Notes under the pieces: generated by a model
Told to the model about the DNA's origin: nothing
The model's database searches: none
The model's input: only the letters and a program-made list of their open reading frames with translations
Position numbers and translations under genes: made by a program
Assembly (NCBI GenBank): GCA_016861265.1
Contig: BOLA01000001.1
Location: 267,569 to 331,568, forward strand
Direction of reading: 5' to 3'
DNA from: Patescibacteria group bacterium
Lineage (GTDB): Bacteria; Patescibacteriota; Dojkabacteria; J137
DNA: 64,000 bases
In this document: piece by piece, positions 1 through 64,000 of the stretch
Layout of the letters: the number at the start of each line of letters is the position of its first letter
Position numbering within the stretch: position 1 is the stretch's first letter

Positions 1-1097
1 ATAATAACGCTACCCAAGAAGGTACCAATTCCCATTAATGTAACTAGCAACCCAATTCCGGTTGCTTTATATTGTTTTGGAATATATAGGGATAGCCAGG
101 CTTTTGTAATGTTTTCGTATACAGTAGCAAATACACCCCACAAGATAAATGTTGCTACTAACGAATATAAAGGAAGATTATATGCAAAAAGTCCATACAC
201 AACTGCAAATACGATAAGAGCCAAAATCATTGATTTCTTATGTCCCAACTTATCACTTAAGGCCCCAATAGGATTTGCAACAATTACATAACTTATGTTG
301 TAGATTATGTATAAAATAAGTACTGCAATGTCTATTGGGAAAGAGGTTCCGTAACCGTTATTAAGTTGAATTAATTCTTTTGCCCTTAATAGAAAAAAGA
401 AATCAGTTGAGTTTATAAACGAAACTAAAACAATTCCAAGAAGCAACTTTTTATAGTTACTACTAGAAAGTCTTAGAAAAGATTTGAATGAAATTCTTTT
501 TTTCTTTTCTAATACTAAATCCTTACTATCTAATTTACTGCTTTTAACAAGGAATGTAAGAAATACAACAATAAAACCGGGAATTGCAGTATATATAAAT
601 AAATTAGTGTAGTTATAGTTACTTGCTGTTAGGAATACCAATGCCATAATAGGTGCAATGGCACCACCTAAGGTATCAAGAGACCTATGAAAGCTGAACA
701 CCTTTGCTCTGTCTTCTTCCTTAGATTCCGCAATTAGAATTGCATCTCTTGGAGCAGTTCTTATTCCTTTGGAGAACCTATCTGCAATTCTTGAAGCTAA
801 TATTAAAGGGAAGGCCTGAGTCAAACCCATTATGGGCTTCGATAATGCCGATATTCCATATCCTATTTTTATGAATATTGCCTTTTTTCCTAATTTATCT
901 GAAAAAAATCCAAAGAAAACTTTACTTACACTTGAGACCAGCTCTGCGAAGCCTTCGATTGAACCTATGGCTGCGTAACCTAAACCTATACTGGATAAAT
1001 ATAGTGGCAGTATTGGGTAAATAATCTCGCTTGCCAGATCGTTAAAGAAGCTAATAAGAGAAAGTAATAGAATATTTTTTGTTACGTATCGTTTCAA
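1..1097 (-). CDS. MFS transporter, 3' end cut by window edge (N-terminus near 1080-1097, possibly TTG start)
   Basis: Minus-strand translation is continuous from about 1097 to the window edge with multiple TM segments; it carries the MFS loop motif DRFSKGIRTAPRDA; no stop in window, hence absent from the ORF track. Confidence 0.65.
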   Translation of the reverse strand, partial: MKRYVTKNILLLSLISFFNDLASEIIYPILPLYLSSIGLGYAAIGSIEGFAELVSSVSKVFFGFFSDKLGKKAIFIKIGYGISALSKPIMGLTQAFPLILASRIADRFSKGIRTAPRDAILIAESKEEDRAKVFSFHRSLDTLGGAIAPIMALVFLTASNYNYTNLFIYTAIPGFIVVFLTFLVKSSKLDSKDLVLEKKKRISFKSFLRLSSSNYKKLLLGIVLVSFINSTDFFFLLRAKELIQLNNGYGTSFPIDIAVLILYIIYNISYVIVANPIGALSDKLGHKKSMILALIVFAVVYGLFAYNLPLYSLVATFILWGVFATVYENITKAWLSLYIPKQYKATGIGLLVTLMGIGTFLGSVI

Positions 1098-2416
1098 TTT
1101 GAAGAACTAATTAATACAAAATTTTTTCCCGCGGATACTTCTGTAATATTAATATCGGGCAAAGTCCTTATTGGATCCGGTGTATAGATCTGACTTAAAT
1201 TTGAACTTATTATTCCAGAGTTATTTTCTCCGAAAAGATGAAGTTCTCCATTTTTACTAAGTGTGGCAGAATAATCGTGAGATGCAAATACATGTTCAAC
1301 ATTTTTTAGCTTTAATAATGTTGGCTTGTCTACTTTCTCGGAAGTGCTTCCAATTCCTAGATCGCCCCGCAGGTTATAGCCCCAACCATAAACCTGCCCA
1401 AGGGAATTTAGTGCTAATGAATGCCTATAACCTGCGGACACTTCTACAATATTTTTTAATTCAGGAATTCTATATGGCTTCATATGGTCAGCTGTTGTTG
1501 AAACCTGCATGTATAGGTTACAACCCAAAGCCCACACATCACCTTTTGTATCGACTGCTAATGTATGCCCCCAACCCGCAGATATTTCCTTTATTGCCGA
1601 TAGACCCTCAATTTTAATCGGCGTTTTGGAGGAAAACCCTATAACTTCCTGGTTAGCACAGTAGGAATTGTAATCTTCTGTTTGATTGTTAATGTCGTTA
1701 CCCGAAGACGATGATGACGTAGGATCGTAGTAGCCCCCGATTCCAGGAACAGTTTTTGGGGAATTTAACCATGCATCAGCAGCTTTTTTACGTTCTTCAG
1801 AACAAGATCCACCCCAACCCCATACATTTCCGTACCTATCTAAGGCCAATGCAAATTTATAGCCTGCACTAATTTTTGTAATATCTCTTAACCCTTCAAT
1901 TTTTAAAGCATAAATACTGGAAGTATTATCACCTTTTCCTAGTTGCCCTGTTAAGTTATTACCCCATGCCCAGACTTGTCCATTCGAGTCTAAGGCAATT
2001 GAATAATCTGAACCGGCCGAAATATCTATAATATTATCCAGACTACTTCCTTCGGATTTTTCTACTGTCCTTTGTGTCTGTTCACCTTCTATACCATTCA
2101 AGCCATATTGCAAAACTTCTCCGTTAGAAGTTAAGAATATGGAGTGTTTATTTCCGGTCTCAAACTTAATTACATTGCTTACCCCCAAGTTCTGAAGCCC
2201 TACAGGAGATTTTAAAAAGTTATTCTTACCCAATTGCCCTGCGAAGTTGCTTCCAAAGCCAAAAATATTACCCTGTAAGGTATAGCTAGAAGGCAGGTTA
2301 ATACCTGGCTTCGGAATCTGAACCAGATTATTCAAGCCAAGGTAAACAATACTAACTATTACAATTATTCCAAGAACAATAAGTAAGTTTTGCCTTAGGT
2401 TATTGTTTTTAGACAT
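1094..2416 (-). CDS. RCC1-repeat (beta-propeller) protein with N-terminal membrane anchor
   Basis: Repeated RCC1-like blades (VWAWGNNLTGQLGKG, VWGWGGS, VYGWGYNLRGDLGIG, HLFGENNSG) and an N-terminal hydrophobic helix. Confidence 0.8.
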   Translation of the reverse strand: MSKNNNLRQNLLIVLGIIVIVSIVYLGLNNLVQIPKPGINLPSSYTLQGNIFGFGSNFAGQLGKNNFLKSPVGLQNLGVSNVIKFETGNKHSIFLTSNGEVLQYGLNGIEGEQTQRTVEKSEGSSLDNIIDISAGSDYSIALDSNGQVWAWGNNLTGQLGKGDNTSSIYALKIEGLRDITKISAGYKFALALDRYGNVWGWGGSCSEERKKAADAWLNSPKTVPGIGGYYDPTSSSSSGNDINNQTEDYNSYCANQEVIGFSSKTPIKIEGLSAIKEISAGWGHTLAVDTKGDVWALGCNLYMQVSTTADHMKPYRIPELKNIVEVSAGYRHSLALNSLGQVYGWGYNLRGDLGIGSTSEKVDKPTLLKLKNVEHVFASHDYSATLSKNGELHLFGENNSGIISSNLSQIYTPDPIRTLPDINITEVSAGKNFVLISSSN

Positions 2417-2417
2417 A

Positions 2418-3230
2418 TTACAGTGAATCTCCTGTCTGAAGATAAATACTTAGTGCCATTAATCCGTATTCTAATCGAACAAATACATTTGATAATGTGT
2501 CCCTTAATCTATCGTCCCTATTAGTTACAGCATCTGAAAACAAATGCAGAGCCAAAGTATATTCAGTTAGAGAAGTTACAATACTCTGCTCATCTTTACC
2601 TGCTAACCCTAGCTGCTCAAGCATATGTTTGAATCTGTTATAAGAAGCAGTAAGTGCCTCATTGGAGAATAGATCTTCACCAGGATCGGATACAACAAAT
2701 AATCCAAACAAGATAGCAACATTTGCAGGATTGCCCTCAAATGTTTCAATTAAATATTTAAGATTTATAGTTTCCTGGGTAAAGGATTGCAGTGATGTGT
2801 TCAGATCTCTTGCTGTTTGAAAATCTGCCTGTTCGCCCTCGCTTTTAGCTTTTTCTATTAATTCCATTGTAGGGAATCTTCTGATATCAACCGTATGTGA
2901 AGCTATACCGGTATTGTTAAACTTTCTTAAGACTTCTTTGTCTAATTGTTCCTGATTATCAACAATAAAAGTTCTAATACTGTTTAAGAAATTTAGAATT
3001 AATATTCTAAAATTTTCAAATACGACTTCGGGAGCATCGTTAAAATACAAATCGAACCTTTCAGGGCCAAGTCTTAGTTGATGAGATCCACCTAACTTAA
3101 ATAGGTAATCCATTACTTCATCTCTATTAAATTGAAAATTTGTATAGTAGTCAACTAATCTATCAAGAGTTCCAATAGCGGTTTCAAGTAGTTCTTTTTT
3201 TTCTTCGTCGGGAAGATCCAGAGGTGCCAT
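2418..3230 (-). CDS. hypothetical protein
   Basis: 270-aa ORF, co-directional and nearly abutting neighbours; no recognisable motif. Confidence 0.4.
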   Translation of the reverse strand: MAPLDLPDEEKKELLETAIGTLDRLVDYYTNFQFNRDEVMDYLFKLGGSHQLRLGPERFDLYFNDAPEVVFENFRILILNFLNSIRTFIVDNQEQLDKEVLRKFNNTGIASHTVDIRRFPTMELIEKAKSEGEQADFQTARDLNTSLQSFTQETINLKYLIETFEGNPANVAILFGLFVVSDPGEDLFSNEALTASYNRFKHMLEQLGLAGKDEQSIVTSLTEYTLALHLFSDAVTNRDDRLRDTLSNVFVRLEYGLMALSIYLQTGDSL

Positions 3231-3277
3231 CTAGCAACATTTAATAAATAACTAGACTATGATAACTCGTTACCTAT

Positions 3278-3640
3278 TTATGCTGCAACCCTTTCACCAG
3301 AAGTTGGTGTTGTATGAGTAGTATTTTGGCAAAGAATGAATAGATTTTCTCCGTAGAAACAAGCTTTAATACTAATGCTTCTTCCTAAGATTTGAACTTC
3401 TTGAAAAGGTGCATATGTAAAGCTAAGCGGATCAGTTTGAATTTCAATAGCCAATTGTTCATCTCCAGCTACAAGCGCATGTCTACCTTCTGGAGTCGAA
3501 GCTCGTATAAAGGTTATAGGCAGGTCTTCCTGTCCTTCTAAGTAAAACTCCACAGTATCTGAATCTGCAAGTTCTACAACCTGACTAATTGCCTTTTCTC
3601 CCTTAAAAATGTGTGTGTCTAATTTCGGTTCTATATTCAT
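3278..3640 (-). CDS. hypothetical protein
   Basis: 120-aa ORF; no recognisable motif. Confidence 0.35.
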   Translation of the reverse strand: MNIEPKLDTHIFKGEKAISQVVELADSDTVEFYLEGQEDLPITFIRASTPEGRHALVAGDEQLAIEIQTDPLSFTYAPFQEVQILGRSISIKACFYGENLFILCQNTTHTTPTSGERVAA

Positions 3641-3670
3641 ATACCCTATAATAACATTTTAAATAAGATA

Positions 3671-3690
3671 TAGTCAAACAAAACTGACTA
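3671..3690. promoter_or_regulatory. Palindrome TAGTCA-N8-TGACTA in divergent promoter region (candidate operator)
   Basis: Perfect 6-bp inverted arms between the divergent genes 3278-3640(-) and the MFS transporter 3789-5084(+). Confidence 0.3.
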
Positions 3691-3788
3691 GATTTATGCT
3701 ACCTGTAAAGCGAATACTATTCAAACTTAAATAGTGTCAGCATTTATAAATACTGTAAGTCTTTGCTGTTTTTTGATAATCTATTTTT

Positions 3789-5084
3789 ATGTCCAGTGTA
3801 ACTACAGAAACAAGTAATGAGCTTATTACAAACCCCAAGGGTTTTAGATTCGGCTTAAGTCTAAGCGGATCAAATTTTAGACTATTTTATTACTGTATAA
3901 CAGTTCTGTTTGTGTATTTGGCGGATTCAATTATGTCTTATACTACACCCAGTTATCTTGAGGATAACCTTTCGAGCACTGCACTTATGGGAATTGTCTT
4001 TGCAACATCATCACTTGTAGGTTTTATTGTGGATTTTTTACTTGGAGAAGTATTCCAGAATAAAAATTATAAGTTCTTTTTAAAGTGGAGCATACTTTTT
4101 GCAATTGGCTTTCCACTTGGTTATTTACTGTTCCCTGCCCACATTATTACATTATTAGTGGGACTAGCCATCTGGGGAATTTACTACGAATTCATTTCTT
4201 TTTCTAATTCACAATACATAATAGAAAAGACAGAAAGACATAATCACGAAACTGCCTGGGGAATTATGTACTTTTTTAGAGCAATATCTCTTACTATTGG
4301 TCCTATTATTGCTGCAGCACTAATTGATATATCTTACGAGTCCACATTCTTGGCCGCATTAGGCTTTTTGGCAATTGCAATTTTTTTATACTTTTTTGAC
4401 CCCGAAAGAAAAAGAAAAGCAATAAAAAAACCAGAACCTGAAATAATAAAGGTATCGGTTGTACAGGAATTAAAAGTATGGAGTATTTTTTCAAAAAGAC
4501 TATGGCTATTATTATTATTTTGTTTTGGCATTGTTTTTATAGATGCAGCATTTTGGAGTGTGGGGACATTATTATCCGAAGATTTGCATGCTCAAAATGG
4601 AGGTATTCCTGGACTACTTTTAGTATTGTATAGCTTGCCTATGTTCTTTATGGGATTCTTCGCAAAAAGAGTTGCGATGCCGTTTGGCAAGAAAAAAGCC
4701 GCATTCGTAACGGCATTAATAGGGTCTATATTCTTAATTCTAGTAGGTTTTACTACTGACTACGGTTTAATTAGTTTATTTGTATTTATATTTGCCTGTT
4801 TCTTTGCAATTGCAAGCCCTGAAATAAAAGGTGTTTTTGCGGATTACGACAGTAGAATGAATAGATCAAGAAATAGCTTAATAGGTCTTGAATCGGGTAT
4901 TTATAGTGCTGGATATGTTATTGGTCCTATTGTCTGTGGATTCTTAACCGACAAATTCGGACTTCGAGAAACTTTTTCTATAATTGGTATTGGAATGATT
5001 CTAATAATAATCCTTTGCCTAATTTTTGTTCCAAGAAAACTGAAGATGCCTAGATCGGAACTTGAGTTGTTAGACATGGATTAA
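3789..5084 (+). CDS. MFS-type transporter (about 12 TM)
   Basis: 431 aa, about 12 hydrophobic helices, typical MFS topology. Confidence 0.65.
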   Translation: MSSVTTETSNELITNPKGFRFGLSLSGSNFRLFYYCITVLFVYLADSIMSYTTPSYLEDNLSSTALMGIVFATSSLVGFIVDFLLGEVFQNKNYKFFLKWSILFAIGFPLGYLLFPAHIITLLVGLAIWGIYYEFISFSNSQYIIEKTERHNHETAWGIMYFFRAISLTIGPIIAAALIDISYESTFLAALGFLAIAIFLYFFDPERKRKAIKKPEPEIIKVSVVQELKVWSIFSKRLWLLLLFCFGIVFIDAAFWSVGTLLSEDLHAQNGGIPGLLLVLYSLPMFFMGFFAKRVAMPFGKKKAAFVTALIGSIFLILVGFTTDYGLISLFVFIFACFFAIASPEIKGVFADYDSRMNRSRNSLIGLESGIYSAGYVIGPIVCGFLTDKFGLRETFSIIGIGMILIIILCLIFVPRKLKMPRSELELLDMD

Positions 5085-5095
5085 AGTTTATTACC

Positions 5096-5116
5096 GGATG
5101 CTTGGAGTAAGCATCC
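5096..5116. terminator. Hairpin between convergent genes (weak bidirectional terminator)
   Basis: GGATGCTT-ggagt-AAGCATCC 8-bp stem; flanking T-tracts are weak. Confidence 0.3.
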
Positions 5117-5136
5117 AGTAACGTGCGACTTAAAAT

Positions 5137-5352
5137 TTATGGGCTGTAGTTAAGATACAATCTTCTCATTGCCCAGTAAACAATAAGCGCATAAAACACC
5201 CAACAAGCCCACATAAAGTCCCATTGAGTTAACAGATGAAGAAGAAAAAGGAATCCTCCCAACCCCGCAAGCAGTAGATGGACAAAGATTGCACCTGGTC
5301 TTCCTTCTGAATCCGCCTCATTCTGAGGCAAGTTGTCTGAATTCATATTCAC
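5137..5352 (-). CDS. small membrane protein, hypothetical
   Basis: 71 aa with two hydrophobic helices. Confidence 0.35.
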   Translation of the reverse strand: MNMNSDNLPQNEADSEGRPGAIFVHLLLAGLGGFLFLLHLLTQWDFMWACWVFYALIVYWAMRRLYLNYSP

Positions 5353-5489
5353 CTCCTATTACAGACAAAAGATTATAACCCAATTGTGACTGTTGTTACA
5401 ATATGGAAACAGATTGTATAAATTACAGATTTTACATTTTCTTTACATTACAAGGCTATAATTACACTATTATTATTTAAGCTAGTAAT

Positions 5490-5738
5490 ATGAATCAAGA
5501 CTTAGCACAAATTCTTACAAACATAGATGCAATGATTAACTCTCTACGAGTAGACCCAACCAAGGTGAATAACTCACAGGTAGACGAAATCAAGAAGCTA
5601 AGAGATCAAATGGAAAGTAGACTTGAAAGCTATAATTCAACTCTGGCAAAAGCCAATGAAGATGTAAGAAAGGATCTTGATAGTTTATCTCGTCAAATTC
5701 AGCAGAGAATTTCGTATCTACTTCAACCTCAACAATGA
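5490..5738 (+). CDS. small coiled-coil protein, hypothetical
   Basis: 82 aa, heptad-like charged repeats. Confidence 0.35.
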   Translation: MNQDLAQILTNIDAMINSLRVDPTKVNNSQVDEIKKLRDQMESRLESYNSTLAKANEDVRKDLDSLSRQIQQRISYLLQPQQ

Positions 5739-6106
5739 TCACTGCTCTACCCAAAGAGTTTTATTCAAGAGAATCTCCCGATGTGGCAAAGGAACTTCTG
5801 AGTTGAACTTGCTTATCGGTAGATGAAAACTTGTGTTTTTTGCTAATCTTCTCAGGCTTCTGTCGATGCCTGGAAGAAGGTTTTAATGAGCATTCTTCCT
5901 GAAAAAACGAATGCCCCCTGAGTTAAACTACAGAAGAACACTCCTCCTTTCTATTGATAACTTGACAGATAAAGGATTTTAGCGCTACCAAAGTATATTG
6001 TCAATATATTTAAGTGACACATATTTTAATAGATTTTTACACTAATATTATTCGTATTTAACATTGTGTAGTAATAATGATGACTATTAAATATTAATAA
6101 TGGTTT

Positions 6107-6283
6107 ATGGCTAAGTACGGTAAGAAAACTCAAAATAAAGTAAAAAAGGTTATGAAGGAATATAAAAAAGGTAAGCTCAAGATTGGAAAAAGTAATAAGA
6201 AAGTTACAAACAGAAAGCAAACAGTAGCAATAGGGTTATCTGAGGCAAGAAAGGAAGGCGCTAAAGTTCCAAAAAGAAAATAA
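6107..6283 (+). CDS. small basic protein (58 aa), DUF6496-like
   Basis: ATG 6107 to TAA 6281-6283; MAKYGKKTQNKVKKVMKEYKKGKLK...VAIGLSEARKEGAKVP resembles a widespread small-protein family; below the 60-aa cutoff of the ORF track. Confidence 0.5.
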   Translation: MAKYGKKTQNKVKKVMKEYKKGKLKIGKSNKKVTNRKQTVAIGLSEARKEGAKVPKRK

Positions 6284-6286
6284 ACG

Positions 6287-6943
6287 CTACTCTACAAGAT
6301 AGGCTTTAACTACTAGTCTGTTTTCGGAACTATATAAAGGGGTGCAAGTATATATGGTTATCTCGTGAGCGTAATCAGAGTTGTCACGGATTTCAATTTG
6401 ATCTGCCGTGACTTCGAATACGCTATATATTTTATAGATAAGAACTTTCTGATTCCAGATTACCATTATATTGTCTCCTTCTTGCATTTGGTCTAAATTA
6501 TAGAAAGTATTGGTATTTGGAGGCAAGTACTGAAACCTATGACCTGCAATTACCATGTTGCCTGGCAGTTCAGGATTCGAAGTAAATGGCTCCCGCCAAA
6601 CTCCTTCTTTTACACTCAATATATCCAATGTTTCTGATTCAAGAATTTCGCTGTCGACATCTATTTTGGGTATAACCAGTCTGTTCTCAGTAGGGATTGG
6701 CTTCTGATTCTCAGAAGTTTTTATTTCATCCTTAAGTTGAGCATAGGAGACAGGGTAATCAAATTTATTAGGATCAATTCTTTTGAAGGCATAGTTTACC
6801 CGGGGCCATAGGGGCATAATCAAAGCGATTACACAAACAAAAATTACAACGCTAAAGAAGCCTAGTACTAGTTTTAACTTTAAGGGTAATTGTTTTAGAA
6901 CTTTTAACTTATCTTTTATTTTATTTAATTCTATTTTTTGCAT
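6287..6943 (-). CDS. sortase family transpeptidase
   Basis: N-terminal TM, conserved His (VIAGHR), TLxTC-type Cys motif (ITIYTCTPL) and downstream Arg (RLVVKAY). Confidence 0.75.
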   Translation of the reverse strand: MQKIELNKIKDKLKVLKQLPLKLKLVLGFFSVVIFVCVIALIMPLWPRVNYAFKRIDPNKFDYPVSYAQLKDEIKTSENQKPIPTENRLVIPKIDVDSEILESETLDILSVKEGVWREPFTSNPELPGNMVIAGHRFQYLPPNTNTFYNLDQMQEGDNIMVIWNQKVLIYKIYSVFEVTADQIEIRDNSDYAHEITIYTCTPLYSSENRLVVKAYLVE

Positions 6944-7037
6944 TAATGCATACTAAGACCTTTTTATATTAATATATTTTTTATTAATTTTGAAATTGAT
7001 AGTTGTATAATTATTTATAGATATTAATTTTATTTTT

Positions 7038-7238
7038 ATGGATAGTTCTAAAAAGATTTATAGATCTGAAAAAGACAAGGTTATTGCAGGAGTATGCGCA
7101 GGACTAGCAGAATACCTAAATGTAGATGTTACATTAGTAAGATTAGTTTTCTTAGCGGGGGCGTTTTTAGGATTTAGTAGCACTATTTGGATTTATCTTG
7201 CAATGTGGCTTATTGTACCTGTGGAACCTTCAAAATAA
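7038..7238 (+). CDS. PspC-domain membrane protein
   Basis: KIYRSEKDKVIAGVCAGLAEYLNVDVTLVRLVF is the canonical PspC domain, followed by a TM helix. Confidence 0.8.
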   Translation: MDSSKKIYRSEKDKVIAGVCAGLAEYLNVDVTLVRLVFLAGAFLGFSSTIWIYLAMWLIVPVEPSK

Positions 7239-7241
7239 TAC

Positions 7242-7272
7242 GGAGCCGTATATTCGGCTCCTTTAAATTATT
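7242..7272 (+). terminator. rho-independent terminator
   Basis: GGAGCCG-tatatt-CGGCTCC followed by TTTAAATTATT. Confidence 0.55.
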
Positions 7273-7275
7273 CTA

Positions 7276-8067
7276 ATGATTGAATTAGACAAAAACATTT
7301 CAAGATATTCATCTTCTGATTTTATATTTCTATCCTTTCCTAAATCCGGAAGAACATGGATACGATATTTTATTGCAAAGTATATTGAATTAGAATTTCA
7401 GGAAGAGTTCACACTCGAAATAGAGGAAATTAATAATATTCCTAGAATAATATTTAGTCACAATTATTTTGACACTAAACAAGATATAGAAGAAGAGCCA
7501 GAAATTATTTTACAAAATCTTTTAAAACAAAAAGAGATTTTTATAGTTGTAAGGGACCCGAGGGACGTAGCAGTTTCGTATTATCATCAAAAGGTTAACA
7601 GGGAAGAAAGGCTAAAGGAAATGGACATCAATGAATTTGTATTCTCGCCCATTTATGGAATTGAACGCCAAGCTAAATTTGTTCTAAAACTTTTAGACTT
7701 AAGAAAAGAGCATACGGGAAGTAAATTAGTAGTCTACGAGAATTTATTAAGACAACCAGAAACTTACTTTTACAGAATGATAAACGGGATTTTCAAGGAG
7801 GTTAACAGTACAAATTTCTACAAAGCACTAAACGAATCCACTTTTGAAAAAATGAAGGAGTACGAATTAATGATTTCTAAACAGGGAGTAGGCGACTTCT
7901 CAAGAATTGGAAAGAAGCACTGGAACGGAGATAATAATTCGTTAAAAGTAAGAAAGGGAAAGTTGAATTCTTACCTAAGTGAACTAACTCCAGAGACGGT
8001 AGAGAAACTTAATAAATTACCGTTTACATCTCAATTAATTTACGAATTGGAAAATATTAGGTATTAA
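7276..8067 (+). CDS. sulfotransferase family protein
   Basis: PKSGRTW (5'-PSB P-loop-like) and RDPRDVAVSYYH (3'-PB) motifs. Confidence 0.7.
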   Translation: MIELDKNISRYSSSDFIFLSFPKSGRTWIRYFIAKYIELEFQEEFTLEIEEINNIPRIIFSHNYFDTKQDIEEEPEIILQNLLKQKEIFIVVRDPRDVAVSYYHQKVNREERLKEMDINEFVFSPIYGIERQAKFVLKLLDLRKEHTGSKLVVYENLLRQPETYFYRMINGIFKEVNSTNFYKALNESTFEKMKEYELMISKQGVGDFSRIGKKHWNGDNNSLKVRKGKLNSYLSELTPETVEKLNKLPFTSQLIYELENIRY

Positions 8068-9506
8068 ATACTTTCTAGATCTAATTCCTGGTTAATTTTA
8101 ATCTGGGAGACGAATTCTTCGTTGTGGCTAACGATAATTAGTACACCCTTGTATTGATCTATTGCCTTAGCAATTACAGGTAAATGTCTAAAGTTAATGT
8201 GGTTACTTGGCTCGTCCATAATCAATATTCCAGGTTCCTGGAGCATGAATCTGGCATAGCATAAAAGGCCTTTTTGTCCGTCGGACAATGATTCCACTTT
8301 ATTTTCAAGCATTTCCCCACTAAGCATGAATCGACCTGCTGCTGCATACATCTTACTCTTATCCATTTCGGGCATTACTGCTAGTAATGCATTAAAGGCG
8401 GTATCATTAAAGTCCAATTCCGAAAAATCTTGACTGTAATAGCCGATTCGTACACCATCTGCGATTTTTACACCTTTCTTATCAAGAAAAGATTTTAATA
8501 ATGTACTTTTACCTATTCCATTTGGACCCTTTATTATTAATCTATCTCCTCTAAATAAATGATAATCAACTTGTTTTGTTATTGGTTTCCCATCTTTAAG
8601 CACCTCTACAGCGTTAATAGTCATAACTTCTCCCGGACAATGCTGCGCAGGTATCTCAAAGGATGGAATTGTTTTGTCTTCCTTTCGAACATCCACCATT
8701 TTCTCTCTGTCTTCTTCAATATCTGTTCTAACTTTGTTTGCAAGCTTTCGCATAGCAACACTTTTACCACCCAACTTATTTACTTTCTCGAATCGGTCTT
8801 TAATACTCTTCTCTATTCTTGCGTTTAATAATCTTTGTCTTTCTATCTCTGCGGCTATTTGTTGAACAACATCGTAATAGTTACCTACAAATTGATCTAC
8901 TTTTTTTGTATGAACATCTAGATTTAAAACTCCATCCGTAAAACTATTTAGAAAGTCAGCATCGTGAGAAATAACAATAACGGTTTTTGTATACTCCATT
9001 AAGAATAGTATTAGGTGACTTATTCCAACAATGTCTAAATTGTTTGTAGGTTCATCTAATAATAGTATGTCTGGGTTTTGTATTAATGCATATGCAAGTA
9101 ATAATCTGGACTTTTGCCCGCCTGATAAGTCTTTTACCAATTTAGTTACTGGAACTTCCAGATGTACAGCTTCTAAAACTTCATGTATTTTTTTATCAAT
9201 ATTAAAATTTGTATTATCGAAAGCACTCTCGAAGTATTGCTTGATTGTTAAATCTAGTTTGTGTCTTGGAACCATTTGCTCTGCAATTCCAATTTTAAGA
9301 TTCTGGTTAATAAAGATGTTACCTTTATCGGGTTTTAGAGTACCCATTATCATTTTAAAAATTGTACTTTTACCTGCGCCATTCTGTCCCATTATTGTAA
9401 TCTTGGAATTTTTTCGTACGGAAAAAGAGCTATCTTTTAAGATAACTTTATCACCATAACTAAAACTCACATTGTCAAATCTTATTACTACATCTTTTTG
9501 TTCCAT
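8064..9506 (-). CDS. ABC-F family ATPase (tandem ABC domains, no TMD)
   Basis: Two Walker A (GQNGAGKST, GPNGIGKST), two signature motifs (LSGGQKSRL, LSDGQKGLL), two Walker B (LLLDEPTN, LIMDEPSN). Confidence 0.85.
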   Translation of the reverse strand: MEQKDVVIRFDNVSFSYGDKVILKDSSFSVRKNSKITIMGQNGAGKSTIFKMIMGTLKPDKGNIFINQNLKIGIAEQMVPRHKLDLTIKQYFESAFDNTNFNIDKKIHEVLEAVHLEVPVTKLVKDLSGGQKSRLLLAYALIQNPDILLLDEPTNNLDIVGISHLILFLMEYTKTVIVISHDADFLNSFTDGVLNLDVHTKKVDQFVGNYYDVVQQIAAEIERQRLLNARIEKSIKDRFEKVNKLGGKSVAMRKLANKVRTDIEEDREKMVDVRKEDKTIPSFEIPAQHCPGEVMTINAVEVLKDGKPITKQVDYHLFRGDRLIIKGPNGIGKSTLLKSFLDKKGVKIADGVRIGYYSQDFSELDFNDTAFNALLAVMPEMDKSKMYAAAGRFMLSGEMLENKVESLSDGQKGLLCYARFMLQEPGILIMDEPSNHINFRHLPVIAKAIDQYKGVLIIVSHNEEFVSQIKINQELDLESI

Positions 9507-9572
9507 ATTTTTTATACTAACGGCTTATGGATAATATACTAAAACTTATTAATATTCCATATCTTAATTTGT

Positions 9573-9593
9573 CCTGCCCCATCACGGGGCAGG
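9573..9593 (-). terminator. GC-rich hairpin 3 nt after the stop of 9599-10792
   Basis: CCTGCCCC-atcac-GGGGCAGG perfect 8-bp stem. Confidence 0.5.
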
Positions 9594-9598
9594 ATTAT

Positions 9599-10792
9599 TC
9601 ATTCTTCAACGTGGTGACGACGTCCGGCAGATACAAGTCCACCATTGCCATTGAGTATGACCTCAAAGGAGGTTTCACCGTTCTGGAACGCGTGCCATTC
9701 GATCTCATTGCTGGTATTCCAGTTATGAGTTCTGCCATCGGCTGTAACCAGAACAATACTGTAACTTTCGGTATTGTTACCCGAAAGTCTTTCTTGCTCG
9801 CCGTTACGCCCCAGCGTATAGTCGCTATACCAATACGGTTCCCAATCGTTCCCAGACGACGTTAGATTCCTGCTAAATACCCACCGCTGCACTTGAAAAC
9901 GGTACACAGTTCCGTACACATCACGGTATGAGTAATCCGGCACAGTACGATAGCCACTGATGTAGCTTTCGGTACGTGTCTTTGGTGTGCAGGAACGAGT
10001 ATACGACCCGTTTGGGTTCTGGCTTGTAGTACATGATTCTCCATCAGAAACCGTCATTGAGCTATAGATTGGCTCTTGGTGCGATCCCGATTGGTAACGT
10101 TCTTGCCCCACAACTTCTCTAGCGCTAGTGCAGGAACGACTCCCGGTCGGGCAACCCGACTGGTTGTTATCGTTGACCCAAGTGTAAACTTCCACCGGCA
10201 TGGTACGTGACCATGATACTGATTGAATAGTTGCCGGCAAGGACTGCCTTACAATAAACTCACGATAGCCCCAGATTCCGCCCACAACAAGCAGTAGTCC
10301 AACCGCAATAATAATTAGCAGTTGGGGGATACTAAAGCTGGACAAATTGAACTTGGGACCCTGTCTTGGTTCGTAGCTTGGGTAACTTTCGCTCACAAAA
10401 TTGTAGCGTGGCTCTTCGTCGGTCTTGTGGTCGTAATCGATAGCACTGCTGGTGTAGGTGCTGGGAGAAGTTGCACTTGAAGCAACTTCTTTCGCAACAC
10501 CGGCTTTGGATGCTCCGCATTTGTCGCAGAAATTATCCTCGTCCGGATGCACGCCGCGACAGAACCGACATTCCCAAACACCCTCGCGCCGTTCAATTCT
10601 GCCGATTACCTCGGCACTGTGAATTTCGTAAGCAGAAATTTCGCTCTCGTCCGGCATGCGTGTGTCAGGATACCCGTTTGACTTTAACGGCATGTCCTTT
10701 CCACAGCTTGGACAGTGCAACTGCTCACTTATCAGCTTCGATTTCCCACAATTTGGGCAATCCCATAAACCGAAGAAATGTGTATCGGTCAT
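9599..10792 (-). CDS. membrane protein with two N-terminal zinc-ribbon motifs (GC-rich island A)
   Basis: CPNC..CPSC and CRFC..CDKC pairs, single TM (IPQLLIIIAVGLLLVVGGIWGY), about 200-aa extracytoplasmic tail; about 58% GC with GC3-rich codons versus about 33% background. Confidence 0.55.
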   Translation of the reverse strand: MTDTHFFGLWDCPNCGKSKLISEQLHCPSCGKDMPLKSNGYPDTRMPDESEISAYEIHSAEVIGRIERREGVWECRFCRGVHPDEDNFCDKCGASKAGVAKEVASSATSPSTYTSSAIDYDHKTDEEPRYNFVSESYPSYEPRQGPKFNLSSFSIPQLLIIIAVGLLLVVGGIWGYREFIVRQSLPATIQSVSWSRTMPVEVYTWVNDNNQSGCPTGSRSCTSAREVVGQERYQSGSHQEPIYSSMTVSDGESCTTSQNPNGSYTRSCTPKTRTESYISGYRTVPDYSYRDVYGTVYRFQVQRWVFSRNLTSSGNDWEPYWYSDYTLGRNGEQERLSGNNTESYSIVLVTADGRTHNWNTSNEIEWHAFQNGETSFEVILNGNGGLVSAGRRHHVEE

Positions 10793-10845
10793 CTCCGTTC
10801 ACCTCGTTGAGTTTTAAATGAACACGCCTGATTGCGTATATAGGT

Positions 10846-10854
10846 ATTATATCA
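10846..10854 (-). promoter_or_regulatory. extended -10 (TGATATAAT) upstream of 9599-10792
   Basis: Reverse complement of attatatca; sits about 54 nt upstream of the start codon. Confidence 0.4.
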
Positions 10855-11143
10855 TTTTTCGAGTTCTTTCTCTAGATATAGCCTTCACTTGGTGTTTATC
10901 TTACTTGTTCTTATTATAGTTCTACTCATTTACCTAGATGGCGGAATTACCTGGATCACAATTAAAAAAATTACCTAAATGTTATCTATATAAATAATCC
11001 TTTACATTATATTTACAATTTCCTAACGTAAAGTTTTACTTACATCAAATATATTATTTCAGTTAATACTTTATTTAATTAAAAAGAAAGGAGGCTAAAA
11101 GTAAAAATTCGCTTTTAAATTTTTTAATTATAAATATTTTGAT

Positions 11144-11755
11144 ATGACACGAAAAATACTTGCTAGTGCCCTTGTGGTAATCTCACTAATGAGTGCGGTA
11201 GGAGGTAGTGCTTTAGCTATTTTCTCTGACACAGAATCAATTCAAGGTAATACAATCTCTACAGGTTCAGTAGATATTGAATTAACAGGTGACTTTGGTC
11301 CAATTACAGCTCAAAATCTTAACCCAGGTGACTGGAGTGATTGGGAAAGAGTTGAAGTGGATAATAATTCTAATGGACCAATTAAATTATACTTTTATGT
11401 AACCGATGTAAGTGGAGCAGCCTGTGGAGACACATTGCTTAACTTAGTAACTGGTCCATTGGGAGGTGATGAAATGCAATATCCATTCTATGCATCTCAC
11501 TTAACCTCATTAAATGGAGCAAACAATAAAGTTGAGGTTACAGGTTACGTATTTAACCCAACAATGCCTGCTGCACAAACAGCTGTAGTACACATGAGAG
11601 CTGGATTAGATATGGCAGCTGGAGAGGCAGCAATGGGTGAAGACTGTGACTGGACAGGAGTATTTGTTGCTGAACAAGCACCTAACGAAGAAACCGAAGA
11701 ACCACCAGTTTCAGCTCCAGTATCCTTCCCTGAGGAGACTGAAGAAAATGTTTAA
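11144..11755 (+). CDS. TasA/camelysin-like secreted protein with SipW-cognate signal peptide
   Basis: N-terminus ...SAVGGSALAIFSDTESIQGNTISTGSVDIEL matches the SipW-cognate signal class (AYFSDTE...GNTF..G); immediately followed by sipW. Confidence 0.7.
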   Translation: MTRKILASALVVISLMSAVGGSALAIFSDTESIQGNTISTGSVDIELTGDFGPITAQNLNPGDWSDWERVEVDNNSNGPIKLYFYVTDVSGAACGDTLLNLVTGPLGGDEMQYPFYASHLTSLNGANNKVEVTGYVFNPTMPAAQTAVVHMRAGLDMAAGEAAMGEDCDWTGVFVAEQAPNEETEEPPVSAPVSFPEETEENV

Positions 11756-11769
11756 TAGACACTAATTAA

Positions 11770-11796
11770 AGATGCGCAGGTAAAACCTGCGCATCT
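11770..11796 (+). terminator. intercistronic hairpin (partial terminator or attenuator) between the TasA-like gene and sipW
   Basis: AGATGCGCAGGT-aaaa-CCTGCGCATCT 11-12-bp perfect stem followed by a T-rich tract. Confidence 0.5.
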
Positions 11797-11824
11797 AACT
11801 TGAATTTAGTTTAAAATAATAATT

Positions 11825-12385
11825 ATGAATAGAAATAACAAATTTGTGAAGGTGATTACGTCAACTCTGATGATTTTTTTATTTGGAATTATTATTTTAA
11901 CTTTCCTGTCATTATTTGGAATTCCACAAAACTTTAGAATATTTGTTGTAGAAACTGGATCCATGGAGCCAGCTATTAACACTGGTAGCTTAGCGTTTGT
12001 TACCCCACAAAGTAGTTATCAAAAAGGTGACGTAGTAACTTTTAATACTCCTTTAGAAAAAGATGAAAAGACTAATTATGTAGTAACCCATAGAATAACC
12101 GATATAAAAAAAGAGAACGGAGAAACACTTTTACAAACAAAAGGAGACGCCAATAATGCGCCTGATTCTTTACTAACAAACCAAATTCACGTTATTGGTA
12201 AAGTTAATGGCTCGGTTCCACTTTTGGGTTATTTAATTGGTTTTGCTAAAACGCAAATTGGATTTTTAGTAGTTATTATTATTCCTTCGCTGTTTATAAT
12301 TTATAGTGAGATACAAAATATTTCTAAGGAGTTTAAGAAGAAATCTAGAAAGAATATTCATACTGAAGATTTAAATTACGTATAA
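11825..12385 (+). CDS. sipW: signal peptidase I, SipW (archaeal/ER) type
   Basis: Catalytic Ser box ETGSMEP, GDANN..D motif, N- and C-terminal TM helices. Confidence 0.8.
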   Translation: MNRNNKFVKVITSTLMIFLFGIIILTFLSLFGIPQNFRIFVVETGSMEPAINTGSLAFVTPQSSYQKGDVVTFNTPLEKDEKTNYVVTHRITDIKKENGETLLQTKGDANNAPDSLLTNQIHVIGKVNGSVPLLGYLIGFAKTQIGFLVVIIIPSLFIIYSEIQNISKEFKKKSRKNIHTEDLNYV

Positions 12386-12387
12386 AA

Positions 12388-12420
12388 AACTCCTCTTTCG
12401 AGGAGTTAAGTTTTAGACTT
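12388..12420 (+). terminator. rho-independent terminator after sipW
   Basis: AACTCCTC-tttc-GAGGAGTT followed by AAGTTTTAGACTTTT. Confidence 0.6.
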
Positions 12421-12769
12421 TTGCTACTTTAGCAGCTTTTTTTTCTTTTCGGAGTTTCTTAGCCATTTTTCCACTCATAACTTTAACTGGCTTTTCTGCT
12501 CTTTGATTTCCTTTATCTTTTTTTGACATAATATTATTATAAAAATTTAATACATTCTAACTAAGGTTATTTAGTATGAATTCATGGGTAAATTTAGATA
12601 ATAATTATTACTATACTAAGTATAAGCTAAAATTTAATTTCTTTAAACTTTTAAACTGGTAAATTAGTTTTATTAATATATAATAATTTGTCTGAAGTAT
12701 GAAAGGACCTGCTCCTTAACAACTTCGATGGAATTAACCGCTATGTTCAAATCTTCAAAGGAGAGTGTC

Positions 12770-13642
12770 ATGGCTAAACGAAAGACCCCTACGATCCAGG
12801 AACTGCTTCAGAAAGCGAGAGAAGCCCAGAAACTCCTAGCAACCCCGTCATCTATTCCAAACGTGTTCCAGCAGCTCAGAGCACAAGCTACCCTCAAGAA
12901 GGCTCTGACAGAACTAGCGAAAGTTGAGCTACGAGCGATTGTCCCGCATTACACACCGACTCTTAATATGATTGAAGGCGAACCACATAAATGGGAGATA
13001 GAGAATCAACCAAATCTTCAAGTCGCGGTAGAAGGTCAGGAAATTTCCGGTGCGCTAAATGACGGGGATGTTTTCCGTCTCTACTGTAATACCCTTTTGG
13101 GCTGGTCAGCCTATAGAGGGGAGGTAACAAAAGGAAAATTGGAGTTAGTTATAACTCCACAGCTGATTGGTTTTAATGAAGAAGCCTATCTAGCTGGATT
13201 GACTTTCGTTCGCTTGGGTGCGTCTGTCACGCACCCAGTAACAATAAGTGCCAAGCCGTCACCAGCTGCACTAAGGCTTAAAGCTGCGCTTATGGGGGAA
13301 GAGGTAGAGGGCGTGCAGGTCGGAACCTACCACGACGATGAGTTGGGCTTTACACTCTCTATCGCAACCGAAAAGCAGCTACAGAGTAATCGATTACTCG
13401 TCGCTGCAAGACTCCAAACAGATACCCCACAGGAAGCGGGGGCAGAGTTTCGGGTCAATTTCGACGCCTCAGATCGTCAAAGCTGGTTTAATGCAATCCA
13501 ATTCGGGAGCGATCAAGACCAGTTCGGATTGACCCATGCACACCTGAGGTCAGGTGCCGCACAGTCAACAGTGACTGCAGAACTTAAGCTAAAGGGCGAC
13601 AAAGTTCTCAAAGTTAGTTTGGAGGTCACCGTAGCGCAATAA
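12770..13642 (+). CDS. hypothetical protein (GC-rich island B); probable start at 12770 with SD AAGGAGAG, alternative ATG at 12728
   Basis: About 55% GC ORF; no recognisable motif. Confidence 0.5.
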   Translation: MAKRKTPTIQELLQKAREAQKLLATPSSIPNVFQQLRAQATLKKALTELAKVELRAIVPHYTPTLNMIEGEPHKWEIENQPNLQVAVEGQEISGALNDGDVFRLYCNTLLGWSAYRGEVTKGKLELVITPQLIGFNEEAYLAGLTFVRLGASVTHPVTISAKPSPAALRLKAALMGEEVEGVQVGTYHDDELGFTLSIATEKQLQSNRLLVAARLQTDTPQEAGAEFRVNFDASDRQSWFNAIQFGSDQDQFGLTHAHLRSGAAQSTVTAELKLKGDKVLKVSLEVTVAQ

Positions 13643-13663
13643 CATCGAAGGCTTTGGACTACC

Positions 13664-13700
13664 CTGCGCTCTTGTGAGCACAGGGTTAGCCCTCTTTAGA
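13664..13700 (+). terminator. imperfect hairpin plus T-tract after island B gene
   Basis: CCCTGCGC-tcttgtga-GCACAGGG (one mismatch) followed by TTAGCCCTCTTTAGATTTT. Confidence 0.4.
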
Positions 13701-13735
13701 TTTTCAAATTTGGAGTGAACATGTAAAATATACTG

Positions 13736-15130
13736 ATGATAAACTATCAAGATAAAGTCTTGAATTTTCTGGACGTGGAAACTACTGGCGGCAACTCCCG
13801 TATTGATAAGATTATTGAAATTTACGTTAGCAAAGTAATAAATAACCAAGTTGTTAAAACCTTTCATACGTTTGTTAATCCAGGTTTTAAGCCAAGTCCA
13901 TTTATTCAAAAACTTACAAAAATTACATATAAAGAATTAGATTCAGCTCCGCAATTTGAAGATATTGCCCAAGATTTATATGACTTTTTAAGCGATGGAA
14001 TATTTGTTGCTCATAATGCAAGATTTGATTACTCCTTTATAAAACAGGAGTTAAAAACTTACGGATTCGAAGTAAATTGGGACTATTGCTGTACTGTTAA
14101 ATTATCCAGAAGTCTTTACCCGCTATATAGATCGCACAATCTAGATAGTATTGCTACTAGAATAAATTTCCCCTCTGGCAATAGACATAGAGCTGATTTT
14201 GATACTGAAATTACAAGAAGTTTTTTTTATCATGCATTAAACCAGCATGGGTCTGAAAAATTTAATACTGCGTTTAATAACTCCATAAAACAATCTGCAA
14301 TTCCTAACGAATTAGTTAAATTTAATTCAAATGAAGTCCCTGAAAACCCTGGTGTATATATCTTTTATGATGCGCAAGATTACCCTATATATGTTGGTAT
14401 GAGTAAGAATTTACGTAGACGAATTAACGAGCATTTTTATCAGGATTTAACAAATTCAAAAGATTTAAATATAAATCAAAAATTAAAACGAATTGAAACA
14501 ATAGAAACTGCAGGGGTAGTTGGTGCGTTAATCCGCGAAGCAATTTTAGTTAAAAAATATCAACCGTTATACAACCGCCAATTAAGAAGAACTACAAATT
14601 TAGTTAAGCTTGAACAATTTAATGATGAACATGGTTATATAAATTTAAGATTCAATACTGACAATAATTTTGACATTGAAGGTTTAGGTAATTTAGTTGG
14701 AGTTTTTAGAAGCAAGGAGGAATTAAAAAATAAGATTGAGCAATTAGCAAAAGATTTTGGTTTATGCTCAAAACTACTAGGTTTAGAGAAGACAAAAAAC
14801 GCCTGCTTTGCTTATCAGTTAGAGGTATGCAAAGGAGCGTGTATTCATAAAATATCTGCTGATGAATACAATCAAATATTTAATGCTGCATTTTCTAATA
14901 TTCGGATTGCGAACTGGCCTACAGAATCTGAATTAAGAATTAAAGAAGAAAATGGAACATTAACTGAAGAATTAATATTCAACAAATGGGGATTAGTCGG
15001 AACAACACTTGATGATTTAGTAATAAAAGAGTTTACCCAAAATTTTAGATTTGATCTTGATATTTATAAAATACTTTCAAGTTATCTAAAGCGTGGCGGT
15101 GAGAACTTTAATGTTGAATTAAGTGACTGA
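13736..15130 (+). CDS. DnaQ-like 3'-5' exonuclease fused to GIY-YIG nuclease domain (Cho/UvrC-N-like)
   Basis: Exo I FLDVETTG, Exo II HNARFDYSF, Exo III HRADFD; GIY-YIG GVYIFYDAQDYPIYVGMSKNLRRRINEH. Confidence 0.75.
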   Translation: MINYQDKVLNFLDVETTGGNSRIDKIIEIYVSKVINNQVVKTFHTFVNPGFKPSPFIQKLTKITYKELDSAPQFEDIAQDLYDFLSDGIFVAHNARFDYSFIKQELKTYGFEVNWDYCCTVKLSRSLYPLYRSHNLDSIATRINFPSGNRHRADFDTEITRSFFYHALNQHGSEKFNTAFNNSIKQSAIPNELVKFNSNEVPENPGVYIFYDAQDYPIYVGMSKNLRRRINEHFYQDLTNSKDLNINQKLKRIETIETAGVVGALIREAILVKKYQPLYNRQLRRTTNLVKLEQFNDEHGYINLRFNTDNNFDIEGLGNLVGVFRSKEELKNKIEQLAKDFGLCSKLLGLEKTKNACFAYQLEVCKGACIHKISADEYNQIFNAAFSNIRIANWPTESELRIKEENGTLTEELIFNKWGLVGTTLDDLVIKEFTQNFRFDLDIYKILSSYLKRGGENFNVELSD

Positions 15131-15147
15131 CAGAGAGAGGGCCGTCG

Positions 15148-15573
15148 TCACATTTTCCTTACAAGTGCGAGTTTTTTTTCCAGTTGGATCTTGGGACGAG
15201 TGGGGTTAGGGATCACCAGTTCTACGTCTGGCTTTCCATTAACGATTAACGTGTTAACCCTTACCTCGAACATTGTGTGAAAGCTGTCTACTTCAGGTGC
15301 AAGGTGGATTCGGAAATGAACGATCTCCATGTCCTTGTCCCTCGCCGCTCCTTGACACACATTCAAAAAGCGTCTTGCCTCGCGAATCCGAATTGCGTTG
15401 ATTTCATCCGTCGTACCAAGCAGACTTTCGTACAACGGCATGTATCTTACTTCACATCGCCGCAACTCCAGACCTGCTGTCCCTACGAAAACCTCTACAC
15501 CACGGAGGTACATCTCCACACCTTCTTGAACTTCAAGGGTGTAGTTAGCTCTGGGGATTACAATAGTACTCAT
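15148..15573 (-). CDS. hypothetical protein, paralog 1 (GC-rich island C)
   Basis: 141 aa, about 45% identical to the 15712-16143 product; about 52% GC. Confidence 0.55.
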   Translation of the reverse strand: MSTIVIPRANYTLEVQEGVEMYLRGVEVFVGTAGLELRRCEVRYMPLYESLLGTTDEINAIRIREARRFLNVCQGAARDKDMEIVHFRIHLAPEVDSFHTMFEVRVNTLIVNGKPDVELVIPNPTRPKIQLEKKLALVRKM

Positions 15574-15621
15574 TACCCAACCTTTCTGCGTGCTGCTCTC
15601 TCTCTGTCAAATAGCTGTGGA

Positions 15622-15630
15622 ATTATAGCA
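15622..15630 (-). promoter_or_regulatory. extended -10 TGCTATAAT for cassette 1
   Basis: Reverse complement of attatagca; lies within the conserved right flank. Confidence 0.45.
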
Positions 15631-15711
15631 CCAAGAAGTGCAGTCAGTTAAACAAACGGTTTAGTGAGATTCTTTATATTGAATTAAGTGACTGACAGAG
15701 AGAGATTGCAG

Positions 15712-16143
15712 TCACAGAATGGAAACGATACTCAGTTTCTTTTCAAGGGCGATCTTTGGACCCGTCGGGTCTGGAAGTACGATTCGCGGCACAGGGTTCA
15801 CCTGCATCAGGTCCACATGAATCTCAAACACTGTGTGCCATGCTTGCTGCTCAGGTGCTAAATGCAGCCGGTATTGCACCAACTGCAAACCCAGCTTAGT
15901 TGCATCTGCACGCCATTGATCCATCGTGATTCCGACTTCCAACACCCGCAAGCTGTTGATCTGACTCATCGCTTGAGCTACATCACCGGTAAAAAGCGGT
16001 TGGTGACGCCTTTGGCAATGATGTAACTCCATATTGGCAGTACCCAGATAAGCCTGGACCTCTCTGAGGTACATTGGAGTACCATCTTGAATCTCCACAC
16101 GGTAGTGGGTAAGGGGAATAACAATTGACGACATCTTTTCCAC
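15712..16143 (-). CDS. hypothetical protein, paralog 2 (GC-rich island C)
   Basis: 143 aa; shares the motifs IVIP..Y.VE.Q.G..MYLR.V, HLAPE, PNPT.PKI.LEKKL with paralog 1. Confidence 0.55.
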   Translation of the reverse strand: MEKMSSIVIPLTHYRVEIQDGTPMYLREVQAYLGTANMELHHCQRRHQPLFTGDVAQAMSQINSLRVLEVGITMDQWRADATKLGLQLVQYRLHLAPEQQAWHTVFEIHVDLMQVNPVPRIVLPDPTGPKIALEKKLSIVSIL

Positions 16144-16188
16144 CTTTCTTGATAGTTCTGTTCTGCTCTCTCTCTGTCAAATGAGTGA

Positions 16189-16197
16189 ATTATAGCA
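16189..16197 (-). promoter_or_regulatory. extended -10 TGCTATAAT for cassette 2
   Basis: Same conserved flank as cassette 1. Confidence 0.45.
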
Positions 16198-16234
16198 CCA
16201 AGAGATGCTTTAACTAAACGGAAGTGTTTGCAGG

Positions 16235-16744
16235 TTAGTTGATTGAAACTTTAATCTTATCTCCAGTTATTAATTCCTGAATTTCAGGTTTATCTTCTGG
16301 TAAGTCTGCAGGTAATTGAAAATCTTTATGAACATAAGCTAATGTTATGTGTGGCTTAAATTCGTAAGAATTTGGTCTACTGCTGAATGTTCTTATTTTA
16401 TTAACGAATGCGGAAAGTTTTTTATCTTGATCAACAACTTTAACAGCTAGTATTCTGTATAAGCCTTGAAAGCCTTCAATAATCATAAAGTCACCTAGTT
16501 TTAATTCTCCTAAGTCAATTGATTTTATAAGGTCTAATAGGTCTTGATTATTTGCGGCACTTGGGTCAAGTCCATAAAAGAATTTTAAGTGGGCGTTATT
16601 CGTAACATCACCGTTTATGTGAGGCATTACAGGAGAAACATAATACTCCTCCTCTACCACCATCTGTTTAGTTATTCTACTTAAGTAATCTTTAAATGAT
16701 TGAGATAACTCTAATGCTACATATGCAACTTCTGGTTTATTCAT
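16235..16744 (-). CDS. putative 2H phosphoesterase (LigT-like) superfamily protein
   Basis: C-terminal H-x-T-x motif (PHITLAY); N-terminal motif degenerate (PHINGD); about 170 aa is typical for LigT-like proteins. Confidence 0.35.
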   Translation of the reverse strand: MNKPEVAYVALELSQSFKDYLSRITKQMVVEEEYYVSPVMPHINGDVTNNAHLKFFYGLDPSAANNQDLLDLIKSIDLGELKLGDFMIIEGFQGLYRILAVKVVDQDKKLSAFVNKIRTFSSRPNSYEFKPHITLAYVHKDFQLPADLPEDKPEIQELITGDKIKVSIN

Positions 16745-16814
16745 AAGAGGAAGGTAACTTGATATTTAGACTATTTTATCAGATTTTTAGGAATTTAGGG
16801 GGAATCAAAAGTTT

Positions 16815-16844
16815 GAGAGCCGCTGTAAGCAGCGGCTCTCTTTT
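16815..16844 (-). terminator. rho-independent terminator downstream of 16864-17445
   Basis: GAGAGCCGCTG-taag-CAGCGGCTCTC 11-bp perfect stem, T-tracts on both sides. Confidence 0.6.
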
Positions 16845-16863
16845 AGCTCTTGATCAGTCTGGG

Positions 16864-17445
16864 TTAGCTTTCGCTTTCCCAGTAGGTGATCTGAACGAAA
16901 CTTTCCGGATCGTACAGGTGAACTTTCGTTTGATTGTCCACGTATTCGATTTGGGCTAATGCCCAGCCCCACTCGAAACTTTCCAAGTGGAACTCGCCGA
17001 CATATGTGCTCATCACGCCCGCACCTTCGAAGTTGCCCTCGAGCGCCATTACCCACGCCTGAACAGCGTATGGCACTTCCGGTGCCGACGCGCCGCTTGC
17101 CGGGCAATTGAACAGCGCCTGACGCGAGGTCCCGCTTGTCCAAATAACTCCGACCAGCTGGCAGGTTGCCATTTGTTCTGCGCACGCCCCGTCGTACGGG
17201 GTCGTACCATCGATGTCGAATTCGCAGATTGCCCCCGGGAACTGGGGGATGGTACTCGGAACGGGGCACCAGACTTCCCACATATCACCGCGCTCCGCCT
17301 CTTTATAACAACCGTTGACCTCAACGAGGTCCGTGCACCACTGATCACTGCTATCGCAGTAAACAGTAGTATGCGAGGCGAACACGGGCAGCGCCACGGC
17401 TGCAAGAACGATGAACAACACGGATAAAACGATTTTGCGGAACAT
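16864..17445 (-). CDS. secreted Cys-rich protein, hypothetical (GC-rich island D)
   Basis: Signal peptide (..ALPVFA/SH), about 12 Cys, about 58% GC. Confidence 0.55.
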   Translation of the reverse strand: MFRKIVLSVLFIVLAAVALPVFASHTTVYCDSSDQWCTDLVEVNGCYKEAERGDMWEVWCPVPSTIPQFPGAICEFDIDGTTPYDGACAEQMATCQLVGVIWTSGTSRQALFNCPASGASAPEVPYAVQAWVMALEGNFEGAGVMSTYVGEFHLESFEWGWALAQIEYVDNQTKVHLYDPESFVQITYWESES

Positions 17446-17457
17446 TTGAGTCCTTTC

Positions 17458-17473
17458 CTAGCTAATTAGCTAG
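17458..17473. promoter_or_regulatory. Perfect 16-bp palindrome CTAGCTAATTAGCTAG just upstream of the SD of 16864-17445
   Basis: Read directly from the sequence; a no-loop palindrome, so a DNA-level protein-binding site is more likely than an RNA hairpin. Confidence 0.35.
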
Positions 17474-17703
17474 TTGTAAGTAAAATCCGCAAGCTATGTA
17501 CTTAATACACAATTTGCGGACTTTACGCTTAAAAGAGTTATATATACATTATATACCCCTACGCACTTATTTGCAATAAATTATGTTCTTTTAACAGCCC
17601 ACGAAAACAGGGCACAAATAGTAATAATCTGCCCAAAAGTACTAAATTCAAGTAAATCTTGTGTAAAGAAATCAATTACATTAGAATGAGATAATATGTA
17701 TCT

Positions 17704-18663
17704 TTGCGTCTTATGAACAATATTAAACACTTAAAAATAGTCGTAATTATTCTTGCTGTAACAAACTTGTTTACAGGAATAGGACTAGTAAACCAATCAA
17801 ATAACATCGCAAATATAGACCTTAGGAGTTACTCAAACCCTTACCCACTTGTAGATATTGCAAGAAACTTTATCGAACAAAAAGATGTGATCGTAAATCT
17901 TCAACCTTTAAGAGATTCATTAAAAGGTATTTATGAAGAATATGGAGAAGACAATATATCTTTATACATTGAATTTTTAAACAGTGGCGCGAATATATCT
18001 TATAACCAAGATGCCAGGTACTACCCTGCAAGCTTAATTAAAATGCCTGTAGCAATTGCTACAGCAAAGAAAATACAAGATGGGGAATGGGATTGGGATA
18101 GCAAATTAGTAATATTTGAAGAAGACGTTGACACCAAATTTGGCAATGTAGGTCTTAAACCAATTGGCACGAGAATCACAATAGAAGAACTGCTGAAAGA
18201 ACTTCTAACAAAATCAGATAATACAGCATACAAGATGTTGTTAAGAAATCTTGGTTCAGGTCCAGTGAATGACTTCTTAACAGAGACAGGTTTAAATGAT
18301 TTTTTTGACCAGGATTTAAATATTACAGCAAAAGAATACACAAGACTTTTTAGATCTTTATACACATCTAATTACCTTACCCGAAGGTATTCGCAAAAAA
18401 TACTGGAACTACTTTCACAATCAGAAAGGAATTACCTGGGACAAGGTATTCCCGAAGATGTTACTTATGCTCATAAATTCGGTGAAAATGCAGTAGAATA
18501 TATATTTGCAGATTCGGGGATAGTATATATACCTTCTAGACCATATATTGTAACGGTTTTATATAAAGGCAAGGAATTGGAAGAAAAAGAACATGTTGAT
18601 AGTTTTTTTAGAAAGACCGGAGAAACAATATTCAAATATTTTAACGAATATAATAATCAATGA
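17704..18663 (+). CDS. class A beta-lactamase-like serine hydrolase, secreted
   Basis: N-terminal signal/TM, S-x-x-K (PASLIK), SDN (KSDNTA), degenerate KTG region (HKFGEN); stop overlaps the start of the giant gene (ATGA). Confidence 0.55.
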   Translation: MRLMNNIKHLKIVVIILAVTNLFTGIGLVNQSNNIANIDLRSYSNPYPLVDIARNFIEQKDVIVNLQPLRDSLKGIYEEYGEDNISLYIEFLNSGANISYNQDARYYPASLIKMPVAIATAKKIQDGEWDWDSKLVIFEEDVDTKFGNVGLKPIGTRITIEELLKELLTKSDNTAYKMLLRNLGSGPVNDFLTETGLNDFFDQDLNITAKEYTRLFRSLYTSNYLTRRYSQKILELLSQSERNYLGQGIPEDVTYAHKFGENAVEYIFADSGIVYIPSRPYIVTVLYKGKELEEKEHVDSFFRKTGETIFKYFNEYNNQ

Positions 18664-21600
18664 AATTTAGATTTAAAAAAATAATTACAATTTTATTCGT
18701 TTTAACTGCTAATCTTGCTCTGGTTTTCCCTGCAGATGTAGCACTGACAATTGTAAAGGAATCATTAAAAGACAGTAAGGTTGTAGATATCATGTATTGG
18801 GCACTGCAAGATTCAAAAGTTATTGACAATTTTTTAGATACAAAACTAGTTGAACAAGTCAAAGCTGACCCTCCACCAAATGGGTTTTATTTACAAACTG
18901 GAAAATTCGTAGGAAATGCTGCTCCAAAAAGTATCACTGGGCTAGGATTTTCACCTGATCTTGTAATACTAAAACCAGATACAACTGCGGGGTCAGGTGC
19001 AATATTCAAAACAAAAGCAATGTCAATATTGAATGTATCCTATTTTGTTGCTACCGCCCAGACCACGACAGGAGCTATAAGGCTAGATGAGGATGGATTT
19101 ACTGCATCAACAACAACTTCAAATAATGCAAATGTGACCACTTCATGGGTTGCAATAGGTGGATCCGACTGCACAGCTTCAGGTGTATTTTGTATTGGTG
19201 CATACACTGGGAATGGTGCAGGAGCAAGAACTATAGATACTGGATTCCAACCAGACTTGGTCTGGGTCAAGAGATCAACAGCTGTTGCAGGATCCTGGAG
19301 GACGTCTGATATGGCTACAAATGAATCCCAATATTTTCAAGCAACTACCCAAGATACTACTGGAACTAATTTTACTACGTTTAGCTCAACAGGCTTCACA
19401 GTAGGGCCAACTAATAATGTTAGTACTGGTATATATTATTTTGTTGCATTTAAACAGGTTGCAGGTGCACTGGATGTTGGTACTTACACCGGAAACGCAA
19501 CAGATAACCGAAATATTACTGGTGTGGGCTTTAAACCAGATTTTGTATTCCTTAAGAATGCCAATGCCGGAACCGCTGTATCAGGCATGTTTAATATTAA
19601 TGAATCTTATGGCGATAGCTCTAACTATTTTACGGATACAGCAAACTTAGTTAACTCTATTCAAGCATTACAATCGGATGGATTCCAAGTAGGTACTGAC
19701 AATACTGCAAATGGTTCTGGGAACACCATTTACTACGCGGCCTTTGGAGGGGCAGCGGCATATTCAAACGGCAGTGGCACATTCAAGGCCGCGAGTGGTA
19801 GTTATACAGGTACTGGGCAAAATGAAGTAATTCAAAATCTAGACTTTATGCCGGACCTGGTAATTATAAAAGGTAATACTACACAATCAGGTGTATTTAG
19901 AACTAGTCTAATGTCTAGTGATTCTACTGCGTATCTAGATGCGGCTACCGCAAATTTTGCAGGGGGAATTATTTCTATTAATCCAGATGGATTTACTGTG
20001 GGTACTTCTGCGACAGTAAACACAACAGGACTTACATACTATTGGACAGCATATGGCAACGCGTGGATTGCAGATAAAAACTCAGGAAGTTCGGATTTTT
20101 TTGTAGGTGCATATTACGGTAATAGTATAGACAATAGAAGTATTACAAGACTACCATTTCAGCCTGACATGGTCACTGTAAAACGAAATGGGGCGAGCGC
20201 AGGTGCATGGAGATCATCTATCCATTCTGGGGATTCGAGTAGTTTCTTCGCTGCTACTGCTGATGCATCTAATGTAATTCAATCATTTAATAGTGATGGG
20301 TTTCAGATAGGAACGTCTGCAAGTACGAATACTGCAGCAAGTGTATACTTCTATTTTGGCTTTAAGACAGGAACTAACTTTGCAGTGGGTAGTTACTCAG
20401 GTACTGGGATTACACAAAATATTACATCTGTGGGGTTTCAACCTGATAATCTTTGGGTTAAGGCAGCAACTGCAGTCAGGGGAGTACAAAAAAATGCTGA
20501 ACTTACAGGAAATACTGCACTGCCTTTTATTAACGTTGCCTCTATTGCCAATGCAATTACGGGGGTACTATCTAATGGCTTTAGCATTGGTACTGCCGCG
20601 GAAACAAATACCTCTGCAGTAACTTATAGGTATGTAGCTTGGAATAATAACTTTAATACACTAACTCCTACTTACACCATGCAAACAGGTTACTATATAG
20701 GTAACGGTGCAGTAAAAACAATCACTAACTTAGGCTTTTCACCAGACCTAGTAATTATCAAATCTGATACCAATGTCACATCACCGGTATTTAAAACAAA
20801 ACAAATGATATCTTCAAGCACTTCGTACTTTATCGCAACTGCTGACGCAACTACAGGGATAATAAGGCTGGATCCAGATGGATTTACGGTTTCTACGAGT
20901 GTTGGAGTAGCATCAAATAATAGGTACACTTGGATTGCATTTGACGGATCGGATTGCTCATCATCAGGGCAATTCTGTACTTCTGCATATATTGGCAACG
21001 GTGGTGGTACAAGAGCTATATCAAATGTAGGATTTCAACCAGACATAGCTATTGTTAAACAATCAACTGCTGTTGCAGCAAATTGGCGATCATCTTCTAT
21101 GCCCTCAAATACAGCTCAATATTTTATTAATACGAATCAAAAAACTACGGGAGCACTATTTGCATCACTAGATGCAACAGGATACACAGTTGGTACAACA
21201 AATAATGCTAGCGCAGGTATCTATTACTCTATTTCGTTTAAAAGTACGAGTGGAGCAATCAATGTAGGAACTTTCACCGGAAATGGAACCGACAATAGAA
21301 ATATTACTGGTGTAGGTTTTAGGCCAGATTTCGTATTGATAAAGAATGCGAATGCTACAACTGCAGTTGCAGGAGTATTTAATCTTAACGAATCATATGG
21401 AGATAATTCAGGGTTTTTTACGGCTTCTGCAAATACTTTTAATTCAATACAAGAACTACAATCTGATGGATTTCAAGTAGGGAACGACAACACTGCCAAC
21501 GGGAATACTAACACAATGTATTATGCTGCTTTTGGTGTTGCTGTAGCACTAAACCCCGGAAGTGGAACATTTCAGATGGCATCTGGTAGTTATACTGGTG

Positions 21601-24600
21601 TAGGGAATTATATGCAGGTCTCTGGACTTGGGTTTCAGCCAGATTTAATTATAATAAAGGGTAATACAACGCAATCTGGGGTATTTAGGACATCTTCAAT
21701 GGCAGCAGACTCAACCGCATACTTGGATTCTGCGACAGCTAACTTTGCAGGCGGCATAATTGCTATACATACCGATAGCTTTGTGGTTGGAACGTCTCCA
21801 ACAGTTAACAGCACAGGTCTCACATACTACTGGACAGCATACGGAAATGCTTGGACTTCTGAAAAAAATTCGGGAAGTGCTGATTTCTTTGTCGGAGGCT
21901 ATTACGGTAATGGCATAGATAATAGAAATATTTCAAGAATACCTTTTCAACCAGATATGGTTACAGTTAAAAGAAGTGGTGCTACTGGGGGAGCTTGGCG
22001 TTCCTCAACGCACTCAGGTGATACAAGTAGTTTCTTTGCAGCTACTGCAAATACATCTAATGTAATTCAAGCAATAAATTCTGATGGATACCAAATAGGT
22101 ACAGCTGCAAATGTAAATACTGCCGCAAATATCTATTGGCATTTTGGCTTTGATGCTGGTCCAAATTTTACCGTTGGCAACTATAGTGGAACGGGTTCGG
22201 CTAACAATATTACATCTGTTGGATTTCAGCCTGATAATCTTTGGGTTAAATCAACAGGAGCAGTAAGAGGTGTTCAAAGAATGACTAATCTAACGGGGGA
22301 TGCCGCGATTCCATTTATTAACGTCGCATCTATTACCGGGGCAATAACAGGAGTTTTATCTAATGGATTTAGTGTTGGGACCGCTGCAGAAACAAATTCT
22401 GTAGGGACTAATAATTATTTTTATGCAGCTTGGAACGTACCTGCAATTACATTAGCATCTACAGGCACACAAGTAGCTACAATTAATAAACCAATTACAG
22501 ACACACACGTTGGTGCTGCTTTTACTTTAGCTTCTAATGGTGCCAACATAAACCTTAATAATATAACAATATCTGAAACTGGAACAGTAAATGCAAATAC
22601 CAATCTTGCTAACGTAAAACTATACTATGAAACTGCTGGTACTTGTACCTACGACGGAATTGAGACACAATATGGCAGCACTCAGAGCTTTAATGCATCA
22701 CAGCAGGCAACATTTGCAAATACGTTAAGCATTGGCACTTCTCAGGTATGTATGTATGTAGTTTTAGACGTAGGTTCTGGAGCATCTGCTGGAGAAACAA
22801 TTGAAATAGAAGTAACACAATCAACAGACATAGAAGCAGATCGAGCTGTATTAGGAACATTCCCTGTTACTCTTGCAGGGACATCTACAATTTCATCAGG
22901 AAACGTTGCACCAAATAATCCTGCAAGTTTATTACAAGCAAGAACTGACGACTCTCCTATTTCAACAGGAGCCTGGATAAACCAATCATCTGTAAAATTT
23001 TCTGCAACAGTAAGCGATACAGATAATCCAGACACACTTTATTTATGTGTGGAGTTACAACCTGTGAGCACACCATTCACTGGAACAGAAACGGCATGTG
23101 GTAGCAGTGTTAATTACGTTGGCACACCATTAACCGCAACCGTAACAATAAGTTCCCTAACCGAAAATGAATATAAATGGCAAGCAAGTGTAAAGGACTC
23201 AGCTGGAGCATATTCAGCATGGGTAACCTATTCAAATTCTCCTACCGGATTAGTAGGTTATTGGAAAATGGACGAGTCAAGTTGGACTAACGATTGCAGT
23301 ACATTCACGGCATTAGATTCTTCAGCTAACTCATTAAATGCAAGATCATGTCCTAACACAAGCGGACCAAATACAAATGCAGCAGGTCAGTATGGTAGAG
23401 CTGGCGAATTTGATGGTGCTGACGACCGAATCGAGGTACCTTATAACTCAGTATTAAGCCTTGGCAATAATATGACATTAGAAGCATGGATAAGACCTGA
23501 CTCTGTAGCAATAGATTGGCAGTCAATTATGAATAAAGGAAGTACAAGTGACTGGTCTGCAAGATCATATGGGCTTATGCTTAATTATGGGAATGTACAT
23601 ATAAGCTACTTAAATGGCAATGGATGGCAATCATTTGCAACCACTACCTCACCGATAACCGCAGGGGTCTGGACACATGTAGCATACACAAGAGATGGAA
23701 CAACAGAAAAAATATATGTAAATGGATCACAAGTATTAAGTCAGACCATTACTGAAAATATAGCAGATGACACCTTCCCACTAACAATAGGTGGTGTAGC
23801 ACAGGGTGGCTCTGGAGTAGAAAAATTTGATGGTCTGCTAGATGAAGTAAAAATTTATAGTGTTGCAAGGAACTTATCAGAAGTTAACGCTGATATGAAT
23901 GCAACATCTGATAGAAATTTTGGAATCGACCTTTCTGCTCCTACTGGTGGTACTGTCTTTGATGGCGTAACTATAGGCGTTGATTCTACATTTAACAATG
24001 GATCATTATCAACTCTATCTGCAAATTGGAGTGGAATTGATTCAACACTTGCAGGTTTGCAAGGTTATGAGTATTCAATCGGTACTACTCCTGGTGGAAC
24101 GGATATCTTAACTTGGACCAGCATTGGAACATCAACCTCTATTACAAATAGTTCATTAACACTTCAAAGTTCGGTATTGTATTACGTTAATATTAGGACT
24201 ACAGATTTTGCAGGAAACACTGCAGTAATATCTTCGAATGGACAGATGATACTACCTGCTTTGTCATTTACATTATCTACAACATCAATTGTTTTTGATA
24301 ACTTGAATAATGGAAATAGTTTTACAGACACAAAATCAACAACACTAACTACATCCACAAATGCATACAACGGCTATATTATTCAGCTTTATAAAACTGA
24401 CAATTTAAGATCTATACTTTATCCAAGCGAAACAATTAGCGACTTTAGTGCTGGTAGTTACGCAGCTCCTGCAGAATGGGGACCTGCGAATTATGGATTT
24501 GGCTACACATCAAGTGATACAACAATTCAAGGAATTAATAAGTTTAATCCAGTTACTTGTGCAGGTGGAGGTTCTTCACCTTGTTATGCACCAATCTCTT

Positions 24601-24764
24601 CTAGTGCGCCAGGTGATATAGTAGCAGACCACACAACAACAGTCACAGGATCACCTATTACAAATGAACAGTTTGATATAACATATCAAATAAAAGTGCC
24701 ACAAACTCAGATAGCAAGTCCTTATACGACAACTTTGGTTTATACCATAGTACCTCAGTATTAA
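18660..24764 (+). CDS. giant surface protein (2034 aa): signal peptide, 10 x about 130-aa repeats, LamG/concanavalin-like domain, Ig-like domains, shared C-terminal motif
   Basis: LamG_3-like segment (GEFDGADDRIEVPY...LEAWIRPD...WTHVAYTRDG...DGLLDEVKIY); repeat units G.Y.GNG..NR.IT..GFQPD.V..K...G.WRSS; C-terminal ..SPYTTTLVYTIVPQY resembles the C-terminus of the 26081-27142 product. Confidence 0.8.
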   Translation: MKFRFKKIITILFVLTANLALVFPADVALTIVKESLKDSKVVDIMYWALQDSKVIDNFLDTKLVEQVKADPPPNGFYLQTGKFVGNAAPKSITGLGFSPDLVILKPDTTAGSGAIFKTKAMSILNVSYFVATAQTTTGAIRLDEDGFTASTTTSNNANVTTSWVAIGGSDCTASGVFCIGAYTGNGAGARTIDTGFQPDLVWVKRSTAVAGSWRTSDMATNESQYFQATTQDTTGTNFTTFSSTGFTVGPTNNVSTGIYYFVAFKQVAGALDVGTYTGNATDNRNITGVGFKPDFVFLKNANAGTAVSGMFNINESYGDSSNYFTDTANLVNSIQALQSDGFQVGTDNTANGSGNTIYYAAFGGAAAYSNGSGTFKAASGSYTGTGQNEVIQNLDFMPDLVIIKGNTTQSGVFRTSLMSSDSTAYLDAATANFAGGIISINPDGFTVGTSATVNTTGLTYYWTAYGNAWIADKNSGSSDFFVGAYYGNSIDNRSITRLPFQPDMVTVKRNGASAGAWRSSIHSGDSSSFFAATADASNVIQSFNSDGFQIGTSASTNTAASVYFYFGFKTGTNFAVGSYSGTGITQNITSVGFQPDNLWVKAATAVRGVQKNAELTGNTALPFINVASIANAITGVLSNGFSIGTAAETNTSAVTYRYVAWNNNFNTLTPTYTMQTGYYIGNGAVKTITNLGFSPDLVIIKSDTNVTSPVFKTKQMISSSTSYFIATADATTGIIRLDPDGFTVSTSVGVASNNRYTWIAFDGSDCSSSGQFCTSAYIGNGGGTRAISNVGFQPDIAIVKQSTAVAANWRSSSMPSNTAQYFINTNQKTTGALFASLDATGYTVGTTNNASAGIYYSISFKSTSGAINVGTFTGNGTDNRNITGVGFRPDFVLIKNANATTAVAGVFNLNESYGDNSGFFTASANTFNSIQELQSDGFQVGNDNTANGNTNTMYYAAFGVAVALNPGSGTFQMASGSYTGVGNYMQVSGLGFQPDLIIIKGNTTQSGVFRTSSMAADSTAYLDSATANFAGGIIAIHTDSFVVGTSPTVNSTGLTYYWTAYGNAWTSEKNSGSADFFVGGYYGNGIDNRNISRIPFQPDMVTVKRSGATGGAWRSSTHSGDTSSFFAATANTSNVIQAINSDGYQIGTAANVNTAANIYWHFGFDAGPNFTVGNYSGTGSANNITSVGFQPDNLWVKSTGAVRGVQRMTNLTGDAAIPFINVASITGAITGVLSNGFSVGTAAETNSVGTNNYFYAAWNVPAITLASTGTQVATINKPITDTHVGAAFTLASNGANINLNNITISETGTVNANTNLANVKLYYETAGTCTYDGIETQYGSTQSFNASQQATFANTLSIGTSQVCMYVVLDVGSGASAGETIEIEVTQSTDIEADRAVLGTFPVTLAGTSTISSGNVAPNNPASLLQARTDDSPISTGAWINQSSVKFSATVSDTDNPDTLYLCVELQPVSTPFTGTETACGSSVNYVGTPLTATVTISSLTENEYKWQASVKDSAGAYSAWVTYSNSPTGLVGYWKMDESSWTNDCSTFTALDSSANSLNARSCPNTSGPNTNAAGQYGRAGEFDGADDRIEVPYNSVLSLGNNMTLEAWIRPDSVAIDWQSIMNKGSTSDWSARSYGLMLNYGNVHISYLNGNGWQSFATTTSPITAGVWTHVAYTRDGTTEKIYVNGSQVLSQTITENIADDTFPLTIGGVAQGGSGVEKFDGLLDEVKIYSVARNLSEVNADMNATSDRNFGIDLSAPTGGTVFDGVTIGVDSTFNNGSLSTLSANWSGIDSTLAGLQGYEYSIGTTPGGTDILTWTSIGTSTSITNSSLTLQSSVLYYVNIRTTDFAGNTAVISSNGQMILPALSFTLSTTSIVFDNLNNGNSFTDTKSTTLTTSTNAYNGYIIQLYKTDNLRSILYPSETISDFSAGSYAAPAEWGPANYGFGYTSSDTTIQGINKFNPVTCAGGGSSPCYAPISSSAPGDIVADHTTTVTGSPITNEQFDITYQIKVPQTQIASPYTTTLVYTIVPQY
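18873..22436 (+). repeat. Two tandem about 1.78-kb super-repeats (each 5 x about 130-aa units) inside the giant gene
   Basis: Protein residues about 72-665 and about 665-1259 align colinearly; the DNA copies are visibly similar (for example GGATTTCAACCAGA..., TATTACTGGTGTGGGCTTTAAACCAGATTTTGTATT versus TATTACTGGTGTAGGTTTTAGGCCAGATTTCGTATT). Confidence 0.7.
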
Positions 24765-24785
24765 AACTGTTAGAATGAACAAACT

Positions 24786-26000
24786 ATGAAAATTTTATTA
24801 TTAGTTTTCTCAATTATATTTTTGGTTCAACCTGTTCTAACCATACAGGCACAGGAGACAGTCCTGACACAAACGTCATTAGGCGTTGATCCTGCAATCC
24901 TTGAAATAATTCTTGAACCAGGCAAACAGGATGAAAAAATAATTCATGTTAATAACTCAAGTAATTTACCTTTACCAATAAAAGCAGTACGGCAAACCTT
25001 TGTTGCGAAAGAGATAGTAAATGTGCCAGAAGAAAAGCTAAATATCTTTGATGCATCTTCCTGGTTAGAACTTGCTCCAGAAGACGAGGATTTTATTCTA
25101 CAACCAAAAGAAGTAAAAGAGATAGTAGTTAAATTCAACCCCCCTGAAAATGCATCTCCAGGTGGGCATTACGCTTCATTAATATTTCAACCATTAATTC
25201 CACAAGAATTAGTATCTAATCAATCTGTATTTGTATACGCAAGAGTTGCAGTATTGGTGTTTATGCAAGTCAAAGGGGACATAAAACAGGAGTTAAGCTA
25301 TAACCAGGTTAAGATTGATTCATTATATAATGAATTCCCTATTCAGGTTTCAACAAAACTTGAAAATATTGGAAATACTCACTTACGACCTGAAGGCAAA
25401 TTAATTATATACGACGAACTAAATAGAACCGTCAAAACTACCGTTGAGATAGTTCCTTCAATTATTCTACCAGAACTTATAAAAGAATATCCCGTTACGA
25501 TTGATAGTATTTATGATTATGGGCAGTACTCTGCACAATTCATAGTAAGCTATGGTGACGATCAAATACAAATACTCTCGGAAAAACACTACTTTACAGT
25601 TTTTCCTTATAGAGCAACAATAATAATATTAATAATTCTTGTAATACTTTACTTAGTATTCTTTAGATTAAGAAAAAGAATTCATAAAGCTGGAAAAGTT
25701 CTATTTGAAAGTAATGATCCAATACTCTTTACATCAATAAAGAACAAGAAACCTAATATAATAAAAAAAGATATTCTTAAAATTAATAAAAAAGAGGGTG
25801 ATAAATTATTTTATAAACTATCTGAAAAGAATAAAACAAAAAGTGAAGTGATAAAATCAAAACTACATTCGATAATTAAAACATATAACCCACAAAAGAA
25901 TACTAAAGGTACATTAAAAAAGAAAAATCTTTTTACACATATATCTATAAAGCAAAAAACCTTCACGGACATACAAAAAGAAAATAAGAATAGATTGTGA
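24786..26000 (+). CDS. surface protein with Ig-like N-domain, second beta-domain, C-terminal TM anchor plus Lys-rich tail (CscA/DUF916-DUF3324-like, tentative)
   Basis: Signal peptide, PGGHYASLIF motif, ..LENIGNTHLRPEGKLIIYD.., TM IIILIILVILYLVFF then RLRKR; paralog of the 27195-28115 product. Confidence 0.5.
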   Translation: MKILLLVFSIIFLVQPVLTIQAQETVLTQTSLGVDPAILEIILEPGKQDEKIIHVNNSSNLPLPIKAVRQTFVAKEIVNVPEEKLNIFDASSWLELAPEDEDFILQPKEVKEIVVKFNPPENASPGGHYASLIFQPLIPQELVSNQSVFVYARVAVLVFMQVKGDIKQELSYNQVKIDSLYNEFPIQVSTKLENIGNTHLRPEGKLIIYDELNRTVKTTVEIVPSIILPELIKEYPVTIDSIYDYGQYSAQFIVSYGDDQIQILSEKHYFTVFPYRATIIILIILVILYLVFFRLRKRIHKAGKVLFESNDPILFTSIKNKKPNIIKKDILKINKKEGDKLFYKLSEKNKTKSEVIKSKLHSIIKTYNPQKNTKGTLKKKNLFTHISIKQKTFTDIQKENKNRL

Positions 26001-26009
26001 CCCAAAAGG

Positions 26010-26037
26010 TTGACATTGATTGTAAAAAATCTATAAT
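26010..26037 (+). promoter_or_regulatory. near-consensus sigma70 promoter (TTGACA-16-TATAAT) upstream of 26081
   Basis: TTGACA at 26010-26015 and TATAAT at 26032-26037. Confidence 0.55.
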
Positions 26038-26080
26038 AAATTTGTTAATTATTTGTAAATTAAATTTTTAAAAAAAGTAA

Positions 26081-27142
26081 ATGAAAAAGTACATATCAAT
26101 ATTCCTGATTTCGTTGTTCGTGATTGGATCTTTTAGCTTTTTAGTGCCATTAAGGTTTTCAGCCGCATCACTACAAAGTGGGTCGTTAACATTATCTGAT
26201 TCTAGACCATCAACTGCATCTGTAACCTATACATTTAATTTTTCAAATGTAACTACATCATCAATAAGATGTATTAATGTAGCATTCTCAGATGCTGCAA
26301 CAGGTGGCTCAAAACCAACAGGCTTAACAATCACTTCAGCAACATTCGGTGGTACCTCAACTTATGTACCTACACCAGCTAGCTGGACAGTTAATAATAA
26401 CAATACAACAGGTGTAACAACATTAACCTTTGCGACAGGTGAAGTACCATCATCTGCAACTGGCAGAACTGTTGTACTAAACGGAATAACAAATGGCTCA
26501 ACTGCTGCTACAACATACTATGTGAGGTTTTCAACATACAATAACGTTGACTGTGCAACCAGTCCTGTTGATAATCAAACAATCGCATTTATATATACCA
26601 ATGGTCAACTTGTTTCTGCTACAGTAGACCCTACTCTATCATTTACAATTGCAGGTGTAGCTTCAGGCCAAACAGTAAATGGGGCAACAACGACAGTCAC
26701 ATCTACCGCTACAACAGTACCTTTAGGAACATTAACAACAGGTTCTAATTCAATCGCAGCACAAGATTTAACAGTTGGTACAAATGCACAAGGTGGATAC
26801 ACCGTAACAATTCGATACACTGGATCACTAACTAATGGAACACATAACTTTACTGACTTTGCATCACCAAACAGTGCACCTACTACATTCAGTGCAGCTG
26901 GTACAGAAGCTTTTGGTTACACAACAAACGATGCCACATTAGGAACAGGTACAGTAGATAGATTCACATCATCAGGTGGTCTTAAATTTGCAGGATTTAC
27001 AACATCTCCTGTAGAAGTTGCTTATAGTGCTACTGCTGCTTCTGGAACAACAAGAGTTGGTTACGAAGCTGGAATTTCAGCAACAACACCTGCTGGTGCA
27101 TACACCACAACAGTTGTATTTGTTGCTACACCAACTTATTAA
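26081..27142 (+). CDS. secreted Thr/Ser/Gly-rich protein with C-terminal motif shared with the giant protein (WxL-like, tentative)
   Basis: Signal peptide; C-terminus ..AYTTTVVFVATPTY parallels ..PYTTTLVYTIVPQY of the giant protein. Confidence 0.45.
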   Translation: MKKYISIFLISLFVIGSFSFLVPLRFSAASLQSGSLTLSDSRPSTASVTYTFNFSNVTTSSIRCINVAFSDAATGGSKPTGLTITSATFGGTSTYVPTPASWTVNNNNTTGVTTLTFATGEVPSSATGRTVVLNGITNGSTAATTYYVRFSTYNNVDCATSPVDNQTIAFIYTNGQLVSATVDPTLSFTIAGVASGQTVNGATTTVTSTATTVPLGTLTTGSNSIAAQDLTVGTNAQGGYTVTIRYTGSLTNGTHNFTDFASPNSAPTTFSAAGTEAFGYTTNDATLGTGTVDRFTSSGGLKFAGFTTSPVEVAYSATAASGTTRVGYEAGISATTPAGAYTTTVVFVATPTY

Positions 27143-27194
27143 TAATTTGAAAAGGTGTTAAAATATGCTATATTTCCTTGTTTATATATAATAT

Positions 27195-28115
27195 ATGAGA
27201 AGATATAGCATTTTTGCTTTTCTTACAATAATATTAGGACCTTTGGTCCTTTTAAATACCTACACTTTAGAAGCTCAAGATAGATTTGGATTTTCAATCT
27301 CGCCACCATCATTTGAAATAACTGCAAACCCTGGTGATCGAATAGAAAATTCATTAAAGATTCAAAATCTATCACAAACCCCATTAAGCATAAATGTAAA
27401 TAACGAGAACTTTTACGCTTACGGTAATGAAGGTCAAATTACTCTTACGGAAGATAGTTCTACCTATTCTATTTCTGACTGGATAAAATATGGTAACAAG
27501 ACTATCGTGGTAAATCCATCAGAATCATATACATTTGATTTTGTAATTGAAATCCCACAAAACATTGAACCTGGAAGCCACTACGGTGCAATTGTATCCT
27601 CCACTAACGACGCAATATTACAATCAACTGGAGCAAGCGTTGTTCAAGAAATTGGTGCCATTGTATTAATTCGAGTACCAGGTGATATTCAAGAAGAAGC
27701 AAAACTTGTAAGTTTTGAACCAGTTGAAAGTGTATTTAAAGATCCTGTAATAAATTTAGAGTCCCTTGTAGAAAATATTGGTACTGTACACATAAAACCC
27801 TACGGAGCAATAACAATATCAGATATACTAGGCAATACAGTAAAGACAATAAATATTGAAGGCAAGAATGTTTTGCCAGGAAGTCAAAGAACATTCAATC
27901 AAAGTTTTGATTTTGAAAATATTGGAATTTACAGAGCAAACTTACAATTATATTACAAAGATGGAACAAAAATAATAACTGGTGAGACTAGCTTTATAAG
28001 CCTTTATACAGAAAGACTCATACCTATAATAGTAATTATTGTTGGCTTAATCGCGTTCTATTTAATATTTAGAAAACGAATTAACAAAGCTATCAAAATT
28101 ATTATTAAAGGATAA
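27195..28115 (+). CDS. surface protein, paralog of the 24786-26000 product (CscA/DUF916-DUF3324-like, tentative)
   Basis: FSISPPSFEITANPGDRIENSLKIQNLS.., PGSHYGAIVS, VENIGTVHIKPYGAITISD, C-terminal TM plus basic tail (IFRKRINK). Confidence 0.5.
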   Translation: MRRYSIFAFLTIILGPLVLLNTYTLEAQDRFGFSISPPSFEITANPGDRIENSLKIQNLSQTPLSINVNNENFYAYGNEGQITLTEDSSTYSISDWIKYGNKTIVVNPSESYTFDFVIEIPQNIEPGSHYGAIVSSTNDAILQSTGASVVQEIGAIVLIRVPGDIQEEAKLVSFEPVESVFKDPVINLESLVENIGTVHIKPYGAITISDILGNTVKTINIEGKNVLPGSQRTFNQSFDFENIGIYRANLQLYYKDGTKIITGETSFISLYTERLIPIIVIIVGLIAFYLIFRKRINKAIKIIIKG

Positions 28116-28118
28116 ATT

Positions 28119-29024
28119 ATGTTGTGCAGAAGATTTATTCCTTTTGCAGTTGTGTTTAGCTTCCTTTTTGTCTTTTTTAGATTTGGTTTACAGGCACAAA
28201 GCGTTACTTTCTCAGCTCAGGTAGGTGATACATCGTTGGTTGTAAACGGTTACAGTGCACCTAACTCGGTTGTAGTATTCACCGAAAATAACGCAGTTAT
28301 TGGTACTACCACTACTACGCTAACAGGGAGCTTTTCAAAAACTTTTACCGCGCTATCTTCTGGGCTTTTTATATTGGGCACCTACTCTATTGATGCAAAT
28401 AATAATTTTACATCAGTTATTCAACGTAACTTATACCTAATTGAATTTCAGGAGTTAGAAATAAATGATGTATATCTACCACCAACTATAAATCTAACTC
28501 AAGATCAAGATGAAATTACTATAGATGGTTATACCCTACCAAATACAACGGTAGAAATATTAATTAATACAGTACCTACAACTACTATTAATGTGACATC
28601 CAATCCACTTGGGTTTTATGAATATTCCCTACCAGTTAGCAACATAGGTGCAGGTAATTTTTCTATAAATGCATTTATTCTAGATAATATTAATCTGCAG
28701 ATATCTACAAACCCTATTAATTTTCAAATAATAGATCAAGATAATGAACCTAGCAATCCAATTGTGATAATTCCAGTTGCAAGCGAAACTGTGACTAATA
28801 CCAATCAAACTGTAGTAAGCCAAGGAAGGAGCTTCCCTGTTCTATCATGGCAAGCACTTGGTGAGGTACTAGGTGAGAGAGGTGTTGATTACTTTAATGA
28901 GGAAAAAATTATTCCACCAATTGTGATTTCATCTCTACTTCTTGTATCAATTATAGTTATAATATTGTTTGGTATTTATCGTATATTTAGTACTTTCAGA
29001 AAAAAAGATAATGAAAGAGAGTAA
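28119..29024 (+). CDS. secreted protein with C-terminal TM anchor and basic tail (CscD-like position, tentative)
   Basis: Signal peptide, Ig-like repeats, C-terminal VISSLLLVSIIVIILFGIY then RIFSTFRKKDNERE; no LPXTG. Confidence 0.45.
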   Translation: MLCRRFIPFAVVFSFLFVFFRFGLQAQSVTFSAQVGDTSLVVNGYSAPNSVVVFTENNAVIGTTTTTLTGSFSKTFTALSSGLFILGTYSIDANNNFTSVIQRNLYLIEFQELEINDVYLPPTINLTQDQDEITIDGYTLPNTTVEILINTVPTTTINVTSNPLGFYEYSLPVSNIGAGNFSINAFILDNINLQISTNPINFQIIDQDNEPSNPIVIIPVASETVTNTNQTVVSQGRSFPVLSWQALGEVLGERGVDYFNEEKIIPPIVISSLLLVSIIVIILFGIYRIFSTFRKKDNERE

Positions 29025-30000
29025 AGACTTTTTGCTAAGAAAATCAATAAAAATGCTATTTGTTCATATAGTCACATTGATATTTCTAGTTATACTGCTT
29101 GTATTACAAGTAAACACCGAAGTAGAAAAGAAATATATAAATGTACTTCATGCTGAATTCAGCAAGTTTGATTTAAAAGTAGAAGCTCAAGCTGATATTT
29201 TATATTCTGTCAGATCCTTTTTTATAGTTAACGAAGGAGTGAATAAAGAAGAATGGGATTTCTTTTTACATTCACATAATATCTCCCACAGATACCCGAA
29301 TGTAGGTGATTTGAGTTACATTGAAATGATTAAAAGCAGCAATATTGTAGATAAAAGTGCTTATAAAAACCTAAGTAATAACGAAGACCACTACGTAGTA
29401 AAATACTCAACCTTAGACGAATCAATTATTGGTACAGATGTAGGATCAGATCAAGAAAGGTATTTAACAATTAAAAGAGCAATTGAGCAAAATCAGATTA
29501 TTATTACAGGCCCGGTTACTAGTTTTATTGATGCTCCAAGAAAGCTTATATTGTACTTACCAATTTACGAAAATGACTTTAACGATAATGGAGAAATTCA
29601 ATATAGAACTGAGAACGTTAAAGGTATAGTAGCGCTTTCTATGTACATGGATGATTTTATGGCTGAGATATTTGATGATTACCTACTTGAGAACTTTGAA
29701 ATTAGAGTTAGGAATCGGGATACAAATGAAGAGATCTACGCAAATAGCATAGACTTTACTAGTGCTATGCGACCACTTTCGGAGAAGGTTACTGTTAAGG
29801 TAGGCGGTAACTTTTGGGAAATTAATGTAAGAATCAACTACTTCTTTTTTGTAGATACTAGTACTAAAGTAGTATTTGTTGTAATTATATTTGGTGGAAT
29901 ACTCATTAACCTTTCTATTTATTCCATGTTAAGAAAATTCAGGAATATGCTCCTTATTTGTATGGAAAATGCAAAGGCCAATCCTCTATCTAAAAAGTAA
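29011..30000 (+). CDS. CHASE-domain membrane protein without a recognisable output domain
   Basis: N-terminal TM, periplasmic domain with ITGPVTSFIDAPRKLILYLPIY (CHASE hallmark GP...LP[VI][FY]), C-terminal TM; start at 29011 (alternative 28969 or 29053) overlaps the upstream gene. Confidence 0.45.
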   Translation: MKESKDFLLRKSIKMLFVHIVTLIFLVILLVLQVNTEVEKKYINVLHAEFSKFDLKVEAQADILYSVRSFFIVNEGVNKEEWDFFLHSHNISHRYPNVGDLSYIEMIKSSNIVDKSAYKNLSNNEDHYVVKYSTLDESIIGTDVGSDQERYLTIKRAIEQNQIIITGPVTSFIDAPRKLILYLPIYENDFNDNGEIQYRTENVKGIVALSMYMDDFMAEIFDDYLLENFEIRVRNRDTNEEIYANSIDFTSAMRPLSEKVTVKVGGNFWEINVRINYFFFVDTSTKVVFVVIIFGGILINLSIYSMLRKFRNMLLICMENAKANPLSKK

Positions 30001-30079
30001 CCAGTACAGGTGCTAGATATGTGGCAACCCACTTTGTTACCAGACATAGTCATCAACAGCTTGATTTTAATACAGAAAG

Positions 30080-30088
30080 TGATATAAT
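30080..30088 (+). promoter_or_regulatory. extended -10 TGATATAAT (with TTGATT -35 at 30061) upstream of 30127
   Basis: Read directly from the sequence. Confidence 0.45.
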
Positions 30089-30126
30089 AATTATATACGC
30101 ACATATACAAAAAAGGAAGTGTCGCA

Positions 30127-30600
30127 ATGAAGTTCGAAATGATTCACTACACTGTACAGATCGTCCGTCATGGTGGCGGAACCCAAGAGGTTCTAGCTGA
30201 CGCCGCTCATCTGCCTATCGTCCCGACAAAGGGCGATCTGGTGGAAACGGAAAACGGAGGATTTTTTCGGGTGAAGCACAACATCGGCGGAAATCGCCAG
30301 CTCGTGCTCGATGGCGGCCGATATCAGATCACCGGCTTCTTCTCCAAAGATGGAGCTGGCGTTGTGATTCGCCCCAGCGGTCGTATCGAAGGTGTTAAGG
30401 CGCAACCTACGGGCAAGCTCGTTGGTTTTGATGCCGCCTTGCCTGCGGGGAACCTCGTGAACGTCGACGGCAAGTACCTGATGATCGTCGAACGCATCAT
30501 CTCATCGCAAGGGGTGACCCTTGTGGTCGATGACCTCGAGCGAGACGTCCTCACGGGCGAGCCCGAACTGCAGGGCGTGGTAATGCGTTACACGTTCTAG
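30127..30600 (+). CDS. hypothetical protein (GC-rich island E)
   Basis: 157 aa, about 60% GC, strong SD AAAAAGGAAG. Confidence 0.5.
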   Translation: MKFEMIHYTVQIVRHGGGTQEVLADAAHLPIVPTKGDLVETENGGFFRVKHNIGGNRQLVLDGGRYQITGFFSKDGAGVVIRPSGRIEGVKAQPTGKLVGFDAALPAGNLVNVDGKYLMIVERIISSQGVTLVVDDLERDVLTGEPELQGVVMRYTF

Positions 30601-30614
30601 TCTGTGCGCAAGAG

Positions 30615-30650
30615 GGCGCTGGAAACAAATCCAGCGCTCTTAAGCTTTTT
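30615..30650. terminator. bidirectional terminator between convergent genes
   Basis: GCGCTGGA-aacaaa-TCCAGCGC followed by TTAAGCTTTTTATT. Confidence 0.6.
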
Positions 30651-31506
30651 ATTCTCCTCTGTAAGCTTTTTCTAATTCCTCAACAATAATCTTTTTTTGT
30701 CCCAACATACACTGGTTAACTCTCTGTACCTTTTCTTGATCTGGATCACTGCTTAACTCCATTAGTCTTTTAGGAATTATCTGCCAAGATACTCCAAATT
30801 TATCCTTTAACCAACCACATTGGCTTTCTTCACCACCATCTTTTACTAAGTTATCCCATAGGTAATCAACTTCTTGTTGATCTTTACAATCTACAAACAA
30901 CGAAATACCTTCATTAAACTCAAATTTATGATCCATAGAACTATCCATTACAACGAATTCCTGACCAGCAATTGTAAAAGGACCGTGGTTTAACCTACCT
31001 TTATCAGGGCCTTCAGCATATCTACTTAATTCACCTACTTTTGAGTCTTTAAACAAAGAAGTATATAGTTTTATTGCCTCTTCTGCTCTACCCGCATTCT
31101 CTTTTACAAATAGTAAACATGGAGTAATTTTTTGCTCGGCTTCTCCAACCATAATTTGCCAAGATACGCCAAACTTATCTTCTAACCATCCATATTTTTC
31201 TGAAAAGTCGTATTTGCCGTATTCCATTAAAACACTTGCTCCTTCAGATAATTTACCCCAATATTCATCGGCTTCCTGCTCATTTGCACAAGCTACCATA
31301 AACGAAATTGACGGGTTAATTTTAAATGCTGGACCTGCATCCATTCCTTGAAACTCAAATCCTTCTAGTGCAAAGTCTGCCACCTTAACTTCTGGTGTTA
31401 GGGCTGTAACATGGTGTATTTTTGAATTTTTGAAGATCGACACATAAAAATTGGCTGCCTGTTCTACTTGGTTATCGAACCAAAGAAATGGTGTAATTTT
31501 TTGCAT
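30649..31506 (-). CDS. tandem PhnB-like VOC (glyoxalase-fold, 3-demethylubiquinone-9 methyltransferase-like domain) protein
   Basis: Two copies of ..ITP.LWF......A..FY...F......V....F.L.G..F......SF.V.C..Q.E.D..W..L....CGWLKDKFGVSWQI. Confidence 0.75.
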   Translation of the reverse strand: MQKITPFLWFDNQVEQAANFYVSIFKNSKIHHVTALTPEVKVADFALEGFEFQGMDAGPAFKINPSISFMVACANEQEADEYWGKLSEGASVLMEYGKYDFSEKYGWLEDKFGVSWQIMVGEAEQKITPCLLFVKENAGRAEEAIKLYTSLFKDSKVGELSRYAEGPDKGRLNHGPFTIAGQEFVVMDSSMDHKFEFNEGISLFVDCKDQQEVDYLWDNLVKDGGEESQCGWLKDKFGVSWQIIPKRLMELSSDPDQEKVQRVNQCMLGQKKIIVEELEKAYRGE

Positions 31507-31600
31507 TAATTATATTTTAAAAATAATAGACATTATATATTAAATATCAGATTGAACCTAGTAGGGTAAACACATTATAGGGGCAAGAGGTTTTGTGTAG

Positions 31601-31631
31601 TAAGAATCAAAAAAGGAGCATCTCTGCTCCT
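31601..31631 (-). terminator. rho-independent terminator ending the Nudix / wHTH / NTase / PurA-like operon
   Basis: On the minus strand AAGGAGCA-gaga-TGCTCCTT followed by TTTTTTGATT. Confidence 0.65.
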
Positions 31632-31651
31632 TTAAAATATTTAGATTATAT

Positions 31652-32110
31652 TTATTTACTTGCGTTGTATTTTTTTAATGCAACTTCAAGAATTTGATCG
31701 TGGTCAAAAGCCAGTGGCTTTGGTAATTTATTTAAATCAAACCACTCTGCTTCTGTGGTGTCGTTATCGGCACCATCTTGTGGTTTTAAATCAGATAATT
31801 CATCGGTAACTATTAAATATGCAATAGAAACAACTCTTTTTCTTGGGTCTCTATTAACTTTTCCAAAAGCTTGAATTTGTTCAATGTGCTTTGCAGTTTT
31901 AAAGCCAGTTTCTTCTTCGAGTTCTCTTAATGCTGCATCTTCTAGTTCTTCATGGTCATGTACAAATCCACCGGGAATAGCCCACTGACCTTCGAATGGT
32001 GCATACTTTCTTTTAATTAAAAGCAAATATTTCGCATCCTTTTGTTCAGATATTACAACAATATCTACTGCAACTTTAAGTTCTTGTAAGTCAATAACGA
32101 ATTTTTTCAT
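31652..32110 (-). CDS. NUDIX hydrolase
   Basis: Nudix box GGFVHDHEELEDAALRELEEETG. Confidence 0.85.
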   Translation of the reverse strand: MKKFVIDLQELKVAVDIVVISEQKDAKYLLLIKRKYAPFEGQWAIPGGFVHDHEELEDAALRELEEETGFKTAKHIEQIQAFGKVNRDPRKRVVSIAYLIVTDELSDLKPQDGADNDTTEAEWFDLNKLPKPLAFDHDQILEVALKKYNASK

Positions 32111-32114
32111 ATTA

Positions 32115-33218
32115 TTAATTAAAAGTTAATTTATAACCTTTGTTATATAAAGTTACTATATCTATATTATAACCAGATTGTTTTAGTTTTTTTCTTAATC
32201 TAGACATTCTTTGCTCAATAGCCCATTCAGAATATTTTTCATCAACTTGATCACCCCAAATAATCTTAGCCATCTCTTCCTTAGAAACTTCGGGATTTGC
32301 GTGCATATATTCAATCATTGTTTTTTCACTTTTTGTGAATAAATCAAAATTGATATTAAGTTTATTATCTTGAGTAACAGTTTCTTGTTTAATTTTGTAA
32401 TTAATTAGTTTTTCTTTAATAGCTGGCACTGAAATATCACCATTAACTATAAAGCCTACTTTTTCGTACATTTCTACAATTTCTTGTTCATGTCTGTTCA
32501 ATTTCATTTTATTTATAACTTTTTTGAAGGTACTAATTTCTTCTATAGTCATGTTGTCCAGTAAATACCCTATAAAGTTATCTAGATGTTGGCTTCCTAG
32601 TAAAATGTCTCTATACATTCTTTTAAAAGTACCAAAATGAGTATTTGTTTTTGCAAATATCTCTTCTAGTGTTTTAGTTTCGATTGGCTCAGGTTTTTTT
32701 AGTAATTGTCTGATAATCGAATCTTTATCCCATGTACCTATTTTAAAGTAGATAATTGCATCGAATATACTCGATGACACAGGGAATGCTTTTGTAAATT
32801 TATCTTCAATATTTGGAGTTTCAATTAAGTATATAAACTTAACTCTATTTTTATATTTTTTAATTAATCCATCGATAGATGCTACTAATTTATAGGCGTC
32901 ACCATAAATTTCGATGTCATCAATTAATACTACAATTTCGTACCCTTCTTTTAGGGATTCTAATAAACCAGTACCAAATTTATCCTTTTTTCTAAGTTCA
33001 ATATCTATACAATTTTCAAGTGAGTCGATATCAGTATCCTTTAAAGACTGAGTAGATATGTAAATAAACGCATATTGTGCGTCGTAATTTTGAGGATTTT
33101 GATCTAGGTTGTCTAAAATATCATATAAATTACTAATTCCATCATCTGGAAAGCTTAATATAGTAGGACTAACCCCCATATTTAAGTAATTTACAATCTT
33201 TTTTATATCTTGCTCCAT
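32115..33218 (-). CDS. protein with C-terminal OmpR/CadC-type winged-helix DNA-binding domain and uncharacterised N-terminal domain
   Basis: C-terminus IIWGDQVDEKYSEWAIEQRMSRLRKKLKQSGYNIDIVTLYNKGYKL matches trans_reg_C; no receiver domain or P-loop. Confidence 0.5.
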   Translation of the reverse strand: MEQDIKKIVNYLNMGVSPTILSFPDDGISNLYDILDNLDQNPQNYDAQYAFIYISTQSLKDTDIDSLENCIDIELRKKDKFGTGLLESLKEGYEIVVLIDDIEIYGDAYKLVASIDGLIKKYKNRVKFIYLIETPNIEDKFTKAFPVSSSIFDAIIYFKIGTWDKDSIIRQLLKKPEPIETKTLEEIFAKTNTHFGTFKRMYRDILLGSQHLDNFIGYLLDNMTIEEISTFKKVINKMKLNRHEQEIVEMYEKVGFIVNGDISVPAIKEKLINYKIKQETVTQDNKLNINFDLFTKSEKTMIEYMHANPEVSKEEMAKIIWGDQVDEKYSEWAIEQRMSRLRKKLKQSGYNIDIVTLYNKGYKLTFN

Positions 33219-33273
33219 ACTTATGGATTTTGTATTAAATATATAACAATTATATCACCAAAGGCCACTTAAT

Positions 33274-35187
33274 TCAATTTGTGTTATCCGTTCCTGGTAA
33301 CCCAATATTAACTGCTGGAAGAAATATTTTTTCTAAAAACAGCAGTGTTGCAATACCCCTATAACCTTCATCCCAGAAAGTTCCTGAGTAATCAATTAGA
33401 TTCGAATGCTCAGTCTGGACCTGCTTAGCTCCAGGGTAAAATCGCTTATAACCTTTATGCATTAGTCTACATTGTAATATATCCATTTCTAATTGCCTTA
33501 AAAATTGAGTTCGAATTTGTGGTTCTTCTACTCCAAATCTATTTAAATTAAAGTATTTCGATATTATATTTGAATAAATATCTCTTAACTCCGGGCAACC
33601 ACCTATCCATAAACTATTCATTAATATATGAACTTCTAAAGGTCCAAGAATATTTTCTTCTCTTGGAACATCTCTGAAACCATAAATGCCATTATGTTTA
33701 TATAGCCAGAATTCAAGAATTTTATCAATGCCGTTTATCTCAGGGATAGTTTGCCTTAACAAATCCATTATCTCAGAACGTTTTTCCCATGGAGTTTCTG
33801 GCTTAAAGAAAATTGCCATATCTATATCTGAGTTTGTACCTGCATATCCTTTTAGCCTTGAACCAAAACCAATAACAAATGGATAAACATATTTTGAGAG
33901 CTCATAGCTTTGCTCTATTCTTTTTGCAACAATTGCTAATAATTTAAAGTCCTTATTTATTAATTGTTCACTACTGACTGCTTGGGCTTGGGATAAATCT
34001 GTTAATTGGAGTCCCAAATTTGTAAGATACTCTTTAGGAACTACATTTAATCTGACTAGATAATTTAATCCCGTAATAATTGCATCTCTAACTTCACCTT
34101 GAGCATTTTGAAAACTATTCTCAATGATTACTCTATAGGTTTGAAATAATCCTTTAGCATCTTCTAAATTTAAATATGATATTCTTTCTGCTGCGGTAAA
34201 AATTGATTTAATTGCTACAATTAAAAAAACATTATCAAAACCCTCCATTAGTGCAATCGATTGTAGGTCTAGATTTGTACTTAATAACTGACTAGCAATT
34301 TCATTAACTGCACTATTAATTATTTGCTCTCTTGAAACTTGCTTCTCCCATTTTGCTCTCGCTCTAGAAATCGTTCTAGCGTAATCAGAATTTAAATCAT
34401 ATTTATTTTCTAAGCTTATTAAGTCGAATTCTAAATGCTTAATTATTTCTTCTAAAGTTTTTGGAACTTCTAACTGAGGCAGTTGTGAAGTAATGTTTTC
34501 ACCTAACAGACTTCTAAAAAGCATGCCTATTATTGGTTTACGGCTAGACATTTCAGTTATTAAATCAATATAAACATCGTCTAGTATTCCGCTATAAGAA
34601 GCAGTCAGCATTCCTTCGAGTATTGATTTTATTAATTCTTCTTCTTGCGATATTTCTAATAGTTCAATTAGTAATTCCGGTTTAATTATTGTAAGTTTGA
34701 GAAATATTGGAATTAAATGAGCTATTTTTCTTACTCGCTCAGGAATTCCCAATCCAGGTTCTAGAACATCACCATCTACAAAGTTTGCTCTTATGTCACT
34801 TTCGTGAAGTAATCTTATAAATCCAATTTCGATTAGTTCTTTTAATCTAGTCTGCAAATTAAATAACTCATGTTCGAAAAGAGAATATGGAAAATATAGA
34901 AGTATTCTAGAGTTATTTGTATCGAGTTCTAAAAAATCAGCTAGTTGAGTGTATAATGATAGTAATTCCTCTGATGTTACTTCTTGTTGTAAAGATTTTT
35001 TATGTAGAATACTTCTCAAATTACTTGAAAAACTCTCTCTTTGCAAAGCCTGGTCAACTAAATCTGGATTTATCGTAATATCAGTTGGCAATAAATCATT
35101 AGTTAAATAATTTTGAGTTGTTAAAGGTTCAATTAAATGTACAGAACCTACACCTTCTATATTTTTAATTAGATCTGATTGATTCAT
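33274..35187 (-). CDS. large nucleotidyltransferase (Pol-beta superfamily) with about 430-aa N-terminal helical region
   Basis: GFGSRLKGYAGTNSDIDMAIFF equals the GS-x9-D-x-D NTase signature; stop/start overlaps the upstream PurA-like gene. Confidence 0.6.
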   Translation of the reverse strand: MNQSDLIKNIEGVGSVHLIEPLTTQNYLTNDLLPTDITINPDLVDQALQRESFSSNLRSILHKKSLQQEVTSEELLSLYTQLADFLELDTNNSRILLYFPYSLFEHELFNLQTRLKELIEIGFIRLLHESDIRANFVDGDVLEPGLGIPERVRKIAHLIPIFLKLTIIKPELLIELLEISQEEELIKSILEGMLTASYSGILDDVYIDLITEMSSRKPIIGMLFRSLLGENITSQLPQLEVPKTLEEIIKHLEFDLISLENKYDLNSDYARTISRARAKWEKQVSREQIINSAVNEIASQLLSTNLDLQSIALMEGFDNVFLIVAIKSIFTAAERISYLNLEDAKGLFQTYRVIIENSFQNAQGEVRDAIITGLNYLVRLNVVPKEYLTNLGLQLTDLSQAQAVSSEQLINKDFKLLAIVAKRIEQSYELSKYVYPFVIGFGSRLKGYAGTNSDIDMAIFFKPETPWEKRSEIMDLLRQTIPEINGIDKILEFWLYKHNGIYGFRDVPREENILGPLEVHILMNSLWIGGCPELRDIYSNIISKYFNLNRFGVEEPQIRTQFLRQLEMDILQCRLMHKGYKRFYPGAKQVQTEHSNLIDYSGTFWDEGYRGIATLLFLEKIFLPAVNIGLPGTDNTN

Positions 35188-36734
35188 TAAGCTTCTATTT
35201 CTTTATCTGAATTATCGGTTTTCCAACCGCCTGTTCTTGAAAGTAAAGCTTCATGGCCCTTTCGAATCCTTCTATCAGAAGCTTTTGGGCCGTGAGAAGT
35301 AGCAACAACATTTACTTTTAAGTTCTCCTCTACATATTCTAAAAATACTTGCTCCAAACTTTTATCTTCGGTAGCAACCAAAGTTCTTAATACTGGTTTA
35401 CATTGTTTAAGTAATTCAGTTAACCTAACTTGATGGTTATAGTGTTTTTCATCTTGAGTATTAGCAACAACTTTTATTGCTTTTATTACGCCATCTTCAA
35501 TAACAAAATAATCTTCAAGATCATCTGCAATCCCGTCGAATATATAAGCTTCACAAACCTGCCACTCACTGAATTGATTTAAAACATCTAAATAACTTAT
35601 TATTAATCCGTCGTATGTATTTGCTCCACCGCTAATCGCTAAGGAATACTGCATTGCAACCAAATCGTATTGACCATTCTTAAAATCACCTAGCCAATCA
35701 TTACCTGTATTATTATGAGTTTCGTGTATGGCACTAGACATTTCAGGACTAAAGCTAACAAGAGGTCCTGCACCATGCCTAGTCATGTAGCATCTTGAAA
35801 CTCCTAATCTAATAACCTTTCCTGAGTAATTTTTTGTTTCCAGAGTTTCCAGTAAATCTGAAGACGTTGGATCAATTTGTGTAGTGTGCGGTATAAATCC
35901 ATACCAAGGATGTAATAAAGAACCGTGTGAAGGTTCGGTTACAATTGCTCCTTCTTGATTTAGAATTCCAGTAAATTGTTCGTCATTAGAAATTTGAACA
36001 AGTGCTGCTAAGCATTCAAAAGATTCAACAGTTGCTACTACTAAACTTGTACTATTTAAAATTTTCATTTCTGAATAAACTTCGTCAGGCAATTCTTCAA
36101 TTCCCATATCACTTATAATTTGGATTGCTTGCTGTAGTTTATGCTGTCTAATTGCCTCTACTTTTCGCATTAAATAATCTGTTCCAAGGCTAAATTCAGC
36201 AGCAGTTATTCCTAAATCAGGAGAAGTCCTTGAATCTTTTATAGCATCACCAACTCCTTTACCTACTGTTCCTTTTTTTTGATCTCTTAATCTTTCTTTG
36301 AATCTACTAAATGCTCCATGAAAGGGAGTTACGGTTAAACAGTTTCCGTCAATTGAGATTAAATCCAATGGATTTGCAATACCTTTTGCTTCAAGTTCTA
36401 AAGCTTCCGTAAATAAATCCACAGGGTTAATAACCATGTGAGTTAAATGTGTTTTTGCACCTTCAAAAGTCCCACAACCAAAATGAGAAAACATTTGTTC
36501 GGTTCCATCTTCGTTAATAATGTGATGACCAGCCTGAGAACCACCTGTTCTTAAAACAGTGTGGGCATTTAAAAGTTGAGTTAACCATTGTACCGTTGCA
36601 CCTTTAGTTTCCTCACCAATACCTAGACCATTAATTACTACAATCTCCGAATTATTTTTTACTCCATCCATATTATTAAATTTAAAGTTATTCCTTTTCG
36701 TCCTTTTGGACTCATCAGTTTTGATACACATCAA
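35187..36734 (-). CDS. divergent adenylosuccinate synthetase (PurA/PurZ)-family protein; true start probably 36671
   Basis: PurA motifs present but altered: GEETKGA (for GDEGKGK), GGSQAGHH (GG.NAGH), GTVGKGVGDA (GTT..GIGP.Y); the Met at 36671 gives the canonical short N-terminus. Confidence 0.65.
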   Translation of the reverse strand: MMCIKTDESKRTKRNNFKFNNMDGVKNNSEIVVINGLGIGEETKGATVQWLTQLLNAHTVLRTGGSQAGHHIINEDGTEQMFSHFGCGTFEGAKTHLTHMVINPVDLFTEALELEAKGIANPLDLISIDGNCLTVTPFHGAFSRFKERLRDQKKGTVGKGVGDAIKDSRTSPDLGITAAEFSLGTDYLMRKVEAIRQHKLQQAIQIISDMGIEELPDEVYSEMKILNSTSLVVATVESFECLAALVQISNDEQFTGILNQEGAIVTEPSHGSLLHPWYGFIPHTTQIDPTSSDLLETLETKNYSGKVIRLGVSRCYMTRHGAGPLVSFSPEMSSAIHETHNNTGNDWLGDFKNGQYDLVAMQYSLAISGGANTYDGLIISYLDVLNQFSEWQVCEAYIFDGIADDLEDYFVIEDGVIKAIKVVANTQDEKHYNHQVRLTELLKQCKPVLRTLVATEDKSLEQVFLEYVEENLKVNVVATSHGPKASDRRIRKGHEALLSRTGGWKTDNSDKEIEA

Positions 36735-36744
36735 AATAAGGATC

Positions 36745-36775
36745 GAGCAGGTGAGATTTTCATCATCACCTGCTC
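36745..36775 (-). terminator. rho-independent terminator after the vWA/kinase island
   Basis: 10-bp perfect stem GAGCAGGTGA..TCACCTGCTC, then on the minus strand GATCCTTATTTTGA. Confidence 0.6.
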
Positions 36776-36793
36776 AAACATGTGAATAGCTAC

Positions 36794-37957
36794 TTAGAAC
36801 TTCGACCAGTCGAAGGGCTTACGTGGCGGGCGCGGGGTCGAAACATCTTCTTCCGCCTCCCCACTTTCGAAGACAGCCTGACCTTCCGCCTTGGGGTGAC
36901 CAATCGGCCAGGCATGGCGATAATTCTCGAACTCATCCCCGGGCTTCGGCATGACACCGAAGTTGGGCAAACGAGTCTGAGCGCCGGCATCGATCTTGGC
37001 GACTTCCAGCGCGTACCAGATTGCGTTGGCATCGCGCTGCGAAATCGGCTGGTTCGTACCGCGCGTTGTCTCGATCAGGAAATCAACCAAACGCTGCTGC
37101 GTCACGCCGACGTTCTCGGTGATGTAGATGATCGCAACCTGAGTTTCAGCGATCAGGTCAGCATTGGGGACAAGGACAACGCGTCCTTTACCCAAAGTGC
37201 TTTCCCAGAAGCTGGTCACGTGGTTGCGTGTTGCTGCTTGACCACCACGCGCCACCTGAAGGTAGAACGTGTGCCACGCCTTATTCAGGCTGCGGGCGAG
37301 ATCACTGGTCTTGGTCGTGGATTGCAGACCAATCCCCAAGTGCAGCATTGCTGCTTCCTTGGTGATGCTGCCGCGACCTTCTTGGTCACCGACAATCATC
37401 ATGTAGCCTTTGAGGCCGTACATGGTATAGATGTCGGTCTGGACAGCGCGATCAACGTAGGCGAGCGCCATGTCGTAGTCTTCAACCGGATCGCCGCCGC
37501 TTTCCGCTGCGAGCAGAAGACGAAGCTGTTCAGCAATCCGATTGTCGGACTCGAACTGAGTCTGTTGATAGACCGGTTTGCTGTCGTCAACGTCCTGAAC
37601 CACTGCGGATGAGAGCTGCATGTTGTAGCGCTCCCGGGCGAAACCCAGCATGTCGTAGATCGTGCCAAGCTCAAAGAAAGCCTTGCCCACGTTCTCGCCC
37701 ATGCTGGCAGTACCGTCGAATACCGTGAGCAACGGCATCGCCGGGCCATTCTTGAGGATGGTCTTGTCGCCTTCACGCACCAAAGCGTTACGCGACTTAC
37801 GGGTCTTGCCATTGATGTCCACCAACGGATCGACCTTACCGGTTGCGCGGAAAACACGATCACCGACCTCGTGTACCGTCTCACGACGGGCTTTCATGGT
37901 GGCGACCGTTTCTTCGAACTTGGCACTGCTGAAGGTTGCGACGTCTGTTGTACGCAT
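36794..37957 (-). CDS. vWA-like (MIDAS D-x-T-x-S) domain protein (GC-rich island F)
   Basis: LLTVFDGTASMGE; about 58% GC. Confidence 0.45.
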   Translation of the reverse strand: MRTTDVATFSSAKFEETVATMKARRETVHEVGDRVFRATGKVDPLVDINGKTRKSRNALVREGDKTILKNGPAMPLLTVFDGTASMGENVGKAFFELGTIYDMLGFARERYNMQLSSAVVQDVDDSKPVYQQTQFESDNRIAEQLRLLLAAESGGDPVEDYDMALAYVDRAVQTDIYTMYGLKGYMMIVGDQEGRGSITKEAAMLHLGIGLQSTTKTSDLARSLNKAWHTFYLQVARGGQAATRNHVTSFWESTLGKGRVVLVPNADLIAETQVAIIYITENVGVTQQRLVDFLIETTRGTNQPISQRDANAIWYALEVAKIDAGAQTRLPNFGVMPKPGDEFENYRHAWPIGHPKAEGQAVFESGEAEEDVSTPRPPRKPFDWSKF

Positions 37958-38020
37958 GATTGTTGTCTCTGCTTTCTTGGATTTGTTTTAGATTCGGATT
38001 GAGTTGGGCGAATGCCTGAG

Positions 38021-38938
38021 TTACAGGCTGTAGGTCACGAACTGGTGAAAATCACGCTTAAAACGATCAGTACCTTCGATGGGCTTTTTGGGCCAGAAGA
38101 TATCTGCCTGTGCGTAGATGATGCTGTGCTCAGCACCAGCGCCGTCGGTGCTTCCGTCCATAATGCGACGGAGCGAGTCAATGTACTGCGTGTGGTGTTC
38201 AGCCGAAAGGAGCGCTGCATCGTGAGGGGGATTGTTGTCCCCGCCGCCCACAGCATTCCACAGCATTTTCGCTGCGGCCGAAACTTCCGCCATACATTCT
38301 GATTTGCTGGCGTCCTCGTTCGCTTCTGAGAAGTCGAGGACAAAGACACCGTGAACATCCTTTTCGATCAGGACGTTCGTGGCGTCGACCATGCCAACAG
38401 TGAAGCCCAGCGAGTGGACAAAGTCCAAAAGCTTGAGCAACTTGCCCAGCACCCACGTGCCGGTCTTGAGATCGATGCGCTGACCGTCAAGCACTCGCGC
38501 CAGCGGGAAAAGCTGTTTGTATGTGTTGATGCTCGGGTGGTAACCCAAGACCATCACAAAACGCCCATCTTCACCCACGAACGAATCGAGTAATGTCGGG
38601 AAAAGCGCTCCGTAGTTCAGCGGATTCTCGCCCCGGCCGACCGCTTCCGCATCCAAGTCCGTCGCGATCTGCTGCAAAGTGCGCAGAATACGCGATTCGG
38701 TTTCGAGGATGTGGTTGAGGTCGACGGTTGCAGCGATCTTCATCAGCCCCATTTGTCCCGAAGGGAGTTTGGCAACATAGAGCTTCCAGCTTTCGGTGGT
38801 GACCAATGCGGTGCCGCCGATGCTGAAAATTTCGTAAGTGCCATTCGCGCCGTCGATTTCGGTCATGCTCGTAAGAGCCGACCCCGAAGTTGAGTCATCA
38901 CCAACTGGTGCAGTCCCGAGAAATTCCTTGTCGTCCAT
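38021..38938 (-). CDS. protein-kinase-like fold protein with atypical catalytic loop (GC-rich island F)
   Basis: GLMKIAAT (VAIK-like), VGMVDATNVLI (catalytic-loop-like, D-x2-N not D-x4-N), VLDFSEA (DFG-like). Confidence 0.4.
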   Translation of the reverse strand: MDDKEFLGTAPVGDDSTSGSALTSMTEIDGANGTYEIFSIGGTALVTTESWKLYVAKLPSGQMGLMKIAATVDLNHILETESRILRTLQQIATDLDAEAVGRGENPLNYGALFPTLLDSFVGEDGRFVMVLGYHPSINTYKQLFPLARVLDGQRIDLKTGTWVLGKLLKLLDFVHSLGFTVGMVDATNVLIEKDVHGVFVLDFSEANEDASKSECMAEVSAAAKMLWNAVGGGDNNPPHDAALLSAEHHTQYIDSLRRIMDGSTDGAGAEHSIIYAQADIFWPKKPIEGTDRFKRDFHQFVTYSL

Positions 38939-39239
38939 TGTGTACCTTCCTTATATTGTCGAATGTGTATGATTACCAGGATATTCCCTAGTAACAGCCA
39001 CACCCTAAAGACATAATCTACAGAGTGTGACTGTTACGGTAACCTTACTTTAGCTATTCACTTGTTAATGTACTTTCCGAGATTTAAAATCATCGGACTC
39101 TCAAAAGAGATTGATTTGTACCTTTAGCAAACTTCTTTCGAAGATTTATTAATTAAGTACATTGAGATTGTATTAGCGAATGGATATATAAGCCTGATAG
39201 CAAAAGTCAGGCAGCAGTAGATATATGCCATATATAATT

Positions 39240-39430
39240 AAATTTCTGACAATTGCTGACAAATCAAAAAGAAAATAGAAACTGACACTTTTTATTTTGT
39301 TTACTGGTAAGTGTTTTAAAGAAAGTGGGCACAAACTGACATAGAAAATGTAGAAAATTTGAAGAAAATTGACAAAATTTAGGAAAACCCACTAAAAATA
39401 GCGCTCTTTAGTAGTTTTTTGATTTTTATA
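39240..39430 (+). repeat. Intergenic cluster of short direct repeats (CTGACA x4; GAAAAT/ACAAAAT x5 at about 10-bp phase) ending in a palindromic hairpin plus T-tract
   Basis: tagaaaatg/tagaaaattt/gaagaaaatt/gacaaaattt at 39342-39380; ACTAAAAATAGCGCTCTTTAGT then AGTTTTTTGATTTTTAT at 39391-39428. Confidence 0.35.
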
Positions 39431-39511
39431 GAAGAAATCTGGCTTTATTGAATTGTTTAACTCTAGTTAAAAAGAAATAATTACTGTTAATAAGCTATAA
39501 TTACTGCAAAC

Positions 39512-40786
39512 ATGAATCATCAAAACACAAGCACAATCTGGGACGTAATAGTAATTGGCGCAGGTCCAGCCGGCCTTATGGCTGCAGGTCGAGCTGCTGA
39601 GCGTGGTAAAAGCGTACTACTATTAGAAAAGAATCCATACATAGGTAAAAAACTTTTAATTACAGGTGGTGGCGGATGCAACGTTACAAACAATAAACCA
39701 GAAGTACAACAATTAGTTAATAGCTACAAAGGTTCCCCTAAAGCTCTCTACTCTGTTTTTAGTCAATTCGATGTTACAAATACTTTAGAGTTTTTCCATA
39801 ACAAAGGAATGCCTACTAAATTAGAAGCAGAAGGCAGAATATTCCCTGAAAGTAACAAGGCTCAATCTGTTTGGAATGTTTTAAATGAATACATTACAAC
39901 AAACAAAGTTACATTAAAAACAAATGCTGTAGTTACAGGAATAACTTTAAACGAAGATAAAACTTTTAAAATTAAACTAGTTAACGATGCTGTTGTTGGC
40001 AAAGCATGCATTGTTGCAACTGGTGGAACTAGTCACCCAGAAACAGGTTCCACTGGTGATGGTTTTAAATGGTTAAAACAATTAGGGCATACAATTAATC
40101 CTAATTCATTTTCTTTGGTACCAATTGCATTAAAAGAAACCTGGGTTAAAGATGTTAGCGGTATAGCATTAGAAGATGCAGTTATTCGTGTTTATTTAGA
40201 TGGTAAAAGACAAGCACATAAACAAGGTAAAATCTTGTTTACTCATTTTGGATTAAGTGGACCAGCTGTTTTAAATTTGAGCAGTCAAATTGGTGAACTA
40301 CTACAGTATGGCAATGTAAGTTTAGAAATTGATTTACTACCGCAATACGATAATGGAATGTTAAAAACAGAACTATTCAATGTACTTACTACAGATATAA
40401 ATAAGAAGATTAAAAATACATTGAATAATTTAATTGCTAGTGGATTAGTTTTAACTGTATTAAAGTTAGCAAACGTGGATACAGACAAAGCCAACAATAG
40501 TATTACAAAAGAAGAACGTTTACGTTTAGCACAAATATTAAAAGCAATTCCAGCTAATGTTAAACATTTACTTGGTGCCGATAAAGCAATTGTAAGTTCC
40601 GGTGGAGTTGATATTAACGAAGTTGATTTTAAAACAATGCAATCTAGATTAATACCAAACCTATATATTATTGGGGATTTATTAGATATTGATAGACCAA
40701 GTGGTGGTTATAGTTTGCAGTTGTGCTGGAGTATGGGGATGGTGAGTGGGGGCCTATTTAAAAGTTGCAAGCTGAGGTATTTTTAG
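39512..40786 (+). CDS. HI0933/BaiN-family FAD-dependent flavoprotein
   Basis: VIVIGAGPAGLMAAGRAAERGKSVLLLEKN, GGGGCNVTN, typical about 420-aa length. Confidence 0.85.
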   Translation: MNHQNTSTIWDVIVIGAGPAGLMAAGRAAERGKSVLLLEKNPYIGKKLLITGGGGCNVTNNKPEVQQLVNSYKGSPKALYSVFSQFDVTNTLEFFHNKGMPTKLEAEGRIFPESNKAQSVWNVLNEYITTNKVTLKTNAVVTGITLNEDKTFKIKLVNDAVVGKACIVATGGTSHPETGSTGDGFKWLKQLGHTINPNSFSLVPIALKETWVKDVSGIALEDAVIRVYLDGKRQAHKQGKILFTHFGLSGPAVLNLSSQIGELLQYGNVSLEIDLLPQYDNGMLKTELFNVLTTDINKKIKNTLNNLIASGLVLTVLKLANVDTDKANNSITKEERLRLAQILKAIPANVKHLLGADKAIVSSGGVDINEVDFKTMQSRLIPNLYIIGDLLDIDRPSGGYSLQLCWSMGMVSGGLFKSCKLRYF

Positions 40787-42157
40787 AAAAATAATACCTC
40801 TGGCAATCATAATATTGTCTTTTATAACATAACATTCCACATAATGATCTCCAATGTATGCAATTTGTTCTTTACGTATTTTGGTGCCATCATCTTCCCA
40901 AATTTGACCCCTTAACTTCTTAGCATATTTACCTGTATTTCTAATTTTCCAGAAAATTTGAACTGGATCATATGTACTTATGACTTCATTATCTTCTATA
41001 TAATATTCTAAGTTTGCTGATCTTCTAAAAAACGTGACTTCAGATAAAAGAGTAGGGTTTGGATTCCCATTTTGAGTCACTATTGCATTGAGTTTTATTT
41101 TTAGTAAATTAGGACTTACACTAAATCCTTTTTCTTCTATAAACTGCTCAACATCCGATGGAAAGTTCTTCACAGCCCAAGAGATGAAGGAATGGAAAGC
41201 CATCGAAATCGGATAACTTTTAATTGATTCATCGTCTTCAATTACCTTAAATTGATCACCAAATATTTGATTCCATTTCTTGGAACTTTCAACTACATCC
41301 TGCAAATCTAGGGCCTCTTTTGCGATATTAAGTGATTCATCTACTATTCTCATAAACTTCTTAAATTCGTCTAAAGACATTGAGATTTTTAAATATTCGC
41401 CCTCTAAACCTGGATCTTTAAGTTCTGGGATTGATGACAATGTCTCGAAGTTACTATATTTATTAGATATAGATTCTAGAACACTTGTAAATAATTCAGC
41501 ATAAGTATCTTTAGCTTGGAAATTATCCCCTACTAAAAACTCAATCCAGAATCCTTTCGGTTGCGGTTTTTTTACTTTTGAATTTAGTTTCCACCAATAC
41601 TTAAAAATCTTCACCAATGGGACGAACATTTCTTTACTTTTTTCCAATGAATTTAAGTTAGAAGTGTATTCAGTATGTGCCTTTGGATGACTATAGACCC
41701 ATTTACTTAGTTCCTTATCTGGAATTAATAGCTTACTGTCTCCATCAGTTTCAACTACTGTAGGTAGGACATCTAGAGTCATCTCAACATCTGGGTGTTC
41801 GGGCAATGCTTGCTTTACTTTTACAGATTTACGGGAATACTCAAGATTATCTGCATCCTCATAATGTTCATTCAAGCTTTTCTTCAACTTTGCTAACACT
41901 TTAGCAGGTGTATTTTCTTCTTTGGATGGATCAAAATCAGTAAGAATCGCGATATCAATATCTTTAATATCCCCTACTGCGGTATGTCTCTTATAAGAAC
42001 CATATAGAAATGATCCAATAACATTTTCTGCAATAGTAGCATCATTCTCAAGATGTTCTCGAATAGTTGAATGTGCCTCTTTTGCAAAATTTTTTTGTTC
42101 TGGATCTGGTTCAATATTTGTTAAAAAATCATCAAAGCAAGTATTAAGAGTTGCCAT
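40754..42157 (-). CDS. CD-NTase-like (SMODS) cyclic oligonucleotide synthase with about 130-aa C-terminal extension
   Basis: GSFLYGSYKRHTAVGDIKDIDIAIL (GS..R.TA...D.D), third Asp in MTLDVLPTV, KGFWIEFLV helix. Confidence 0.55.
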   Translation of the reverse strand: MATLNTCFDDFLTNIEPDPEQKNFAKEAHSTIREHLENDATIAENVIGSFLYGSYKRHTAVGDIKDIDIAILTDFDPSKEENTPAKVLAKLKKSLNEHYEDADNLEYSRKSVKVKQALPEHPDVEMTLDVLPTVVETDGDSKLLIPDKELSKWVYSHPKAHTEYTSNLNSLEKSKEMFVPLVKIFKYWWKLNSKVKKPQPKGFWIEFLVGDNFQAKDTYAELFTSVLESISNKYSNFETLSSIPELKDPGLEGEYLKISMSLDEFKKFMRIVDESLNIAKEALDLQDVVESSKKWNQIFGDQFKVIEDDESIKSYPISMAFHSFISWAVKNFPSDVEQFIEEKGFSVSPNLLKIKLNAIVTQNGNPNPTLLSEVTFFRRSANLEYYIEDNEVISTYDPVQIFWKIRNTGKYAKKLRGQIWEDDGTKIRKEQIAYIGDHYVECYVIKDNIMIARGIIFLKIPQLATFK

Positions 42158-42158
42158 A

Positions 42159-43529
42159 TTAAAAAGTACTATTTGTAATTATTGTTGCACGCTGATATAT
42201 TTCTCTATCCGCACCCAAAAAATATACATGGAGCTTTGCATTAAGAGAATCTAGTTTGTGTCCCGCCATTAGCGAGATAGGTTTAGGAATAGCCAAAAAT
42301 AAATGTATATCTTTGATTCCCCAACTTTGAATCTCCATAATAGAATTAGACAATTCTTTTGCTACAATTGAAGCATGCGCGGAGTTTGAAACTCTTCCAT
42401 CCACAATGTATTTATGTACTATATATTTTATTGTAGGAAAGTTTCTGTCATTTATATTTTTTAAAACAATATCTTTTAAGTCTTTTCGACCAACAGCATC
42501 AAAGATTAGTACAGCTTCTGTAGAACTATTATCTATTATTAAAGGTTCTTGTGATTTTATTCTTGATTCTACAGCTGGAGTATCCTCTTCAACACTACTC
42601 CACAATTGTTTTTTGTAGATTACCTTGAATTGGATTCTATTTTTTCTAAAAGCTAGGCCTAGTTGAAACGCAAGGGAAATCTCAATATCTGTATAGATTA
42701 TTATATTTTCGTACATGGATGTAGACTTTATAATTTCTACCAAAGCTTTTATAGATTCGATAATTTTCCTATTCCTATCTTCTAACTGTTCTTTGCTTAC
42801 GTAAAAATCCTCGAAGTACACTGTTAAATCAACTACCTGATCAAAAGTTGAATTTTTCTGTGTGGTTACTCCTAAGTAAAGTGTTCTCGGTTTTACTGAA
42901 GTAACTTTTTTAAATATATTTTGGGTTTGATTAAGTTCTAGTAGTATTTCCTTTATTTTTTCTTTTTCATTTAGAATTTCTTTAGAAGTTTTCAAGATTG
43001 TCTTCCTAGTAAGCACATTCAAGTCAGAAATTTTAAGATCAAAAAATTTGTCAGTAGGAAGATTCTTTGAATAATATTTATACACTAGATCGGGATAATT
43101 ATCTAAAGAACTCATTAAATCACTCCAAAAAACGGGCGTTACCATACTCTGTCCCTGAGCTAATCTATTCTTACTTAAAGCCAAGCACATTGAAGTTATT
43201 TTCGAATCACTCGCAGCACTAGTTACATAATAAAAATTGTTTAACTTAATACCTGCCTTCTTAAGCTTTTCTAAACTTTCTGTTATATCAGCTTCCATTA
43301 CCGATTGAATCTTATTAGTTGGAACATCTAAATGATTTTTGCATTGAATGCCCTCAATTTCGTTAGTTCCAAAATTAAACCCCAAAATATCTAATCCATA
43401 TTGAGCTTGTCCTTTTCTACCAAATCTTTGTAGATTGGGATTTATGAACTTCCGTGAAAAGATATCGCAGACTAAATCTTCGAAAAAGCTATCATCTTTA
43501 AGTTTTGGTAAATCAAAGATTCCACTCAT
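42159..43529 (-). CDS. Cap4-like effector: N-terminal Mrr-like PD-(D/E)xK nuclease plus large C-terminal (SAVED-like) domain
   Basis: GLDILGFNFGTNEIEGIQCKNH resembles the Mrr_cat motif; about 330-aa C-terminal domain; directly upstream of the CD-NTase with 1-nt spacing. Confidence 0.45.
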   Translation of the reverse strand: MSGIFDLPKLKDDSFFEDLVCDIFSRKFINPNLQRFGRKGQAQYGLDILGFNFGTNEIEGIQCKNHLDVPTNKIQSVMEADITESLEKLKKAGIKLNNFYYVTSAASDSKITSMCLALSKNRLAQGQSMVTPVFWSDLMSSLDNYPDLVYKYYSKNLPTDKFFDLKISDLNVLTRKTILKTSKEILNEKEKIKEILLELNQTQNIFKKVTSVKPRTLYLGVTTQKNSTFDQVVDLTVYFEDFYVSKEQLEDRNRKIIESIKALVEIIKSTSMYENIIIYTDIEISLAFQLGLAFRKNRIQFKVIYKKQLWSSVEEDTPAVESRIKSQEPLIIDNSSTEAVLIFDAVGRKDLKDIVLKNINDRNFPTIKYIVHKYIVDGRVSNSAHASIVAKELSNSIMEIQSWGIKDIHLFLAIPKPISLMAGHKLDSLNAKLHVYFLGADREIYQRATIITNSTF

Positions 43530-43577
43530 ATTGAATTTGTATTATTTCTGTAAATCATAACATTCGTATACCAAATC

Positions 43578-43591
43578 TTGTCCATAGACAA
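43578..43591. promoter_or_regulatory. Palindrome TTGTC-CATA-GACAA in divergent promoter region (Cap4-like gene vs ABC-F gene)
   Basis: Read directly from the sequence; an extended -10 TGTATAAT lies at 43616-43623 (+). Confidence 0.3.
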
Positions 43592-43749
43592 ATTTTGCAC
43601 TCAGATAACCTTTCCTGTATAATCCCTTCATGTACATCAATACATCAACACAAATCTTCTTGCTTTCCTTCAAAGCAGCAATATTAAGCTAAGTATATTT
43701 GCACGCCTATACGATTTAGGCACTAACTTAGATTTAATATTAAAACACC

Positions 43750-45219
43750 ATGTTAAGAGTAAACAATTTATCAATAGAATTTAGTAAACAGTTATTTAAT
43801 AACATTTCATTTACCTTAGGCAACAAAGAAAAGGTTGGTCTTATAGGCCTTAATGGAACAGGCAAAACTACTCTGCTGCGCTTACTTGCAGGTCTAGAAG
43901 TTGCAGACAGCGGAAAAATAGAAATATCTAAAGATGAACACCTTGAATACTTACCTCAGGAATATTCATTTAAAGACGACTTAATGGTTGGCGAAGTTTT
44001 AGAAGAAATGATTACCAACCCTAAAACCGAAATGTTTAAGGTTACAAAAGTTTTAAACAAGCTTGGATTAACCGATATTGATTACTATGCCTTTGTTAAT
44101 ACATTAAGCGAAGGTCAAAAAATGAAGTTGTATTTAGCAAAGCTGTTAATAAACAACCCAACAATATTATTACTAGATGAACCAACTAACCACTTAGATA
44201 TTACAGGCATTAGGTGGCTTGAAGGCTTTATTAAGCAGTTCGATGGCATTTGCATTATCATTTCGCACGACAGAGTTTTTTTGAACAATGTAATTACAGA
44301 TGTATTCGAAATTGATGAACAAAAGTTAAATATATTTAAAGGTAATTACAATGATTACTTGGTTCAAAAAGCAGACTTACTAGAAAAACGTAAAACTCAA
44401 TACTTTTTGCAAGAAAAGCATCGTGAAAAACTAATTAATTTAATAGAAAAAACGCATACCTATGCAGCTGGTGAAAAGCAAAGCCGTGCCCTAAGTGCTG
44501 CAAAGCACAGACTTATTCGAGAAGTTTTAAGTAAAGAAATAAGTGAATACAAGGAACAAAAAATATCTGATATTGAAATTGCAGGATCTGTACATAAATC
44601 TAAACAGATTATTAAAATTAGGAATTTAAATTTTTGTTACGGCAATAATGCAATTGTTAAAGATGCAAACTTTGATATGTATGGTAAAGAGAAAATCTGG
44701 CTTGTTGGCGCAAATGGAACTGGTAAAACTACACTAGTAAAATTAATACTTGGTAAGTTAAAGCCAGATTCAGGGGAAATAAAACTGGGAGATAATTTAA
44801 AGTGGGCATATTTTTCGCAGGATCAATCGCATTTAGATATGAATGCAACTGTAGAAGATTTCTTTTTAACCAATACAGGTATTAGTTACAATCAATCATT
44901 TAATGTAATGGCAAAATTCTTGTTTGGCAAAGAACAACGTACAACTAAAATTAAAAATTTAAGTCCTGGGCAAAGAGCCAGATTATCTTTTGCAGTGTTC
45001 AGTTTAAAGGAATATGACTTTATGATTTTAGACGAACCAACTAATCATATAGATATAAAATCAAAAGAAGTTATAGAAGAATCTTTAAATAATTACAAAG
45101 GTTCAATATTTGTTGTATCTCACGATAGATACTTTGTAAAAAACATTGGAGTAACAAGAGCAATAACGTTAAACAATAATAAAATTGCTGAAGTTAAGAA
45201 TATTGAGGATGAATTTTGA
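43750..45219 (+). CDS. ABC-F family ATPase (second copy)
   Basis: GLNGTGKTTLL / LSEGQKMKL / LLLDEPTNHLD and GANGTGKTTL / LSPGQRARL / ILDEPTNHID. Confidence 0.85.
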   Translation: MLRVNNLSIEFSKQLFNNISFTLGNKEKVGLIGLNGTGKTTLLRLLAGLEVADSGKIEISKDEHLEYLPQEYSFKDDLMVGEVLEEMITNPKTEMFKVTKVLNKLGLTDIDYYAFVNTLSEGQKMKLYLAKLLINNPTILLLDEPTNHLDITGIRWLEGFIKQFDGICIIISHDRVFLNNVITDVFEIDEQKLNIFKGNYNDYLVQKADLLEKRKTQYFLQEKHREKLINLIEKTHTYAAGEKQSRALSAAKHRLIREVLSKEISEYKEQKISDIEIAGSVHKSKQIIKIRNLNFCYGNNAIVKDANFDMYGKEKIWLVGANGTGKTTLVKLILGKLKPDSGEIKLGDNLKWAYFSQDQSHLDMNATVEDFFLTNTGISYNQSFNVMAKFLFGKEQRTTKIKNLSPGQRARLSFAVFSLKEYDFMILDEPTNHIDIKSKEVIEESLNNYKGSIFVVSHDRYFVKNIGVTRAITLNNNKIAEVKNIEDEF

Positions 45220-45239
45220 AAGGAATAATTTGTTGCAGG

Positions 45240-45275
45240 ACCTCCGTTCCTACAACAAATATTGCTTGAACAGAA
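45240..45275. terminator. hairpin between convergent genes
   Basis: TTTGTTGCAGGA-cctccgt-TCCTACAACAAA, 12-bp stem with one mismatch. Confidence 0.4.
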
Positions 45276-45284
45276 ATCCTGCTA

Positions 45285-46019
45285 TTACCGATCGGGCTTG
45301 GGGTGCCACAGAGGGCGCACCACGCCGCGGTAAACCGCGAGCCCGAAAATTGCCACTGCAATGACTAACCAAATGGTCGCCCACTGGTTGCCATTCAAGA
45401 ACGGGTACAGCTGAGAAAACTGGACCGCATCGTTATGGTGGTCCTGTCGCGACAGCTGCTCCAGAGCGCGTAATCCGTTAATGGCGTCCAGCGCAACGTA
45501 CGCCGATAACACGTTGATTAAGCCTACCCCTATGTGCCACGGCAAGTACTTGCTCACCAGAAAGACCACTACTGACAGTACGACCGCCACGATCACCGTG
45601 AGCTGAGTGCCGGTTGCTTGGTCGGGTTGCGCGTAAGTCAAGGCGAACAACCCCATAACAATCCCCACCCCGAACGCCACAACGGCGCCCCACTGGTAAC
45701 GATTGTTGAAATAGAACACAACCGACCCAATCAGAGCCGAACCCAGATAGCCTGCAGGCAGAATTAACGTCCACCATCCACCGGCGGACTGAACGTATCC
45801 ACCGCCGTCGGAACCTACGACTAGCGCCATCACACGGCCACCAGTAATCCAGGTGGCAAATGCGTGGCCAAACTCATGAACCAACACCTGCACAAAGTGC
45901 AGACTCCGATTAACCACGAACATGTTACTGTCCGTGACAATCAGGTGCAGAACAACCGCCACAAGGACGGTCACCGACGCCATGATAACAGCGTAGGATT
46001 TATTCGTCGGGTAACGCAT
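45285..46019 (-). CDS. M50B-like membrane metallopeptidase (HExxH) (GC-rich island G)
   Basis: HEFGH within a TM protein; about 56% GC; extended -10 TGATATAAT at 46060-46068 and SD AAAGGAG. Confidence 0.55.
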   Translation of the reverse strand: MRYPTNKSYAVIMASVTVLVAVVLHLIVTDSNMFVVNRSLHFVQVLVHEFGHAFATWITGGRVMALVVGSDGGGYVQSAGGWWTLILPAGYLGSALIGSVVFYFNNRYQWGAVVAFGVGIVMGLFALTYAQPDQATGTQLTVIVAVVLSVVVFLVSKYLPWHIGVGLINVLSAYVALDAINGLRALEQLSRQDHHNDAVQFSQLYPFLNGNQWATIWLVIAVAIFGLAVYRGVVRPLWHPKPDR

Positions 46020-46087
46020 TATAACGATAGCTCCTTTTCAACGAACTCGGTATATAGTAATTATATCATTTGCAGAGTAAATATTAA

Positions 46088-46113
46088 AGCGCAATAAAGC
46101 CCGCCTTGCGGCG
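46088..46113 (-). terminator. rho-independent terminator after 46139-46516
   Basis: AAGCCCGCC-gcaa-GGCGGGCTT then TTATTGCGCTTTAAT on the minus strand. Confidence 0.6.
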
Positions 46114-46138
46114 GGCTTAGTGTAACTTTAATTCAGCT

Positions 46139-46516
46139 TTATGCTGCCTCTTCTGTCTTTTCTGATTCTTGAATGTCTTCTACTTTAGCTACAATTTCTT
46201 CGAATGCCTTTTGTGCTCTCTTTTTTACTGGAGCTAATTTATTATATACAGATGGAGCTTTTGGCTCTAACATCTTTAAAATTTTGCCTAATTTATAGTT
46301 AATCTCGTCTAGTTGTCTTTGTAAGTTCATGTCACCAAAGCTACCATCTCTTCTTTGATTGCTGCCTTGCATTCTTTCAAAACAGTCACTGCAGAATACT
46401 GGCTTATTACTTGTTGGTTTGAATGGAACTTTACATTTTCTGCCGCATTCATCGCATATAGCGTCAAACATTTCTCTTGGCTCTCTTGAAGGTGCTCTGT
46501 CGTAATGATCTCTCAT
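46139..46516 (-). CDS. CxxC..CxxC zinc-ribbon protein with coiled-coil C-terminus
   Basis: FDAICDECGRKCKVPFKPTSNKPVFCSDCF. Confidence 0.55.
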   Translation of the reverse strand: MRDHYDRAPSREPREMFDAICDECGRKCKVPFKPTSNKPVFCSDCFERMQGSNQRRDGSFGDMNLQRQLDEINYKLGKILKMLEPKAPSVYNKLAPVKKRAQKAFEEIVAKVEDIQESEKTEEAA

Positions 46517-46605
46517 ATTTATGTATAAATAGTTAAATTGCTTTGTAGTTTAGCCTTTTATAGCAAAAATAGCAATATTATAGGGTAATTCGATACTAAA
46601 TATAT

Positions 46606-47157
46606 TTATAATCCGCCAGTTTCTTTTTTACCCTTCGCTCTTCTTACAAGCTCATCTCTAATTTGAACTGCATCGGCTTCTGCAATAGCGGGTAATCGCC
46701 CTTCTGCCCCCGCTCCATAGGCTCCATATTTTCCATATACAGCACTCATACCTGCTGTTTGAATCTGTAAGTCAGATAGGCCTAATAGTCTTGAAAGCAA
46801 TCCTCTGTTAATATCTACATTTTGAATTCGCTCGTAAGGGATAGTTACATACTTTTTAGTAATAATTCCTGATTCCTTGTAAAAGCCATCTTCTTTTAGT
46901 TCGTACTTGTAATTACTATAGGTTAGTTTTGCGGTAATATAACTCAAGATAATAACCACAATAGACATAAATATAAAGCCCAAAAATAGCATTACAGTTG
47001 CAGAACCGAATAGGTTTATACTGCCTCTTGAATCTTCAAGTATTCCAATGAACACCGGGAAAATAAAGCAACTACCAAAGAAAACCACAAAAATAATCCA
47101 GCCTATACTGTACTGTAGAAAAAACAACCATACAGATTTTGGATCTAATCTTTTCAT
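46606..47157 (-). CDS. bacterial PH-domain (YdbS/YdbT-like, bPH_2) membrane protein
   Basis: Two N-terminal TM helices plus IPYERIQNVDINRGLLSRLLGLSDLQIQTAG hallmark. Confidence 0.8.
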   Translation of the reverse strand: MKRLDPKSVWLFFLQYSIGWIIFVVFFGSCFIFPVFIGILEDSRGSINLFGSATVMLFLGFIFMSIVVIILSYITAKLTYSNYKYELKEDGFYKESGIITKKYVTIPYERIQNVDINRGLLSRLLGLSDLQIQTAGMSAVYGKYGAYGAGAEGRLPAIAEADAVQIRDELVRRAKGKKETGGL

Positions 47158-47234
47158 AAATAAACAAAATTAATTATTAATATGATTATATATCAAACCA
47201 ATAGCAATTTCTTACCTATTGCCTTTATTCAATA

Positions 47235-48155
47235 TTATTTATTAGTCTTTGCAGTTTCGTTACCAATTATCATAGCGTTTCTAATTTGCTCTGCTAGGTC
47301 AGTCATTCCTGCTGGGCTGTGCGGTAATAGAATTGTATTTGTATTCGATGTATGCCCAAGTTCTTTAATAGTATCAAAGTATTGAGTTAGCAATACTAAA
47401 TTCATTACATCCTGAGTTGTGGCTCCACTTACTCCATCCTTAAAGTGTTCAACCGATTCTTTTAGACCATCAATAATTGCTTTTCTTTGATCAGCAATAC
47501 CCTTACCTTGTAAAGCTTTCGATTGAGCATCGGCTTCAGCAGCCTTAACTCTCAAAATTCTATCTGCTTCTCCTTTTTCACTTGCCGCCACTCTTAGTCT
47601 TTGAGCTGCATTAATTTCGTTCATAGAATCCTTTACCTTTGCATTTGGTTCAATGTCTGTAACCAAGGCATTCATTATTTGAAATCCAAAACCCGTCATA
47701 GTTTCGTTTAGCTCTTCTTTAACTGCCAAAGCAATTTCATCTTTCTTTTCGAATAAATCGTCTAGTTTAATCTTTGGAACTTTTGCTCTAACAACATCAA
47801 ACACATAAGAATTAATCTGTTGACTTGGGTCAGCTAATTTATAAAAAGCTTCGTACACTTTTTCAGGAATAACAAAATACTGAACCGAAATTAATATGTG
47901 TACAAAAACGTTATCTTCAGTCTTTGTCTCAGCTTGAATATTTAACTGAGTCACCCTAAGACTTTGTCTTTTAACAACCTTTTCTACAAATGGAATCTTA
48001 AAATTTAAACCAGGACTAGCCATTCTTACAAATTTTCCGAATCGCTCTACAATTCCTACTGTTTGTTGTTCAACAGTGAATACAGAAAGAAAAATTAGAG
48101 TGATTACAACTAAAGCCAGGAAACCCACTACCATCAGCAAGATAAAAACATTCAT
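47235..48155 (-). CDS. SPFH/Band-7 (stomatin/HflK-C-like) protein
   Basis: N-terminal TM, QQTVGIVERFGKF.., long coiled-coil C-terminus. Confidence 0.85.
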   Translation of the reverse strand: MNVFILLMVVGFLALVVITLIFLSVFTVEQQTVGIVERFGKFVRMASPGLNFKIPFVEKVVKRQSLRVTQLNIQAETKTEDNVFVHILISVQYFVIPEKVYEAFYKLADPSQQINSYVFDVVRAKVPKIKLDDLFEKKDEIALAVKEELNETMTGFGFQIMNALVTDIEPNAKVKDSMNEINAAQRLRVAASEKGEADRILRVKAAEADAQSKALQGKGIADQRKAIIDGLKESVEHFKDGVSGATTQDVMNLVLLTQYFDTIKELGHTSNTNTILLPHSPAGMTDLAEQIRNAMIIGNETAKTNK

Positions 48156-48260
48156 ATTAAGAAGATAATAGATATATTACATTTTAGCAAATAGGATAAG
48201 CATTATAAAGGCGGCTGACTTTATTATCTAACTTCTGACAGTCAATAAATTAAAACCAGC

Positions 48261-49835
48261 TTATTTATTCTCCTTAAGAATCTCCTCAATTTGTGCCTGG
48301 GTTAATGCTAACCAAGGTGAGCTTGTTGGATCGGCTGTTGCGGCAGCAGGACTATCGCCTTGCGTCCACCATTTTGCAACATAAGGAACACCGTTGAACA
48401 TTACTCTGTTACCAGAATCGTATTGTGTTGTTCCAGACCATGCTGGGTAAGTTCCTTCGGGTAGTGTTAATTGGGCAACAGGTTTTTCACCTGGTAATAC
48501 TGGGCCAATTAATTGCCAAGGAGTCTGCCATGACTGTAGAACTGGATTATCTGGTAAGTCACCTTGAGTCCACCATTTTGCTTGATAAACATTTTTATGC
48601 CAAACAACCTTTGTACCTTCAAGATAAACGTTTAATTCACTCCAGATTTGATAAGGACTAGAAGCCGGATCGTCTATATCGTTAGTTGTTTCTTGACCAT
48701 CTTCTTGTGTAGTTACTATATTCTGCATTATTGTTCCGTCCATTTCTGAACTTAATGCATAAATAAAGGCAAGACTATCCTGTTTTATTCCACTACAGGA
48801 ATCAGAAACCATAGTCAGGTTTGCATAGTTTTCTCCACACTGAATATCTCGGTTTGCGGACCACATAGACACTCTAATAATACTCTTAGAAGCAACAAAT
48901 TTATTCAAGGCCTTTGCATCTTCGAGCGTAAAAATATCTGTTAGAACATCGTTTTGACCAATCATTGGAGTTGCTCCAATCTTCTTCCACAAAGTTGAAT
49001 CGCTTAAATTAATTCCTGCATTCTTATATAGTATACCTAGTTGCCTTTGTGTTTCTATTAAGGCTCTTTCACTCGCCTGCTCCATAGTTTGCCCTGTTAC
49101 TCTGCTTTGCCCGTAATTCATTGTCATTATATTTACTCCAGCTAAATCCACACCGTTGGCAAGCATTGCCGCTACAGCATTTGTCCCACTTTCTGTTAGT
49201 CCACTTGGAATTACAGGAAGAGTTAGCCATATTGCAAGATTCTTACCCTGATCTCTTAGTTCTTGTTGAAGATTAGCAAGAACCTGAGCTCGTCTTGCTG
49301 CTGCATCTTCAGATAACCCATTGCCTTCCAAATCAAAATCTAGAGTATAGACACTGTATTTTTCTATTACTGACTTATATGCAGCTGATAATTTTTGAGA
49401 ATCGGTACAATTAGTTGCTAATTCATCGTTTAGTAGTCCTCCAAAGGAAACAGCAATATCTCCACCTAACTGTCTTAGCCTGGCAATTCTTCTATCAAGG
49501 TCTAACTGTGCATTCGCCTTATCTAGGGAATATGCCTTCCCCCAACTTGGAATGCAAGCATCTTCGGCAGAAGATACAATAAACGATAGAACAACATTTT
49601 TTGCTGGTGTTGTTCCTAATTTTTCGAAGTCATAGTATGGAGTTGCAGTTACATCTACATAAGGAGCGAACCATGGGTTTGAATTGCCTATAAATCGATT
49701 GTCCTGCCATTGCCTAAAACTTAGGAATGCAAAATAAGATAATCCTGCAATAACTACTAAAGCTAAGACAACTCTAATAGGAGATAACCTTCTTACTGGT
49801 CCTTCTGTTTTTTTGATTTCTTTTTCTGTGTTCAT
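48261..49835 (-). CDS. GH18 chitinase-like hydrolase with two C-terminal CBM5/12 chitin-binding modules
   Basis: YTLDFDLEG (DxDxE catalytic motif), two copies of ..W....Y..G..V...G..Y.AKWWTQGD.P......PW. Confidence 0.75.
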   Translation of the reverse strand: MNTEKEIKKTEGPVRRLSPIRVVLALVVIAGLSYFAFLSFRQWQDNRFIGNSNPWFAPYVDVTATPYYDFEKLGTTPAKNVVLSFIVSSAEDACIPSWGKAYSLDKANAQLDLDRRIARLRQLGGDIAVSFGGLLNDELATNCTDSQKLSAAYKSVIEKYSVYTLDFDLEGNGLSEDAAARRAQVLANLQQELRDQGKNLAIWLTLPVIPSGLTESGTNAVAAMLANGVDLAGVNIMTMNYGQSRVTGQTMEQASERALIETQRQLGILYKNAGINLSDSTLWKKIGATPMIGQNDVLTDIFTLEDAKALNKFVASKSIIRVSMWSANRDIQCGENYANLTMVSDSCSGIKQDSLAFIYALSSEMDGTIMQNIVTTQEDGQETTNDIDDPASSPYQIWSELNVYLEGTKVVWHKNVYQAKWWTQGDLPDNPVLQSWQTPWQLIGPVLPGEKPVAQLTLPEGTYPAWSGTTQYDSGNRVMFNGVPYVAKWWTQGDSPAAATADPTSSPWLALTQAQIEEILKENK

Positions 49836-52132
49836 TATTTACTTTCTGATACTGTATCAACAACTAAATTTTTTAAAGATAAGTGAGGCACTTTTCCTTT
49901 ATTTTCACCATTGTAAAGTACTGCCTTCCAATCAATTTCAGAAGCATTTTCTGCGATTTTCTGTTCCTGCTTAGGTTTTACATCTACATACAACCAGCTA
50001 GTTAATCCTAACCAGATATCGGTTAATAAATTGCCAAAACCTATATACGCTGCAATAGCATAAGTTGCTGCTAAGGCATTTAATGCTGCAAAGGCTGCAT
50101 TACCCCAGTTCTGATCCGCTACATTTATTAAGAATATATATACCGAGAATGCAACAATACCAACTGGAACGGCTACAAACAAAAGCGATGCTGCAGTTCT
50201 GTTTTTAATTTTTGGGGTTCTAGCAAATGGAATTTTTTTACCGGTTAATGCCTGCTCAATGGATTTAATTACACCGGCAAGGTTTACAGGTAATAGAATT
50301 AGATTAAAGCCGTAAATTCCAAGTATATCTAAGTAGCTATAACGGCAATACTTTAGGTCTACAGCCTGTGCAATAAAGTATGGCAAGGCAGTTAATAGAA
50401 CCAATGTACTTAGTAAATGACCATTAAACGGGTAGGCTAATAGAAACACCAAACCAAAACTTGCCCATGCAATTGATGCCATGTAGTTTACCCTTAGCAT
50501 TATTTCAATTCTTGAAACATATTCGTTTCTTCGCTTCTTTTCTCTAATCATTGCAAACAGCTTAGGCAATATCAGTAAACCACCATTCGCCCATCTTCTT
50601 CTTTGAATAACTAAAGATCCAAAGTCGGGCGGTGTGGCACTGTAGCTTAATCTTTCCGGATAGTTTACTAGCTTCCATCCGTGAACTGCCAAGTCAATGC
50701 TTGATTCGGTATCTTCAATAACTGTTCTATCTTGTATAAACCTTTTAATTTCAAAACCGCCTATCCATTCTTTTTCTACAATATCGTTAAGTGCAATTTT
50801 TCGAATAACAGCATTAGCACCTACCCAAAATGTTGCGCCATACTGGCTCATTCCTTGGTGCAAAATATGTTGTACATCGGTTGTAGCTCCAGAAATTCGT
50901 TCAATTCTTGTAAATGCTCCTCTAAAAGAAGAATACGGAGTTTGAGTTACGGCCACTCTTTCGTTGCCTGGCTGCTGTAAAAAGTACACTAATCTTAAAC
51001 AATAGTCTTTAAGCAAAATTGAGTCTGCATCTAGAGTTAATAAGAATTCGCTATCAGGAATTTGAATATCGTATTCCTCTCCTTCTTCTGCTGCTACTAG
51101 AATTGTTCCATCTGGTGTCTGCTCAAACTTATAATTTGCCCCCATTAATCCAATGTACGAATTCAAGTTCATTGCTTTGTTTGCTTCCTTAGAAAGAGAT
51201 GCATATTTTTTTCTTTCAAAGTATGTAAGTTCACACTTAAAAATCCATAATAACCTTTTATACAATTGGTTAATTCTTTCTTTAGAAAGTTGAGCACCTT
51301 CTTTTACAGCTAGGTCCAGAGCCTGAGAAACTAGTTTTAAGTCTTCCGCTAGTTCGTTTAGTACTTGATCTCTAAAGAATACATCTACATGATCTTCTAT
51401 TTGCTCTTCCCTAGCCATTTTAAATAGGTATTCAGCTGCCCAAAGATAATGTTCCGACAATTCCTTAATTACGGGTGCCGGAATAAGCGAGTTATTATTG
51501 TATTTATGTTCAAAGCTTTCGAATGCATTATTGAATCTATCGAAGGGGACTGCCAATAAATACTCTATTTCCTTGGCTATGTTTCTGGTTTGGTTTAGTC
51601 TTTCAAGTGCTGCAGGATTTGTGGGATTGGGATTATCATCTAGTAAAAGAACCACTCTTTTCTGTGGATATTCCTGAATTGCCGCAGAGAATAAAGTTTT
51701 TCTTATTACATCAGGTTCTTCATTATAAGAAGGCACGAGTACTGTAATTGCTGAGTCGCTATGCGAGAAATGCTTTTCTAATACAGAATGCGGTACTCTT
51801 ACATGTTTACTGAATCTTTCGAATGCACCTAGTCTTGCAATTAAATACATTAGAGCCGAAAATGTCAAAAAAGTTACAACAGCCGCATAGGTAAATGCCT
51901 CCATTGTAAAGTCGTACCCTTGAGGTGTATCTATTAATTGTCTAATTATTATTGAAAGTATGTATGTTATCCAGAAGAAGATTGTGAGAAAGATTGCGAT
52001 TCTACTTAAAACTAGTTTAGTAGTTGACGGTCTTTCGTGAAGCCACGGCAAAGGCACCATATTTTTTTCACTTCCCCACTGCCTTTTTTGATTAATAATA
52101 GGGTCGCTTTTTGTTTTTTTGTTCTTGAACAT
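49835..52132 (-). CDS. processive family-2 glycosyltransferase (cellulose/chitin-synthase family), multi-TM
   Basis: VLVPSYNEEPDV, LDADSIL, TED-like, QRRRWANG (QxxRW), N- and C-terminal TM bundles; start overlaps the chitinase gene stop. Confidence 0.8.
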   Translation of the reverse strand: MFKNKKTKSDPIINQKRQWGSEKNMVPLPWLHERPSTTKLVLSRIAIFLTIFFWITYILSIIIRQLIDTPQGYDFTMEAFTYAAVVTFLTFSALMYLIARLGAFERFSKHVRVPHSVLEKHFSHSDSAITVLVPSYNEEPDVIRKTLFSAAIQEYPQKRVVLLLDDNPNPTNPAALERLNQTRNIAKEIEYLLAVPFDRFNNAFESFEHKYNNNSLIPAPVIKELSEHYLWAAEYLFKMAREEQIEDHVDVFFRDQVLNELAEDLKLVSQALDLAVKEGAQLSKERINQLYKRLLWIFKCELTYFERKKYASLSKEANKAMNLNSYIGLMGANYKFEQTPDGTILVAAEEGEEYDIQIPDSEFLLTLDADSILLKDYCLRLVYFLQQPGNERVAVTQTPYSSFRGAFTRIERISGATTDVQHILHQGMSQYGATFWVGANAVIRKIALNDIVEKEWIGGFEIKRFIQDRTVIEDTESSIDLAVHGWKLVNYPERLSYSATPPDFGSLVIQRRRWANGGLLILPKLFAMIREKKRRNEYVSRIEIMLRVNYMASIAWASFGLVFLLAYPFNGHLLSTLVLLTALPYFIAQAVDLKYCRYSYLDILGIYGFNLILLPVNLAGVIKSIEQALTGKKIPFARTPKIKNRTAASLLFVAVPVGIVAFSVYIFLINVADQNWGNAAFAALNALAATYAIAAYIGFGNLLTDIWLGLTSWLYVDVKPKQEQKIAENASEIDWKAVLYNGENKGKVPHLSLKNLVVDTVSESK

Positions 52133-52252
52133 AGTTATATATACTGTATCTATTCAAATTTACCCAGAAATCTAATCCACAATAATAACACGAAAGTGCA
52201 ACAAAGATAATGTTCTGGTGCATAATCAATTTGAATATTAGTTACAGTAATC

Positions 52253-52560
52253 ACTCTCCGCTGTAGCATCAACGGCTATAACCGGCAAAGACCTTGCCAA
52301 TGCTTTATTTTCACCTTCCAGATAATCCAGCCAACAGATTGCATTCGATGCAGTTTCGGCATCGTCCATATGAGTAGCTATATAATTAGGATCGGTTTGA
52401 GAAATTGAATTCTTCTGACGTAAATCAATTACCCCGAAGTCGAAGCCTACATTGTGATTTTGCCTTATACCTACTTCTATTGCTATAACTTCGTCTTTAT
52501 TAAATAGCAGACTTGGACTACTATAGGTTATTCCTAAAGCTTTGGCGAGAGTGTTAATAA
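52253..52560 (-). pseudogene. ORF remnant without ATG start, possibly RNase H-like
   Basis: About 100-codon stop-to-stop frame (..ATHMDDAETASNAICWLDYLEGENKALARSLPVIAVD..) with no in-frame ATG near its 5' end. Confidence 0.25.
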
Positions 52561-53235
52561 GTGATCAAATTTATAGATAATTCCGCATTTAGAAATAAAT
52601 TCAATTAAATATTGCACTTCACCTTCCTGGTCGTATTTTGAGGCTCTCCATAAATATGCGTCGGCTGGCATTCTTACTGTCACCGAATTGCTTTCCGGAT
52701 TAAATCTTAACCCGCCATGAGTCTTGTAATCAGTTCCTCGCACTTGGCCTGGGTAAAGTATGGATACAGCAAGCGATAAATCAGCCGGGCTTGAAAACTC
52801 AAGCGGGTCTGTACAGGCTGGCGCATTAACTGGTGCAATCCAATTTGGCATATCGTATGTCCATATAATACCGTCAACATCTGTTTGAACTGCGGTAGAT
52901 ATATTTTTCTTAACCCCTGGGCAATTTGCTTCAATCCATACTTTTTGTTCTTCGCTAAAACTATACTTTTGACTACCTATATATGCATAAGAAGGATTTC
53001 CGAATCTAAGTTCATCCACACAAGTATTGTCAGTTATTGGTATAACTATTTCTTGTTGATCAACAGGCTGCGAAACAATCAAGCTGCTGTCTTCATAGAT
53101 TTGATCTATATTATTATCAATACTAGGTGTTGCTAAATTAGAGACAATAACTACAACTGAAATTACAAGCATTACACTTATACTTACTAAAATTGGTAAC
53201 CTGTATTTTTTTAATACTAATATTGTTGAGTTCAA
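52534..53235 (-). CDS. secreted/anchored hypothetical protein
   Basis: N-terminal TM/signal; no known motif. Confidence 0.4.
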   Translation of the reverse strand: MNSTILVLKKYRLPILVSISVMLVISVVVIVSNLATPSIDNNIDQIYEDSSLIVSQPVDQQEIVIPITDNTCVDELRFGNPSYAYIGSQKYSFSEEQKVWIEANCPGVKKNISTAVQTDVDGIIWTYDMPNWIAPVNAPACTDPLEFSSPADLSLAVSILYPGQVRGTDYKTHGGLRFNPESNSVTVRMPADAYLWRASKYDQEGEVQYLIEFISKCGIIYKFDHLLTLSPKL

Positions 53236-53239
53236 ATTT

Positions 53240-53673
53240 ATATATATTGTTAAAATGAACCTGTCGTAACCTGACCGTCTCTTTTATAGCTCGCAATAAT
53301 TACTCCGCTAGGCGAATTCTTACATTCTATTAGTTTATACGCCGCAGGAACAGTTCCGTTATCGAATAGTTTTTTGCCAGCTGTGCTCTTTAAGTGTTGT
53401 TGAAACTACATACTTGGTTGCACTATTAATTCCTTCACCTTCTTGAGTATGTTCTGGCCAGTATGCGGCAAAAATTTCGAAAGTTTTTCTACCTAAAAGT
53501 AGGTCAAAAGGTACAGACATTTGTTTGCCCATTTCTTGTCCCACAAACTCGTCAAAATAAGGAACGCTCCAACCACCTAATGTAAAGTTCCCAGTGGTGT
53601 CTTCGTGCGGTCCACCTGGAGCTTGCATTACTCCATCCATTGACATAAAAGTAAGTACTACAATTTTTCGCAT
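53240..53673 (-). pseudogene. RibD_C/dihydrofolate-reductase-like gene disrupted by frameshift at an A6 tract (and likely internal deletion)
   Basis: N-terminal part in frame (MRKIVVLTFMSMDGVMQAPGG...) stops at 53359; C-terminal part (..KLFDNGTVPAAYKLIECKNSPSGVIIASYKRDGQV) continues in the +1 frame after GGCAAAAAACT. Confidence 0.5.
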
Positions 53674-53730
53674 ACTAGATAATTAACTTTTAATTTAATT
53701 ATTATACTTTTATTTAAGTTCAAACTAAAT

Positions 53731-53982
53731 TTATTCTGAATAACTTGCCATTATTTCTTTAATTTTTCTGAATGTGTTGCAATTGCGTACAGTTGAGTTT
53801 TTATATATAGGAGTTCCAATTATTTTTAATAATCCGCTTTTTGTAACCTTGTCACGGTCAATTCTCCATAAAACTGCACCATCTGTATATTTAACATCGT
53901 CAATTCCTGGTTTAATTGTTAGTTGGTCTAAGATCTCCTTCTTATTAATATTGTCCCACAAGAATATTATATCGCATTTCAT
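53731..53982 (-). CDS. hypothetical protein (frame stays open about 40 codons upstream without an ATG)
   Basis: 83-aa ORF; no motif. Confidence 0.3.
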   Translation of the reverse strand: MKCDIIFLWDNINKKEILDQLTIKPGIDDVKYTDGAVLWRIDRDKVTKSGLLKIIGTPIYKNSTVRNCNTFRKIKEIMASYSE

Positions 53983-54126
53983 TTCTGTATTATTTAACCA
54001 GTTGTCGGGAAGGTGTTTTGAAATATTTAAAATCTCGTGTTCAGTTGGAGATTTCGTAATTAAACTGTATTCTAAGCTTGAACGTGCTGTATTTGAACGA
54101 AAGCGTTCGCTATATACTAATCATTA

Positions 54127-54651
54127 TTATTTATATACGATATCACTTAGAAACTTTAGTTCTACTTCAGGTGCCTCAAAAGCACCCAAATCACCATGTC
54201 TTGGTGCATCTGGTCTTTTGTCAATTGCAAATTCCAAAGCCATTTTGGCATATCTTTTTGCCTCATCAATTTTACCTAGTTCTTTACATAACCAGGCCGC
54301 ATGATATGTAAATTCATATTTGTTATATTTAAAAAAATCAAAATCTATATCATGCTCCTTTGTCAATTTATATGCTTCATGGTACCTATCTTTTTTACCT
54401 AAAATTAGAATTAACTTTATAAGCTTCATATCTGCATTTGAATAAATACCCCCCTTTTTTAGTTTTTTCATTTGGACATCATCCAGCCATAATAAATCAG
54501 AAACTTCTAATGCTTTATCAAAAGAGCCCTCTTTAATGTAAATTCCTGTCAAATCCTCCATTGCCATCTTTACTTGGAAATCTTCTTCAGCATATTCATT
54601 AATAACTCTATTTAAAAGCTCCTTCTTTATGTCCATATAGTTAAGAGACAA
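54127..54651 (-). CDS. hypothetical helical (TPR-like) protein
   Basis: 174 aa, helical repeats. Confidence 0.35.
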   Translation of the reverse strand: MSLNYMDIKKELLNRVINEYAEEDFQVKMAMEDLTGIYIKEGSFDKALEVSDLLWLDDVQMKKLKKGGIYSNADMKLIKLILILGKKDRYHEAYKLTKEHDIDFDFFKYNKYEFTYHAAWLCKELGKIDEAKRYAKMALEFAIDKRPDAPRHGDLGAFEAPEVELKFLSDIVYK

Positions 54652-54821
54652 ATTTCCAGCCTGTAACCTTATATATTGGGCTTTATTATAATTGCTTTTA
54701 GATCTAGATAACCTCTTTTCAAAGTTCTCGGCAATTTTATTATTCCACTCTTCATTTTCATACTATTTGTTATTCTTCATATTGACTGTATGATCTTTAG
54801 GATTTACATCTATAAATTCGT

Positions 54822-55301
54822 TTAACTCTGCACTACATATTCCCAATCAGTTATTAAGTTTTGATCTAGTAATTTATTCAATTCCATCTTTATTGAATCT
54901 TTTGAATTCTCTCCATCTAGATCAACTCCTATCATATTAATTTTAGAAGGATCTAAAACGCAACCTAAATCTACGAGATGTTGCATAACTTTTACTTGTT
55001 CTTCCTCTGATAACCTTGTATTAAATATAAATCTTGCGGAAGTATTTTTACTTCTGTACTTCAGCTTCGTTATGATGTCAGTATTTTTATCAACTTCAAC
55101 AACATCATATCTTTGAAACCCATAAACAAAGTGAGGTATTGAAACAATTATATAAAGATTGTCACCTATATAACGTGCTGCAAGATTTTCTTCATCATAA
55201 TCCTTACTCCATACATCGTCCGTAATCTTAACAAGCACAGCAGAATCAGGCTGAAGATTATTATTATGCATATGAGAATGTATATAAAGTCGATTTGTCA
55301 T
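54822..55301 (-). CDS. hypothetical protein, possible orphan immunity protein
   Basis: Position in the array downstream of the Rhs toxin gene; no motif. Confidence 0.3.
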   Translation of the reverse strand: MTNRLYIHSHMHNNNLQPDSAVLVKITDDVWSKDYDEENLAARYIGDNLYIIVSIPHFVYGFQRYDVVEVDKNTDIITKLKYRSKNTSARFIFNTRLSEEEQVKVMQHLVDLGCVLDPSKINMIGVDLDGENSKDSIKMELNKLLDQNLITDWEYVVQS

Positions 55302-55591
55302 GAATGTATTATGAATAACGGTGTATAATCAATTAATTAATTTTCCTAAGCTGTTTTCTTGCTGATTTAATAACACTTCAAGATTCTCTGCTATTTTTGG
55401 ATCATTAGTTGTTGTATTAATAAAACTGTTAATGATTTTCTCTAATTCTGACATAAATTTAGCAGCTAATATAAGTACTCATAATCGGGGTTAGCTATCT
55501 TTAGTTCTATTCTTTCTGCAAACGCCATCGGTCCCATTACTGCATCATCATAAGAAATTGATTTAAATTTTTAAGAAATGTTCATAAATAT

Positions 55592-56167
55592 TTATAGTTT
55601 TCTTGCTACTCTAAGTGAATATGGCTCTTTACTGAATAAGTATGTATTAACAATCTCTCCTTCTTTAAATTTGTGTGAATAAATAATCTTATCTGGCTTA
55701 CTTTCTTCACTAGGAGATACATTAAAAATATTTTCAGGGATTGGCTCTAGTATTTTTAGTATGCGGAACTTTAAATCATTTGTAATTACAGCATAGCTTT
55801 TTAAAAAGCGACTGTCACTATTTATAATTGGTAAATAAACTGTATATAAATAATCCCATTTATTTTTTAGGAAAAATTCTTCAAAGAAAACCTTTAACAC
55901 TTTCTCTAAGTTGTTGAAACTAAAAAACGATAAGAAGTTATCATTAACAACTTCAACCGTCATCCAATCATCTATACTGTTATCAATAGATAACTCAATA
56001 GATTGTGTACTTAAACAAGTGTTCTTTAAGTTAATTTTTAGTTCCATAGTTAAGTAAAAATTAGGATTAACTATAGTTTTAATTGTAATTGGATCCTCAT
56101 ATTCCTTAACTCCATCTCTGTGCAGTTCGTACCACTTAACTAGTTTTGTATAGTTGTCCATAAACAA
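55592..56167 (-). CDS. hypothetical protein, possible immunity protein
   Basis: Abuts 56168-56566 with no spacer; AT-rich, no motif. Confidence 0.3.
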   Translation of the reverse strand: MFMDNYTKLVKWYELHRDGVKEYEDPITIKTIVNPNFYLTMELKINLKNTCLSTQSIELSIDNSIDDWMTVEVVNDNFLSFFSFNNLEKVLKVFFEEFFLKNKWDYLYTVYLPIINSDSRFLKSYAVITNDLKFRILKILEPIPENIFNVSPSEESKPDKIIYSHKFKEGEIVNTYLFSKEPYSLRVARKL

Positions 56168-56566
56168 TTAATTATAAATTAAAAATTGCTCGGCAAGCTT
56201 AAGTAGTTCGCCCTTTAAAAACTGACCTTCTACTAAATAATTTACATCGTCTTTATTTAGGTTTTCTAGAAATCCAAGATACACTAAAGTATCATAATAA
56301 TTTATATTCAAGCTTAAGAGACCCTCTAAAAAACTAATCACATTTTCTCTAACCAAATTATTATTTTTATATAAACCTGTAAAAAAGACCGCTAACTCAC
56401 TTATCAGCAGATAAGGAATAACCTCATTATAAGTTTGAGTATGTTCAATAAGTTCCCTGTTAAACTCTGGAATAGAGTTCTCTATTGTTCGTCTTAAATA
56501 TTCGCCCGGAAATCTATTTGATAAAGTTTTGTTTATATTATTCATTTGGTTTACATTTAAAAGCAT
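56168..56566 (-). CDS. candidate cognate immunity protein of the Rhs toxin
   Basis: Starts 29 nt before the Rhs gene stop on the same strand (classic toxin-immunity arrangement). Confidence 0.45.
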
Positions 56567-59500
56567 CTATAATATCTTCCAGAATACTCCTTGCAATTTC
56601 TCTATCTGACGAGGAAGCATTTGGATTATCTCTTAACCAATTCTCAAGACCATTCTTAATACCTTGCGCTTTTATCGAATGAAATTTATCATGTACAGGT
56701 AAACCTGTTGTCAACTCGTATCTCAATGCATCTGCTGTTGTTCCATTTCCCGTCCTATCTATTTTGTCAATTCCCTTATAAAAGTCATTGACCAAGTTAT
56801 ACAATCTACCCTGGTCCTCTACACTTGGCTTTTTAACAGTGCTTCGCACAGGAAGACAAGGTTTATTAGGAACATTAGTACTTGTAGTACTCGTAATTGC
56901 TTCCTCACTAGCATTAGAATTTATTTCATTAACTAATCTAACCCCTTCCTCTACCACTTTATAAGTAATAACTGCAGCAGCGACTATGGCTGTTGCGATT
57001 ACTATAACTTGAGCAGTGAATACAATCGCCTCCCAAATCACAATAACTGCTGGTACCGCTAACAGAATAAATTCACCACTAAAGTCACTACCATTTATAG
57101 GATCCACAGGATACACATAATCATTCTGAGTTCCTCCTTCCACAGGATCTACCTGCATGAATCTTCCTAATCCAGGTATATACACCCTTGCTCCCATTTG
57201 AGTAAATAGAACACTGAATCTATTTTCTACTTCTCTTCTTTCACTTCCTCCAAATCCAAACTTCTCTACTCCCGTTATTGGTGTTCCAAATGGATCGTAT
57301 CTTTTTAATGTTCCCGTATTATTGGCCAAAACGTTACCAGTTGAGCTCATTATACTATAATCGCTGCTAGAAGTCTTTACAGTCAATAACATACCCGGTA
57401 GGCTTACATATTTCTCTATAATATTATTACTGTTGTCTCTTAAAACATCTGCAGAAGATGAACTGGCTGTAAAGTTATATTTCTTAACATCTGCACCAGA
57501 ATTATAGTTACTATTAATAATTCTACCCATTACATCTCTTGTGTAGGCAATAGATTTATCAGGTTCGGATACTCCAATGTTTTGGTCAGATACATCGTAT
57601 GTAAATGTCATGTTGCCTAGTTTAGTAGTATTGCCATGGCTATCGTAAGTTGGAGTACCGTACTGAGTTGAGCTTACTAATCTATCAGCATTATCGTAAC
57701 AGTAATTATTTGTAGTTGTTACTCCGCTAATAGTTACACTATCGCTTGTCCTATTAAAGTTTTTGTTAGAGTTTGTAAAGCTGCAGTTAGATGCAGTTGC
57801 ATAAGAATATGCGTACTGCCTATCTCCATAGTCGGCTGCAACTAATCGATCTGCTTTATCAAATGTATATGCTTGATTATATTCTGTCGAACCTTGCTTA
57901 AACTTTTGAGAAAGAATCATGCCGGATTGAGACTTTGTTAATTCTTCATCAATTAGTGTTCCGTCAGATTGTCTCCAACTGTATTTAATTGGTCTTTCTA
58001 AAGAATCTCTGGTTGTACCTAAGTATGCGAGCTGACCTGCTTGAGGGTAAGTAATTCCCGAAACCCTGCCATAAGAATCGTAACTTACATTTGCATAAAC
58101 AATATCATCTAGTTCTTTAGACGTAACTTGAGAGTAATTATTGTAGTTCCATTCTTCTTTACCTATGTCTGATTCCTTTTTAATTAGTCTATTTAAGTTA
58201 TCGTAAGTATAAGTAGTTACCATTCCATAACTATCTGTATACTTAATCAAATTACCTACAAAGTCATATTCAGAAATTACTGTTGTTGTTCCATCACTAA
58301 CTGAACGTTTTAAAGGGTTATTACCATAAGCAAAGTTATTGCTCACAGTTTTGCCTGTTTTACCATTGTTTGTAGCTATTACCTTACTAGTTACTCTGCC
58401 TCTGGAATCAAAACTTGTACAATTCCAATTTTCCTTGTTATATCTGCTGCCAACAACTCTTCCTGATGCATCGTAGACTAATTCTGTTTTTATGCCTTCT
58501 TTATTAACTTCATCGGCACGTCTAAAGTTAAAGTTATCAGTGTACAAATCGCCATTAGATCTTAATACATGTAGAATTGTTATGTTTGTTACATTATTAG
58601 GGATTTCGATATCTGTAGCATACGTAGTCCAATTTGCACTGGCTGGTATTGTTGCAAAATCGCTGTAAGTGTAATCCGTACCATTATATTTATACCCAAC
58701 TATTATTGTTGAATTTGCTGTAGATTTATAGCTGTCACTAAAGGTATATGTTTTACCTGGAGTAACTACAACTTCATTATGTACCCATTTGGCATCACCA
58801 TCTACATAATTGCTGATTGTTGTTTTTAAACTTTTTGAGCCATCAGCAGCATCGTTTACATAACTAAATGTTGCAGTATTATTACCCCATGAATTTGTAA
58901 ACCAATTATTAGGATTACCACTTGTTGAAGCTTCTGCAGATGGATTTAATATTATGTTCTGCCTTGTAGCTTTTATAGAATAGTTATCTACATACAAATC
59001 TCCATTTGATCTTAAAACCTGCATTACCACAAGATTTCTTACATTGTATTGGATTGGAATATTTATGCTGTAATTAGTCCAGTTAGCACTAGCAGGTATT
59101 GTTGCGTAATCAACATACTGGTAGTTATTATCGTTGTATTTATAGCCTACTATAAGTGTTGAAGCTACTGTTGATTTGTAACTATTACTAAATGTATAGA
59201 CTTCACCAGGTACAACTGCTACTTCGTCATGCACCCATTTAGCGTCTCCATCAACATAACTACTAACTGTTGTTTTTAAACCTTTTGAGCCATCAGCAGC
59301 ATCGTTTACGTAACTAAATGTTGCGCTGTTATTTCCCCAAACATTAGTAGCCCAGTTATTTGGTACTCCATTTGTTGATGTTTCAGCAGATGAATTTTTT
59401 ACTAAATTTAGTGGAGGAATTTCCATTACAGAAACATCATCCATCCACAGATCACCTACACCTGTAAGTACATGAAATGTTGAAATTGCTGTTGCATTAT

Positions 59501-60500
59501 ATGGTGTTACAAAACTGTAGTTAAACGATGTCCAGTTATTTGCGCTACTAGGCAGGTAACCTAGATAAAGCCAGTCATAAGTATTTACGCCGACTGTAAA
59601 TCTAACCAACACCTGACTATCCGCAGTAGATTTATAGAACTCTTTATAATTGTAAGAAGTACCGGATTTAGCAGGAGCCTCATCACTGTACCATTTAGAA
59701 TCTCCGTCTGTATAACTGCTGATTGCTACGTGGGCGCTTCTTGAACCTGTATATCCAGTTGTAGCATACTCAAAGGTTGCAGTATTAGTACCATATGTAT
59801 CGGTAATCCAGTTTACTGGAGCATTGCTGGCTTCTATTTCAAAAGACGGATTAGCAATTATATTAACATCCTGCACCTGAAAGTTTGGTTCAAATTTACT
59901 CTTTACAAATCCTGCCTGAGATATCAGATCTGTACCTGGAGTACAGACATTGTCTTTTTGTTCGGTTCCACCATAGTAACTGTAGGTAGTTGTTGAACCT
60001 CCAACACTAGATTTAGATAATTGTCTAAGGTACCCAGTACCTTGAGGTTCGTACGTTGAGCTAGTTGAATAATTTAACCCATTTGGATCAAGAACTTTAC
60101 TGGATACTAGTCCATATGCTGGGTCTTGATAGTTAGTTTTAGTTTCAATATTACCTAATTGCTGATCGTAAACAATATTAGTTGTTGGTAAGTTAAAACC
60201 TGGGCTAAGATTAGACCAAACATTTGTTTCTGTAATACCTGGACCTGCCAAAGTTACACTTAGGCTTTTCGTAGTATTAGTTGTAGCCCAATCAATTCTT
60301 ACTCTATATACTTTATTAGCTTCAGCAGTAAATGTTCCGGATTTTTGTGTTGAAGTTGCTGAAGTATAGTTCCAATTATCAATAATTAGTCTGTCATCCA
60401 CATATACCTTCACTCTCTCCGTATGTATTGCTTTAAACGTATATGTTCCATTCTGGTTAAATTTAATTTTACCTGTTAAAGATAGCCCTACTCCATCCAT
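56538..60500 (-). CDS. Rhs/YD-repeat polymorphic toxin: partial PA14-like N-terminus, 3 x CBM4/9-like modules, YD repeats, Rhs core, hydrophobic pre-toxin segment, C-terminal toxin domain of unknown class
   Basis: YD repeats ([38 protein letters not shown]), Rhs core end [27 protein letters not shown], then 36-aa hydrophobic stretch and about 150-aa C-terminal domain (..[31 protein letters not shown]..). Confidence 0.85.
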
Positions 60501-60560
60501 TCCGGTATCTTTTGTAATTGGAAAAGTTTGATTTGCAGAAAAACCAGCAATTTCAACTTC

Positions 60561-60592
60561 TAGAAATAAAAAAAGGAGCTAGTTGCTCCTTT
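60561..60592 (-). terminator. rho-independent terminator between the ASCH gene and the Rhs gene
   Basis: Minus strand AAAGGAGC-aacta-GCTCCTTT followed by TTTTTATTTCTA. Confidence 0.65.
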
Positions 60593-60612
60593 GAGTATTA
60601 ATATTTAATAAA

Positions 60613-60951
60613 TTATGCAATCAGCTCTTTTAACAATTCAAAACAGATTGCAGCAACTCCGAACTCAGATTCATCCTCTTTTCTATAGAATCTATAATAT
60701 ACATTCACAGCAGAATCTAAGTCTTTTGCATCTGGAATTACATTTTTAACACCTTCCATTATCAACATCTCTCTAAAAGAAGGATATTTATTCACCTCTA
60801 AAATTCTAAGCTCCAAATCATTGATTTTAATTAAATCACCAGCAACTAATTCCATATACTTGGACTTACCTAGTCTCCCTTCAACAACTTTTTTACCATT
60901 TCTAATTAGGCTTAAATACGGTTCTTGCACGTCTAGTTCAAGTTTATACAT
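60613..60951 (-). CDS. ASCH-domain (PUA-like) protein
   Basis: EPYLSLIRNGKKVVEGRLGK...GDLIKIND..ILEV pattern typical of ASCH. Confidence 0.55.
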   Translation of the reverse strand: MYKLELDVQEPYLSLIRNGKKVVEGRLGKSKYMELVAGDLIKINDLELRILEVNKYPSFREMLIMEGVKNVIPDAKDLDSAVNVYYRFYRKEDESEFGVAAICFELLKELIA

Positions 60952-61345
60952 AACAAAATACTTATAATTAATATACGGATTTTACCAAAAACGACCATAT
61001 ATAGTGAAATGAAATTTAAGTATATGCCTTGGCACTAAAAGTTCCAAAATGAAATGGGGCTGTTTTTAAAATCGTTGCCAGGTAAGGGGAATTTAATGGG
61101 GTGGAGGAACTCAACTGTTCTGAACATCTCCCCCTCCTTCAGTATTGTATCATTACAATCCATTAAAACTGCTATAACCAAGTATTTCCAATTAGTTGGA
61201 GATAGCGTTGCAGGCGTAAATATGCAAAGAATAGATTATAAATTCTGATATTAATGTATTAGGGAGAAAGCGAATGAACATTAACTATCTTCAAGTCTAA
61301 AATCTTAAACCCTGTTAAAATTATTAAAACATTATTCATATTTGC

Positions 61346-62410
61346 ATGCATAAACTTAATAAAAAGAAAAAAAGATTTTTGATTCTTAAATCTATTAAGA
61401 GACATAAGCATGAATTAGAGCGAAAAAGAAGGAGAAAGATTAAAAAGCTTAATTCTCTTCCAGAGAAAGTTTTGACAAGGAAAAGAAAATCTTATGAGCA
61501 TAAAAAAGATAAGATAGTTCACACTGATTGTATAGCTGACGAGAACTTTTCACTAATAAATAATCCTGATTATATAATTAGTTATTTTGAAAAGGCTCGG
61601 AAAAGTTTCAAAGAAAAACAATATGTGAATTTTGATTTAGGAGGTGTTAAAACAACAGGTCCAGAAACAATATTATTATTGAGTGCATTAATAAATGAAC
61701 CTGAATTTACAAATAATATCCCTTTTAAAGGCAGGTCACCATTACAAGCAGATTTACAACAAATGTTTAGACAAGTAGGATTCTATAATTTTGTTAAATC
61801 CAATGAACTAACTCAATTAACAAATAAAGATTTGCATGGTGAAATAATCCACAGAATAACCAGAAAGAAAGTGGAGAATCAGTTGGCAGGAGATATTTGT
61901 AAATCAGCGGTAAAACATACTTTTAAAAGTGATAATTATATACATAAAACTATTTTGCCAATACTAATTGAATGCATGGCAAATACATGGAATCACGCAA
62001 ATTATGGGACTTCAGAAGATGAATATAATTGGTGGTTATTAGCATACAAAGAACCCAAAACAGACTGCACTAAATTTTGTATTTTAGATTTAGGTGTTGG
62101 AATTTTTGGAAGTTTGAACAGAAAGTTTGCTGAAGGTGCTATAACTTATATTTTCCCAAATAAAAATTTGACTAATTTAAAAAATATTTTTAAAGGTAAC
62201 ACCAGAACAAGAACAAAAGAAGAAAAAAGAGGTAAGGGACTGAATACTATTTATAACCTAGTTAAATCAGATAAAACTATTCAGAACTTTACAATTATTA
62301 CAAATGATGTATTTGCTATAATTGAACAAGATAAAGAAGATGTTTATAAAAAATTAAAAACACCATTTAAAGGGACTTTATATTATTGGGAATTAAGAAA
62401 TAATGGATGA
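61346..62410 (+). CDS. GHKL-type (histidine-kinase-like) ATPase with Lys/Arg-rich N-terminus and uncharacterised middle domain
   Basis: N box ILIECMANTWNHANYG, G1 box ILDLGVGIFG, G2 box GKGLNTIY. Confidence 0.6.
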   Translation: MHKLNKKKKRFLILKSIKRHKHELERKRRRKIKKLNSLPEKVLTRKRKSYEHKKDKIVHTDCIADENFSLINNPDYIISYFEKARKSFKEKQYVNFDLGGVKTTGPETILLLSALINEPEFTNNIPFKGRSPLQADLQQMFRQVGFYNFVKSNELTQLTNKDLHGEIIHRITRKKVENQLAGDICKSAVKHTFKSDNYIHKTILPILIECMANTWNHANYGTSEDEYNWWLLAYKEPKTDCTKFCILDLGVGIFGSLNRKFAEGAITYIFPNKNLTNLKNIFKGNTRTRTKEEKRGKGLNTIYNLVKSDKTIQNFTIITNDVFAIIEQDKEDVYKKLKTPFKGTLYYWELRNNG

Positions 62411-62735
62411 CAAAATAATTATAAAAATTGCTACTGATTTTAATGTCTATCCAGGCGCTAGGTATAAAGCTGATGGAGAATTTTCTGGAGAGGCTTTTTA
62501 TGAAGACTTATTCAAATCTAAATTCCAAAGTGCATGTGATGAGAATAAAATCCTTGTATTAGATCTTGATGGAACATGGGGGTATGCATCTTCATTTATA
62601 TCTGAAATTTTTACAAGAATGGTTAAAGATTTTGGGAAAGAAAAGATTAAAGCTCATTTAGAAATTAAATCAGAAGAAGAACCTTTACTTAAGGACAAGA
62701 TTAATAGAATTATTGATGAAATTCAAGAAGATTAA
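62403..62735 (+). CDS. STAS-like (DUF4325-like) domain protein
   Basis: ..ILVLDLDGTWGYASSFISEIFTRMV.. resembles the DUF4325 core (l.ldf.gv..issSF.dE.f); overlaps the GHKL gene by 8 nt. Confidence 0.5.
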   Translation: MDDKIIIKIATDFNVYPGARYKADGEFSGEAFYEDLFKSKFQSACDENKILVLDLDGTWGYASSFISEIFTRMVKDFGKEKIKAHLEIKSEEEPLLKDKINRIIDEIQED

Positions 62736-63309
62736 TATCATAACTATTCTAGTTTTTCTCCTAGTTTTTGGTGGGGGTTTAATCTTAGGCTTAATTTTAA
62801 GGGACATTGATTACTTCACTTTTAAATCTGAAGTCAGCATTGGTGATATTTCAAGCTTAGCACTTACATTATTTCTTGCATTATTTATACCTTTCTATCT
62901 TGATAGAAAATTAAATAATAGAAGAGTTGAAAAAGATTTGGTTATTGCATTTTTAGATAATTTAATACAAGAGGTGAAACTACAAATTTCTTATATTGAA
63001 GATCTCCATATTTCAAATGAAGTATTAGATGAGAAACAAAAGAAGAAAGTTAATTTGAATCTTAAAAAATTAAGCAATTATTTGGATACCTTAATTGATA
63101 GTTGTGAGAATTATAAAAAGGATAAAGAAATATCTCAGTTGATTGAACAGTTAAAAAATCTAAACTATACCTTCTGGAGAGATTTAACTTTTAACATTGG
63201 TAATACGGACTATAAAATAGACACCGAGTTATTTCAAAAAATAGAACCTACAGTAAATAGCTTTGAGCTAAAACTAAATAAACTCAAATTAACTATAAAT
63301 AATTACTAA
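62713..63309 (+). CDS. membrane protein (2 TM) with coiled-coil domain
   Basis: Overlaps the upstream gene by 23 nt; TM helices at the N-terminus. Confidence 0.4.
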   Translation: MMKFKKINIITILVFLLVFGGGLILGLILRDIDYFTFKSEVSIGDISSLALTLFLALFIPFYLDRKLNNRRVEKDLVIAFLDNLIQEVKLQISYIEDLHISNEVLDEKQKKKVNLNLKKLSNYLDTLIDSCENYKKDKEISQLIEQLKNLNYTFWRDLTFNIGNTDYKIDTELFQKIEPTVNSFELKLNKLKLTINNY

Positions 63310-63311
63310 TC

Positions 63312-63722
63312 TTGAGAAACGGCATAAAAAACGGTAAAAATACACAATTTAGTACAGATAACCAACCAAGTGGAGAGGCAAAGTCCGAAGGATGGAAAAG
63401 AAAAAGGTATGCGCAACAGTTCATGGATAAAGTAATGGAATATCAAGAATTATCATTAGAAGAATTTGAAAGAATTGAAAAAGAAGTAGAAAGATCAAAA
63501 GCTAAATATACAATCAGAGATGTTATGGCAATTAAATATGTTTCAAAAGGTTTAAAAAGTGATAAATTTTTATTGGATTGGGTTGATAGGCATGTGAGTA
63601 AAGCACAATTCAACAAAGAAGACGAGAAGCAAAAAGAACCAATATCAAAATACATTGTAGAAATTGTTGAACCAAAATACAGTCAGGAAGAGATTAGAGC
63701 TTTCAGTGAAAATAAGGTTTGA
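63312..63722 (+). CDS. small basic hypothetical protein
   Basis: 3-nt gap from the upstream gene; KR-rich N-terminus. Confidence 0.35.
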   Translation: MRNGIKNGKNTQFSTDNQPSGEAKSEGWKRKRYAQQFMDKVMEYQELSLEEFERIEKEVERSKAKYTIRDVMAIKYVSKGLKSDKFLLDWVDRHVSKAQFNKEDEKQKEPISKYIVEIVEPKYSQEEIRAFSENKV

Positions 63723-63780
63723 GAAAACAGGCATACCCGTAGTATATTATTTAAAGATTTAACCCATTTAATACAAATTT

Positions 63781-64000
63781 ATGGAAACCAACCTTTTAGT
63801 TGCATTATCAAACTTAATTCAAAATCCAATTACTGATATACTTGCAACTTATAATTCAAGCAATAGAATTAATAATGTTGGTGAGGCTTTGGAATATTAT
63901 GTTAGAGATTTATTTTGTAATACAGTTGGAGAATCTGATTCAAATATTGAAAATAAAATATTAACCCACAGTCAATATTTTTCATACATTGGGAATCAAA
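63781..64000 (+). CDS. hypothetical protein, 5' part only (runs off the window end)
   Basis: ATG at 63781, open to the end of the window (METNLLVALSNLIQNPITDILATYNSSNRINNVGEALEYYVRDLF...). Confidence 0.3.
   Translation, partial: METNLLVALSNLIQNPITDILATYNSSNRINNVGEALEYYVRDLFCNTVGESDSNIENKILTHSQYFSYIGNQ

Follow-up and report, generated by a model that had tools for sequence, protein, structure and literature searches.

A conserved inverted repeat around a duplicated gene family of uncultured bacteria: a candidate 5'-3' UTR closing helix

Introduction

In the 64,000-nt stretch of DNA analysed here (the window), two neighbouring minus-strand genes differ strongly in their coding sequences while the non-coding sequences around them are almost the same, and each gene lies between the arms of an inverted repeat. 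What keeps the flanks constant while the genes diverge, and does the inverted repeat act in DNA, in mRNA or not at all? The initial annotation of the locus, made from the sequence, proposed an in situ duplication and pointed to long-range pairing between the untranslated regions of each mRNA. We followed up these proposals by comparing the locus with its relatives, by folding the predicted transcripts and by comparing the arrangement with known systems.

Locus organization

The features of the locus are listed in Table 1. Two tandem minus-strand units of about 567 bp had been described, and a spacing of 565-570 bp with ORFs of 141 and 140 aa agreed with this. Cassette B was started at the ATG that matches the N-terminus of its orthologues; the longest ORF reaches a GTG at 16143. 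The genes had also been called GC-rich, at about 52% GC. The measured GC content of the coding sequences was 47% and 50%, with a GC3 of 0.49 and 0.52 versus 0.17-0.34 in ordinary genes of the window. The predicted promoter of cassette A matched at 10/12 positions and had the TG. No tRNAs were found in the window, and Rfam at gathering thresholds returned nothing in its whole length; with the cut-off relaxed to E <= 5, the locus had no match except one to a snoRNA, which was taken as chance.

Table 1. Coordinates of the exonuclease gene and the two cassettes in the window.
Feature	Position	Strand	Basis or remark
Exonuclease gene, convergent neighbour, 464 aa, DEDD exonuclease + GIY-YIG (Cho-like)	13736..15130	+	ORF; Pfam RNase_T 7e-31, GIY-YIG 2e-7
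Last codons of exonuclease gene with stop TGA (15128-15130)		+	inside 3' element of cassette A
Cassette A 3' element, GTGAC-GACGGCC-CTCTCTCTGTCA-GTCAC (gene strand)	15123..15151	-	sequence; GTGAC includes stop codon
Cassette A 3' arm, CUCUCUCUGUCA in mRNA	15128..15139	-	repeat search
Cassette A CDS, 141 aa (P0001)	15148..15573	-	ORF
Cassette A 5' arm UGACAGAGAGAGA, start ~3-5 nt past predicted transcription start	15597..15609	-	
Cassette A predicted promoter: -35-like TTAACT, 18-nt spacer, extended -10 TGCTATAAT (15622-15630)	15622..15651	-	
Diverged copy of exonuclease 3' end, in spacer between cassettes B and A	15664..15692	.	repeat comparison
Cassette B 3' element, GTGAC-TGCAAT-CTCTCTCTGTCA-GTCAC	15688..15715	-	
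Cassette B 3' arm, 13 nt, 100% complementary to 16167-16179	15693..15705	-	
Cassette B CDS, 140 aa (P0003)	15712..16134	-	ORF
Cassette B 5' arm	16167..16179	-	
Cassette B extended -10 TGCTATAAT	16189..16197	-	exact TTGGTGCTATAATT at 16188-16201

The 26-nt left flank TTGAATTAAGTGACTGACAGAGAGAG was identical in both copies (15114-15139 and 15679-15704), as first reported. The right flank was nearly so: (G)CTCTCTCTCTGTCAAAT showed 96% identity over 23 nt, and TTGGTGCTATAATT, which contains TGCTATAAT, was the same in both. The coding sequences were not as conserved as these flanks, with 52% identity at the nucleotide level. The exonuclease ORF ends at 15130, within the left flank, where its overlap had been noted. 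Furthermore, the spacer between the cassettes holds a diverged copy of the exonuclease 3' end (15664-15704 versus 15099-15139, a 41-nt repeat with 88% identity whose last 26 nt are identical), indicating that the duplication arose in situ, as had been proposed.

Both genes were bracketed by TGACAGAGAGAG and CTCTCTCTGTCA, a repeat absent elsewhere in the 64 kb. The bracketing thus stood as first described, but its length did not: instead of 11 bp the inverted repeat was 12-13 nt when perfect, or 15 nt at 93% identity. For an 11-mer with at most one mismatch, 0.45 occurrences were expected in the window and 5 were found, of which the 4 exact matches were the four arms. Among the 52 long ORFs of the window, only these 2 had an inverted repeat of at least 12 nt between their 5' and 3' flanks; in the remaining ones such repeats reached at most 10 nt and were AT-only. 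The perfect 12-13 nt complementarity between 5' and 3' flanks was beyond chance, the observed count being reached in 0/100 shuffles. The bracket is not a general trait of GC-rich genes either, as it is missing from the other GC-rich genes of the window. In the array spacer, the promoter lies between the 3' arm of one cassette and the 5' arm of the next, which are perfect inverted repeats of each other over 13 nt. A transposable element or MITE was rejected: the motif occurs in the 64 kb only at this locus and at the same syntenic position in five lineages, and the bases that border the arms (ATT... / ...GTC) do not form direct repeats.

The cassette protein

The divergence of the two products was confirmed, with a measured identity of 41% instead of about 45%. 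The cassette proteins are fast-evolving, yet under purifying selection: the orthologue of cassette A was 82% identical with a dN/dS of 0.11, and that of cassette B was 78% identical with a dN/dS of 0.13. The family was unrecognised at the outset and is so still, since nothing significant was found in Pfam, NCBIfam, PHROGs, PADLOC and PDB sequences or by Foldseek against PDB and BFVD. When 1.84 billion representatives were searched exhaustively with phmmer, 6 clusters were obtained, and a profile search of 5.8 billion proteins gave 7; as far as sequence searches reach, the family is confined to one narrow group of tiny uncultured bacteria. Its members have 127-141 aa, and the predicted structure is a beta-rich globular model (pLDDT 91.6) whose predicted elements include just two helices (residues 56-80 and 125-131), neither of them transmembrane. 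Judged from this model, the fold is apparently new. No recognisable DNA-binding fold or motif was seen in the predicted protein. An HUH/IS200-like transposase was also considered and rejected, since the H-x-H motif is not conserved between the paralogues.

Conservation of the flanks

The comparison set consisted of nine distinct cassettes from five lineages (contigs labelled L001-L023 and L114-L115). Across these nine, the flanks were better conserved than the coding sequence, as first claimed for the two copies in the window: mean pairwise identity was 0.71-0.80 for the -10 box with the 5' arm and 0.87 for the 3' arm, versus 0.34-0.68 for the CDS. Between the window and the L002 genome dS was 0.8-1.0, and the arms were nonetheless invariant. 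The geometry was also kept. TGnTATAAT was conserved in 8/9 cassettes, and in the nine the 5' arm starts 7-10 nt after it, i.e. at about +3 to +5 of the predicted transcript. In 9/9 a GTGAC box, overlapping the stop codon or directly next to it, precedes the start of the 3' arm by 6-7 nt, and all nine have the GTGAC...GTCAC 3' architecture. Unpaired neighbours were conserved too, namely TATTT upstream of the 5' arm and GTCAC after the 3' arm.

Both arms were kept around single-copy orthologues in four other lineages (L013, L018, L019 and L023), where the cassette protein was 30-39% identical and the adjacent exonuclease 66-69%. A bracket retained at single-copy genes whose protein has diverged this far indicates selection on the flanks rather than a side effect of duplication. 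Its conservation in these distant relatives also shows that the bracket is older than the duplication. The exonuclease gene was syntenic with the cassette gene in 4/5 lineages and absent in L018.

The flank motif is not a common genomic repeat, as shown by searches of the window, genomes and IMG/VR. The 3' motif had 0 matches in 185,579 species-representative genomes and none in metagenome contigs besides the known L013 contig, and the bare 17-nt 3' arm CTCTCTCTGTCAGTCAC had 0 matches in IMG/VR. The 5' motif had 9 matches in IMG/VR; none of them (0/9) had the partner arm, so they were regarded as chance matches. At 80 loci with exonuclease homologues from other phyla, neither the cassette family nor the motif was present.

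The 3' element could be a mere shared bidirectional terminator or 3' hairpin, in which case gene conversion would account for the flank identity in the arrays and the bracket would have no function. In fact, the exonuclease stop codon lies in or beside the element in every lineage having that gene, the spacers inside one array are nearly identical to one another, and the local hairpin (GUGAC...GUCAC), which overlaps the 3' arm, is stable, with -9 to -14 kcal/mol across the cassettes (-11.8 kcal/mol in cassette A and -10.1 kcal/mol in cassette B). However, the equal conservation of the 5' arm and its exact complementarity would be left unexplained. The element also accompanies the cassette gene in L018, which has no exonuclease gene, and at internal array positions, and no U-tract follows the hairpin. 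Gene conversion is impossible in single-copy lineages, yet both arms are conserved there. We consider a functionless bracket very unlikely.

Array rearrangement

Array size and order vary between close relatives. The window and L007-L012 have the order B-A-exonuclease; in L001-L004 and L114 it is C-A-B-exonuclease. In L005, A was directly joined to the exonuclease gene, the junction lying inside the CT-repeat/GTCAC motif with one extra CT unit. A third arrangement (A-B), for which L114/L115 had been candidates, was discarded, as these are C-A-B contigs truncated inside cassette C.

Such variation recalls integron arrays, in which tandem unrelated or diverged ORFs are separated by conserved imperfect-palindromic elements and their number and order vary by strain. 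The inverted repeats might thus be DNA recombination sites, either of an inverton switching the gene on and off at a fixed promoter or of integron-like excision and insertion. In the inverton version, the inversion junction for cassette A would read CTATTTGACAGAGAGAGGGCCGTCGTCAC. The likeness goes some way: there are tandem ORFs, palindromic separators and a varying number and order, the CDS but not the promoter lies between the repeats, the breakpoints lie in the conserved flanks (in L005 inside the motif itself), and the two arms with their 83-nt spacer look like an inter-cassette site with an imperfect palindrome. However, no recombinase gene was detected with Pfam within ~6 kb in any of the five lineages, and neither integrase nor attI nor attC core was seen. 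Unlike integron cassettes, the units carry a promoter each and encode members of one protein family, and their boxes are GTGAC/GTCAC with (GA)n/(CT)n and not of the RYYYAAC/GTTRRRY type, so an assignment to integron cassettes was rejected. All of ~35 cassette copies (L001-L023, with L114-L115 in agreement) have one orientation relative to promoter and neighbours, a weak test of inversion, since an assembly shows the majority form. In distant relatives the gene occurs once and in a syntenic position, which indicates that it is not mobile; the ancestral state here is a single chromosomal gene. Unequal crossover or slippage between the direct repeats accounts for the rearrangements observed. Dedicated recombination sites are, in our judgement, quite unlikely.

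RNA folding and covariation

The arms follow the predicted -10 and the stop codon, the positions expected if, as initially annotated, the repeats lie in the 5' and 3' UTRs. The long-range UTR pairing suggested at the same time was reproduced as a prediction, since folding gave a closing helix in all nine cassettes. In the full-length predicted mRNAs the MFE and ensemble structures were closed by a terminal helix (9/9) with a mean pairing probability of 0.85-0.95, and the centroid structures retained it. Compared with dinucleotide shuffles, the mRNA of cassette B (winB) reached z = -5.8 and that of cassette A (winA) z = -2.3.

Pairs of the closing helix were counted in a fixed register by script, MAFFT having misaligned the GA repeat of L019. 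Ten pairs of the core helix were invariant and one was broken in L019, and in L005 a G-to-U change in the 5' arm was uncompensated. The outermost pair, U-A in 8 cassettes and A-U in L019, was the sole compensatory change in about five independent lineages. The inner stem of the 3' hairpin varies in sequence yet stays paired; in L019, some of the sense-strand pairs are G-U. Sense and antisense duplex energies were similar in 6/9 cassettes and had no consistent asymmetry, so that strand-specific selection on the RNA is not demonstrated by this comparison. Complementarity extending beyond the core as far as the Shine-Dalgarno sequence exceeded shuffles only in winB, L002C and L019 (z -2.6 to -4.3), indicating that Shine-Dalgarno masking is not general.

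It is not only the complementarity of the arms that is conserved but also their sequence, which speaks less for a generic helix than for sequence-specific recognition, whether by a protein or on DNA. One possibility is that a regulator, perhaps the cassette protein itself, binds the same 12-nt sequence in the DNA both where transcription starts and where the gene ends, and represses or loops the unit. The invariance of the arms across lineages whose proteins are 30-39% identical is consistent with this, as are the conserved unpaired neighbours and the absence of an energy asymmetry between the strands. The 5' arm at +3 to +16 of the predicted start has a classic operator position, and within arrays two sites flank each internal promoter at 83-nt spacing as a perfect 13-nt inverted repeat. 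However, at single-copy loci the 3' arm is equally conserved without being near any family promoter, no DNA-binding fold or motif could be recognised in the predicted protein, and the structured hairpin that contains the 3' arm has a covarying stem, suggesting RNA. On balance we think that a DNA-level regulatory site is unlikely.

Discussion

The reading that we prefer, to which we give about an even chance, is that the bracket acts in the mRNA as a 5'-3' UTR closing helix and that recombination between the flanks yields the array variants. Each cassette would be transcribed on its own and encode a small cytoplasmic protein. The 5'-terminal UGACAGAGAGAG would pair with CUCUCUCUGUCA just past the stop codon, so that a single 12-14-bp helix would hold the two ends together and make the ~490-nt mRNA a closed loop. 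The closing helix and the local 3' hairpin would compete for part of the 3' arm, so the transcript may have two alternative end conformations. The closed form could shield both mRNA ends from 5' and 3' ribonucleases, and/or it could offer a double-stranded processing site at which units are trimmed from read-through transcripts. In the B and C types and in L019, the helix would be extended over the Shine-Dalgarno region and may dampen translation. The transcript ends, the pairing in vivo and any effect on stability, processing or translation are what we infer from these predictions. As for the arrays, the conserved flanks would serve as recombination substrates because selection keeps them constant while the CDS drifts, and an ancestral single gene would in this way have given rise to reshuffled arrays of 2-3.

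The arms may also be the recognition element of a dedicated system, which seems distinctly improbable to us: the cassette protein could bind the terminal helix of its own mRNA as an autoregulatory, duplicable module, or the arms could be sites of recombinase-independent or otherwise unknown shuffling or inversion.

A closing helix of the predicted kind has several counterparts. In rRNA operons, flanking sequences pair into processing stalks that RNase III cuts, freeing the units from a longer transcript. The paired flanks predicted here would similarly bring the ends of a unit together; however, the stems flank mRNAs and have 12-14 bp, whereas rRNA stalks belong to non-coding RNAs and exceed 20 bp. 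Among mRNAs, that of B. subtilis hbs has a 14-bp 5'/3'-UTR interaction overlapping an RNase Y site in a long structured leader (Braun, Durand & Condon 2017, PMC5737220). The cassettes resemble it in being short, monocistronic mRNAs for a small protein (~0.4-0.5 kb as predicted, with a helix of 12-14 bp). They differ in that the 5' arm is predicted right at the 5' terminus, with the 3' arm in a competing hairpin at the stop codon, and in that the arms are invariant over a gene family and duplicated with the gene.

In S. aureus icaR, the Shine-Dalgarno sequence itself is the partner with which a UCCCCUG motif in a 3' UTR of >300 nt pairs (Ruiz de los Mozos et al. 2013, PMC3868564). The pyrimidine-rich 3' motif (CUCUCUCU here) and the purine-rich 5' segment are shared features, and the duplex could be cut by RNase III. 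However, the core helix of the cassettes lies 20-30 nt upstream of the Shine-Dalgarno sequence, masking is predicted in some cassettes only, and the 3' arm comes immediately after the stop codon. In the type I toxin-antitoxin system hok/Sok, the tac/fbi fold-back closes the full-length mRNA and an altered 3' end leads to an alternative conformation; hok encodes a ~50-aa membrane toxin, with the antisense RNA Sok and the leader ORF mok (PMC9841398). The paired mRNA ends (predicted here), the alternative conformation and the conservation over paralogous loci are similar. However, the cassette product is soluble-looking, beta-rich and 127-141 aa long, and neither an antisense gene, a leader ORF nor, by promoter prediction, a conserved antisense promoter was found at the cassettes. 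A hok/Sok-type system was rejected, there being no small hydrophobic toxin and no conserved antisense promoter.

By analogy with these systems, the cassettes would be a variant of a rare known kind, the 5'-3' UTR-paired mRNAs. Functional end-to-end pairing in bacterial mRNAs is represented by a handful of singly studied cases (hok, icaR, hbs). Here a bracket invariant in sequence surrounds every member of a family despite ~30% protein identity, and travels with the duplicated gene. With two leader types, with or without Shine-Dalgarno masking, the nine cassettes would form a natural comparison series on the role of a closing helix. The locus may also serve as an example of how selected non-coding flanks can turn into a recombining cassette array without a dedicated recombinase. 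The combination of fast evolution and copy-number variation is a pattern often linked with conflict or interaction functions. Finally, the hosts are uncultured bacteria with small genomes, a group in which post-transcriptional control is essentially unstudied.

Organization of the Tandem Cassettes

Positions 15099-16229 of the window hold two units in head-to-tail order with a spacing of 565-570 bp, and one minus-strand gene apiece (cassettes A and B). The initial annotation, which had reported that their flanks were better conserved than their coding sequences, was borne out in every detail. Identity between A and B is 41% for the proteins and 52% for the CDS nucleotides, whereas the 26 nt 3' of each gene are identical and the 5' sides share an identical TTGGTGCTATAATT plus a 23-nt block at 96% identity. 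As had been claimed, an inverted repeat brackets each CDS: TGACAGAGAGAG(A) lies on one side and its reverse complement on the other, with a perfect match over 12-13 nt; the two halves are called here the 5' and 3' arms. The bracket 11-mer, with an expectation of 0.45 in the window, has exactly four exact matches, all at the four arms, and in a comparison of 52 long ORFs no other gene had a 5'/3' flank inverted repeat of >10 nt. The B-A spacer carries a diverged copy of the last ~40 nt of the neighbouring convergent gene for a DEDD exonuclease, so the duplication occurred at this locus, in agreement with the earlier proposal.

Features of the cassette region and high-GC3 ORFs in the window
Feature	Position	Strand	Product
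High-GC3 ORF	9599-10792	-	
Small lysine-rich ORF (MSKKDKGNQRAEKPVKVMSGKMAKKLRKEKKAAKVAKV)	12413-12529	-	38 aa
High-GC3 ORF, ORFan	12728-13642	+	304 aa
Cassette A CDS	15148-15573	-	141 aa
Cassette B CDS	15712-16134	-	140 aa
Gene with weak 2H match, directly upstream of array	16235-16744	-	169 aa
High-GC3 ORF, ORFan	16864-17445	-	193 aa
Beta-lactamase-family gene	17704-18663		
Gene with long internal repeats	18660-24764	+	2034 aa
High-GC3 ORF	30127-30600	+	
High-GC3 ORF	36794-37957	-	
High-GC3 ORF	38021-38938	-	
High-GC3 ORF	45285-46019	-	

Conservation of the Bracket in Single-Copy Relatives

Our main new result is that the bracket is older than the duplication. In the distant family contigs (L013-17, L018, L019-22 and L023) the cassette gene occurs as one copy at the same syntenic position; compared with the window, the exonuclease is 66-69% identical and the cassette protein only 30-39%. 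All these lineages kept the -10 box (TGnTATAAT in 8/9 of the distinct cassettes compared), (T)ATTTGACAGAGAGAG 7-10 nt downstream of it, a Shine-Dalgarno sequence and start codon after the 5' arm, and GTGAC-N6-7-CTCTCTCTGTCA-GTCAC at or just past the stop codon. Mean pairwise identity among the nine cassettes was 0.71-0.80 for the promoter and 5' arm and 0.87 for the 3' arm, against 0.34-0.68 for the CDS. Gene conversion needs more than one copy, so it is purifying selection that holds the flanks, and the feature is both real and selected. L018 lacks the exonuclease gene and yet retains the 3' element, which therefore goes with the cassette gene and not with its neighbour. A bidirectional 3'-end hairpin combined with concerted evolution is improbable, for it leaves both the 5' arm and the single-copy lineages unexplained.

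A and B are protein-coding genes under purifying selection: identity to their orthologues in the L002 genome is 82% for A and 78% for B, and dN/dS is 0.11 and 0.13, respectively (dS 0.87-1.0). In the same comparison, their dN was roughly 3-4 times the values for the exonuclease (0.032) and the 169-aa gene (0.033). The family is tiny: six clusters were found when 1.84 billion representative proteins were scanned exhaustively with phmmer, and seven in a profile search of 5.8 billion. It had been called unrecognised, and indeed no match appeared in Pfam, NCBIfam, PHROGs, PADLOC, PDB sequences, or phage and plasmid records; structurally, the predicted fold is apparently new. As classes for the bracketed feature, integron, transposon, type I toxin-antitoxin and known RNA family were all rejected by membership tests. 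Among 185,579 species-representative genomes, the closest homologues of the exonuclease were only 43% identical (Dojkabacteria, Levyibacteriota, Woesebacteria and similar MAGs), and none of 80 such loci had the cassette family or motif. The window thus probably derives from a Patescibacteria/CPR-like lineage (GC ~33%) that has few representatives in genome collections.

Rearrangement of the Arrays

The order 169-aa gene - B - A - exonuclease is shared by the window and six independent assemblies (L007-L012), while in a sister population (L001-L004, L114-115) it is 169-aa gene - C - A - B - exonuclease; C, a third paralogue, has 48% identity to B. L005, from the same sample series, encodes an identical A protein, and here nothing separates A from the exonuclease gene: the two meet inside the CT-repeat/GTCAC motif, with one extra CT unit, and A is preceded by a leader recombinant between the B and A types. 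This population variant of cassette A (L005 55-120 and 520-585) carries an uncompensated G-to-T change in its 5' arm (TTTTACAGAGAGAG) besides the extra CT unit in its 3' arm, and slippage may be frequent in the GA/CT repeats. Three arrangements among close relatives indicate that copy number and order change on short time scales, and the family is amplified into recombining cassette arrays. The breakpoints fall within the conserved flanks, and unequal crossover or slippage between flank direct repeats is enough to explain them. No recombinase gene was found within about 6 kb of the cassettes in any lineage examined. That the arms are recombination or inversion sites is improbable: no invertase gene lies nearby, and none of roughly 35 cassette copies in the assembled family contigs, a weak test, had the alternative orientation.

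Predicted mRNA Folding and Possible Roles of the Bracket

The arms are positioned where the ends of the mRNA are expected. Predicted transcripts, taken to start 5 nt before the 5' arm and to end 12 nt beyond the 3' arm, were folded, and a helix between the arms closed the MFE structure in all nine cassettes (ensemble pairing probability 0.85-0.95); independent runs retained it in the centroid structures. Compared with dinucleotide shuffles, the whole mRNAs had more structure (z = -5.8 for B, z = -2.3 for A). The core helix has 12-14 bp in a fixed register with 10 invariant pairs. Eight cassettes have U-A as the outermost pair and L019 has A-U, both bases having changed in a compensatory way; L019 lacks the innermost pair, yet six more pairs follow beyond the mismatch. 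The 3' arm takes part in a local hairpin as well (outer stem GUGAC/GUCAC, inner stem ...RCR/UGU..., -9 to -14 kcal/mol), whose sequence varies with pairing kept, including G-U pairs in L019. Hairpin and long-range helix share about 5 nt and are therefore alternative conformations. Complementarity extends beyond the core in the B and C types and in L019, as far as the Shine-Dalgarno/start region, which pairs with the last codons (z -2.6 to -4.3 against shuffled controls); the other six cassettes had no excess.

We favour a terminal 5'-3' helix that would close the cassette mRNA and control its stability, processing or translation, a reading to which we give about an even chance, because the cassette features match those of the few known bacterial mRNAs with end-to-end pairing. 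In hbs of B. subtilis a 14-bp helix modulates the access of RNase Y and RNase J1 (PMC5737220). In icaR of S. aureus a pyrimidine motif of the 3' UTR pairs with the 5' UTR, blocking initiation and creating an RNase III substrate (PMC3868564), and full-length hok mRNA is closed by the tac/fbi stem until 3' processing (PMC9841398). Pairing is functional in those three and predicted in the cassettes. However, the arms are conserved as sequences, together with neighbouring unpaired bases, which suggests sequence-specific recognition and weakens the closing-helix reading. Sense and antisense duplex energies were similar in 6/9 cassettes, so selection may act on the RNA or on a DNA inverted repeat. 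Arms acting as DNA operator sites with looping are unlikely.

Base Composition and Neighbouring Genes

GC3 is 0.49-0.52 in the cassettes against a background of 0.17-0.34. It is also elevated in the single-copy orthologues (0.41-0.46), which makes it a long-standing family property and not a mark of recent import, possibly due to selection for mRNA structure or recombination-associated GC bias. Codon composition in the window is bimodal, with nine ORFs, both cassettes included, at 0.46-0.68 and the rest at 0.17-0.34. The high-GC3 ORFs are grouped as islands of one or two genes; the bracket was found in none of the about 7-8 others, several of which differ from strain to strain, and apart from a Zn-ribbon protein and an M50B peptidase they had no Pfam match. 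The only relatives of one 387-aa high-GC3 protein are distant (25-27%) and plasmid-borne, in high-GC bacteria such as Rhodococcus and Agrobacterium, which hints at horizontal acquisition of at least some islands. The 304-aa gene, between the exonuclease and 38-aa genes, occurs in window-type contigs (L007, L008) and is absent from L001/L116, where a 102-aa gene replaces the 193-aa one. The N-terminus of the 193-aa protein is hydrophobic and signal-peptide-like, as judged by eye.

Gene calls of exactly 38 aa occupy the syntenic position of the lysine-rich ORF in every related lineage that was compared, and the ORF probably encodes a real small basic protein. The 2034-aa product, whose gene the beta-lactamase-family gene precedes, is probably a large surface protein; the L007 version has precomputed Pfam matches to DUF7483 and Laminin_G_3. 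The 169-aa gene weakly matches the 2H phosphoesterase / 2'-5' RNA ligase superfamily (E = 0.006). This RNA-end-modifying enzyme family, if the weak match holds, adjoins an mRNA with predicted paired ends only in the window's close populations; relatives in single-copy lineages (L018 766-1257, L023 324-815) lie 3-5 kb from the cassette gene, and the adjacency is probably plain synteny.

Taken at the level of the folding predictions, the bracket is best described as a new form of 5'-3' UTR pairing on a clade-restricted protein family, and its significance would be greater if a dedicated protein or recombination mechanism recognised the arms.

Follow-up and report, generated by a model that had tools for sequence, protein, structure and literature searches.

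The locus considered here raises the question of whether four adjacent genes form an operon of their own or belong to a larger unit. The window, a stretch of 64,000 nucleotides from a Patescibacteria group bacterium, contains four consecutive minus-strand open reading frames (31652-36734, including a TTG-initiated frame) for a PurA-like protein, a Pol-beta-type nucleotidyltransferase (NT), a winged-helix (wHTH) protein and a Nudix protein. A preliminary description of this DNA read them as an operon and candidate conflict system whose products could synthesise, transfer and break down a nucleotide derivative, with a vWA/kinase island beyond its upstream boundary. Its reading frames and domains agreed with the ORF list and Pfam, and its terminator also stood, but the limits of the unit were wrong at both ends; similarly, the altered PurA, its tie to the NT and the Nudix companion were retained, whereas the four-gene unit and the role of Nudix were not. 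Our comparative results suggest that we are dealing with the form taken in Patescibacteria by a widespread, hitherto undescribed module. Its core comprises a divergent ligase of the PurA family together with a kinase-like and a vWA/MIDAS protein, and its usual neighbour is a Nudix protein of the NrtR type, the ADP-ribose sensor and regulator of NAD metabolism. We regard this reading, jointly with the mechanism proposed below, as moderately probable. In agreement with the preliminary description, the gene set matched no described system. The features of the locus are as follows.

39234..39262, minus strand: promoter-like site TTGTCA-17-AATTAT (consensus match only), about 295 nt 5' of the kinase-like gene
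39053..39073, minus strand: conserved 5'UTR box GTACATTAACAAGTGAATAGC, upstream of the kinase-like gene
38991..39037, minus strand: RNA hairpin of 47 nt, conserved in the 5'UTR (GTAACAGTCACAC...GTGTGGCTGTTAC), from covariation and folding
38021..38938, minus strand: p305, kinase-like protein (GC 0.55; third-codon-position GC, GC3, 0.67)
36794..37957, minus strand: p387, vWA (integrin beta-I-like) protein (GC 0.57, GC3 0.68)
36745..36775, minus strand: hairpin GAGCAGGTGA / TCACCTGCTC (10-bp stem, -19.8 kcal/mol), 3' end of the vWA mRNA segment
36692..36742, minus strand: type III hammerhead ribozyme, from core match, fold and covariation
35187..36671, minus strand: PurA-like GTP-dependent ligase, 494 aa, starting at ATG 36671
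33274..35187, minus strand: NT637, 637-aa nucleotidyltransferase, its start overlapping the PurA-like stop
33249..33277, minus strand: TTGAAT-17-TATAAT with TG (10/12), best-scoring promoter-like sequence in the region, between NT and wHTH
32115..33218, minus strand: wHTH367, 367 aa, Trans_reg_C winged helix at residues 296-364 (Pfam)
31652..32110, minus strand: Nudix152, 152 aa, NUDIX (Pfam, 3e-26)
31608..31633, minus strand: intrinsic-terminator-like hairpin and T-run, 3' end of the unit

The PurA-like protein matched Pfam Adenylsucc_synt over its full length (5e-40) and belongs to the fold family of Escherichia coli PurA (PDB 1ADE/1KJX), from which its clade keeps the P-loop Lys16, the catalytic His41, the guanine-specifying Asp333, G416/P417, the SxGP motif and the GxTxxGxG substrate loop, making a GTP-driven phosphoryl-activation chemistry likely. 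Since these GTP-binding and phosphotransfer residues are retained, homologues are annotated at source as adenylosuccinate synthase, and the neighbours of the module in Woesebacteria are housekeeping genes such as secA, the protein could be taken for a lineage-specific Patescibacteria adenylosuccinate synthetase (IMP to AMP) of purine salvage with coincidental synteny. We consider this quite improbable. The protein scored 106 and 89 bits against the equivalog cut-offs of 402 and 396, about one quarter of the required values, and its P-loop is GEETKGA instead of the canonical GDEGKGK, so that the earlier remarks on a non-canonical P-loop and on a protein other than housekeeping PurA both held. 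In comparison with E. coli PurA, the clade shows N38Q, P135E, V273H and T129 to V/I/C and has lost K18 and R143, whereas Q224H is found in Patescibacteria and Asp13 is replaced by Glu in most of the copies there. The aspartate loop TTGRRRR has become an aromatic-x-G-x-hydrophobic-R loop throughout the clade (T301 aromatic, R305 hydrophobic, and R303 replaced by G in 114 of 116 sequences), and two contacts to the IMP 5'-phosphate are replaced. The same active-site signature occurs in phage and plasmid copies, and a vWA gene always lies beside the PurA-like gene. Furthermore, a second paralogue, closer to PurA, lies next to another kinase-vWA pair in one genome, a sister strain has no copy of the gene at the corresponding place, and the distribution in Patescibacteria is patchy, as an exhaustive search with the partner protein p305 gave only 237 clusters at 50% identity, 38 of them close.

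An enzyme of the PurZ type for 2-aminoadenine (Z-base) synthesis was also considered, because the best PHROG match was phrog_1211 ('2-aminooxy adenylosuccinate synthetase', 2e-51), a label that phage homologues carry too, and PurZ of Z-genome phages is likewise a phage-borne PurA paralogue acting on a different purine nucleotide. However, the score against the NCBIfam PurZ model was 21 bits (cut-off 300), PurZ still uses aspartate while the PurA-like clade has no aspartate loop, the partners DatZ, MazZ and DpoZ are absent from every locus, and the genes lie on a bacterial chromosome or plasmids in other company, alongside vWA and kinase genes; we therefore regard PurZ as extremely improbable. 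Judging from the residues kept for GTP and phosphotransfer and from those replaced in the aspartate loop and at two IMP-phosphate contacts, the PurA-like protein is neither housekeeping PurA nor PurZ.

The vWA/kinase pair, which retains a GC-rich codon usage, had been set apart as a foreign island, but it is syntenic and co-inherited with the PurA-like and NT genes. p305 matched a PHROG 'kinase' family (9e-8) and, weakly, the CK2 catalytic loop, and its phage and actinobacterial counterparts are Pkinase proteins or annotated Ser/Thr kinases. N188, H196 and D202 are conserved in its family; the conserved beta3 Lys and HRD Asp are absent from the Patescibacteria family, suggesting that this protein may be a pseudokinase. 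p387 has the MIDAS motif D81-x-T83-x-S85. Synteny of the three core genes extends from Patescibacteria to other bacteria and to large phages, and no partner of the PurA-like gene is conserved more widely than the kinase-like and vWA genes. Pairwise-identity matrices of the four Patescibacteria families (kinase-like, vWA, PurA-like and NT) were correlated with Spearman coefficients of 0.74-0.85. In metagenomic loci (34-72% GC), vWA and PurA-like genes were adjacent in about 45 of 80, many of the remainder being too short to show both. Module genes also occur in Mycobacterium, Vibrio and Rhizobium phages (kinase, vWA and PurA-like in Tonenili; vWA and PurA-like in Va1 and RHph_Y65) and on plasmids, in the order kinase-vWA-PurA-NrtR-like Nudix in Tsukamurella and as kinase-vWA-PurA with a divergent NrtR in Agrobacterium vitis; the vWA gene itself is present on Rhodococcus plasmids.

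The upstream edge of the four genes had been placed at a terminator of the GC-rich island. Instead, we found the 10-bp-stem hairpin at 36775-36745, in which the scan recognised no T-run of its own, and the hammerhead ribozyme begins 2 nt later; the hairpin may serve as a 3'-end protector. The ribozyme consists of stem III (UCCUU/AAGGA), a 7-bp stem I hairpin, the core CUGAUGA and stem II (GUCC/GGAC) followed by GAAA, with predicted cleavage after A36737. Its core was matched once in the 64 kb (0 expected), and the minimum-free-energy fold is the three-way junction. In 13 orthologous copies, 96% of cells were paired and 9 of 16 pairs showed compensatory changes, a covariation reached in 0 of 500 shuffles, and related loci with the same ribozyme covaried in all three stems. 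The Rfam Hammerhead_3 score is 21.6 bits here and below the gathering score of 48.5 in all copies, and core position 4 is C instead of U in 2 of the 13. It shares with known type III hammerheads of bacterial and phage operons the complete catalytic core, three covarying helices and an intergenic place in a polycistronic unit, but it is minimal (very short stem III, 4-nt loops) and lies immediately 5' of a start codon, with stem III overlapping the ribosome-binding site in most relatives. We found no earlier report of a type III hammerhead in Patescibacteria in the literature. The TTG at 36734, from which the PurA-like gene had been thought to begin, opens a 515-aa frame that is a mechanical artefact, 36742-36692 being the ribozyme; the 494-aa protein from ATG 36671 is identical to the database protein P0001.

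Further upstream, the leader around the promoter-like site at 39234..39262 is also present in the sister strain L108, there before a different cassette, and near-identical GTACATTAACAAGTGAATAGC boxes precede the orthologous gene in L004/5, L006, L007, L017 and L035. The 47-nt hairpin has 22 predicted pairs, 8 of them with compensatory changes, and a folding energy of -28.5 kcal/mol; its conserved G-U pairs are possible on the sense strand only, and it had no match in Rfam.

At the other end, the tight junctions of the four genes were verified (the PurA-like stop and the NT start share 1 nt, and the NT-wHTH and wHTH-Nudix gaps are 55 and 4 nt), and the single closing terminator exists as a hairpin with a T-run. 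However, a promoter-like site precedes wHTH, and in L108 wHTH-Nudix follows another cassette, at whose end there is a separate terminator-like hairpin, so that wHTH-Nudix is probably a separate transcription unit. wHTH and Nudix form a constant flank, remaining where another cassette replaces PurA-like and NT. wHTH367, an uncharacterised N-terminal region of about 290 aa followed by an OmpR/PhoB-type winged helix, lacked homologues at all other loci with the module and is confined to this lineage; with the NT confined to Patescibacteria, the neighbourhood comparison does not bear out the four-gene set as a conserved unit. The real coupling of PurA-like and NT, the recurrence of a Nudix gene near PurA-like genes and a CBASS pair next door at what is a site of cassette exchange would suit a self-contained defence operon, but, with the most widely conserved partners outside it and linked to PurA-like through a ribozyme instead of being cut off by a terminator, and with no meaningful PADLOC match for any of the four proteins, the comparative data largely refute such an operon, which we consider improbable.

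NT637 consists of an N-terminal beta-hairpin, HEAT-like helical repeats and a C-terminal minimal (MntA-like) Pol-beta nucleotidyltransferase; Pfam recognised the Polbeta NTase domain at residues 437-480 only (33.2 bits), and the motif residues are G442-S443, D454-x-D456 and E492. The C-terminal domain shares the GS...DxD core with the MntA-type enzymes of type VII toxin-antitoxin systems, and MntA and HI0073 ranked first in the sequence and fold comparisons. Unlike MntA, NT637 carries about 430 extra residues (the hairpin and repeats) with invariant motifs of their own and has no HEPN partner. Its supposed functional tie to the PurA-like enzyme was corroborated, as the NT gene adjoins the PurA-like gene in all Patescibacteria loci whose flanks are long enough, the two being translationally coupled in the window and fused in P0134, P0135, P0137 and P0141.

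Nudix152 has an NrtR/ADP-ribose-pyrophosphatase-type domain with an intact Nudix box (GX5EX7REUXEEXGU) and no winged-helix domain; its best NCBIfam match was NtrR (7e-22), and it covers positions 5-140 of a 221-position NrtR profile. At least 8 lineages have a full-length NrtR next to the module, and 3 further ones have a Nudix-only version, confirming Nudix as a recurrent companion across phyla, although the flanks of several loci (L007, L008, L012, L018), as far as they are sequenced, contain no NrtR/Nudix. NAD-salvage genes are neighbours in L053 (NadE and PncA), in L009 (PncA, NadD-like and PncB) and in the Rhizobium phage (NadM-Nudix and a PRTase). Because the domain is of the NrtR type and is part of the full regulator in most other lineages, it is a better candidate for a sensor or regulator (or an ADP-ribose hydrolase) than for the degrader of the pathway's product proposed earlier. 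The arrangement resembles the NrtR regulon, for which genes of no assigned function, nrtX-nrtY, were listed (Rodionov et al. 2008), but no operator was identified at the window locus.

From these sequence features, we propose that the module is an ADP-ribose/NAD-linked purine-nucleotide ligase. A single precursor RNA would begin upstream of the kinase-like gene and presumably extend across the hammerhead, which would split it in two: a GC-rich kinase-like/vWA mRNA ending in the hairpin, and an mRNA for PurA-like and NT that carries a 5'-OH. Because stem III overlaps the ribosome-binding site in most relatives, cleavage would make this site accessible there; in the window the 3' strand of stem III is 20 nt from the ATG, and the idea thus suits the relatives better. 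With GTP, the PurA-like enzyme would phosphorylate a purine nucleotide at its 6-oxo group. The 5'-phosphate of this substrate probably differs from that of free IMP, for example by being esterified. A nucleophile other than aspartate would then displace the phosphate at the 6-position, and the product would be a nucleotide of the adenine type or with an N6 substituent; residue replacements are the basis for both the putative substrate and the putative nucleophile. The vWA/kinase-like pair may act as a peptide-binding regulator or scaffold of this enzyme, the NT of Patescibacteria may supply or consume its nucleotide, and the Nudix/NrtR partner may couple expression or flux to ADP-ribose/NAD status. 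The Nudix in the window has no DNA-binding domain and lies downstream of the probable separate promoter, which speaks against such coupling there.

Restoring or rewiring adenine/NAD nucleotides would fit both NAD/adenylate homeostasis and host-virus conflict. An ADP-ribose-triggered conflict system, which overlaps with the proposed ligase module and differs in biological role only, would serve defence in bacteria and counter-defence in phages: NrtR/Nudix would sense ADP-ribose from NADases or ADP-ribosyltransferases, vWA and kinase would recognise a protein cue, and PurA-like (with NT) would deplete or convert purine nucleotides or make a toxic or signalling nucleotide. The defence role in the preliminary description is possible to this extent, being favoured by the cassette exchange and by the adjoining CBASS pair, whose presence varies among strains; the module is also found in lytic phages and on megaplasmids, and Iyer et al. 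(2022) predicted Nudix-HTH-regulated systems with vWA chaperones countering viral ADP-ribosylation. On the other hand, no PADLOC model matched, several lineages embed the module among NAD-salvage or housekeeping genes, inheritance in Patescibacteria appears vertical, and there is no obvious toxic effector domain, so that we consider a conflict role unlikely, if conceivable. The systems of Iyer, Burroughs, Anantharaman and Aravind (2022), regulated by Nudix-HTH/WYL proteins, share the ADP-ribose-sensing regulator, the vWA and a kinase-type component, but the locus in question has a ligase of the PurA family in place of an ADP-ribosylglycohydrolase or a phosphatase, and PP2C is absent from the window. 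In the sister strain, the module is replaced by a PP2C, kinase-like and vWA cassette similar to the vWA-kinase-PP2C 'TerY-P' triads.

The four consecutive minus-strand ORFs listed in the preliminary description were all recovered, and their domains were matched by Pfam as follows.

35187-36734 as called, minus strand: the PurA-like ORF (a divergent adenylosuccinate-synthetase-like ligase), Pfam Adenylsucc_synt (5e-40)
33274-35187, minus strand: NT637, a 637-aa nucleotidyltransferase (NT) protein, Pfam Polbeta NTase core at residues 437-480 (33.2 bits, gathering score 26.9)
32115-33218, minus strand: wHTH367, 367 aa, Pfam OmpR/PhoB-type winged helix at residues 296-364
31652-32110, minus strand: Nudix152, 152 aa, Pfam NUDIX (3e-26)

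The stop codon of PurA-like overlaps the start of NT637 by 1 base, the gap between wHTH367 and Nudix152 is 4 nt, and a hairpin with a T-run at 31633-31608 closes the unit, in agreement with the shared terminator proposed for it. The limits of the unit itself were drawn wrongly. The genes of the kinase-like protein p305 (38021-38938, minus strand) and the vWA protein p387 (36794-37957, minus strand), which had been set apart as a separate island, belong to the conserved unit, their orthologues being syntenic and co-diverging with PurA-like, whereas no homologue of wHTH367 was found in any other module-bearing locus.

Its homologues mark the genome of the window as a Patescibacteria (CPR) genome, with a contig of 1.11 Mb. 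The Patescibacteria contexts were examined at the loci of homologues with 33-64% identity, together with tblastn checks. The same gene order (an approximately 280-320-aa protein, an approximately 370-406-aa protein, PurA-like, and then a member of the NT637 family that may be on either strand) was found in all Patescibacteria loci compared. The pairwise-identity matrices of the kinase-like, vWA, PurA-like and NT families from 11 lineages were correlated (Spearman 0.74-0.85), indicating that the four genes were inherited together. All NT637 homologues come from Patescibacteria, and none was found in phages. Four of them (database proteins P0134, P0135, P0137 and P0141) are fused N-terminally to a PurA-like domain, which is fusion-protein evidence for a functional link.

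Outside Patescibacteria, tblastn against phage genomes detected homologues of p387 and PurA-like in the same three groups, namely Mycobacterium cluster C phages (Bixzunavirus), Vibrio phages of about 190 kb and Rhizobium phages of about 200 kb. The order in the Mycobacterium phage Tonenili is Ser/Thr kinase gp106, hypothetical (vWA) gp105 and PurA-like gp104, and in Vibrio phage Va1 and Rhizobium phage RHph_Y65 the vWA gene lies directly ahead of the PurA-like gene. A metagenome scan with the vWA profile gave 80 loci of 34-72% GC; PurA-like is directly beside vWA in about 45 of the 80, often with a kinase-like gene ahead, and many of the others are too short to hold both. A gut clade has the order NadE, PncA, NrtR, 300-aa protein, vWA and PurA-like, and another metagenomic clade has NrtR, Pkinase, vWA and PurA-like. 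The vWA gene was also present on plasmids in 21 records (Rhodococcus, including R. jostii RHA1 with pRHL1, Variovorax, Rhizobium and Methylorubrum among others). Gene neighbourhoods were inspected in two of these: Tsukamurella tyrosinosolvens has kinase-like, vWA, 'adenylosuccinate synthetase' and NUDIX genes in this order, and in Agrobacterium vitis a NUDIX gene is divergent from kinase-like, vWA and 'adenylosuccinate synthetase' genes.

One Patescibacteria genome (locus L012) carries two adjoining modules. The modules occupy 5-5282 and 5705-11216. One is phage-like: it consists of a Pkinase, a vWA-like protein of 515 aa (35% identity with its Tonenili counterpart) and a PurA paralogue of 448 aa that is nearer to canonical PurA. 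The other is of the Patescibacteria type and includes NT. Accessory genes absent from the window also recur in Patescibacteria loci. They encode proteins of about 340-383 aa, which share an N-terminal domain that is helix-hairpin-helix-like by eye, and a protein of about 107 aa, all without a Pfam match, in the following regions.

L009, 8592-9626: accessory genes
L026, 11306-12722: accessory genes
L017, 9156-10554: accessory genes
L012, 3737-5282: accessory genes
L018, 4143-5258: accessory genes
L014, 6544-7653: accessory genes

The claim that PurA-like is not a housekeeping PurA was borne out. Its scores with the PurA equivalog models were 106 bits with NF002223 (cut-off 402) and 89.5 bits with TIGR00184 (cut-off 395.6). 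We aligned the family (116 homologues) to E. coli PurA, using E. coli residue numbering and an E. coli sequence that agrees with the PDB alignment of PurA-like. G12, K16, H41, D333 and G416-P417, the GTP-binding and phosphoryl-transfer residues of the E. coli enzyme, are invariant or nearly so. Other positions are replaced in a consistent manner (D13E in 88/116, N38Q in 110/116, Q224H in 108/116 and V273H in 107/116; T129 to V, I or C, P135 to E or D, and K331 to an aromatic residue), and K18 and R143 are lost or not conserved. The loop TTGRRRR, whose residues T300, T301, R303 and R305 bind aspartate in the E. coli enzyme, is an aromatic-x-G-x-hydrophobic-R loop in this clade: R303 is G in 114/116, T301 is W in 99/116 (W or Y overall) and R305 is F in 89/116 (F or V overall). 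T129 and R143' are contacts to the IMP 5'-phosphate. The sub-cut-off scores, together with the altered aspartate loop and 5'-phosphate contacts, speak against a canonical PurA. PurZ was also considered and is ruled out by a score of 21.4 bits with model NF038379 (cut-off 300) and by the absence of the PurZ companions DatZ, MazZ and DpoZ from the neighbourhoods of all loci examined (Patescibacteria, phage and plasmid). The phage, metagenome and plasmid PurA-like proteins share Q38, E135, H273 and the aromatic-x-G-x-hydrophobic-R loop, lack K18 and R143, and keep D333 except in Va1 (N). Since the GTP and phosphotransfer residues are kept, the enzyme probably still activates a 6-oxopurine with GTP. 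The changes in the aspartate loop and the 5'-phosphate contacts suggest that the second substrate would be other than aspartate and that the nucleotide 5'-phosphate may be bound differently.

The Nudix gene may link the module to NAD metabolism. The best NCBIfam matches of Nudix152 were the ADP-ribose-type NtrR and NadM-Nudix families, and the Nudix box GX5EX7REUXEEXGU, read directly from the sequence, is complete. Nudix152 spans positions 5-140 of the 221-position NrtR profile, that is, the Nudix half only, without the C-terminal winged-helix domain, and is not a full NrtR regulator. At least eight lineages, among them L006, L009, L046, L053, L075, Tsukamurella and Agrobacterium, have a full NrtR gene adjacent to the module (the Nudix proteins of the last two, WP_235678651 in A. 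vitis, match the full-length NrtR profile), and a Nudix-only version is found in three more, including the window. The module is flanked by PncA, NadD-like and PncB genes in L009 and by NadE and PncA genes in L053, and RHph_Y65 has NadM-Nudix and phosphoribosyltransferase genes a few genes upstream. NrtR is a repressor of NAD metabolism that responds to ADP-ribose (Rodionov et al. 2008, PMC2330246), and that study lists nrtX and nrtY, which it regulates, as unknowns; these and the module genes may be the same. Predicted conflict systems pair Nudix-HTH ADP-ribose sensors with vWA peptide-binding proteins (Iyer et al. 2022, PMC9503650), but unlike the present module, none of them has a PurA-like enzyme.

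p387 has the Rossmann-like vWA fold with a MIDAS motif of the DxSxS type (D81-x-T83-x-S85), and a PDB profile search with the vWA family gave no match. p305 matches a PHROG labelled kinase, and the PDB profile search with the kinase-like family gave weak matches to the CK2 catalytic loop. Across more than 130 p305 homologues, the Asn188-like and Asp202-like positions and His196 are conserved, and neither the beta3 Lys nor the HRD Asp is, so p305 may be an atypical kinase or a pseudokinase. Its counterparts outside Patescibacteria match Pkinase. For NT637, the Pol-beta NTase core had been described as the sole recognisable feature, and indeed Pfam found the core alone, also in scans of individual family members; the PDB profile search gave the MntA/HI0073 core only. 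Residues G442, S443, D454 and D456, as in Pol-beta/MntA-type enzymes, are invariant, and E492 is kept in at least 90% of 69 sequences. The predicted structure (pLDDT 89.6, pTM 0.91) opens at the N-terminus with a small beta element, continues through some 400 residues of helical repeats and ends in the C-terminal NTase. An invariant N-terminal motif around R133-F136-D138-G139...K154-H157 falls in a lower-confidence loop of the model.

We looked upstream of the module for an NrtR operator palindrome and found no shared DNA operator; an RNA hairpin came up instead, in the following 5'UTR element.

39073-39053, minus strand: conserved 5'UTR box
39037-38991, minus strand: 47-nt 5'UTR hairpin, 22 pairs by RNAalifold, 8 with compensatory changes

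The box and hairpin together lie some 55-135 nt ahead of the kinase-like gene and recur in L004/5, L006, L007, L017, L026 and L035. Three conserved G-U pairs of the hairpin are possible on the sense strand only. The element had no match in Rfam; it may serve to bind a protein or as a target of RNase III.

A second RNA element is present between the vWA and PurA-like genes, where the preliminary description had placed the terminator of the GC-rich island. A hairpin at 36775-36745 (-19.8 kcal/mol) is followed 2 bases on by a candidate hammerhead ribozyme at 36742-36692 (minus strand), UCCUUA / UUUUGAU-GUGU-AUCAAAA CUGAUGA GUCC-AAAA-GGAC GAA AAGGA, in which the slash marks the predicted cleavage, after A36737. 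It has the core CUGAUGA...GAAA, the U16.1-H17 site and the three helices, with stem III open, of a type III hammerhead, and its minimum-free-energy fold is a three-way junction. No further core of this kind occurs in the 64-kb window (expected number, 0). The upper coordinate given for PurA-like (TTG 36734) falls inside the ribozyme; the coding sequence starts at ATG 36671 (494 aa), as in the database protein P0001. Eight lineages (the window, L006, L007, L012, L018, L028, L029 and L030) have this hammerhead immediately 5' of the start of PurA-like, and further copies were found as follows.

L012, 5328-5415: hammerhead upstream of the kinase-like gene
L018, 5664-5751: hammerhead upstream of the kinase-like gene
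L030, 559-646: hammerhead upstream of the kinase-like gene
L035, 360-447: hammerhead upstream of the kinase-like gene
L026, 10725-10812 and 12882-12969: hammerheads around an extra GC-rich gene pair
L017, 10599-10686: hammerhead at an extra GC-rich gene pair

In an alignment of 13 distinct copies, pairing holds in 96.2% of cells, and compensatory changes are seen at 9 of 16 pairs, in all three helices; none of 500 shuffles scored as high, and slid controls were 26-52% paired. C occupies core position 4 in 2 of the 13. The Rfam model Hammerhead_3 (RF00008) gave 21.6 bits for the window and 28.6 bits for L012, both below the gathering score of 48.5, and no family reached its gathering score in the Rfam scan of the window.

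The simplest reading is that the vWA and PurA-like genes share one precursor RNA, which the hammerhead would cut by the predicted self-cleavage. Six of the eight lineages with a hammerhead ahead of PurA-like have the 3' strand of stem III (GAAAGGG/AGGA) 3-7 nt before the ATG, where it may double as a ribosome-binding site; the spacing in the window is 20 nt, and the relatives fit this proposal better than the window does. Cleavage would release a 4-5-bp stem and so expose the ribosome-binding site. In several lineages GC-rich gene pairs are bracketed by ribozymes, and the excised RNAs would bear 5'-OH and 2',3'-cyclic phosphate ends. The locus would add a clear natural case in which a hammerhead divides an operon right at a start codon.

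The kinase-like and vWA genes differ from their neighbours in codon usage. Their GC3 (third-codon-position GC) is 0.67-0.68, versus 0.18-0.20 in PurA-like and NT, in a window that is AT-rich (about 36% GC) with GC3 near 0.2 in most genes. They contain no AGA, AGG, ATA or CTA codons and a single TTA, all of which are major codons of the neighbours. In 11/11 lineages the GC3 of the orthologues is above that of PurA-like and NT, by about +0.05 to about +0.6. We rejected the view that the pair is a recent foreign island because its orthologues are syntenic and GC-enriched throughout, and co-divergence with AT-rich neighbours leaves recent transfer as no explanation for the usage. Selection on the stability of the excised RNAs, translation with a changed supply of tRNAs, or bias in repair or recombination are possible causes. 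A gene pair has stayed GC-rich in AT-rich genomes through long vertical descent, which is not easily accommodated by current models of bacterial base composition.

Seven further genes of the window, most without homologues, have a similar third-position composition. The GC-rich class (GC 0.47-0.57, GC3 0.46-0.68) mostly lacks Pfam matches and has one third-position composition common to the genes examined.

36794-38938, minus strand: the vWA and kinase-like genes
9599-10792: GC-rich gene
12728-13642: GC-rich gene
15148-15573, minus strand: GC-rich ORF, 141 aa
15712-16143, minus strand: GC-rich ORF, 143 aa
16864-17445: GC-rich gene
30127-30600, plus strand: GC-rich ORF, 157 aa
45285-46019: GC-rich gene

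The adjoining 141-aa and 143-aa ORFs are paralogous (41% identical) and have no family match. The 157-aa ORF, also without a family match, is convergent to a methyltransferase-like gene, and its counterpart at the same place in the sister strain (L108) is 28% identical and GC-rich too. Comparison of the genes excluded that the class consists of paralogues or forms one family, and a tie of the hammerhead to these other genes was rejected, with just one hammerhead in the 64 kb.

The best-supported reading of the module is a kinase-like/vWA/PurA-like set with an ADP-ribose-sensing Nudix protein, joined in Patescibacteria by a HEAT-MntA-type nucleotidyltransferase and predicted hammerhead processing. 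We hold its architecture and family assignment with high confidence. As for its chemistry, we tentatively suggest, at less than even odds, that a GTP-activated purine nucleotide might undergo displacement by a non-aspartate nucleophile, with vWA and kinase as the regulator and NT as supplier or consumer. The biological role may lie in NAD/adenylate homeostasis or in virus-host conflict. A still more doubtful proposal is a new activity for PurA-like. As a GTP-dependent ligase it would act on an activated nucleotide, either a purine one or one derived from ADP-ribose, and attach to it a non-aspartate nucleophile, which could be ammonia, a ring nitrogen of the nicotinamide type, or an amine that is carried on a protein and presented by vWA. 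Phages, Patescibacteria and free-living bacteria would then have in common a so far unrecognised pathway, linked to ADP-ribose/NAD, for nucleotide reconstitution or signalling, with expression in Patescibacteria gated by hammerhead self-cleavage and by deliberately foreign GC-rich codon usage of the regulatory genes. A full-text search found no description of the gene set in the searchable literature. If we infer correctly, the module represents a branch of purine/NAD nucleotide biochemistry that has gone unrecognised and is controlled by ADP-ribose; it may assign a function to genes left unknown in NAD-regulon reconstructions and bears on how phages and reduced symbionts handle NAD and adenylate depletion. 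The module is open to direct testing, since it occurs in cultivable hosts (Tsukamurella and Agrobacterium vitis) and in a group of mycobacteriophages that has been studied closely (cluster C, Bixzunavirus).

In this lineage the module occupies an exchangeable slot. The sister strain L108 shares with the window the upstream leader and the downstream wHTH-Nudix (94% and 89% identical, respectively) and methyltransferase-like genes, and its cassette at 1148-5883 fills the slot of window 33274-39000, the kinase-like/vWA/PurA-like/NT block. The cassette encodes a PP2C phosphatase, a kinase-like protein of 664 aa and two further proteins of 309 and 280 aa, the second of which has a DGSYS MIDAS-like motif; the kinase-like and vWA-like labels come from motifs only, as Pfam finds nothing for those proteins. 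It is GC-rich throughout (0.48-0.59) and has no PurA-like or NT gene. A terminator-like hairpin ends it, followed by promoter-like sequence before wHTH, and the best promoter-like site of the region in the window also precedes wHTH367 (33277-33249). wHTH367 belongs to a 90%-identity cluster of eight members from several assemblies, whereas the module proteins are singletons at that level, which fits wHTH-Nudix as the stable flank of a variable slot. The window locus differs from the TerY-P-type triad (vWA, PP2C and kinase) in having no PP2C, although the cassette in the same slot of L108 has one. The exchange resembles a variable, defence-island-like hotspot, but in Woesebacteria the module lies between housekeeping genes such as secA. 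PADLOC-DB 2.0 gave no system match; PurA-like, vWA, kinase-like and wHTH had no match, and the NTase core (E 1e-3) and Nudix (PDC-S07, 8e-9) had marginal candidate-family matches only.

Adjoining the module in the window strain is a CBASS-like pair.

40754-42157 and 42159-43529, minus strand: SMODS + AGS_C cyclase (PADLOC cyclase, 5e-68) and SAVED-domain protein

The pair also adjoins the module in the compared locus L001. It is absent at that position in strain L002, whose PurA-like gene is identical. Elsewhere in the window, a 464-aa protein (13736-15130, plus strand) has both an RNase T-type 3'-5' exonuclease and a GIY-YIG nuclease domain, in a Cho/UvrC-like arrangement.

Follow-up and report, generated by a model that had tools for sequence, protein, structure and literature searches.

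To our knowledge, the adenylosuccinate-synthetase fold supports two reactions, those of PurA and PurZ, both of which use aspartate. Position 13, the catalytic Asp that is conserved in 99 % of PurA proteins, is Ser in 100 % of phage PurZ (PMC12884076). The stretch of Patescibacteria DNA analyzed here (64,000 nucleotides, hereafter the window) encodes at positions 35187..36671 of the minus strand, stop codon included, a 494-aa protein of the same superfamily. Judging from its sequence, we assign this protein with moderate confidence to the Patescibacteria sub-branch of a third clade of the superfamily ("PurA-like", phrog_1211) and consider it folded and probably active. The aspartate pocket is lost and the partner genes are constant in CPR bacteria and large phages, which together suggest that the clade probably carries out a different nucleotide-joining reaction.

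The gene was delineated from the list of open reading frames, from the identity of its product to the database protein P0001, and from Pfam, AF2 and Foldseek results. The long ORF extends upstream to 36734 (35187..36734, minus strand), and the preliminary description had weighed an ATG at 36734 against the Met at 36671. The latter choice holds: P0001, found on 5-6 independent contigs, is exactly the 494-aa product, homologs align from residue ~5-10, and the 21 residues of the in-frame extension (36672..36734, minus strand) are missing from P0001 and its homologs, so that the extension is probably untranslated. The codon at 36734 is TTG, the ATG being at 36731, but the hairpin that had been noticed close by is real. 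This terminator-like hairpin with its T-run (36743-36777, minus strand) lies between the PurA-like gene and the upstream gene for a MIDAS-like protein and ends 9 nt before the TTG; RNA folding gave a dG of -25.1 kcal/mol (z -4.43), and 0 of 200 shuffled sequences folded as well.

Membership in the superfamily is far beyond chance. The long ORF matches Pfam PF00709 (Adenylsucc_synt) over residues 33-429 with E=5e-40, the AF2 model has a pLDDT of 94.6 and a pTM of 0.92, and the top 31 Foldseek matches of this model are all PurA (TM up to 0.73/0.83), the best matches in the PDB being bacterial PurA (TM 0.72/0.83), so the protein was rightly described as a divergent member of the adenylosuccinate-synthetase family. 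The best profile match is phrog_1211 (E=1.7e-51, 176.5 bits; protein residues 8-468, profile positions 2-412 of 414). In a neighbor-joining tree, a long branch parts the entire PurA-like clade, which comprises at least 1336 clusters at 50 % identity (E<=1e-30), from E. coli PurA, and two CPR groups are sisters within it. The protein falls below all the NCBIfam equivalog models of PurA, with 106.3, 89.8 and 78 bits against cut-offs of 402 (NF002223), 395.6 (TIGR00184) and 445, respectively. That databases name its homologs "adenylosuccinate synthase" would favor the simplest reading, a highly diverged housekeeping enzyme that joins IMP and Asp at the expense of GTP to salvage AMP in a CPR bacterium with a reduced genome, as would the retained fold with K16, H41, an acidic residue 13 and D333, and the fact that very divergent proteins are common in CPR; with scores at about one-quarter of the equivalog cut-offs, and for further reasons given below, we regard this reading as unlikely.

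We examined the active site in a HMMER alignment to E. coli PurA (1ade) and in a 121-sequence MAFFT alignment, and tabulated the sites, numbered by E. coli PurA, for 176 clade members. The reasoning about substrates is based on alignment of the sequence to E. coli PurA and on the IMP, GTP and hadacidin contacts of that enzyme. Of the PurA residues, we take N38, T129, R143' and T239 to be the ligands of the IMP 5'-phosphate (Asn38 according to the crystallographic literature on the E. coli enzyme), and T300, T301, R303 and R305 to form the aspartate-binding loop.

The machinery for GTP binding and gamma-phosphate transfer is kept, namely Lys16 (K23 in this protein), the acidic residue 13, the catalytic acid His41 (H49), Arg272 and the guanine-specific Asp333. 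The last residue lies in the motif SYLD (35586-35597, minus strand; TKLD in PurA, K331Y) as D362, which is invariant in a 117-sequence alignment and throughout the clade; the SHGPKA motif (S414-x-G-P) is present as well. The letters of the P-loop, the GG.NAGH motif and the GTT loop had been read correctly and the motifs properly assigned, but the list was incomplete. The P-loop GEETKGA (36597-36617, minus strand; GDEGKGK in PurA) carries D13E, G15T and K18A and retains K16. The GG.NAGH motif, previously described as kept, reads GGSQAGHH (36522-36545, minus strand; GGHNAGH in PurA) and is kept as far as His41 is concerned, whereas Asn38 has become Gln and His37 has become Ser. In GTVGKGVGDA (36243-36272, minus strand; GTTGRGIGPA in PurA) the changes are T129V, R131K and P135D. 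The largest changes are those that had escaped attention: Q224H, in EPSHGSLL (35913-35936, minus strand; FEGAQGTLL in PurA), which is specific to the CPR clades; V273H, in TRHGAGP (35763-35783, minus strand; TRVGAGP in PurA), which is clade-wide; the loss of R143; and the replacement of the PurA aspartate-binding loop GATTGRRRRTGW by GNDWLGDFKNGQ (35670-35705, minus strand, from the alignment).

Both substrate pockets other than that for GTP depart from PurA. Most of the clamp on the IMP 5'-phosphate is lost, with N38Q, T129V and a non-basic residue in place of R143, and T239 is the only ligand retained. In the aspartate loop, GATTGRRRR of PurA aligns with GNDWLGDFK (clade pattern xxW-G-x-F/V-R), such that T300, T301, R303 and R305 correspond to a gap, W, G and F, respectively. 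Throughout the clade this loop has lost both Thr and all but one of its four Arg, and R143 has become acidic, which counts against a housekeeping adenylosuccinate synthetase. In the clade the Arg at position 306 of the loop is retained, with Lys as its counterpart in the protein described here, and a residual capacity to bind carboxylates is conceivable. The earlier contention that the active-site changes argue for altered substrates is borne out.

The survey of the 176 members separates the changes that define the clade from those of a single branch. The conserved sites are G12 (98-100 %), D/E13 (98-100 %), K16 (96-100 %), H41 (91-100 %), T239 (T/S, 98-100 %), R272 (97-100 %) and D333 (100 %). 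Changed clade-wide are N38 (Q in 96-100 %), V273 (H in 91-100 %), T129 (V/I/C), P135 (E/D), R143 (E/D/gap), T300 (deleted), T301 (aromatic), R303 (G in 57-100 %) and R305 (F/V/L). The protein encoded in the window shows this signature in full: Q46, D142, H299, W326, G328, F330 and D362 correspond to Q38, acidic 135, H273, aromatic 301, G303, hydrophobic 305 and D333. The P-loop, which had been stressed as the key change, does read GEETKGA for GDEGKGK, but this alteration is confined to one Microgenomates subclade: 97 % of Microgenomates "group A" carry Glu13, whereas 89-100 % of its sister group in CPR and of the phage and other-bacterial members retain Asp13. What defines the clade are the changes in the pockets for aspartate and for the IMP 5'-phosphate, not those in the P-loop.

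D13E and G15T could reduce or abolish catalysis in this subclade, and these two substitutions, along with the fusion of the gene to its nucleotidyltransferase partner in some genomes and a partner kinase that likewise lacks its catalytic Asp, would fit a subunit that binds GTP without catalyzing a reaction and, as a pseudo-enzyme or switch, regulates a complex of the nucleotidyltransferase (NTase), MIDAS and pseudokinase proteins. However, conservation reaches 90-100 % for His41, Lys16, Arg272 and Thr239 as well as for His273 and Glu135, which are particular to the clade; this argues for a maintained active site. The phage members and the sister group among CPR keep Asp13, and we consider a purely regulatory role very unlikely.

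The analogy to phage PurZ acting on dGMP did not survive comparison. A PurZ-type enzyme that makes the 2-aminoadenine precursor from dGMP might be suspected because phrog_1211 also holds phage enzymes annotated as "2-aminooxy adenylosuccinate synthetase" and because there is a weak match to the NCBIfam PurZ model (NF038379, E=1e-4). This match amounts to 21.6 bits against a cut-off of 300, though, position 13 is Glu instead of Ser, Foldseek favors bacterial PurA (E of 2e-28) over PurZ (E~1e-15, 13 % identity), and the aspartate loop, which PurZ needs too, is missing. The annotated neighbors include no datZ, mazZ or dpoZ-type genes; they are kinase-like, MIDAS-like, NTase, winged-helix (wHTH) and NUDIX genes in a CPR chromosome. 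A PurZ identity is effectively refuted and hardly credible.

The neighborhood, with its kinase-like, MIDAS-like and NTase partners, provides the strongest clue that the PurA-like protein lies outside housekeeping purine metabolism. Immediately downstream, the gene for the 637-aa NTase partner (33274..35187, minus strand) overlaps the PurA-like stop codon with its start (TAATG), and by this arrangement the two genes are translationally coupled. Its product combines a conserved N-terminal domain with a C-terminal Pol-beta-type nucleotidyltransferase domain, in which residues 437-480 form a GS-x9-D-x-D core (Pfam Polbeta, E=6e-8; NCBIfam MntA, E=2.5e-8, below the cut-off); the large N-terminal domain and the helical regions produced no structural match in the PDB. 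Upstream of the hairpin are the GC-rich genes for a 387-aa MIDAS/vWA-like protein (36794..37957, minus strand), which has a DGTASM motif and matches phrog_2971, and for a 305-aa protein-kinase-like protein (38021..38938, minus strand), which matches phrog_3043 ("kinase") and lacks the HRD catalytic Asp; its catalytic loop gives a CK2-like match (E ~4e-7). The vWA label of the former reflects only a DxTGSM motif and a weak Pfam match (E=0.08), and PDB profile searches with this protein gave no match. Given the hairpin that separates the PurA-like gene from these two, the four genes do not form one simple operon here. Further downstream on the same strand are a gene whose 367-aa product ends in a winged-helix (Trans_reg_C) domain (32115..33218, minus strand), of uncertain membership in the module and not conserved at the other loci compared, and a NUDIX hydrolase gene (31652..32110, minus strand), the last before a terminator-like site at 31612-31633. 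Among the window ORFs scanned, there is no canonical purA, purB or other purine-biosynthesis gene; that the window holds no other purA would suit a housekeeping enzyme, and that it holds no purB would not.

The order kinase-like, MIDAS/vWA-like, PurA-like, to which Patescibacteria add the Pol-beta NTase protein, recurs widely. At each Patescibacteria locus of sufficient extent, tblastn and HMM searches detected all three partners (kinase-like, MIDAS-like and NTase), and the NTase partner, 570-660 aa long, adjoins the PurA-like gene in 13 of 13 such loci. In six independent proteins (P0121, P0122, P0127, P0280, P0282 and P0286), the NTase and the PurA-like domain are fused, all in the same order as the separate genes and with both profiles covered full length. 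The MIDAS-like gene adjoins the PurA-like gene in all CPR loci as well as in Clostridium, Nocardia, Flavivirga and Bixzunavirus, and the module order is the same in the three bacterial genera and in mycobacteriophage Gizmo (Bixzunavirus) gp267-270; of the 66 viral loci from IMG/VR, 63 have the MIDAS-like gene next to the PurA-like gene and ~50 have a kinase-like gene. NAMPT, NMNAT and NUDIX genes are recurrent neighbors of the module, the last without being constant. The locus in the window belongs to this series, with adjacent phrog_2971 and phrog_3043 genes and the coupled Pol-beta NTase of the Patescibacteria sub-branch. Such a distribution, dominated by phage genes with non-metabolic partners, sits poorly with housekeeping, as does one CPR genome (L006) with two different PurA-like copies, each accompanied by its own MIDAS-like partner.

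The PurA-like protein is most likely a GTP-dependent ligase that would use an amine other than aspartate. In the reaction that we envisage, the lactam-type carbonyl of a purine-like substrate would be O-phosphorylated at the expense of GTP and the phosphorylated carbonyl then displaced by an amine; this amine would be other than L-aspartate, and the acceptor would probably be bound in a form other than a simple 5'-monophosphate. The MIDAS protein, the pseudokinase and the NTase might receive the product or the enzyme itself, or control either. Such chemistry, together with the partners, would be neither the housekeeping step from IMP to adenylosuccinate nor that of PurZ. A literature search returned no biochemical data on any member of the PurA-like clade.

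One specific version, in which a protein amino group, for example the N-terminal Gly of the adjacent MIDAS-like protein, replaces aspartate to yield a purine-C6-N-linked protein adduct that the NTase or pseudokinase acts on or senses, draws on several observations: 59 of 62 MIDAS-like partners start with MG (consensus MGG-S-S-W/Y-S) at a fixed distance to the MIDAS motif, their extreme C-termini are also conserved, the Arg of the aspartate pocket have given way to Trp/Gly/Phe/Val as expected of a peptide-binding or hydrophobic groove, and gene adjacency is strict across phyla and phages. Yet the MIDAS partner encoded in the window and its closest relatives lack the N-terminal Gly (MRTT, MART, MARK, MVEK), and we find this version quite unlikely. 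More broadly, and still speculatively, the PurA-like ligase might be the catalytic core of an unrecognized multi-component system, common to hundreds of large phages and to Patescibacteria, that consists of the pseudokinase, the MIDAS protein and the ligase, plus the Pol-beta NTase in CPR. As a third functional branch of the superfamily, it would spend GTP on linking a purine-type nucleotide to an amine other than aspartate: ammonia, some other metabolite, or an amino group on a protein, for which the conserved N-terminal Gly of the MIDAS protein is a candidate. The recurrent NUDIX, NAMPT and NMNAT neighbors would then suggest a link to the restoration or signaling of nucleotide/NAD pools in phage-host conflict.

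What emerges is a large third clade in which the apparatus for GTP use and phosphotransfer persists but the aspartate pocket has disappeared. Its genes reside in a cassette with those for a MIDAS-type protein and a pseudokinase, spanning large phages, ~200 sequenced mycobacteriophages and Patescibacteria (with the NTase added and sometimes fused). If its chemistry differs from that of PurA, the clade would represent a new nucleotide-modifying or nucleotide-conjugating reaction. Such a reaction might matter for conflicts between phages and their hosts or for how ultra-small symbiotic bacteria manage their nucleotides. It would also correct a widespread automatic annotation as "adenylosuccinate synthase", which makes CPR genomes look better equipped for purine salvage than they are. 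Experiments would be tractable in mycobacteriophages, for instance Bxz1 and Gizmo.

Compared with the known systems, the protein shares with PurA (EC 6.3.4.4; E. coli 1ade/1cg0) the fold, Lys16, acidic 13, His41, Thr239, Arg272 and Asp333 with S/A-x-G-P; at ~21 % identity, it differs by D13E, G15T, N38Q, T129V, the loss of R143, Q224H, V273H and the replaced aspartate loop, and its gene neighbors are of the kinase-like, MIDAS-like and NTase kinds, not genes of purine metabolism. PurZ/PurZ0 of Z-genome phages (7odx, 6fm1, 7vf6; succino-amino-deoxyadenylate synthase) is likewise a substrate-shifted phage branch with an altered position 13, but is characterized by Ser13, aspartate use, an archaeal-type length of ~340 aa and linkage to datZ/mazZ/dpoZ, whereas the protein described here has Glu13, lacks the aspartate pocket and is PurA-sized with insertions. 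The NTase partner has the GS-x9-D-x-D core of MntA (type VII toxin-antitoxin; minimal Pol-beta nucleotidyltransferases), but is 570-660 aa long with a large N-terminal domain, has no HEPN toxin partner and is fused or coupled to a PurA-like enzyme. The TerY-P triad of Anantharaman, Iyer and Aravind (2012) reportedly comprises a vWA protein, a Ser/Thr kinase and a PP2C phosphatase; it resembles the module, by gene content, as a compact, conserved and also phage-borne cassette in which a MIDAS/vWA-type gene stands beside a protein-kinase-fold gene, whereas here a PurA-like ligase takes third place, PP2C is missing and the kinase lacks the catalytic Asp. Finally, the "PurA-like adenylosuccinate synthetase" of Bixzunavirus (cluster C1) and of uncultured large phages (phrog_1211) has the same signature (Q38, E135, H273, W301, G303, F305) and the same neighbors in the same order (phrog_3043 "kinase" and phrog_2971), at ~30 % identity over 93 % of the length. 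The phage and other-bacterial members keep Asp13, Gly15 and Gln224, have no NTase partner and, in 34 of 46 cases, carry an N-terminal J-domain HPD motif in the kinase-like partner, whereas in the CPR branch position 224 is His, the MIDAS partner is extended at its C-terminus and the NTase is present.

The minus-strand ORF at 35187..36734 anticipated in the preliminary description is present in the ORF scan, although its first codon, at 36734, is TTG rather than the ATG claimed there, and the ATG comes next, at 36731. The upstream hairpin was also correctly noticed, except that the gap to this codon is 9 nt, not 10: it is a strong structure at 36743-36777 (dG -25.1 kcal/mol, z = -4.4, with none of 200 shuffles as stable upon RNA folding), followed by a T-run and ending 9 nt upstream of the TTG. 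A consensus scan between the hairpin and Met 36671 revealed no convincing promoter. Translation from Met 36671, the start already preferred in the preliminary description, is supported because the protein collection contains the exact 494-aa product of that reading frame (P0001, 100% identical, present on 5-6 contigs that come from independent samples and include one of 1.11 Mb), and because the alignments of homologues begin only at residue ~5-10.

The protein has the PurA fold. In a Foldseek search of the PDB seeded with an AlphaFold2 model that had 117 homologues as input (pLDDT 94.6, pTM 0.92), the top 31 hits were all bacterial, plant or mammalian PurA (E ~2e-28, TM 0.72/0.83, ~21% identity), and archaeal PurA and PurZ/PurZ0 ranked far lower (E 1e-15 to 1e-9, 12-14% identity). 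The Pfam Adenylsucc_synt profile matches with E=5e-40. None of the NCBIfam models for PurA equivalogs reaches its cut-off (106 bits against 402, 90 against 396 and 78 against 445); the NCBIfam PurZ model yields 21.6 bits against a cut-off of 300. A recent study reports that 99% of PurA sequences have Asp at position 13 (E. coli PurA numbering) and 100% of phage PurZ sequences have Ser (PMC12884076); the window protein has Glu. Because of the sub-cut-off scores and Glu13, the protein is not a PurA equivalog, nor is it a PurZ. That it is, with its PurA fold, simply a very diverged housekeeping PurA appears unlikely. The scanned ORFs of the window include neither purine-biosynthesis genes nor prophage hallmarks. 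The analogy with PurZ drawn from the sequence did not survive: PurZ identity was rejected because residue 13, the HMM score, the fold ranking and the gene context all speak against it, and PurZ-like chemistry seems extremely improbable.

Among profiles, phrog_1211 matches best (E=1.7e-51); this family includes the 'PurA-like adenylosuccinate synthetase' of ~200 Bixzunavirus mycobacteriophages. Searching 1.84 billion representatives exhaustively with phmmer returned 1336 clusters at E<=1e-30. The clade to which the protein belongs is large and contains many phage genes. In a neighbour-joining tree, a distance method applied here with one outgroup, a long branch separates the whole PurA-like set from E. 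coli PurA; within the set, the Microgenomates-type sequences (group A) and the Paceibacterota/Saccharibacteria-type sequences (group B) are sisters and lie beside mixed viral and other-bacterial sequences. Two members of the subgroup to which the window protein belongs (P0045 and P0067, 700-701 aa) carry an extra C-terminal domain of ~220 aa that resembles a small kinase or phosphotransferase and does not match the profile of the kinase-like protein described below.

HMMER alignment to E. coli PurA and a 121-sequence alignment confirmed all three motif changes originally read from the sequence, namely GDEGKGK to GEETKGA in the P-loop, GGHNAGH to GGSQAGH, and GTTGRGIGPA to GTVGKGVGDA. The same alignments revealed further changes that had been overlooked: Q224H, V273H and K331Y, the absence of R143, and GNDWLGDFKNGQ at the place where PurA has its aspartate-binding loop GATTGRRRRTGW. 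We then tabulated 35 PurA functional positions across 176 relatives (75 from group A, 19 from group B, 23 other bacterial sequences of group C, and 59 viral). Near-universal among these are G12, an acidic residue at 13, K16, H41, T/S128, T239, R272 and G274; D333 is found in 100%, and S414-x-G416-P417 is kept almost everywhere. Across all groups, N38Q occurs in 96-100% and V273H in 91-100% of the sequences, and throughout the set T129 is replaced by V, I or C, P135 by E or D, and R143 by an acidic residue or a gap. In the aspartate loop of the whole set, T300 is deleted, T301 is replaced by W, Y or F, R303 by G, and R305 by F, V or L. Q224H is confined to the two groups from Patescibacteria (CPR), A and B, and the P-loop changes D13E and G15T to group A. 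The P-loop change emphasised in the preliminary description is a late, lineage-specific addition.

In E. coli PurA, as described by crystallography, D13 and H41 are catalytic, N38, T129, T239 and R143' clamp the IMP phosphate, D333 reads guanine, and T300, T301, R303 and R305 hold aspartate or hadacidin. Applied to the site table, these roles indicate that the clade retains the residues for GTP binding and phosphotransfer, and that it has dismantled both the aspartate site and the greater part of the 5'-phosphate clamp. That the protein acts instead as a non-catalytic GTP switch we consider very unlikely.

The PurA-like gene is embedded in a conserved cassette. Homologues were identified in Patescibacteria, among them Shapiro-, Woese-, Davies- and Falkowbacteria, Paceibacterota, Saccharibacteria and Peribacteria. 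Every Patescibacteria locus examined has, ahead of the PurA-like gene, homologues of the window's 305-aa and 387-aa proteins; a homologue of the window's 637-aa protein accompanies it in 13 of the 13 CPR loci where the contig reaches far enough. The 637-aa protein (33274-35187) combines a conserved N-terminal domain with a C-terminal Pol-beta nucleotidyltransferase (NTase) core, detected by Pfam in 14 of the 14 family members; its AlphaFold2 model (pLDDT 90.6) retrieved nothing from the PDB at E<=0.001 in Foldseek. In the window, the NTase start overlaps the PurA-like stop (TAATG), and six proteins (P0121, P0122, P0127, P0280, P0282 and P0286) are full-length PurA-like and NTase fusions, two of which were checked on their contigs and are both preceded by the same two upstream genes. 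In CPR bacteria the PurA-like gene is coupled or fused to the NTase. Beside one fusion (L093, 10470-13005), genes for an inosine-uridine nucleoside hydrolase and a HAD hydrolase lie on the opposite strand, which may be coincidental. The Paceibacterota/Saccharibacteria-type loci contain an extra conserved gene of ~400 aa, without a Pfam match, between the PurA-like and NTase genes (L009 11494-12720, L013 5115-6365, L014-L016, L019 and L020); this fifth gene has no homologue in the window.

The 305-aa protein (38021-38938) belongs to the protein-kinase fold: 8 of the 15 family members match Pfam Pkinase, and a profile search hits the CK2 catalytic loop with E~4e-7. It retains the beta3 Lys, the alphaC Glu, the catalytic-loop Asn and a DFG-like Asp, and lacks the HRD Asp. 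The 387-aa family (36794-37957 in the window) shares an invariant DxTGSM MIDAS-type motif and further acidic motifs. Since Pfam yields VWA_4 alone, at E=0.08, and a sequence-profile search of the PDB found no relative, we describe these proteins as putatively vWA-like. Among 62 members, 59 start with MG (consensus MGG-S-S-W/Y-S-x-x-x-Y) at a fixed spacing from DxTGSM, as in L009 8591-9817, L021 8976-9899, L026 5674-6729 and the viral loci L027-L092. The extreme C-termini are likewise conserved, reading ..G-x-x-[DEV]-R-L in 27 of the 62 members, nearly all viral, ..W-L in CPR group B, and ..D-W-S/T-K/N-F in the group of the window protein. Both conserved ends would suit a protein-nucleotide ligase acting on the MIDAS-like partner; however, the exceptions to the MG start are the Microgenomates subgroup of the window, whose own MIDAS-like protein lacks an N-terminal Gly, and we judge such a ligase decidedly unlikely. 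Our preferred reading is that the PurA-like enzyme would still perform GTP-dependent phosphorylation of a lactam-type oxygen followed by amine substitution, that the incoming amine would not be aspartate, that the acceptor would be held otherwise than in PurA, and that the partners might regulate the enzyme, take its product or scaffold it; taken jointly, we consider this proposal evenly balanced between right and wrong.

The kinase-like and MIDAS-like genes of the window (36780-38940) have 55-57% GC and GC3 of 0.67-0.68 in a genome of ~33% GC, and the adjacent PurA-like gene has a GC3 of 0.19. The anomaly recurs (GC3 0.75-0.79) in a different Microgenomates genome, the copies being just 44-51% identical at the protein level; GC-rich stretches beyond the window lie at L005 6600-8700 and L007 7360-8484, and the anomaly is absent from L006 and L008. 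Because all CPR loci have both families ahead of the PurA-like gene and only some have them in GC-rich form, a simple foreign GC-rich insertion was rejected; repeated replacement from GC-rich donors or codon-usage selection is possible. On the other side of the cassette, the NTase gene is followed by a 367-aa protein gene (32115-33218, minus strand) with a C-terminal OmpR/PhoB-type winged helix and no receiver domain, and by a NUDIX hydrolase gene (31652-32110, minus strand) right before a terminator-like site (31633-31612); both may be co-transcribed with the cassette, and the consensus scan also placed a promoter-like site at 33277-33249. The rest of the window holds typical CPR accessory genes and, 2 kb from the cassette, a CBASS-like pair (40754-43529, minus strand) comprising an SMODS/AGS_C cyclase (467 aa) and a SAVED-domain effector (456 aa), according to precomputed Pfam matches on the identical contig L001. 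Searches for tRNAs and Rfam families across the window found none.

Beyond CPR, the MIDAS-like/PurA-like pair occurs in Clostridium, Nocardia, Flavivirga and one phage-like contig, and mycobacteriophage Gizmo encodes gp267 'kinase', gp268, gp269 and gp270 'PurA-like'. Of 66 IMG/VR viral loci, most of them from contigs 100-500 kb long, 63 have the MIDAS-like gene next to the PurA-like gene and ~50 contain the kinase-like gene; an N-terminal HPD J-domain motif is present in 34 of 46 viral kinase-like proteins and missing from the CPR versions. One CPR genome (L006) contains two cassettes, one of CPR type and one of phage/other-bacterial type; the second pair (2496-5391) encodes a MIDAS-like protein of 515 aa, which has an additional C-terminal domain (phrog_1735-like), and a PurA-like protein of 448 aa, which keeps GDECKG and Gln224. 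NUDIX/NrtR, NAMPT-like and NMNAT-like NAD-salvage genes are recurrent minority neighbours (8-12 of 82 loci), and several cassettes lie amid NUDIX-NrtR, PRPP-synthetase-like, NAMPT-like, NMNAT-like, ADP-ribosylglycohydrolase, Tpt1 and NADAR genes (L024 1372-11021; L025 3052-11712; viral L027, L030, L031, L033, L034, L049 and L061), which may reflect a functional link or the mere grouping of auxiliary genes.

Among known anti-phage defence systems, PADLOC produced no match for the PurA-like, MIDAS-like and kinase-like proteins, and only marginal NTase-domain matches. A full-text literature search that extended to a comparative-genomics overview of jumbo phages turned up no functional account of either the clade or the cassette, and the phylogenetic study of PurZ leaves viral homologues that are neither PurA nor PurZ undiscussed (PMC12884076). 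Given that the name 'PurA-like' exists in phage annotation, this kind of protein is already known; novelty appears to lie in the site signature and the Glu13/Thr15 P-loop, in the cassette, and in the CPR sub-branch, where the NTase is coupled or fused to the PurA-like protein.
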